Below the pieces are notes generated by a model that worked only from the letters and a program-made list of their open reading frames with translations, was not told the origin of the DNA and made no database searches. Below, piece by piece: positions 1-23,257 of a DNA stretch of 23,257 nt. The stretch lies in assembly GCA_964359165.1 (NCBI GenBank), contig CAYHRV010000008.1:1-23257 (forward strand), written 5' to 3'. The stretch comes from an uncultured Elusimicrobia bacterium. Lineage in GTDB: Bacteria > Elusimicrobiota > Elusimicrobia > UBA1565. The number at the start of each line of letters is the position of its first letter. Position 1 is the first letter of the stretch. A program made the translations under genes and the position numbers.

Positions 1-2
1 CG

Positions 3-105
3 GGAAACTCATACGGGGTCGCGTGGGGTGACTACGACAACGACGGCGACCTGGATGCGATCGTGGCCAACTATTCCAACCAGGACGAGTTCCTTATTCG
101 CAACG
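3..105 (+). other. Last blade of a truncated FG-GAP/VCBS propeller
   Basis: VAWGDYDNDGDLDAIVANYSNQDEFLIRND followed by the same post-propeller domain (NDTAAVHAAPTPPGAFSASFQEYG) that follows the three complete propellers. Confidence 0.8.
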
Positions 106-3100
106 ATACGGCGGCCGTCCATGCGGCGCCGACGCCCCCCGGCGCATTCTCAGCCTCTTTCCAGGAGTACGGTCTTTCCTCCTCCTCCGGCGTTCTGACC
201 CTGTCCTGGGGCAACGGCGCGGACGTCGAGAACTCTACGGCTTCCCTGCGCTACTTCATCCGGGTGGGGACCACGGTGGCTGGGTCGAGCACGACCTTCA
301 AGATACCGGCGAGATATTCCTTGGACGGCTATTCCGGCGGCGGGTCCTCCCTCTACAGCACGAAGATCTCCTCCGCGGTCCGGGGCATGAAGCTCGTTAT
401 GCAGAAAGAGACCACCGTCTATTGGGCGGTGGTGACCGAGGACGGGGAGTTCCAGCGTTCGGCGCAGTCCGCGGAACAGACGGCGTTCCTGGCGGCTCCG
501 GGGGCGGTCACGGACCTGCGGGTCGCCTCCATCGTGTCCACCGGCCTGGGCGCCTCCTCCATGACGGTGACCCTGGCCTGGACGGCCCCGGGGGAGAACG
601 GCTACACGGGAGCCATCACGGGCGGCTCCTACGACATCCGTTACTCCACCCTGGCTCCCATCACGAGCACCAACGCCTACGCGGCGGCGGCCTTCACGAT
701 ATCCGTAGCCACCAACGCCAACCCTGGCGAGACGCACTCCTACGCGATCCCCCTCTTGGAGGCGAAGGCCACCCACTATTTCGCGATCACGGTCAAGGAC
801 GCGGCCGGAGTCCGCTCGGGACTATCGAACCCGACCACGGCCCAGGCCTATGTCGATGCCCTGTCGGGAACGGCGGACGGGGCCTACGATCTGGCCTTTG
901 GGGACTACGACCGGGACGGGGACCTCGACGCGATAACGGCCAACAGCGGGGCGGCGGACGAGACGCTCCTGCGCAACGACGGCAACAGCGTCTTCACCCG
1001 CCTCACCGTCGCCGGAAGCGCCGGCGACTCGCGGGGCGTCGCGTGGGGGGACTACGACAACGATGGAGATCTCGACGCGGCGGTGGCCAACGCCGGCGGC
1101 CAGGACGAGGTCCTTCTTCGCAACGACGGCGGGGGGGCCTTCGCCGTCGTCGCCCTCACGGGCTCGGGAGGGGATTCCGCCGGCGTGGCGTGGGGGGATC
1201 ACGACAACGACGGCGACCTGGACCTGGCCGTGTCCAACGCCGGCGGGCAGGACGAATATATCGCCCGCAACAACGGCGACGGGACCTTCTCGACCTTCAC
1301 TCTTACCGGCACGGCGGGCGCATCCTGGGGGGTCGGCTGGGGAGACTACGACAACGACGGGGACCTGGACCTCGCGGTGGCCAACGCGGCAGCGAACATG
1401 GTCTTGGCGCGCAACGACGGCAACGGCGTCTTTTCGACCTCGTCGGTCGCCGGGACATCGAACTATCGAGCCCTCGCCTGGGGGGATTTCGACGGCGACG
1501 GCGACCTGGACCTCGTGCTGGGGACCAACGGCGACGAGCTGCTGGTCCGCAACAACGGCAATGGGACCTTCACTTCCGCCGCGCTGACGGGGTCCGGAGG
1601 GGACACCTACGGCCTGGCCGCCGGCGACTACGACAACGACGGGGACCTCGACTTGCTCTTGGGCAATTTCGCCGGCGTGGACGAGACCCTCCTGCGCAAC
1701 GATGGCGTGGGGAATTTCACCCCCGTCGTCCTCGGCGGGACCGGGAGGAGCACGCTGGGAGCCTCTTGGGGAGATTTCGACGGCGACGGCGACCTCGACG
1801 CGATGCTCGCCGCTTCCAACGTCGATGACTTTATCCTGCGCAACGATACGGCTTCCACCCATAACGCGCCCACCGCCCCAGCCGGGGGATTCTCCTCCTC
1901 GTTCCAGGAATATGGGATCGCTTCGAGCTCGGGCGTCCTGACCCTCTCCTGGGGGAACGGTTCGGACACGCCGCATTCGACAACCACCCTGCGCTACCTC
2001 GTCCGGGTGGGGACCACGGTGGCTGGGTCGAGCACCACGGTCAAGATCCCGTCGAGGTTCAGCGTGGGTGGGTTCTCGGGCTCCCTTCCCTACAGCACGA
2101 ATGTCTCCTCCGCGGTCCGGGGCATGAAGCTGGTCCTGCAGAAAGAGGCCACCGTCTATTGGGCCGTGGCCGCGGAGGACTCCGAGTTCGCGCGCTCGGC
2201 GCAGTCCGCGGAGCAGACCGCGTCCCTCGTGGCCCCGGGCCGGGTGACGGACCTGCGTGTCGTCTCCATCGTGTCGACGGGCCTGGGCGCGAGCACGATG
2301 ACGGTCACCCTCCAGTGGACCGCCCCGGGCGATGACGGCTATTCGGGGGCCTTGGCCGGGGGAACTTTCGACCTCCGCTATTCGACCCTCGCCCCCATCC
2401 TGGGCTGGAACGACTACTCCACCGCGCCGTTCACGGTCTCGATCGCCAGTTCGGTCAACGCGGGAGAACTTCAGACCTATGTGATCGCCGACCTGGATGT
2501 CCGGACCTCGCACTATTTCGCCATCACGACCAAGGACGGGCTTGGCGTGCGGTCGGCTCTCTCGAACCTCAATGCCATCGCCACCGGGTACATACTGCTC
2601 CTGCCGGGGACCTCCGGGAGCGATCCGGGGGCGGCCTGGGGGGACTATGACCGGGACGGAGACCTCGACCTCCTGCTCTCGGACAGCCGGCTCATGCGCA
2701 ACGACGGGAACGGGAGCTTCGTGCAGGTCGCCGTCCCGGGAATGGGAGGGTTCGGCGCGTCCTGGGGCGATTACGACAACGACGGAGACCTCGACATCGT
2801 GTCCAACGCCAACGCCATCGGCGACGAGGTGGTCCTGCGCAACGACGGGGGCGCCTTCACGGCCGTCGCGGTGACCGGCTCTGGCGGCAACTCCGCCGGC
2901 GGCAACGCCTGGGGAGATTTCAACAACGACGGGCGCTTGGACTTCGCCGCGGCCAATCAGAGCGCGGAGAACGAGGTCCTGGCCCGCAACAACGGCAACG
3001 GGACATTCTCGACCTCCACCCTCACGGGCTCCGGCGGCTCCTCGCAAGGCATCGCTTGGGGCGACTACGACAACGACGGGGACCTGGACCTGGCCGTGGC

Positions 3101-6100
3101 CAACGGCGGCGAGGACCCGGTGCTGTTGAGGAACAACGGCGGGGGCGCCTTGAGCGTCACAACGGCCCTCAACGGGTTCGGGTTCCCGGTGCGCGCCATT
3201 GCTTGGGGCGATTACGACAAGGACGGGGACCTCGACCTGGCCTTGGCCCGCAGCGGCGGGGCCGATGAGAGCCTCCTGCGCAACAACGGCAACGGGACCT
3301 TCACGGAAGCGGTCCTCACCGGGTCCGGGGGGGATTCCTTCGGCGTCGCTTGGGGCGACTACGATAACGACGGCGACCTGGACCTAGCCGTGGCCAATGC
3401 GGGGGGAGGCGACGAGGTGGTCCTGCGCAACAACGGCAACGGAACTTTCTCCAAGTTCATCCTGGCGGGCACGGCCGGGAATACCCATGGGATAACCTGG
3501 GGAGACTTCGACGGCGACGGCGACTTGGACCTGGCCGCGGCGAGCGACGACAAGCAGGTCATGGTGCTTCGCAACGACGCGGCGCTGGCCCACAGTGTTC
3601 CGACCCCGCCCGTCGCCGGCTTCTCCGCCTCCTACCAGGAGTACGACGCCTCGGCCAGCTCCGGCGTGCTGACGCTCCAATGGGGCAACGGGTCGGATGT
3701 GGAGGATTCGACGGCTACCCTCCGCTATTTCGTCCGGGTCGGGACCACGGTGGCCGAAAGCAGCACCACGTTGAAGCTTCCCTCCCGTTACTCGCTCGAC
3801 GGTTTCGCCGGAGGGGGATCTTTCCTTTATAGCACCCAGGTCTCATCGGCGGCGCGCGGCATCAAGCTGGTGATGCAGAAGGAGACCACGGTCTATTGGT
3901 CCGTGCTCACCGAGGATTCCGAGTTCCTGCGCAGTTCCTCCTCCACGGAGCAGACGAGCTATCTCATCGCCCCCGGCCGGGTCACGGACCTTCGGGTCTC
4001 GGCCATCTCCTCCACGGGCCTCGGCGCGTCGTCGATGACGGTGACCCTGCAGTGGACCGCGCCCGGAGACAACGGCTATTCCGGGGCGCTATCGGGCGCC
4101 CTCTACGACATCCGCTACTCGACCCTGGCCCCCATCACCGCGGCAGGGGCGTACCTGGCCGCGCCGTTCACCCTTTCCATCTCCACCAACGTCAATCCCG
4201 GGGAAACGCAGACGGCGCTCCTCCAGTATCTGGAAGCCAAGGCCACCCATTATTTCGCGATCACGGCCAAGGACTCGACCGGCGTCCGGTCCTTGCTCTC
4301 CAATCCGGCCACGGCCGAGGCGTATGTCCGCTACCCGGCGGCGACCGGCGGGAACTCGAAGGCCGTCGCCTGGGGGGACTACGACAAGGATGGGGACCTC
4401 GACGCGCTCGTGGCCAACGGCGGGGGGGCCGACGAGTTCCTTATGCGCAACGACGGCAACGGCGCCTTCACGAAAGTGACCATCGCCGGCTCGGGAGGGG
4501 ATTCCACCGCCGTGGCGTGGGGAGACTACGACAACGACGGGGACCTCGACGCCCTGGTGGCCAATACCGGGAACGAGGATGAGTTCCTCCTGCGCAACGA
4601 CGGCGGGGCGTTCACCAAAGTCGCGCTCACGGGCACGGCGGGCAACTCGAAGGCCGCGGCGTGGGGCGATTATGACAACGACGGGGATCTCGACGCGCTC
4701 GTGGCCAACGCCGGGACGCAGGATGAATATCTGCTCCGCAACAACGGGACCTCGTTCTCCAGCGCGGCGATCGTCGGGATCGGCGGCGACTCCAATGGCG
4801 TGGCCTGGGGGGACCATGACGGCGACGGCGACCTGGACGCCGTCGTGGCCAACGGCGGAGCGGAGGACGAGGTCCTCCTGCGCAACGACGGGAGCGGGGT
4901 ATTCGTCCCCCTCGTCATGGCCGGGGGCTCGGGCGGAGCGTCTTACGGCGCGGCCTGGGGGGATTACGACAACGACGGGGACCTCGACATTCTCGTGGCC
5001 AACGGCGGAGCGGAGGACGAGGTCCTTTTGCGAAACGACGGGGGCGGCACCTTCTTCAAGATCACGCTGACAGGCTCTGGCGGCGACACCCGGGGCGCAG
5101 TGTGGGGCGACGCGGACAACGACGGGGACCTCGACATCCTCGCGGCCACCGGCGGCGGCGAGGACAAGATCCTCCTGCGCAACGACGGCGGAGGGACATT
5201 CGCCAAAGTCGTGCTGGCCGGATCCGGCTCTGAGTCGCGAGGCGCATCCTGGGGCGATTACGACGGCGACGGCGACCTGGACGCCGTCCTGGCCGGCGAT
5301 TCGGCGCAAGACGAGTCGATCCTTCGCAACGATCTCGCGTCTTCCCATAACGCGCCTTCCGCGCCTTCCTCGGGCTTTTCCGCCTCCTTCCAGGAATACG
5401 GGATCTTCGCGACCTCGGGGGTGCTGACGCTCTCCTGGGGGAACGGCTCCGATGCCGAGACTCCCGCCGCTTCCCTGCGCTATCTCGTTCGGATCGGCAC
5501 CACGGTGGCCGGTTCGAGCACCACGCTCAAGGTCCCTGTCCGCGTGAGCCTCAACGGTTCCTCCCCGTACAGCACGCGCATCACCCCGGCCGCGCGGGGC
5601 CTCAAGATCATCATACAGAAGGAGACCACCGCCTATTGGGCCGTGACCGCGGAAGACGGCGAGTCCTTGAGATCGTCCGAATCGGTGGAGCAGAGCGCCT
5701 TCCTGGCGGCTCCCGCGGCCATCGCGGATCTGGCCGCGGCTCAAGATAACACGGTGGAAACCTCCTCGAGCGCGTGGATGACGCTCACGTGGACGGTGCC
5801 CGGCGAGGACGGTTCGGCCTCCACGCTCCAGTCCGGCGCGGTCTACGACTTGCGCTGGAGCACGGTCGGGGTCGTGGACTCGCAAGCCAAATACGAGGCG
5901 GTCCCCAATCAATCGCTCATCGCGGCCGACGGCCAAATCCCAGGAACCGTGCGCACGCAACTGGTGGCCGTGCCGCCTGGAAAGACCTACTACTTCGCCC
6001 TCACCGTCAAGGACAGCCTCGGCTCGCGTTCGGGCCTTTCCAACGCCGCCGCCGGGGTGTTCGCCAACGCGCTTATGGAAGAGACCACCGGCGTCGCCAT

Positions 6101-9100
6101 CCCCACCGCGCTCCAGGGCGACACGACCGCCTTCCTGAAGGTGAAGCTCTGGGTAGATTCGGGGACCCTGACCTGGCTCAAGATCGCGGTGCGCAAGACC
6201 GGAGGCGTGCCCGACTCCGCCGTCAAGAACGTGGCGGTCTATCAGGACAGCAACGCCAACGGCGTTTTCGACGCGGCCGATTCCTTCGCCCTGCGCACCT
6301 CGCCGGCGGTGTTCGTCTCGAGCGCGGCGACGCTCACGCTGAGCCCGGCTCAGACCATCAATACGACCACCAAGACCTACTTCGTCGCCTTGCAGTTCGA
6401 GCCCGCGAACCTGCAGACCGACGGCTCCAGCGTGGCCGTCCGCCTCGATCCCCAGCCCTTCACCGTGCGAGGAGCCGGTATCCCCGGGACCGATCTGCCC
6501 GCCCTGCTCCTTGATGGAGTCGACGACCAGGTGCGCGTCCCCACGAGCGGGAGCCTCAACGCGATCGGCGCCTTGACCGTCGAAGCCTGGGTGAAGACCA
6601 CGGACTCGGGGGCAGACCGGTCCATCGTGACGCGGGCCAACGGGGGTCTGACTCAGGGCTTCCGGCTCTGGCTCAACGGCGCGGGCTGCGGAGCGGGAGT
6701 GCCGACCTTGTTCATCGGTCCGGCGTTCCTATGCGCCAATCGAGAAGGAACGCCCGTCCGCGTCGACGACGGACGCTGGCATCACGTGGCCGCGGCCTAC
6801 AACGACCTCAACGGCAAGCGCATATTCGTCGACGGCGAGATGCTCTCCACCGGGCCGGTGTCCGCCGGCGTGCTCGCCGACACCAGCGACCTGGCCTTCG
6901 GAGGGCCCAATCCGGCAGGCGGCGGGTACCTCGCCGGGGTCCTAGACGAGGTGCGGGTCTCGAATTTCATGCGCTACACATCCGGCTTCGTCCCCGCGCT
7001 GCGCAACTCCACCGACGGAGGCACCGCCCTCCTGCACCATTTCGACGCGCTCGTGGGGACCGGGACCCTGGTGGTTGACGCCTCGGCCAACGGCAACAAC
7101 GGGACCTTGCTCGGAAACATGGCGGGCTATGGGCGGTCCACTTCGACGGTGCTTGTCGACGTCCAGGACGTCCTCCAGTCCAGCGGGACGGATATCAGTC
7201 CGACCACGATGTATCGCAACGCCACGGACGTGGGACTGCTCAAGCTCCAGCTCTGGACCGACCACGACTACGCGACCTTCCAACGCATCTCGGTCGGCCA
7301 TTTCGGGTCGGGGTCGGAGGCCGGGGTCACCAACATCCGGATGTACAAGGACGACGGCGACGGGCTCTTCTCCCCGGTCTTGGACTCGAACCTGACCCTG
7401 GGCCAAGACTTCGCCGTCGGCAAGGCCACCTTCGACCTCGTGGCCGCGGGGCAGACCCAGGTCATCACCCCCTCGACGAAGACCTACTTCTTCTCCTGGG
7501 ACATCACCGGCGCGGCCCAGATCGGCGAGTCCCTCGGCCTGCAGATAGGCAGCACGGAGGACATCCTGCTTTCCGGGACCACGGACGCGGTGTCCGCGTT
7601 GAGCTTCCCCATCCAGACCGCCACGCGCGCGGTGGTGGCGGCCAGCGCCTTCGTGGCCGCCGAGACGGCTACGGGGACCTGGGTCAATATCTCCTCCATC
7701 GTCTTCAACGGCAATTTCAACCTCGGCAACGTGAACCACTTCCACCCCCGCTGGGACCAGAATCCCGCGACATCGATCACTGGGACGGAGCCGCTCTGGA
7801 ACGCCGGGAAAACCACGACCACGGCGACCCAGGACGCCAATGATTGGTATTTCCACGTGAAGGCCTTCGATGGGAGCGACACTCCGGGCACCCAGCAGGA
7901 CCTGGGCCCCTTCTTCGTCGACCGGACCCCGCCTTCCGCCTCCCTGTTCCGCAGCTTCAACTCCACGGCCGGAGCGCTGGCCGAGGCGCAGGTCAACGAC
8001 CTCGCCTTGGGGGTGACGGTCCAGCTCGCCGTGCAGGATGCCCTATCGGGCCTGAGCCTCGACGGTTTGGCGCCCTTGGCTCCCGTGGAAGGCACCGTGG
8101 GGCTCTGGCATTTCGACGACCCCTCGGGTTCGGTCTGGAAGGATTCCGGGACCGCCGGCATCCAGCTCTCGGGTTCCGGCGTCGTCACTCGGGCGGCGGG
8201 ACGCTTCCGCACCGGTCTGCTCTTCGACGGGTCCGGGAACCTGAGCGCATCGCCCTCCTCCCTCCCCCTGGGCGCCGCGGTGCGGAGCATCGAGGCGTGG
8301 ATCAACCCCGTCTCGACGCAGACCACGCTCGGCCTGGTGACCTGGGGAGCGGCGGGATCGAACACCCTGATGCGATTCGGGATGATAAACGGAAAGCTCT
8401 CCTCGGACATGGGCGGGGTGTCCAATCTCGCGGGGCCGGTATTGAGCACGGGGGTCTGGCAGCACGCCGCTTTCACCTATGACGGGAGCGCGGCGCGCTA
8501 TTACCTCAACGGCGTCTTCGTGGGAAGCCACACCTACGGGGCCGTAGCCACCTCGGCGGGGACTCTCTATGTCGGAGCCGGAGAGGGCGCCACGCTCAAG
8601 TTCCGAGGCACCATTGACGAGGCCCGCATCCTCAACCGCGTCTTGAGCGCGGAAGAGGTCTATAACGATCGATTCCGGGGTGACCCGTATTACGCGGCCT
8701 ACTCCACTTCCGCCGGCAATTCCTGGCAGTTCGTGCTGAGCACCACCCCCGGCTCGGGCCCCTGGGTGGCGCGCAGCGGCGCGCACGGCTCCTCGGCGCT
8801 GGAGACGATCTCGGTGTACGGCCTCAACCTCATCGTCTCCACCAGCAACGCCGCCGGGGCCCAAGCCACCAATCAGGTGCTTTTCTATGCCGCGGACACC
8901 GCGGGCAACGCGCAGGTGTCCGGCCCCTTCGGCCTGGTGGTGGACACCAACGCCGCCGTGGCTCTGTCCACGCCGATCGCGCCAGCCAATGGGGTCTACA
9001 CGGGTCCGCGCCCCAACTTCGACTGGGCGGGCCCGAGCACCACCAGCGTGGCCGCCATGGCCGGTCCGGGGGGCAACGGCGGGCGCTTCTATCTTCAGGC

Positions 9101-12100
9101 GGCCGCCAACGACCCCTCCTTCTCCCCGGGAAGCATCGTCCTGAGCATCTCCACTCCGGCCCTGGTCGCGGACACGAGCCTTTCTCGCGTGGTCGGCGTC
9201 TACCAGTCCACCTTCACCTTGGCGGAGGGGAACACCTATTATTGGCGCGTGCGCTCGCTGAGTTCGCTGGGGGTCTCCGGACCCTGGAGCGCCTACAGTA
9301 GTTTCGTGGTGGACGCTTCCAGTCCGTCGGCCTCGAGCTATCTCCTCTTCAATTCGAGCGGCGGTGCCTTGGGCGAGACCCAATACACGGACATCCTGCG
9401 CGGAGCGACTGCGCAGATGACCTTCGCGGACGGGCTGGCCGGGTTCCCGCGCAAGCTAGATTTCGGCCCGAACGCGGGGACCATCGCTTTGTGGCATTTC
9501 AATGAGCGCGACGGCTCCTTCCCCGTGGACGCCAGCACCAACTCGCTGGCGGGAACGCTGATCGGCATCAATGCCTCCTCCGCCGCCTATCGGGCCACCC
9601 CCTTCGGCGCCGGCCTGCGCTGCGAGGGGGCCCAAGCCATGCTCGCCTCGAGCGCCCCGTTCAACTTCGCCGCCGGGAGCGAGTTCACCTTCGAGGCGTG
9701 GATCAACCCCGACAGCGTTACCGGGATCCAGATCATCGGCGGGGTGGGAAGCGTGAGCCCGGGAGCGGGGAACGGCAACTGGCTCTTGCGCATCGACAAC
9801 TCCAAGCTCTACTTCACCAACGCGACGAGCGCGGGATTCGCGACGCTCCCCGGGGTGGTTTCCGCCGGCGTCTGGCAGCATGTCGCCATGACGGTGCGCG
9901 GGAGTAAGACCTCCTTCTACGTCAATGGGGTGCTCAACTCCGTGGGAGGCAACGGAGCCAACAGCGGCACCTACGACAAGCCCTTCGCCCTGTGCACGGC
10001 CATCGGGACTTCCGGCGTCTATGAGAATCCCTACCAGGGTCTCATCGATGAGGTGCGCATCCTCAACTACGAGGCCACGGCGGAGCAGGTCGCCTCCGAT
10101 CACGCGGCCACGGCTCCGGGGATCTTCTCGGTGGAGTATTCGACCACGGCCGGCAACACCTGGGCCGTGGTGAGCGCCACCACCCCCGCCGCGGGCTACG
10201 CCTATCTCTCCTTCCCCGGAGCGGAGGGGGGGCTGGGACCGGACACCCTGGTCCTGCGCGACATGACGCTCGCCCATTCGACCAACTCCTCGGCCGGGGC
10301 CGCCGCGACCAACCAGGTCCGATTCATCGTCCCCGACCGCGCGGGGAACTTCCAGACGGCCGGGCCCTTCGCGGTGCTGGCCGACACCGTGGCCGCGACC
10401 GCGGTCTCCACGCCGAGCTATCCGGTCGGCGGGGCCTACGCGCAGACCCGGACCAATTTCCTCTGGGCCGGACCGAGCACCAAGACGGCGTCCGGGATGG
10501 GGGCTTCGGCCTCCTATCTGCTCCAGGTCGACGATGCCCAGGACTTCTCCTCTCCCGACATCTCCGTCTCCACCCCGGTGGCCACGCACAGCACCTCGGC
10601 GGTCACGGTGTTCGGTGCCTATGTCAGCACCTTCACCTTGGCCGACGCCACGACCTTCTACTGGCGCGTCATGGCCAAGGATTTCCTGGGCCAGCTCTCG
10701 CCGCCTCTGACCACCGGAAAATTCGTCACGGACATGAGCACCCCAGTTTCCTCGAGCTTCGGCACCTTCGATTCCACCCGGGGGTTCACCTCGGAGAGCG
10801 GCGCCAACAACCTCCAATCGGGGGTGACGGCGCAGTTGACGGTGCAGGAGGCGGGGCCCTCCGGCCTGAGGACGGGGCTTTTGGACGGGAACAGGACTTT
10901 CGGGGTGATCTACACGACCGGAGGCCACAATCCGGCGGCTTCCGTCACTTGGAACGACGGGGGCATGGCCGAGGCCCTCTCCGACTCGGCGGGCGGGTAT
11001 TTCACCTCGCTGGCCGTGTACCAAGGGAGGCTCTACGCGGGCTTGGCCACCGGCGGCTCCGGAGGCAAGGTGTACTCTTTTGATGGTTCGGCTTGGGCCG
11101 CGCCCGATCCCTTCGTCAACGACGTGCTGGCTCTCATGGAGTTCCAGGGGAAACTCTATGCCGGGCTGGAGGGAGGCGAGGTCTGGGGCTTCGACGGCGC
11201 CCTATGGACCCTGGCCGCGGACTTGCCGGAGGTCCGGGTCAACTCCCTGGCCGAGTACCACGGCAGGCTCTACGCCGCCACCGGCAGCCAGGGGCGCATC
11301 TATGCCTATGACCCGGCCGCGGGTTCCTGGTACGAGACCTACAAGTCCACGAACGTCGAGATATTCTCCCTGGAAGTCTACAACGGGCGGCTCTTCGCGG
11401 GGGGCAACCCGACCCTCTACGCGTTCAGCGGCAGCACTTGGACGCCGGCCTTCCATTTTCAGGCAGGGGGGAATTTCTACGACCTCCAAACCCATAATGG
11501 GAAGCTCTACGCCGCGACGAACAATCAGCGCGTGTATTCCTACGACGGCAGCGCCTGGACGTTCTTCACTCCCCCCGAGACCGAGATCCGGGCGCTGGGC
11601 GCGCATCAGGGCAGGCTCTATTTCGGCGCGAGCCTGCCCAGCATCGGACGCGTCTACACTCATGACGGCAAGGATCTCCTGCGGGTGCGGGACCTGGCCA
11701 CCAACAGCGACCGCATCTTCGCCCTCAAGACCTTCCAAGACAGGCTTTATATGGGGGCGCAGAGCGGAGCCGGTCCGGCCAAGGTCTATGTCTCCACCCC
11801 GCTTGCCTCCTCCATCACCGGCGTCGACGGCACGAACTCGGCCCAGACGCTCCAGGCGACCGGATTGGATCTCATCGCCTCGCAAAACGGCGTGGTCTGC
11901 GGCGGGTCTTCCCCCTGCCTGGCCACCAACCAGGTGCGGCTCACGGTCTCGGACATGGCGGGCAACGTGCATCAGGCCGGGCCCTTCTCCGTGCTCGTCG
12001 ACCCGCTCATCGTCCCTTCCACCGCCGTCTATCCTGCGGACGGCTCTTTCGTGCGGGCGAGCTCTCCGGTCTTCACCTGGTCCGAGCTCAACCCCATGAC

Positions 12101-15100
12101 CACGCATCAAGTCCAGGTCTCCAGCGTCCCCAGTTTCTCGAACCTGAGCGTGGATAAGCTCTTCAACACCCCCTCGTTCACCTCTCCGATGGCTCTCGCC
12201 CACGGCACGACCTATTACTGGCGCATCCGTTCCCAGAACGCGGCCGGGATCTATTCGGCCTATTCCGAGCCCATATCTTTCGCCATGGACCTGGCTCGTC
12301 CCAGCACCTCGGCGTTCCGCCATGTCAGCTCCAGCGGCGGGGCCCTGGGGGAGAGCCAGTTCAACGCCTTGGCCAGCGGCCTGACCGTGCAGATCGACAT
12401 CCAGGACGCCTTTTCGGGACTCGACGGCGGCCCCCTGCGCCTTCCCGTGGACCAGGCCGCGGCGCTCTATCCCTTCGACGAAGGACAGGGCAATTACGCC
12501 CTGCCCCTCTCCGGGGCCAATCGCCTGGGCTTCAGCGGGGCCTCCGCCTGGGCCCAGGGCCTCTACGGCAAAGCCGTCAAATTCGACGGGACGAACAGCC
12601 TCTATTCCAACTCCGCCGCGGACCTCCCCCTGGGCAACTCCGCGCGCACCCTCGAGGCCTGGGTATACCCCGAGGACTCCAACGGCGGCGGCATACTCCA
12701 ATACGGCAACCTCATGCGCCTGAGCATCAATGGGAGCTGTTCCGCGGGAACGGGCACGACGGGCAACGGAAAACTCTGCCTGGACGCCGCGGATTCCGGA
12801 GACTACACCTTCACCCCCAACCAATGGCACCATGTCGCCTTCACCTATGACGGCAACGGAAGCGGGGCTCTCTATGCCGACGGCGTCCATGTGGCCACGG
12901 TCACGCGCTCCTTCGCCACCCCGGCCGGGGATGTGTGGGTGGGGAGCGCGGCCGCCTGCGGGTCCTTCAACGGCCGCATAGACGAACTGCGCGTGCTCTC
13001 CAAGGGGCTCTCCGGGGCGGAACTGCGGGCGGACTACCTGCGGGCAGGCGCCTTCCGGGCGGAGGTCTCGACCACGGCGGGCCAGGCCTGGGAGGTGATC
13101 GCCGCCACGGCCCCCCATAACGGGCGCTACCTCGCTTTAAGCGGCGCTCCGGGAAGCGCGGCCGTGGAGACCATGAGCCTCTACCATCTCGACCTCCCCG
13201 AATCCACGACCACGCTCAAGGGCGCGAGCGGGACGAACCAGGTGAAGTTCGTCGTCTCGGACCGCGCGGGCAACGAGGTCACGGCCGGCCCCTATACCGT
13301 CTTAAAAGACACCACCGTGCTCCAGCCCTCGCTTTTCTGGATGGTGCCGCTCTCCACCCAGTCCATCTACCTGGTGGCCTCGGCCACGGATAATTTCAGC
13401 GGCATCAGGGACTTCCAGTTCGAGATTTCCTCCTCCGTGCTGTTCAACTCGTCGGTCTCCACCTCGCCCTGGGTGGAGAGCGCGACCTACACCTTCACCG
13501 GACTGCTCAACTCGACCACCTATTTCGCGCGGGTGCGCGCGCGCGACAACCTCCTCAACGTCTCGATCCCCTCGCGCCTGGACCAAGTGGGAGGATTCGC
13601 CATCCCGGCCGCCACCTCGACCTTCGGCTCCGTCTATTACGCCACGGCGCCGGCCGCGCCCGCAAGCGCTCTTCAGGACAGCTACGTGCCCATGGTGAAG
13701 TTCACCCTGCAGACGCCCCCGGGAGCGACCTCCAAGTTCTTCTATCTGCGCGTGCGCAAGACCGGCAACACCGCGGATTCCAGCATCGTGGAGGCGAGCG
13801 TCCATACGGACGGGAACTCCGATGGGGTGTTCCAATCCACGGCGGACGTGCGGCAGGCGGGGTCCCCGCTGGTCAATGGGACGGCGTTGATCAATCTCTC
13901 CGCGGAAGGGAGCACCCAGCAGCTCAACGACACGGCCAAGACCTTCTTCGTGGCGCTGCGCATGAGGTCCGACGCTCCCCCGGGGGAGACGGTCGGGCTC
14001 GACATCCTCCAGGCCTCGGATTTCGGCCTTCAGTTCCCATCCAGCCCGGAAGGCCCCTTCCCGACCTCGGCGGCGCCTATCCCCATCAGCGACGGAGTCA
14101 ACGACTTGACCATCGCCGGGGTCAGCCTCTCCCCCGTGGTGGCCCAGCCCAACGAGAAGAACATCAAGCTCCTGCGCCTGCAGGCCCAGACCAACAGCGG
14201 CACAAGCATCATCAACTCCATCGCCTTCCAGCTCAAGGGGACACTGCCCTCCACTCAACTCAAGAGCCTCACGGTCTGGAGGGATAAGGACGGGGACGGA
14301 GGCTTTGACCCGGCCGTCGACGAGGCGGTGTCCGACGGCAATGATTCCTTCGCAGGCGGAGTCTCCACCGTCGCCCTCACGGCGCAAGCCTCCTCGCGCA
14401 CGGTCAGCGTGACCCCGACGATCTTCTTCCTGAGCGCCGACATCCTGCCGACCGCGACCCTGGGCGACTGGTTCCAGGTGGAGTTCGCCACCGCGAACGT
14501 GGCGCTGCTCAACCCCCTCGACATCGTCAAATTCGCCGAGGCGGGGACGATCATCTCCAGCGCCTGCACGGTGCAGCAGAACAACATCGTGACGGTCTCG
14601 ACCACGGACGTCATGCCCGTCGCTTTCTTCCAAGGAGAATCCTATACCGTGCTCAAGCTCATGGCCCAGGTGGACATCGGTTTCGCGGTGGTCAACCGGT
14701 TCCAGATCAGCGCGGTGGGGACCGGGCAGGATTCCGACGTCACGACGGTGTCCGTCTGGAGGGATTTGACCGTCGACGGAGGACCGCTCAACAAGGTGAC
14801 CGACAAGCTCCTGGGATCGGCGCCCTTCGTCTCCGGGCTCGCTACCATGGACATCCCGGCCGAGCTCAACGAAGATTACAAGAAGCTCTTGGCGGGCACG
14901 ACCGCCGTGTTCTTCGTGACCTACGACATCGGCCCAGGCGCCAGCCCGGGCCGGAGCCTGGGAGCGAAGCTGACCAACGCGAGCTACCTCCGCATGGCCA
15001 CCCCCTTGAGCGCGGTAGTGAGCTCCTTCCCGGTGGTCACCGCCACGGCCCTCATCCAGGCGACGACGAACTTCCTGCAGATCCCCACGGTGGTGTCCCT

Positions 15101-18100
15101 GGCCCCCGGCGGGGTCGACCAGGGGGCCTCGGACATCCCCATGCTCCGCTTCGACCTGCTCTCCAACAAGAACAACTTCTCCTGGCAGGGCGTGGTCGTT
15201 GAGAAGACCGGCACGGCCCAGGACTCCGACGTGGGGGCGGTGAAGGTCTGGCTCGACAACGGCGACGGGGTCTTCTCGGTGGCGATGGATTCCGCCATTA
15301 CCAACGGCCTGGACACCTTCCTCTCCGGGCAGGCCAACGTCGCTCTCACTACGCCGCAGACCATCTCCAAGAGCACGCAGAGCTATTTCATCACCGTCGG
15401 CGTGAGCCCGAGCGCGGTCCCGGGCAGGACGATCGGATTGCAGGTGGCCACCTCGGCCAGCCTGGTCGTCAACTACCCCAACGAGGTCTCTACGATGACC
15501 GTCGCCTTCCCGCTGGAAGGCGGGCCGGCGCCCATCAACCAGTTCGCCAACACGGTCTCGGTGACCACCGCCAGCATAGTCCCCGTCCTGGGGGCCGAGC
15601 CGGGAACCCAGAACGTGGCGGTCATGTCCCTGGAGATGAAGACCAACGTGTCCAACGCCCGCTGGCTCATCCTGCCCATCAGCCAGATCGGCACGGCCCC
15701 GGACACGGACCTCGGCGACGTCAAGGTGTATTACGACGTGAGCAACATCGGGTCCTTCAACTCCGCCAACCTGAGCTCCTACGTGCTCATCACCTCCACG
15801 GGGCACCGGTTCGGACAGAACGGTCCCAAGTCGGTGCGCTTGGCCTTCGCCTCCCCGCCCACGCTCGGCCCGGCGACCCAGCGCTTCTTCGTCACGGTCG
15901 ATCTGAATTCCTCCGCCAAGCCCGAGAACACCGTGAAGCTGAGGACCAACGTCTCCGCGGGAGAGCCGGGGATCATCGAGTCGCCCAACACCCTGGCCAT
16001 CAGCTTCGAATCCTCGGCGTTGAACATCAATCCTCCCCCGACGCTCATGTACGTCCTGGCGGCCAGCTCCGCGCCCGCCTCGGTCAACCAGGGCGACTCC
16101 AACCTTCCCATCCTCACCCTCAGGGCGTGGATGGCGGCCTACACCGGACAATGGACGCAGTTGGCCGTGTCCCGCTGGGCGCCCGGCCTGGATTCGGACG
16201 TCTCCGGCGTAAAGCTCTTCTACGACAGCAACGACAACGGGGTCCTCGACGTCACCTCCGACCAGCGCCTGAGCACCGCCTCCTTCGTCGCGGGCACCGC
16301 GACGCTGGGTTTCTCCACCCAGACCATCCGGGTCGCGACGCAGACCTATTTCCTCACCTACGACATCTCCATCACGGCCGGCGGAGGCAACGGAGCGAGC
16401 GCCTCCCTGGGGGCGCCGGGGGTGTTCACCGTGGCCGCTCCGCACAGCGTCTCTTCGCTGGGCTTCCCGATACAATCGGCCTCCGCCACGGTGAAGGCCA
16501 CCCAGACGGGGCTCTTCGCCCTCGGGCAGGCCAAGGCCCCCGGCCAGCTCGTGCAGAGCGCCACCAACCAGGTCATGCTCACCCTGGAGCTCTATACGAC
16601 TCAGTACGCGCTGCTCTGGAGCGGCCTGTCCGTGCAAAGGACGGGCACGGCTTCGGATGCGGATATCACCGCGGTGCATGTCTGGACCGACGGCGGGACC
16701 TACGGCGTCATAGATCCGGAGGACAAGGACATCACCTCCGGCCTCAACTCCTTCCTGGCCGGGTCGGCCGGGGTGAGCCTCGTCAACGTCCAGACGATCG
16801 GCACCTCGCACGCGCGCTACCTGGTCACCGTGGACATCGCGCCCTTCGCCGACCCGGCCAAGACCTTCGGCCTCTCCGTCGCCGCCGCGTCCGCGTTCAC
16901 GCTCAATTCCCCCAATGTCGCAGTGGACCAGAATTTCCCGATGACCGTGGCGCCCGTTCCCCTGCGGAAGCTGCCCGAGAACCTCGTGGTGACGCCGCAG
17001 AACCTGATGCCCGGCGGGGTCAACCAGGGGCAGGAGTCGACGGCGGCCAAGCTCCTGGTGCGCGCCTCGCGGGATCGGGTGACCTGGACCCGGCTGAAGC
17101 TGGCGAAAGCGGGCAGCATCGAGGAGGCAAGCGTGCGCGAAGTCCGCATCGTCAAGGACCTGGATGGCTCGGGCGCTGTGAGCTCCGGCGACCTTATCGT
17201 AGGAAGCGGGACCTTCAGCTCCGGCGTGGCCGACATCGTCTTCTTCGCCGCCCAGACCGTCACCGCGTCTACGGCGACATACTTCATGACCATGGTCCTG
17301 GATTCCTCGGCCACGGTGGACGCCCTGGCGGGGTTCACCCTGGGCAATGAGACCTTCTTCTCCGTGGACGCTCCCGACGGGGCGGTCTTGAACGGCACCT
17401 CCTTCGCCACGACCTTGGGGAAGGTGCTCGATTCCAAGACCCCGCTCATGCCCGTGGTCACGCTCGATGGGGCCATGAGCAGCCAATTCGAATACCTGCA
17501 CTTCGTCTGGAATTCCACCGTGGCGTTCGGGAGCATGGACAAGGCATGGTACGCGGTGGGAACGGATTCCAGCACCGACGCGGGCAGGCAGAACGTGCTC
17601 GCCTACACCGCCATCCCGGTCACGGCCGTGGATTACAAAGGCATAGGGTTCCCCTTGAAGAGCGGCACCACTTATTATGTCTCGGTCAAGACGCAGTCCT
17701 CCTTCGGCTTCTTCAGCCCGGCGGGCATCTCCCCGGGTATGCTCATGGATTTCACCGTCCCTCCGGTCCCGGCGCCGGCGGTGACCGCCGGGCAGGCCGC
17801 GGTGCTCGTGAGCTGGGGGACCGTCGGCGGGGGCCCCACCGGGATCGCCGGCTACCTCGTCGAATACCGCAAGGGCGACAGCCCCATCTGGTACAACGCG
17901 AAGACCAAGAGCCGGAGCAGCGTCGCCTCCGTATCCTCGATGCGCGCGGATGTCCGCGTAGCCGAGGTCATCACCTCCACCGCCGAACTCGTCACAGGAG
18001 GCTCCTTCCAGGGCACGGATCTTCCCTCCGGCACGCTCTATGTGCGCGTGCGGTCGGTGACCGGGGCCGGGGTGGCGAGCGCGCCGAGTGAGCCGGTTAA

Positions 18101-18425
18101 GGTCCAGGTCGGCGTCCTTCCGCCGGGGGGGATCTCCGACGCCGCCAACTATCCCAACCCCTTCGACTCGCGCAAGAGGGACACGACCATCGTGTACACC
18201 CTGAGCGCGAACGCGGACATGTCCATCAAGATATACGACGTGTATGGCCGCTTGGTCCGGGAGATCGGCTACGGCGCGGGCGGACCCGGGGGCCAGGCCG
18301 GGACCAACGAGGTCAAGTGGGACGGCACGGACGCGGGGGGCCGGAAAGTATCCAAGGGCATCTACCTGGCCGTGCTCCAATCCGGCGGAGCCAAGGTCAT
18401 CCTAAAGATCGGCGTCATTCACTGA
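3..18425 (+). CDS. Giant multidomain surface/secreted protein, 5'-truncated: VCBS/FG-GAP propellers, FnIII-like, LamG-like and Kelch-like repeats, C-terminal FlgD-Ig/T9SS-type-A-like domain
   Basis: The 6120-codon ORF stays open upstream of the listed GTG (63) to the window edge; codons from nt 3 read GNSYGVAWGDYDNDGDLDAIVANYSNQDEFLIRNDT, itself a VCBS blade. Stop TGA at 18423-18425. Repeat and domain motifs run throughout. Confidence 0.96.
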   Translation, partial: GNSYGVAWGDYDNDGDLDAIVANYSNQDEFLIRNDTAAVHAAPTPPGAFSASFQEYGLSSSSGVLTLSWGNGADVENSTASLRYFIRVGTTVAGSSTTFKIPARYSLDGYSGGGSSLYSTKISSAVRGMKLVMQKETTVYWAVVTEDGEFQRSAQSAEQTAFLAAPGAVTDLRVASIVSTGLGASSMTVTLAWTAPGENGYTGAITGGSYDIRYSTLAPITSTNAYAAAAFTISVATNANPGETHSYAIPLLEAKATHYFAITVKDAAGVRSGLSNPTTAQAYVDALSGTADGAYDLAFGDYDRDGDLDAITANSGAADETLLRNDGNSVFTRLTVAGSAGDSRGVAWGDYDNDGDLDAAVANAGGQDEVLLRNDGGGAFAVVALTGSGGDSAGVAWGDHDNDGDLDLAVSNAGGQDEYIARNNGDGTFSTFTLTGTAGASWGVGWGDYDNDGDLDLAVANAAANMVLARNDGNGVFSTSSVAGTSNYRALAWGDFDGDGDLDLVLGTNGDELLVRNNGNGTFTSAALTGSGGDTYGLAAGDYDNDGDLDLLLGNFAGVDETLLRNDGVGNFTPVVLGGTGRSTLGASWGDFDGDGDLDAMLAASNVDDFILRNDTASTHNAPTAPAGGFSSSFQEYGIASSSGVLTLSWGNGSDTPHSTTTLRYLVRVGTTVAGSSTTVKIPSRFSVGGFSGSLPYSTNVSSAVRGMKLVLQKEATVYWAVAAEDSEFARSAQSAEQTASLVAPGRVTDLRVVSIVSTGLGASTMTVTLQWTAPGDDGYSGALAGGTFDLRYSTLAPILGWNDYSTAPFTVSIASSVNAGELQTYVIADLDVRTSHYFAITTKDGLGVRSALSNLNAIATGYILLLPGTSGSDPGAAWGDYDRDGDLDLLLSDSRLMRNDGNGSFVQVAVPGMGGFGASWGDYDNDGDLDIVSNANAIGDEVVLRNDGGAFTAVAVTGSGGNSAGGNAWGDFNNDGRLDFAAANQSAENEVLARNNGNGTFSTSTLTGSGGSSQGIAWGDYDNDGDLDLAVANGGEDPVLLRNNGGGALSVTTALNGFGFPVRAIAWGDYDKDGDLDLALARSGGADESLLRNNGNGTFTEAVLTGSGGDSFGVAWGDYDNDGDLDLAVANAGGGDEVVLRNNGNGTFSKFILAGTAGNTHGITWGDFDGDGDLDLAAASDDKQVMVLRNDAALAHSVPTPPVAGFSASYQEYDASASSGVLTLQWGNGSDVEDSTATLRYFVRVGTTVAESSTTLKLPSRYSLDGFAGGGSFLYSTQVSSAARGIKLVMQKETTVYWSVLTEDSEFLRSSSSTEQTSYLIAPGRVTDLRVSAISSTGLGASSMTVTLQWTAPGDNGYSGALSGALYDIRYSTLAPITAAGAYLAAPFTLSISTNVNPGETQTALLQYLEAKATHYFAITAKDSTGVRSLLSNPATAEAYVRYPAATGGNSKAVAWGDYDKDGDLDALVANGGGADEFLMRNDGNGAFTKVTIAGSGGDSTAVAWGDYDNDGDLDALVANTGNEDEFLLRNDGGAFTKVALTGTAGNSKAAAWGDYDNDGDLDALVANAGTQDEYLLRNNGTSFSSAAIVGIGGDSNGVAWGDHDGDGDLDAVVANGGAEDEVLLRNDGSGVFVPLVMAGGSGGASYGAAWGDYDNDGDLDILVANGGAEDEVLLRNDGGGTFFKITLTGSGGDTRGAVWGDADNDGDLDILAATGGGEDKILLRNDGGGTFAKVVLAGSGSESRGASWGDYDGDGDLDAVLAGDSAQDESILRNDLASSHNAPSAPSSGFSASFQEYGIFATSGVLTLSWGNGSDAETPAASLRYLVRIGTTVAGSSTTLKVPVRVSLNGSSPYSTRITPAARGLKIIIQKETTAYWAVTAEDGESLRSSESVEQSAFLAAPAAIADLAAAQDNTVETSSSAWMTLTWTVPGEDGSASTLQSGAVYDLRWSTVGVVDSQAKYEAVPNQSLIAADGQIPGTVRTQLVAVPPGKTYYFALTVKDSLGSRSGLSNAAAGVFANALMEETTGVAIPTALQGDTTAFLKVKLWVDSGTLTWLKIAVRKTGGVPDSAVKNVAVYQDSNANGVFDAADSFALRTSPAVFVSSAATLTLSPAQTINTTTKTYFVALQFEPANLQTDGSSVAVRLDPQPFTVRGAGIPGTDLPALLLDGVDDQVRVPTSGSLNAIGALTVEAWVKTTDSGADRSIVTRANGGLTQGFRLWLNGAGCGAGVPTLFIGPAFLCANREGTPVRVDDGRWHHVAAAYNDLNGKRIFVDGEMLSTGPVSAGVLADTSDLAFGGPNPAGGGYLAGVLDEVRVSNFMRYTSGFVPALRNSTDGGTALLHHFDALVGTGTLVVDASANGNNGTLLGNMAGYGRSTSTVLVDVQDVLQSSGTDISPTTMYRNATDVGLLKLQLWTDHDYATFQRISVGHFGSGSEAGVTNIRMYKDDGDGLFSPVLDSNLTLGQDFAVGKATFDLVAAGQTQVITPSTKTYFFSWDITGAAQIGESLGLQIGSTEDILLSGTTDAVSALSFPIQTATRAVVAASAFVAAETATGTWVNISSIVFNGNFNLGNVNHFHPRWDQNPATSITGTEPLWNAGKTTTTATQDANDWYFHVKAFDGSDTPGTQQDLGPFFVDRTPPSASLFRSFNSTAGALAEAQVNDLALGVTVQLAVQDALSGLSLDGLAPLAPVEGTVGLWHFDDPSGSVWKDSGTAGIQLSGSGVVTRAAGRFRTGLLFDGSGNLSASPSSLPLGAAVRSIEAWINPVSTQTTLGLVTWGAAGSNTLMRFGMINGKLSSDMGGVSNLAGPVLSTGVWQHAAFTYDGSAARYYLNGVFVGSHTYGAVATSAGTLYVGAGEGATLKFRGTIDEARILNRVLSAEEVYNDRFRGDPYYAAYSTSAGNSWQFVLSTTPGSGPWVARSGAHGSSALETISVYGLNLIVSTSNAAGAQATNQVLFYAADTAGNAQVSGPFGLVVDTNAAVALSTPIAPANGVYTGPRPNFDWAGPSTTSVAAMAGPGGNGGRFYLQAAANDPSFSPGSIVLSISTPALVADTSLSRVVGVYQSTFTLAEGNTYYWRVRSLSSLGVSGPWSAYSSFVVDASSPSASSYLLFNSSGGALGETQYTDILRGATAQMTFADGLAGFPRKLDFGPNAGTIALWHFNERDGSFPVDASTNSLAGTLIGINASSAAYRATPFGAGLRCEGAQAMLASSAPFNFAAGSEFTFEAWINPDSVTGIQIIGGVGSVSPGAGNGNWLLRIDNSKLYFTNATSAGFATLPGVVSAGVWQHVAMTVRGSKTSFYVNGVLNSVGGNGANSGTYDKPFALCTAIGTSGVYENPYQGLIDEVRILNYEATAEQVASDHAATAPGIFSVEYSTTAGNTWAVVSATTPAAGYAYLSFPGAEGGLGPDTLVLRDMTLAHSTNSSAGAAATNQVRFIVPDRAGNFQTAGPFAVLADTVAATAVSTPSYPVGGAYAQTRTNFLWAGPSTKTASGMGASASYLLQVDDAQDFSSPDISVSTPVATHSTSAVTVFGAYVSTFTLADATTFYWRVMAKDFLGQLSPPLTTGKFVTDMSTPVSSSFGTFDSTRGFTSESGANNLQSGVTAQLTVQEAGPSGLRTGLLDGNRTFGVIYTTGGHNPAASVTWNDGGMAEALSDSAGGYFTSLAVYQGRLYAGLATGGSGGKVYSFDGSAWAAPDPFVNDVLALMEFQGKLYAGLEGGEVWGFDGALWTLAADLPEVRVNSLAEYHGRLYAATGSQGRIYAYDPAAGSWYETYKSTNVEIFSLEVYNGRLFAGGNPTLYAFSGSTWTPAFHFQAGGNFYDLQTHNGKLYAATNNQRVYSYDGSAWTFFTPPETEIRALGAHQGRLYFGASLPSIGRVYTHDGKDLLRVRDLATNSDRIFALKTFQDRLYMGAQSGAGPAKVYVSTPLASSITGVDGTNSAQTLQATGLDLIASQNGVVCGGSSPCLATNQVRLTVSDMAGNVHQAGPFSVLVDPLIVPSTAVYPADGSFVRASSPVFTWSELNPMTTHQVQVSSVPSFSNLSVDKLFNTPSFTSPMALAHGTTYYWRIRSQNAAGIYSAYSEPISFAMDLARPSTSAFRHVSSSGGALGESQFNALASGLTVQIDIQDAFSGLDGGPLRLPVDQAAALYPFDEGQGNYALPLSGANRLGFSGASAWAQGLYGKAVKFDGTNSLYSNSAADLPLGNSARTLEAWVYPEDSNGGGILQYGNLMRLSINGSCSAGTGTTGNGKLCLDAADSGDYTFTPNQWHHVAFTYDGNGSGALYADGVHVATVTRSFATPAGDVWVGSAAACGSFNGRIDELRVLSKGLSGAELRADYLRAGAFRAEVSTTAGQAWEVIAATAPHNGRYLALSGAPGSAAVETMSLYHLDLPESTTTLKGASGTNQVKFVVSDRAGNEVTAGPYTVLKDTTVLQPSLFWMVPLSTQSIYLVASATDNFSGIRDFQFEISSSVLFNSSVSTSPWVESATYTFTGLLNSTTYFARVRARDNLLNVSIPSRLDQVGGFAIPAATSTFGSVYYATAPAAPASALQDSYVPMVKFTLQTPPGATSKFFYLRVRKTGNTADSSIVEASVHTDGNSDGVFQSTADVRQAGSPLVNGTALINLSAEGSTQQLNDTAKTFFVALRMRSDAPPGETVGLDILQASDFGLQFPSSPEGPFPTSAAPIPISDGVNDLTIAGVSLSPVVAQPNEKNIKLLRLQAQTNSGTSIINSIAFQLKGTLPSTQLKSLTVWRDKDGDGGFDPAVDEAVSDGNDSFAGGVSTVALTAQASSRTVSVTPTIFFLSADILPTATLGDWFQVEFATANVALLNPLDIVKFAEAGTIISSACTVQQNNIVTVSTTDVMPVAFFQGESYTVLKLMAQVDIGFAVVNRFQISAVGTGQDSDVTTVSVWRDLTVDGGPLNKVTDKLLGSAPFVSGLATMDIPAELNEDYKKLLAGTTAVFFVTYDIGPGASPGRSLGAKLTNASYLRMATPLSAVVSSFPVVTATALIQATTNFLQIPTVVSLAPGGVDQGASDIPMLRFDLLSNKNNFSWQGVVVEKTGTAQDSDVGAVKVWLDNGDGVFSVAMDSAITNGLDTFLSGQANVALTTPQTISKSTQSYFITVGVSPSAVPGRTIGLQVATSASLVVNYPNEVSTMTVAFPLEGGPAPINQFANTVSVTTASIVPVLGAEPGTQNVAVMSLEMKTNVSNARWLILPISQIGTAPDTDLGDVKVYYDVSNIGSFNSANLSSYVLITSTGHRFGQNGPKSVRLAFASPPTLGPATQRFFVTVDLNSSAKPENTVKLRTNVSAGEPGIIESPNTLAISFESSALNINPPPTLMYVLAASSAPASVNQGDSNLPILTLRAWMAAYTGQWTQLAVSRWAPGLDSDVSGVKLFYDSNDNGVLDVTSDQRLSTASFVAGTATLGFSTQTIRVATQTYFLTYDISITAGGGNGASASLGAPGVFTVAAPHSVSSLGFPIQSASATVKATQTGLFALGQAKAPGQLVQSATNQVMLTLELYTTQYALLWSGLSVQRTGTASDADITAVHVWTDGGTYGVIDPEDKDITSGLNSFLAGSAGVSLVNVQTIGTSHARYLVTVDIAPFADPAKTFGLSVAAASAFTLNSPNVAVDQNFPMTVAPVPLRKLPENLVVTPQNLMPGGVNQGQESTAAKLLVRASRDRVTWTRLKLAKAGSIEEASVREVRIVKDLDGSGAVSSGDLIVGSGTFSSGVADIVFFAAQTVTASTATYFMTMVLDSSATVDALAGFTLGNETFFSVDAPDGAVLNGTSFATTLGKVLDSKTPLMPVVTLDGAMSSQFEYLHFVWNSTVAFGSMDKAWYAVGTDSSTDAGRQNVLAYTAIPVTAVDYKGIGFPLKSGTTYYVSVKTQSSFGFFSPAGISPGMLMDFTVPPVPAPAVTAGQAAVLVSWGTVGGGPTGIAGYLVEYRKGDSPIWYNAKTKSRSSVASVSSMRADVRVAEVITSTAELVTGGSFQGTDLPSGTLYVRVRSVTGAGVASAPSEPVKVQVGVLPPGGISDAANYPNPFDSRKRDTTIVYTLSANADMSIKIYDVYGRLVREIGYGAGGPGGQAGTNEVKWDGTDAGGRKVSKGIYLAVLQSGGAKVILKIGVIH
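106..870 (+). other. Two tandem fibronectin-III-like domains (post-propeller pair, copy 1)
   Basis: PPGAFSASFQEYG...VLTLSWGNGADVENSTASLRYFIRVGTTVAGSS...TVYWAVVTEDGEF, then PGAVTDLRV...MTVTLAWTAPGENG...YDIRYSTLAPI...THYFAITVKDAAGVRSGLSN. Confidence 0.75.
870..1845 (+). other. Seven-repeat FG-GAP/VCBS beta-propeller domain
   Basis: Seven GD(Y/F/H)DxDGDLD repeats: FGDYDRDGDLD, VAWGDYDNDGDLD, VAWGDHDNDGDLD, VGWGDYDNDGDLD, LAWGDFDGDGDLD, LAAGDYDNDGDLD, ASWGDFDGDGDLD. Confidence 0.88.
1846..2598 (+). other. FnIII-like domain pair, copy 2
   Basis: APTAPAGGFSSSFQEYGIASSSGVLTLSWGNGSDTPHSTTTLRYLVRVGTTVAGSS... and PGRVTDLRVVSIVSTGLGASTMTVTLQWTAPGDDGYSG...; close to copy 1. Confidence 0.75.
2599..3575 (+). 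other. Seven-repeat FG-GAP/VCBS beta-propeller domain
   Basis: AAWGDYDRDGDLD, ASWGDYDNDGDLD, NAWGDFNNDGRLD, IAWGDYDNDGDLD, IAWGDYDKDGDLD, VAWGDYDNDGDLD, ITWGDFDGDGDLD. Confidence 0.88.
3576..4334 (+). other. FnIII-like domain pair, copy 3
   Basis: PTPPVAGFSASYQEYDASASSGVLTLQWGNGSDVEDSTATLRYFVRVGTTVAESS...; PGRVTDLRVSAISSTGLGASSMTVTLQWTAPGDNGYSG... Confidence 0.75.
4335..5330 (+). other. Seven-repeat FG-GAP/VCBS beta-propeller domain
   Basis: VAWGDYDKDGDLD, VAWGDYDNDGDLD, AAWGDYDNDGDLD, VAWGDHDGDGDLD, AAWGDYDNDGDLD, AVWGDADNDGDLD, ASWGDYDGDGDLD. Confidence 0.88.
5331..6075 (+). other. FnIII-like domain pair, copy 4 (second member more divergent)
   Basis: SAPSSGFSASFQEYGIFATSGVLTLSWGNGSDAETPAASLRYLVRIGTTVAGSS...; AIADLAAAQDNTVETSSSAWMTLTWTVPGEDG...KTYYFALTVKDSLGSRSGLSN. 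Confidence 0.7.
6076..6490 (+). repeat. Unassigned beta-rich repeat domain with Ca-loop-like motif (isolated copy A)
   Basis: FLKVKLWVDSGTLTWLKIAVRKTGGVPDSAVKNVAVYQDSNANGVFDAADSFALRTSPAVFVSSAATLTLSPAQTINTTTKTYFVALQFE. Confidence 0.6.
6507..7010 (+). other. LamG/concanavalin-A-like domain 1
   Basis: LLLDGVDDQVRVPTSGSLNAIGALTVEAWVKTTD...DGRWHHVAAAYNDLNGKRIFVDGE...LAGVLDEVRVSNFMRYTSGF. Confidence 0.85.
7159..7620 (+). repeat. Unassigned beta-rich repeat domain (isolated copy B)
   Basis: GLLKLQLWTDHDYATFQRISVGHFGSGSEAGVTNIRMYKDDGDGLFSPVLDSNLTL...TQVITPSTKTYFFSWDITGAAQIGESLGLQI. Confidence 0.55.
8087..8690 (+). other. LamG-like domain 2
   Basis: EGTVGLWHFDDPSGSVWKDSG...RTGLLFDGSGNLSA...RSIEAWINPVSTQTT...WQHAAFTYDGSAARYYLNGVFVG...FRGTIDEARILNRVLSAEEV. 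Confidence 0.88.
9475..10110 (+). other. LamG-like domain 3
   Basis: AGTIALWHFNERDGSFPVDASTNSLAG...FTFEAWINPDSVTG...WQHVAMTVRGSKTSFYVNGVLN...YQGLIDEVRILNYEATAEQV. Confidence 0.88.
10990..11800 (+). other. Seven-repeat Kelch-like beta-propeller region
   Basis: Seven (L)xxxxGRLYAG...VYxFDGSxW repeats: SLAVYQGRLYAGLATG, ALMEFQGKLYAGLEGG, SLAEYHGRLYAATGSQ, SLEVYNGRLFAGGN, DLQTHNGKLYAATNN, ALGAHQGRLYFGAS, ALKTFQDRLYMGAQSG. Confidence 0.8.
12450..13050 (+). other. LamG-like domain 4
   Basis: AALYPFDEGQGNYALPLSG...GKAVKFDGTNSLYSNSAADLPLG...RTLEAWVYPEDSNGG...WHHVAFTYDGNGSGALYADGVHVATV...FNGRIDELRVLSKGLSGAEL. Confidence 0.88.
13680..17420 (+). repeat. Tandem array of about eight copies of the unassigned ~155-165 aa beta-rich repeat domain
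   Basis: Anchor segments recur every ~463-492 nt: ADSSIVEASVHTDGNSDGVF, STQLKSLTVWRDKDGDGGFD, QDSDVTTVSVWRDLTVDGG, QDSDVGAVKVWLDNGDGVF, PDTDLGDVKVYYDVSNIGSF, LDSDVSGVKLFYDSNDNGVLD, SDADITAVHVWTDGGTYGVID, EEASVREVRIVKDLDGSGAV. Most are followed by a QTIxxxTxTYFxTYDI-like segment. Confidence 0.75.
17440..18110 (+). other. FnIII-like domain(s)
   Basis: FEYLHFVWNSTVAFGSMDKAWYAVGTDSS...GTTYYVSVKTQSSFGFFS; VPAPAVTAGQAAVLVSWGTVGGGPTGIAGYLVEYRKG...GTLYVRVRSVTGAGVASAPSEPVKV. Confidence 0.65.
18130..18422 (+). other. C-terminal FlgD-Ig-like / T9SS type-A-like sorting domain
   Basis: ANYPNPFDSRKRDTTIVYTLSANADMSIKIYDVYGRLVREIGYG...GTNEVKWDGTDAGGRKVSKGIYLAVLQSGGAKVILKIGVIH: YPNPF, IYD..GR, WDG.D..G, GIYL signature at the extreme C-terminus. 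Confidence 0.8.
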
Positions 18426-18430
18426 TTATC

Positions 18431-18472
18431 CTGAAAATCCAGCAAATTCCATGGAATTTGCTGGATTTTCAG
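18431..18472. repeat. Perfect 42-bp palindrome / strong hairpin in the intergenic gap
   Basis: CTGAAAATCCAGCAAATTC-CATG-GAATTTGCTGGATTTTCAG; the arms are exact reverse complements and the central CATG is self-complementary. About 38% GC inside a much more GC-rich region. Confidence 0.95.
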
Positions 18473-18491
18473 TCACATTCGTGGTTTCTTC

Positions 18492-20087
18492 GTGATTCAG
18501 CGCGCGAGCGGGCTACACTATAGCGTGCGCGGATTCCTCGCCGTCATCAGCCTTATTTCCCTCTCCATCCCCCCGGCTTTCTGCGCAGGCGTCGCCGGAA
18601 GGCCGGGCGACCTGTTCAATTTCGGCGCCGGGGCGCGCTCCTTGGGCATGGGCTCGGCCGCGACCGCGGTGGTCAACGACGTGACCTCCGTCTACTACAA
18701 CCCCGCGGGGCTGGGCCTGCTGCCCTCGCGGGAAGTCGTGTTCATGCGCGCCATGCTCTTCCAGGGGGCCAACTACGATTATCTGGGCTACGCGCAGAAC
18801 AAGAGCAAGACGGCCGGCGGCTGGGGCTTGGAGTTCATCCGCCTGGGCATCCAGGGGGCGGAGGGGCGCGATGAGTTCAACCAGCCGACCGGCGGGTTCG
18901 GCTATTCCGAGACCGCCTTCTCCTTCGCCAGCGGCTGGCGGGGGGTGCTCCACCCCAACATGTCCCTGGGAGTGCGGGGCAAGATGCTCCAGCGCAGCCT
19001 GGCCGGCAGTTCGGACAGGCTCGTGGGCGTTGATTTCGGGGCGCAGGCCGGCCCCTTCATGGGCGAGCGCCTGACCCTGGGCGCCGTGGCCTCCAACGTC
19101 GTGGGCCTCAAGACCGGCGACACCGACGACAAGCTCCCGACCTTCCTGCGCGTCGGGGCCGCCTACCGGGTGGCCGGGCCCCTCTCCATCGCCGGCGACT
19201 TCTCCAACGACAAGGAGTTCCGCCTGGGCACGGAGTACGCCTTCGGCATGGTGTCCGTGCGCCTGGGCATGGCCGATGAGGGCCTCACCTTCGGGGGCGG
19301 CCTGGTCTTCAAGAACCGCTACCGCATGGACCTGGCCGTGCTCAGCCATCCCGAATTGGGAATGTCCCAGAGGATATCCCTCGGGTATCGTTTCGGCGCC
19401 GTCGCGCCCACGGCGAAGGGGCGCAAGATGCAGTTCTTCGCCGGGCAGTTCCTCGGAGAGGCCCAGGCCGCGCTCAAGAAGCGCGACTACCTCAAGGCCT
19501 CCTCGGCCCTGGACACGGGCATCGGCATCGACCCCAAGCTGGGCGGGGGGGAATGGCGCGCCAAGGCGGAGCGTCTGCGGCGCATCGTCATGAAGCTCGA
19601 CCTCCAAGCCCATCCCGAGGACGCCGAGGTGCTCGCCCAGGAGACCGAGGCGGCCTACATCGCCTATGCCGCCATCGACGCCTACCTGACGCGCGATGAG
19701 GACAGGGCCCTCCTGCTCGCGCACGCGGCCCTGGGCCAGGAGCCCAGCAAGGGCGCCTACCAGCACCTTCTGGACGCTCTCTCGGGACTCAGCGGCAGGC
19801 CGGTGGACCGCGACCTGGTCCTGCCTCCCGGGCGCCTGGCCGAGCTCAAGATGAAGAAAGCCGTGGACGCGGTCTACGCGCGGCGCTTTGAAGCCGCCAT
19901 CGTTCTGCTCCGGGAAGCGCTCTGGCTCGACCCGGAGAACGCCGCGGCCTGGACCAAGCTCGGGTCCGCCTATTTCGCGGTCAACGACAAGGAGCGCGCG
20001 GCCGAAGCCTACCGGAAAGCGGTGGAGCTCGATCCCGCCGACACCAAGCTCAAGGAGTTCATGCGCGCCCAAGGGATGCGGCAATAA
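18492..20087 (+). CDS. PorV/PorQ-like outer-membrane beta-barrel protein with C-terminal TPR-like region
   Basis: Signal-peptide-like FLAVISLISLSIPPAFCAG; then AGARSLGMGSAATAVVNDVTSVYYNPAGLGLL, the typical PorV/PorQ N-terminal motif; alternating beta-strand pattern up to ISLGYRFG; C-terminal helical repeats such as AAAWTKLGSAYFAVNDKERAAEAYRKAVELDP. The true start may be GTG 18525. Confidence 0.85.
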   Translation: MIQRASGLHYSVRGFLAVISLISLSIPPAFCAGVAGRPGDLFNFGAGARSLGMGSAATAVVNDVTSVYYNPAGLGLLPSREVVFMRAMLFQGANYDYLGYAQNKSKTAGGWGLEFIRLGIQGAEGRDEFNQPTGGFGYSETAFSFASGWRGVLHPNMSLGVRGKMLQRSLAGSSDRLVGVDFGAQAGPFMGERLTLGAVASNVVGLKTGDTDDKLPTFLRVGAAYRVAGPLSIAGDFSNDKEFRLGTEYAFGMVSVRLGMADEGLTFGGGLVFKNRYRMDLAVLSHPELGMSQRISLGYRFGAVAPTAKGRKMQFFAGQFLGEAQAALKKRDYLKASSALDTGIGIDPKLGGGEWRAKAERLRRIVMKLDLQAHPEDAEVLAQETEAAYIAYAAIDAYLTRDEDRALLLAHAALGQEPSKGAYQHLLDALSGLSGRPVDRDLVLPPGRLAELKMKKAVDAVYARRFEAAIVLLREALWLDPENAAAWTKLGSAYFAVNDKERAAEAYRKAVELDPADTKLKEFMRAQGMRQ

Positions 20088-20093
20088 GATCCG

Positions 20094-21040
20094 ATGGACA
20101 TTGTGATCGTGGTCGTCGTCCCCCTTCTGTTCCTGATGCTGGCCGCCAGCATGCTGGTGGTCAGCCAGCTCTCCGGCTTCTACCACTTCAACAAGTATTC
20201 GAAGCGCCAGCAGGAGAACAAGCGCGAGATCGCCACCTTCATGAACCGCCTGGCCGCGGCCCAGAACACCGTGTTCCAGCGCAGCCGGCAGCTCGAGGAC
20301 CTCTCCTCCCGGCTCCAGATGAACAATCAGGAGCTGGCGCGCCTCAACAGCATGAAGACCAAGTTCCTGTCTATGGCCGTCCACGACATGAGGACGCCTC
20401 TGGCCACCATGAAGGGCTTCGGAGAGATGCTCAGCCGGCAGGTCTATGAGGACAAGCAGAAGAAGTACGTCGATTACATCGTCCGCGGCAGCGACAAGAT
20501 CAACGACCTCCTGGCCGACCTCACCGACCTCTCCATCATCGAGGCCGGCAAGCTGCGCATGTCCAAGTCCCCCTTCGAGCTCTCCGCGATGCTCGACTCG
20601 GACATCACGCCCCGCATCGGATTCGCCGCCCAGGAGAAAGGCATCGTTTTCACCACGACGGGCCTTCCCCAGAGCGTCACAGTGCATGGAGACCGCGCGA
20701 ACCTCGCAAAAGCCCTCAAGAACATGCTCAATAACGCGGTCAAGTTCACCCCGGCCGGCGGAAAGGTGGACCTCAAGGTGACGCTGACCGGCCGCGGATT
20801 GCTCTTCCAGATCAAGGACACCGGCCCCGGCATCCACCTCTCCGAGCGCAAGCGCGTCTTCGAGAAGTTCTACCAATCGCAATTCGGAGACCCCAAGGCG
20901 AAGAAGCAGGGCTGGGGCCTGGGGCTGGCCATCGCCCAAGAGATCGTCAAGGCCCATCAAGGGGAGGCCGGGGTGGACTCCCCGGGACTGGGCAAGGGCT
21001 CGACCTTCTGGTGCCGCATCCCCCTCAAGCCCTCCCGCGC
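20094..21040 (+). other. Membrane-anchored histidine kinase region (HisKA + HATPase_c)
   Basis: TM near residues 4-27, then a Q/N/E/K-rich coiled-coil-like stretch, candidate phospho-His in VHDMRTP (CAC at 20382-20384, residue 97), full N/G1/F/G2 motif set, closing with GKGSTFWCRIPL. Confidence 0.92.
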
Positions 21041-22562
21041 GCCCATGAAGGCCCTGGCTTCCCTTGCGCTCTTCTTCCTGCTCGGCCTGCTCCCGGGGAG
21101 GGCGAAGGCCCAGTCGGGCATCCCGCTCGACGACAAGGCCAAGTTCGAGCGGTCGCTCGAGGAAAAGGCGGAGTCGGTGCTCCTGCGCATCCTGGGCCCC
21201 AACCGCTCCCGCGTGGTCGTGGACGCGACCATCGATTTCACGCGCATCGAGAAGTTCGAGGTCAAGGCCGGCGCGGCCATCGGCGGTGAGGAGAGGAACG
21301 CCCTCTTCCTCTGGCAGAACATCGGGGCCCAGAGCGGAGGCCAGGAGCTCTTGCCCGGCATCCCCTCGCCGGAAGCGGCCCCGGGTTTCGGCGCGAAGTC
21401 CTATGAGAGGCAGAACTCCTTCCCTAGCTCCTTCGTCAAGCGGCTCAAGGTCACCGTGGTCCTGGACCGCACCGTGAGCGCGGAGATGGACGACGTCCTG
21501 ACCCGGGCCGTCGGGGAGATACTCAATCTCCAGGCGGACCGCGATGAGATGTCGATCACCCGGGCGCCCTTCGCCCCTCCTTGGAAGACGATATGGCACA
21601 CGCAGGAGTCGGTGAGCCTCCTATTTAAGTACGCCGTGGTGAGCCTCATGACGCTGATCACCCTGGTGGTGGTGGCCGCCTGCTTCCTCAAGCTGGCCAG
21701 CGCCATGGATTCCGTGGCCCAAGCCCAAGCCCATCAGCTTCAGATGGACTTCGGCCAGGGGAAGGAAGGGGAGGGAGGGGCCGGCGCGGATGGGAAGAAG
21801 AAGGAAGGCGAGGAGGAGGAAGAGGAGGAGGAAGGGCCGCAGAAGATCGTCTTCAACGTGCGGCCGGAACAGGTGGAGACGCTCGCCGAGCTCCTGCGCG
21901 GCCAGGACCCGGAGAACGTAGCTCTAGTGGCCGCGCACCTGAGCCAGGACGTCAAGAAGCTCTTCTTCGCCCAACTCTCCCCCTCCGCCTATAGCCAGGT
22001 GCTCCTGCACCTGAGCCGCATCCGCTTCGTGGAGGCCGAGGTCGTCTCCGCGGTCAAAGACGAGCTCGAGCGGCGCATGGACAGCGCCGTGGGCGGACGC
22101 TCGAACCTGCTGGAGCTCATCGACACCTCCGACCTGCGCGGCAAGCGGGAGCTCCTGGGCATGCTGGAAGCCACCGACCCCGACCTCTACGCCGTGGCGC
22201 GGGAGCGGATACTGCTCTTCGAGGACCTCTCCGATTTGGAGGAAAAGGATTGGTCGCTCGTGCTCTCCGTCGTGACCCTGGAGGAATGGGCCTTCGCGCT
22301 CTATGAGGCTCCCGAACTCCTGGTCGAGGCCCTAAGGGGGCAGATGCTGCCCAAGACCTGGGCGATATTGGCGCAGATGATGCAGGTGGGCAGGCCCTCC
22401 GAAGCCGCGGTGAAGAAGACGCATGAGCGCATCGTCAAGGCGGTCGCCAAGCTCATCGCCGACGGCCGCATCACCAATCCGGTGACACGGCGCATCGAGC
22501 TCAAGACACTGCAGAAAGAGGAGGCCCTCCCCGCTCAAGAGGAGGGGGTGCTCAATGGCTGA
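20094..22562 (+). CDS. Histidine kinase fused to FliF-C-like (RBM3 + TM) and FliG-like domains
   Basis: One uninterrupted 822-codon frame. HK: N-terminal TM, H-box MAVHDMRTPLATMKGF, N-box ALKNMLNNAVKF, G1 DTGPGI, G2 GWGLGLA. FliF-like: FERSLEEKAESVLLRILGPNRSRVVVDATIDFTRIEKFEVKAG...FVKRLKVTVVLDRT, TM FKYAVVSLMTLITLVVVAACFLKL. FliG-like: SNLLELIDTSDLRGKRELLGMLEATDPDLYAVARERILLFEDLSDLEEKDW...VKKTHERIVKAVAKLIADGRI. Confidence 0.82.
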   Translation: MDIVIVVVVPLLFLMLAASMLVVSQLSGFYHFNKYSKRQQENKREIATFMNRLAAAQNTVFQRSRQLEDLSSRLQMNNQELARLNSMKTKFLSMAVHDMRTPLATMKGFGEMLSRQVYEDKQKKYVDYIVRGSDKINDLLADLTDLSIIEAGKLRMSKSPFELSAMLDSDITPRIGFAAQEKGIVFTTTGLPQSVTVHGDRANLAKALKNMLNNAVKFTPAGGKVDLKVTLTGRGLLFQIKDTGPGIHLSERKRVFEKFYQSQFGDPKAKKQGWGLGLAIAQEIVKAHQGEAGVDSPGLGKGSTFWCRIPLKPSRAPMKALASLALFFLLGLLPGRAKAQSGIPLDDKAKFERSLEEKAESVLLRILGPNRSRVVVDATIDFTRIEKFEVKAGAAIGGEERNALFLWQNIGAQSGGQELLPGIPSPEAAPGFGAKSYERQNSFPSSFVKRLKVTVVLDRTVSAEMDDVLTRAVGEILNLQADRDEMSITRAPFAPPWKTIWHTQESVSLLFKYAVVSLMTLITLVVVAACFLKLASAMDSVAQAQAHQLQMDFGQGKEGEGGAGADGKKKEGEEEEEEEEGPQKIVFNVRPEQVETLAELLRGQDPENVALVAAHLSQDVKKLFFAQLSPSAYSQVLLHLSRIRFVEAEVVSAVKDELERRMDSAVGGRSNLLELIDTSDLRGKRELLGMLEATDPDLYAVARERILLFEDLSDLEEKDWSLVLSVVTLEEWAFALYEAPELLVEALRGQMLPKTWAILAQMMQVGRPSEAAVKKTHERIVKAVAKLIADGRITNPVTRRIELKTLQKEEALPAQEEGVLNG
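21045..21760 (+). other. Internal signal-peptide/TM, FliF C-terminal (RBM3-like) region and second TM
   Basis: MKALASLALFFLLGLLPGRAKAQSG looks like a signal peptide; the following residues match the conserved shape of the FliF C-terminal domain; the TM ends at LKLASAMD. Confidence 0.72.
21845..22505 (+). other. FliG-like domain (middle + C-terminal)
   Basis: VRPEQVETLAELLRGQDPENVALVAAHLSQDVKKLFFAQLSP...LLELIDTSDLRGKRELLGMLEATDPDLYAVARERILLFEDLSDL...RIVKAVAKLIADGRI; compare canonical FliG EHPQ..A.IL.HL, A.ILN..DR..E..IL..LE..DP.LA..I...MFVFEDL. Confidence 0.75.
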
Positions 22563-23257
22563 AAAGGTCGATTTCCTGCTCGCCTCCCTGCGCGGCCAGC
22601 CTCCTCCCGAGGCGCCGCCAGAGGAAGGTGATTTCACGTCGGCCGCCGCCCCTTCCGAGGACGCGCTCGCCCCCATGCGGGCCAAGATCGAGGAACTCGA
22701 GCGCAAGCTGGCCGAGGCGGCCTCTCCCCCGGCCCCGGCGGAAGGGGAGGAGGCGGCGCCCCAGCCGCCCCAGGCGCCGACCGAGTTGGCTCTCTTCCTC
22801 CATACCCGCGTGGAGCTATTGGAGAAGAGGCTGGAGCTGGCCCAGCAGGAGGCTCTGCGCGCCAATCTGATACTCCGGGAGAGGGAGGACGCCCAGCGCA
22901 AGGCCCAGACCGAGGTGGAGGACCTCTTCCGCGGCATCCGGGAACAGGAACGCGCGGCCCGCTTCGACCGGAGGCTAAGGGAGGATCACTCGACGGTGCG
23001 GGGCAAGGTGGAGGAACTGGAGGCGCGCCTGGCCATGGCCCAACTGCGCATGATCCCGGCCTCGGAGGTGCTCGCCTTCCTGGAGAAGGAAGAGGGGCTT
23101 GAACGGCTTAAGGAAAGGCTCAAAGAACAGCTATCAAGAATCGAGAACGCGGCGCCTTTGGAGGCGCCAGTTCCAGAGGCAGAGGAGCGGCCCGGGCACG
23201 CCCGGCCCCCCCCCGGGCGCCCCGGTACCGGCCCCCCCCCGCCCATAGCGCCCCAGG
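22555..23257 (+). CDS. Coiled-coil, proline-rich protein, 3'-truncated by the window
   Basis: ATG 22555 with strong SD-like AAGAGGAGGGGG just upstream, overlapping the previous stop by 8 nt. No in-frame stop to 23257: MAEKVDFLLASLRGQPPPEAPPEEG...RAKIEELERKLAEAA...LFLHTRVELLEKRLELAQQEALRANLILREREDAQRK...EVLAFLEKEEGLERLKERLKEQLSRIE. Not in the supplied ORF track. Confidence 0.8.
   Translation, partial: MAEKVDFLLASLRGQPPPEAPPEEGDFTSAAAPSEDALAPMRAKIEELERKLAEAASPPAPAEGEEAAPQPPQAPTELALFLHTRVELLEKRLELAQQEALRANLILREREDAQRKAQTEVEDLFRGIREQERAARFDRRLREDHSTVRGKVEELEARLAMAQLRMIPASEVLAFLEKEEGLERLKERLKEQLSRIENAAPLEAPVPEAEERPGHARPPPGRPGTGPPPPIAPQ

Follow-up and report, generated by a model that had tools for sequence, protein, structure and literature searches.

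Introduction

To our knowledge, flagellar rotor proteins have been regarded as parts of flagella only. FliF assembles into a ring of about 33 to 34 subunits, in which the domains RBM1 and RBM2 encircle the export gate. Known uses of 5:2 ion motors include flagella, Tol/Ton, T9SS gliding, Agl-Glt, and Zorya. Histidine kinases of the intramembrane-sensing kind (LiaS/BceS type) presumably receive their input from a membrane partner. In the tactile sensing of Caulobacter and Pseudomonas, sensing is done by a functional flagellum, whose link to c-di-GMP signaling is indirect. Engineered FliF-FliG fusions, such as the 945-residue Vibrio chain in PDB entry 8z4d, are also among the closest known systems to the protein described here. 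No earlier description of a kinase/FliF/FliG fusion was found in the literature.

According to a preprint covering 219 Elusimicrobiota genomes, a full flagellum is present in only a few, and most free-living members are without flagellar structural genes, yet keep motAB, flbD, and fliG, with a role termed "unclear." Through the present locus, these orphan motAB/fliG genes gain a concrete conserved architecture and context, namely, a minimal rotor of FliF-RBM3 and FliG that has its own stator, lies beside a PorV-like barrel and a giant adhesin, and is joined to a kinase. In a groundwater bacterium from a phylum reported to be largely devoid of flagella, the locus suggests an as yet undescribed motor that derives from the flagellum and has signaling built in. 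The window, i.e., the whole stretch of DNA that was analyzed, consists of 23,257 nucleotides from an uncultured Elusimicrobia bacterium (contig CAYHRV010000008.1).

Domain architecture of the fusion protein

The fusion protein comprises, in order, TM1, a coiled coil, HisKA/HATPase_c, TM2, an RBM3-like domain of FliF, TM3, an acidic linker, and the middle and C-terminal domains of FliG (Table 1). This order had been proposed in a first-pass annotation made from the sequence alone, and it was borne out by Pfam, PDB profile search, two AlphaFold models, and Foldseek. The full-length model had a pLDDT of 74.7, and the model of the C-terminal half had a mean pLDDT of 78.9. The full-length model also agreed with the topology first suggested, in which the kinase is inside, the FliF-like part outside, and the FliG-like part inside.

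Table 1. Coordinates of the fusion gene, its parts, and its neighbors within the window
Feature	Position	Strand	Evidence and remarks
Giant surface protein, FG-GAP-type repeats	3..18425	+	Cut by window start; >6,140 aa
Upstream gene: signal peptide, PorV/PorQ-like outer membrane barrel (residues 43-301), C-terminal TPR	18492..20087	+	NCBIfam, Pfam
Whole gene: histidine kinase/FliF-RBM3/FliG-MC fusion	20094..22562	+	822 aa, ATG start; ORF and Pfam
TM1 (residues 2-25)	20097..20168	+	Strong conservation; runs unbroken into coiled coil and DHp helix
HisKA/DHp (residues 87-152)	20352..20549	+	Pfam E=1.5e-15, above gathering score
HATPase_c (residues 199-312)	20688..21029	+	Pfam E=1.8e-23, above gathering score; N, G1, and G2 boxes intact
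TM2/internal signal peptide-like segment (M318-S341)	21045..21116	+	Ends A-K-A directly before Gln
FliF RBM3-like periplasmic domain (residues 344-491)	21123..21566	+	PDB profile, Foldseek, models
TM3 (about residues 504-531)	21603..21686	+	Highly conserved; returns chain to cytoplasm
Disordered acidic linker (residues 552-590, including EEEEEEEE)	21747..21863	+	pLDDT <50 over 548-582; variable in alignment
FliG middle (ARM) domain (residues 595-665)	21876..22088	+	Pfam FliG_M E=2e-7, above gathering score
Gly-Gly hinge (G667-G668) between FliG middle and C-terminal domains	22092..22097	+	Invariant; aligns with T. maritima FliG "VGG"
FliG C-terminal domain (residues 691-794)	22164..22475	+	Pfam FliG_C E=1.4e-14, above gathering score
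Next gene: conserved coiled-coil protein	22555..23257	+	Runs off window; ATG overlaps stop, ATGGCTGA

The kinase was complete, as the annotation had stated, and its catalytic residues were invariant. The phospho-accepting His97 (codon at 20382-20384) lies within HDMRTP, and H97, D98, R100, and P102 did not vary across 36 to 38 orthologues; the same was true among orthologues of N210, N214, D242, G244, and the stretch GWGLGL starting at G273 in HATPase_c. In the full-length model, residues 2 to 114 formed a single continuous helix that included TM1, the coiled coil, and the DHp helix with H97, which paired with residues 120 to 150 in the DHp helical hairpin, while the CA domain extended to residue 310. 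Within TM1, P10 was invariant, and F13, L14, L16, A17, M20, V22, V23, and S24 were conserved at a level of at least 90%. The earlier remark that the kinase has no obvious sensor domain also held, since neither Pfam nor the full-length model revealed a PAS, HAMP, GAF, or periplasmic domain. The fusion kinase is thereby similar to the intramembrane-sensing kinases, which likewise have no real extracytoplasmic sensor domain and a TM helix leading straight into the DHp helix. It differs from them in that the kinase core is membrane tethered at both ends, by TM1 and TM2, and in that its presumed partner is a flagellar rotor module in the same chain.

The full-length model showed a periplasmic alpha/beta domain at residues 345 to 490, flanked by TM2 and TM3. 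The Pfam match to YscJ_FliF_C (residues 364 to 391) was subthreshold at E=0.0017. When the family profile was searched against the PDB, FliF chain 9yh6 was matched across the whole periplasmic module with E=2e-6, and 8z5s and 6scn were also matched. Foldseek, using the C-terminal-half model, found FliF RBM3/collar rings (E~1e-4; TM-score, 0.5 to 0.57). A conserved insertion of ~50 residues (390 to 439), modeled with low confidence in the monomer, occupied the position of the FliF beta-collar, and W407, L420-P421-G422, and Y437 were invariant in the domain. With only about 150 residues, the periplasmic part matched RBM3 alone by profile, model, and Foldseek, RBM1 and RBM2 being absent; the "truncated" FliF of the annotation is RBM3 only. 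The following TM3 region was conserved as LFKY..LMTLITL.VVAACFLKLA and was modeled as a helix over residues 504 to 551.

For the FliG-like end, matches above the gathering score to FliG_M and FliG_C were accompanied by a match of the family profile to the FliG middle-plus-C structure 1lkv (E=6e-28), so that the FliF/FliG similarity first proposed proved to be strong. The region was modeled as all helical (residues 591 to 811), and Foldseek aligned the C-terminal-half model with FliG MC structures at E~1e-9. The middle domain superimposed on FliG_M structures with TM-scores of 0.79 to 0.85 (rmsd, 1.2 to 1.8 Å), and the C-terminal domain alone superimposed on 1qc7 with a TM-score of 0.93 (rmsd, 1.1 Å). 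The hinge ILLFEDL at 706 to 712 is the equivalent of MFXF, and LLFED was kept in the family. In the torque helix (residues 748 to 765; RGQMLPKTWAILAQMMQV), the conserved K754 is located at the position of E. coli R281, and Q761/M762 are located at those of D288/D289; most orthologues have a Glu one residue before the latter pair. FliG_N, by which FliG binds the C-terminal peptide of FliF, was absent in both Pfam and the full-length model, its place being taken by TM3 and the acidic linker, which provide a covalent link to the FliF-like domain.

With flagellar FliF and FliG, the fusion protein shares an RBM3-type domain flanked by two TM helices and then, on the cytoplasmic side, ARM-M, the Gly-Gly hinge, an MFXF-type hinge, and the torque domain. 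It differs in that a single natural chain comprises both FliF and FliG, with a histidine kinase at the N terminus, in lacking RBM1/RBM2 and FliG_N, and in having lost EHPQ and replaced the acidic pair of the torque helix. The FliM-binding motif EHPQ(R) was replaced by (Q/E)(D/E)(P/A)EN in the family and by QDPEN in the window protein.

Conservation of the fusion and its split forms

A search of relatives for the same fusion, which the first-pass annotation had suggested, found about 40 orthologues with 37 to 88% identity and the same fused architecture in independent Elusimicrobia assemblies. Cluster-bearing MAGs include GCA_001799695.1, GCA_003450735.1, and GCA_016194745.1. The identical 822-aa protein was present on an independent 4,076-bp ENA groundwater contig (L001). 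At the junction, kinase and rotor are read through cleanly in one frame (...FWCRIPLKPSRAP-MKALASLALFFLLGLLPGRAKAQS...), and both halves were under strong constraint in the orthologue alignment. The fusion was therefore confirmed to be genuine and conserved, not an artifact.

Four gene arrangements linking kinase and rotor were observed. Besides the fused form, the two were encoded by split genes with a 4-bp overlap (L004, L005, L014, and L020) or by split genes with motA between them (L017 and L018), while the distant loci L026 and L028 had a separate HAMP kinase after motB. TM2 was the site of the split in some relatives, in which the split forms begin with MRLAGLFFAFALPAAAQTIPLE. TM2 was modeled as a helix at residues 319 to 330, and a small-x-small motif was found at its end in 36/38 orthologues. 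Since it resembles a cleavable signal peptide, TM2 may be cut by signal peptidase, and the mature proteins may then be two chains in which kinase and rotor are not covalently joined. The covalent join claimed in the annotation was thus upheld at the gene level in about 40 relatives, but the occurrence of the halves as separate genes in some lineages indicates that covalent linkage is not essential.

The overlap of stop and start codons at exactly the same junction in some two-gene relatives means that a single base change can interconvert the split and fused forms, and this lends some credit to an accidental or neutral fusion or an artifact of assembly or gene calling. Such an origin is hardly credible given that the fused form was found down to 37% identity in many independent assemblies and sources and that the split kinase is still part of the cluster, even where motA intervenes. 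Together with the approximately 40 fused orthologues, the second contig, and the constraint on both halves, this effectively refutes it.

A wider FliF-FliG family without the kinase, comprising 161 clusters, also accompanies MotAB. The distant kinase-less loci L024, L025, and L029 contain rotor, MotAB, giant adhesin, and PorV/TPR genes. Another distant member, P0132 from Margulisiibacteriota, heads a genuine flagellar operon with MotAB, FliK, FlgE, FliM/N, FliPQR, and FlhBA.

Stator genes and lack of other flagellar genes nearby

The gene following the fusion encodes a coiled-coil protein to which no Pfam or NCBIfam family was matched and whose orthologues range from 361 to 407 aa within the closest clade, with lengths of up to 682 aa reached in divergent clades. 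The MotA and MotB genes lie beyond the end of the window and were observed in relatives. There, the locus order was giant adhesin (CTD), PorV-like/TPR, kinase-FliF-FliG, coiled coil, MotA, and MotB, followed by an OmpR-like regulator. The order from the adhesin CTD to MotB was present in every locus with sufficient flank, and L007, which is 96% identical to the rotor half of the window, carries FliF/G, coiled coil, MotA, and MotB.

Over its full length, the neighboring MotA could be aligned with structures of PomA and flagellar MotA (E=5e-31); among NCBIfam models, the flagellar PomA/MotP/MotA ones matched it best, at 1e-44 compared with 5.5e-8 for TolQ. It has four TM helices with the channel prolines kept (equivalents of PomA P151 and P199), and MotB has kept the proton-binding Asp in YGDLMSYLM, the plug, and the OmpA-like peptidoglycan-binding domain. 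A stator of flagellar type is thus common to the fusion and the flagellar rotor as partner, and full-length MotA, prolines, Asp, plug, and peptidoglycan-binding domain are all shared with the 5:2 ion-driven MotAB/PomAB stator. Unlike in the latter, the stator genes share their locus with those for an adhesin, a PorV-like protein, and a non-flagellar rotor, and in the kinase clade the charges that face the rotor are altered. The canonical charges of MotA (E. coli R90/E98; PomA R88/K89/E96/E97) were not kept in this clade, the equivalent of PomA R88 being Gln and that of E96 being Arg; three residues further on, there is an Asp. The distant L025 to L027 kept basic residues at 88/89. In the kinase clade, FliG PKTWAILEQMM was paired with MotA VQ..GL.ALR..D, whereas in L025 a near-canonical FliG, LLKEEMEFGRP, was paired with equivalents of R88 and E96 in MotA. 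The interfaces of rotor and stator therefore seem to vary together, judging from only two or three independent lineages. Because both the D288/D289 acidic pair and the equivalent of MotA R90 are absent in the clade, the interface may differ from the flagellar one or may not transmit torque.

The flagellar type of MotA, the complete flagella reported for a few Elusimicrobiota in the preprint, and the operon headed by P0132 would suit an MS-ring and rotor of a true but unusual flagellum with the remaining genes elsewhere in the genome. Set against this are the missing RBM1, RBM2, and FliG_N, the departure of both the torque helix and the MotA charges from the flagellar consensus, and the conserved neighborhood, in which an adhesin and a PorV-like barrel are encoded. 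Within 10 kb in >15 loci, genes for flagellar export, the rod/hook, or the switch, fliM/fliN included, were not found, and no homologues of FliK, FlgE, FliM, FliN, FliPQR, or FlhBA were found among ORFs of at least 80 aa in about 0.45 Mb of loci. The argument that FliM is not bound is weaker, since P0132 is also without EHPQ in a true flagellar operon. Most free-living Elusimicrobiota are moreover reported to have kept motAB and fliG without flagellar structural genes. A true flagellum is therefore considered very improbable, and from the local gene context and the phylum-level statement of the preprint, the source organism appears to have none.

Surface proteins encoded upstream

The barrel of the upstream gene matched NCBIfam PorV_fam with E=1.2e-22 and 80.9 bits, below the cutoff of 90, and the gene also matched Pfam TPR and UPF0164. 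Its position was conserved in all loci, including the distant L024, L025, and L029. At the C terminus of the giant protein, a T9SS type A sorting domain was identified at about 18150 to 18410 (NCBIfam TIGR04183, 29.7 bits versus a cutoff of 23; Pfam Por_Secre_tail, 6.9e-5), and Pfam also matched FlgD_ig (3e-9) and CHU_C at this end. Orthologues of the giant protein contained FG-GAP and Laminin_G.

The arrangement follows the same logic as T9SS/gliding of the Bacteroidota, with its GldLM motor, PorV shuttle, and SprB-type adhesins, in that a putative proton-driven inner membrane motor is combined with a barrel resembling PorV and a giant adhesin that bears a T9SS type A C-terminal domain. It differs in phylum (Elusimicrobiota), in the PorV match, which falls just short of the cutoff, and in the motor, which would be MotAB with a FliG-type rotor rather than GldL/GldM. 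None of the core T9SS genes GldK/L/M/N, SprA, and PorU were seen in the loci.

Proposed function of the locus

The gene probably encodes the rotor subunit of a flagellum-derived, non-flagellar motor that is made together with its own histidine kinase. The first-pass annotation had thought of a repurposed flagellar-derived envelope platform with phosphosignaling, which agrees with motA/motB in the operon, the lack of other flagellar genes within 10 kb, and the upstream adhesin and PorV-like gene; the stator genes in the operon suggest more than a platform, namely, a torque-receiving rotor. Judging from homology and synteny, the RBM3 domains would assemble into a ring at the inner membrane, on its periplasmic side, with the FliG domains suspended below it by the acidic linker. 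Peptidoglycan-anchored MotA5B2 units would draw on the proton gradient to exert force on the torque helix of FliG, and the ring would rotate. The mechanical output would most likely be exerted on the PorV-like/TPR protein and the giant adhesin, which could be moved or tensioned (gliding, surface grip) or aided in its deployment. Because the kinase is devoid of a sensor domain and the His97 helix is continuous with the conserved TM1, the kinase most likely reads the state of rotor and stator, i.e., their assembly, the engagement of stators, or load; we infer that the rotor module is the source of its input.

No rod or other periplasm-spanning shaft that could carry rotation to the outer membrane is evident, which counts against a motor. 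It would fit a system that is purely sensory, in which a small MotAB-loaded ring does no useful work on the adhesin but reads surface load, envelope state, or proton-motive force, with the kinase signal as the sole output; this would be a dedicated form of the tactile sensing by flagellar motors known from Caulobacter and Pseudomonas. Also in keeping with this are the kinase built into the rotor with no other input domain, the literature on surface sensing by flagellar motors, the REC-GGDEF genes adjoining many operons, and the recurrence of kinases with the module where no adhesin is near, as in L026 and in L028, the upstream side of the latter being cut by the contig end. A purely sensory role nevertheless seems unlikely. 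Many kinase-less relatives (L024, L025, and L029) keep rotor, MotAB, adhesin, and PorV/TPR, from which the core role of the module appears older than, and independent of, the kinase, and a link in mechanics or assembly is suggested by how closely and consistently the adhesin and PorV-like genes lie side by side.

Beyond the probable role as a motor subunit, a broader proposal can be put forward tentatively. The locus might encode a new proton-driven envelope machine in which a flagellum-free RBM3/FliG rotor with MotAB moves, tensions, or deploys a T9SS-type adhesin through a PorV-like partner, with the kinase in Elusimicrobia turning load into phosphosignaling; the 161-cluster family could then be a widespread re-use of "half a motor" or a relative of the pre-flagellar rotor-stator core. 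If true, this would be a further use of the 5:2 ion motor, the only one to re-use the FliG rotor, and a natural case of mechanical state wired straight into two-component signaling. Being very small, the rotor-stator system would also lend itself to structural studies and to tests of ideas on the origin of the flagellar motor core.

Candidate receivers of the kinase signal

The OmpR-like protein at the end of the operon is a pseudo-receiver, in which the acceptor Asp was usually kept and the acidic pair, Thr/Ser, and Lys were missing. With this degenerate receiver, it is more likely controlled by some other means. Canonical REC-GGDEF or single REC genes were found near many, though not all, loci. 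A REC-GGDEF gene, on the opposite strand and missing from several loci, adjoined the operon in L002, L004/5/20, L011, L013, L021, and L022, and its product is the best candidate receiver for the fusion kinase. Phosphate from the kinase would most likely pass to such a nearby canonical receiver, by which the load on the adhesin would be linked to c-di-GMP. Conversion of rotor/stator load into a signal, with REC-GGDEF genes beside many operons, would be a feature common to the locus and the tactile sensing by flagellar motors of Caulobacter and Pseudomonas; at the locus, however, no flagellum is apparent, and the kinase lies within the rotor polypeptide itself.

Domain architecture and predicted structure of the fusion protein

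The first-pass annotation had read the fusion ORF as a membrane-anchored histidine kinase joined to a FliF RBM3-like domain and a FliG-like domain, and all elements of that layout were recovered by Pfam, by a profile search of PDB sequences, and in AlphaFold models. With Pfam, YscJ_FliF_C gave a weak match at residues 364 to 391, alongside the domains listed in the table. The DNA of the window read through the junction without interruption (...FWCRIPLKPSRAP-MKALASLALFFLLGLLPGRAKAQS...). For the PDB search, the C-terminal half was aligned with its naturally kinase-less homologues, and the resulting profile matched the FliG middle-plus-C-terminal structure 1lkv (E = 6e-28) and the FliF chain 9yh6 (E = 2e-6), the latter spanning the whole periplasmic module; 8z5s and 6scn were matched as well. 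The AlphaFold model of the C-terminal half (mean pLDDT of 78.9) was matched by FliG MC structures (E ~ 1e-9) and by FliF RBM3/collar rings (E ~ 1e-4, TM 0.5 to 0.57). Superposition of its FliG C-terminal domain alone gave 1.1 Å (TM 0.93); for its middle domain the value was 1.2 to 1.8 Å. The proposed FliF and FliG similarity was thus borne out in both sequence and model. In the full-length model (pLDDT of 74.7), the suggested topology, with kinase inside, FliF-like part outside, and FliG-like part inside, was coherent.

Strictly speaking, the fusion protein is neither a FliF nor a FliG, because RBM1/2, FliG_N, the EHPQ motif, and, in the loci examined, a flagellar gene context were looked for and are lacking.

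Features of the fusion protein and of the gene array (residue numbers refer to the 822-aa protein, other positions to the window)
Feature	Position	Strand	Remarks
Kinase-FliF-FliG fusion gene	20094-22562	+	Single ORF, 822 codons; gene 3 of array
HisKA	Residues 87-152		Pfam, above gathering score
HATPase_c	Residues 199-312		Pfam, above gathering score
FliG_M	Residues 595-665		Pfam, above gathering score
FliG_C	Residues 691-794		Pfam, above gathering score
Single continuous helix (TM1, coiled coil, His97 helix)	Residues 2-114		Full-length model
Second DHp helix and ATP-binding domain	Up to residue 310		Full-length model
TM2	Residues 319-330		Full-length model
Alpha/beta periplasmic domain	Residues 345-490		Full-length model
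TM3	From residue 504		Full-length model
Disordered acidic linker	Residues 552-590		Full-length model
Helical FliG region	Residues 591-811		Full-length model
Coiled-coil gene start	22555 to window end		ATG overlaps stop codon of fusion gene
Giant protein			Gene 1 of array; 2,250 to >6,100 aa
Barrel-plus-TPR protein			Gene 2 of array; ~520 aa
Coiled-coil protein			Gene 4 of array; 361-407 aa in closest clade, up to 682 aa in divergent members
MotA			Gene 5 of array; ~245 aa
MotB			Gene 6 of array; ~230 aa
OmpR-like gene			Gene 7 of array; usual, not constant

Conservation of the fusion and arrangements of kinase and rotor

The same fusion was found in relatives. With the FliF/FliG half as query, ~40 proteins of 808 to 847 aa and 37 to 88% identity were retrieved that carried HisKA, HATPase_c, and FliG_M/FliG_C, with YscJ_FliF_C also detected in some. 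They came from NCBI, JGI, ENA, and Logan assemblies, and those with names were nearly all from Elusimicrobia MAGs; the identical 822-aa protein was also encoded on an independent 4-kb groundwater contig. A kinase joined to rotor parts might be a neutral fusion or an artifact, a reading to which we give a negligible probability: artifact or read-through is excluded by the conservation in the orthologues and by the identical protein on the second contig, and in the alignment of 36 to 38 full-length members the entire chain was under constraint. Invariant positions comprised H97/D98/R100/P102 of the H box, N210/N214, D242/G244, and the GWGLGL G2 box of the kinase, a periplasmic block (G368-P369, D381-F382, W407, L420-P421-G422, and Y437), and the Gly-Gly pair G667-G668.

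Seventeen loci derived from species-representative genomes, 16 of them Elusimicrobia/Elusimicrobiota MAGs and one labelled just "bacterium." Carrier MAGs include GCA_001799695.1 (GWA2_69_24), GCA_003450735.1 (UBA9639), and GCA_016194745.1. According to a preprint supplement, two of the 17 belong to the order UBA1565 (~4.2 Mb, 68% GC, groundwater) and one to Elusimicrobiales. The GC content of the window, 66%, is near that of the UBA1565 carriers.

The linkage of kinase and rotor goes beyond the fusion itself and takes four gene arrangements. The two were fused in most of the clade. In the loci L004, L005, L014, and L020, they were split into genes with a 4-bp overlap exactly at TM2, the kinase ending in "...AAA*" and the rotor protein beginning with "MRLAGLFFAFALPAAAQTIPLE," and in L017 and L018 motA lay between the split genes. 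The distant relatives L026 and L028, in which the rotor carries no kinase, had a HAMP-HisKA-HATPase_c gene on its own directly after motB. The TM2 segment (21045-21116) was shaped like a signal peptide, and in 36/38 fused proteins a small-x-small motif (in the window protein A-K-A, residues 337 to 339) directly preceded the conserved Gln at which the periplasmic domain starts. Because of this motif, signal peptidase I could cut the chain after insertion, leaving a kinase (TM1, kinase, and TM2) and a rotor at 1:1.

Gene neighborhood

BLAST comparison of all loci revealed a constant array on long contigs, consisting of giant protein, barrel-TPR protein, fusion, coiled-coil protein, MotA, MotB, and usually an OmpR-like protein. 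Of this array, genes 1 to 3 and the beginning of gene 4 fall within the window. In the locus L007, which has 96% identity to the window in its rotor half, the genes for coiled coil, MotA, and MotB come next, so the stator genes almost certainly lie just past the window end in the source organism. The coiled-coil protein was considered as a FliH, FliM, or FliL and gave no Pfam or NCBIfam match at a meaningful score.

The C terminus of the giant protein matched the T9SS type A sorting domain TIGR04183 with 29.7 bits against the NCBI curated cutoff of 23, as well as Pfam FlgD_ig, Por_Secre_tail, and CHU_C. In the window, its gene (3-18425, + strand) is cut by the window start and encodes >6,140 aa, in which FG-GAP-type blocks ("WGDYDNDGDLD") alternate with a module present in at least four copies ("...LRNDTA..H.AP..P...FSASFQEYG...SGVLTLSWGNG..."). 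The barrel protein matched the PorV/PorQ family (E = 1.2e-22; 80.9 bits, slightly below the 90-bit cutoff) and had C-terminal TPR repeats. The real genes are overlapped by very long antisense ORFs at 13302-18380 (- strand, 1,692 aa) and 18513-21599 (- strand, 1,028 aa), which have Arg/Gly/Pro-rich translations; these ORFs look like shadow ORFs of 66% GC sequence and have no sign of being genes. In one divergent cluster, L003, a gene for a FlgO/CsgG-like protein (16339-17190, + strand) directly followed motB. In Vibrio, FlgO resides in the outer membrane and is associated with motility.

Stator and rotor interface

MotA could be aligned over its whole length with PomA and with several structures of flagellar MotA (E = 5e-31), and its best NCBIfam models were flagellar PomA, MotP, and MotA at ~1e-44, versus 5.5e-8 for TolQ. 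These matches exclude an ExbB/TolQ-type motor. Both channel prolines (equivalent to PomA P151 and P199) were conserved, and MotB kept the proton-binding Asp within an invariant "YGDLMSYLM," the plug segment, and the OmpA-type peptidoglycan-binding domain. The stator is flagellar-type and, by its sequence, looks functional. In the rotor domain, the Gly-Gly hinge of FliG was invariant and the MFXF hinge was present as "LLFED," and the FliM-binding EHPQ motif was replaced by "(Q/E)(D/E)(P/A)EN." The rotor domain thus appears to have retained motor features and lost switch features.

In the torque helix, which reads "PKTWAILEQMM" in the kinase clade, the position of E. coli R281 was a conserved Lys (K754 in the window), and those of D288/D289 were Gln/Met (Q761/M762), with a Glu one residue earlier in most orthologues. 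In the rotor-facing helix of the kinase-clade MotA ("VQ..GL.ALR..D"), PomA R88 was replaced by Gln and E96 by Arg; three residues further along, an Asp was conserved. The torque helix of the distant locus L025 ("LLKEEMEFGRP") was near canonical, and so was its MotA, in which the equivalents of R88 and E96 were kept. Because both surfaces changed in the kinase clade and both are near canonical in L025, FliG and MotA appear to vary together, as partners would, a pattern with few independent lineages behind it.

Kinase input and output

The kinase had no sensor domain, and TM1 was unusually conserved. Input from within the membrane assembly would therefore be the most economical reading of the sequences and models. 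On the output side, the in-operon OmpR-like gene was downgraded as the obvious regulator: its product usually kept the acceptor Asp and lacked the acidic pair, Thr/Ser, and Lys of working receivers. Eight loci (six distinct) had a canonical REC-GGDEF gene, convergent and 0 to 1.4 kb from the operon end; other loci had single REC genes or REC plus a hybrid kinase. The conserved convergent gene was seen in L002 (15750-16697, - strand), L004 (15994-16968, - strand), L011, L013, L021, and L022; its active-site motif in L002 was "GGDDF" and not GGDEF/GGEEF. In the divergent members L019 (6876-8863, - strand) and L023 (3475-5477, - strand), with 40 to 42% identity, the coiled-coil gene was separated from motA by two opposite-strand insertions, a hybrid histidine kinase (~540 aa, with receiver) and a 123-aa single-domain receiver.

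Flagellar genes, proposed mechanism, and comparison with known systems

With FliK, FlgE, FliM, FliN, FliPQR, FlhB, and FlhA of one Margulisiibacteriota operon as queries, no homologues were found among ORFs of ≥80 aa in the ~0.45 Mb of window plus loci. According to the magnetotactic Elusimicrobiota preprint, a complete flagellum occurs in only a few of 219 Elusimicrobiota genomes, and most free-living members have no structural flagellar proteins yet carry homologues of motAB, flbD, and fliG, whose role was called "unclear." The absence of a flagellum in the source organism is supported, not proven. That the cluster is part of a real flagellum is very unlikely.

The reading we favor as most likely, and as a whole consider probable, is a nonflagellar rotor/stator mechanism. 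RBM3 domains would form an inner-membrane ring, and the FliG domains under it would be pushed by MotA5B2 units that are anchored in peptidoglycan and powered by the proton gradient. Its output would be aimed at the PorV-like/TPR protein together with the giant adhesin, and the sensor-less kinase would read the rotor/stator state and signal, probably to the REC-GGDEF protein. Domain identities, conservation, synteny, and key residues are the established part of this mechanism; its weak points are that no shaft reaches the outer membrane, that the interface charges are noncanonical, and that the kinase partner is only a candidate. The assembly might instead be a pure sensor of load or proton-motive force with no mechanical output, a reading that fits a missing shaft; we judge it unlikely.

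In its working, the rotor/stator mechanism most resembles the flagellar rotor-stator core; its overall logic is closest to that of the T9SS gliding apparatus with its motor, PorV, and giant adhesin. The cluster cannot be filed as a T9SS, however, because its motor differs and core T9SS genes were not seen in the loci. We regard the system as a form of flagellar-type rotor/stator motor, with a less than even but substantial probability of its being a distinct class of envelope machine. The full-text literature searched yielded no account of the fusion, of the gene cluster, or of the larger mini-rotor family, and neither fusion nor cluster is covered in the paper on MotAB evolution, the survey of flagellar loss, the paper on groundwater Elusimicrobia, or the preprint on giant genes. 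Only the bare presence of orphan motAB/flbD/fliG in Elusimicrobiota had been remarked on (magnetotactic Elusimicrobiota preprint).

A wider family of mini-rotors

A profile search against 1.84 billion representatives yielded 6,549 proteins at E ≤ 0.001, the majority of which are ordinary FliG. At E ≤ 1e-30 there were 161 clusters, and these were mostly kinase-less proteins of 480 to 670 aa with a signal/TM, a ~170-aa periplasmic domain, a TM at ~190 to 240, and a FliG-like end, publicly labelled "FliG C-terminal domain-containing" or "hypothetical." MotA and MotB lay downstream of the rotor in all contexts having downstream sequence. Among the distant loci, L029 encoded giant protein, PorV-like/TPR, rotor, MotA, and MotB; L024, on a short contig, PorV/TPR and rotor; L026 and L028 rotor, MotA, MotB(s), and a separate kinase; and L025 a 14,454-aa protein, TPR protein, rotor, an unknown protein, FlbD, MotA, and two MotB-like proteins. 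In L027 (Margulisiibacteriota), a rotor-like gene headed a true flagellar operon. The family is rooted in real flagellar rotors and is recurrently associated with giant adhesins and PorV-like barrels, and also with kinases; the Elusimicrobia fusion combines both links.

The L027 gene (3096-4538, GCA_041650635.1) encodes a 480-aa short FliF(RBM3)-FliG fusion with no RBM1/2, followed directly by MotA, MotB(LysM), FliK, FlgE, FliM, FliN, FliPQR, FlhB, and FlhA, and a true flagellar operon may here use, or adjoin, a minimal fused rotor. In L025 (1-17051, GCA_002412545.1, DHVG01000014.1), where the kinase-less cluster, including the FlbD homologue and two MotB/OmpA-like genes, stands beside the 14,454-aa gene, the rotor protein has additional TPR repeats. 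A 705-aa family member (P0141/P0202, RLE71917.1) is filed under a "Thermoprotei archaeon" MAG; its 4.9-kb contig is probably a mis-binned bacterial one.
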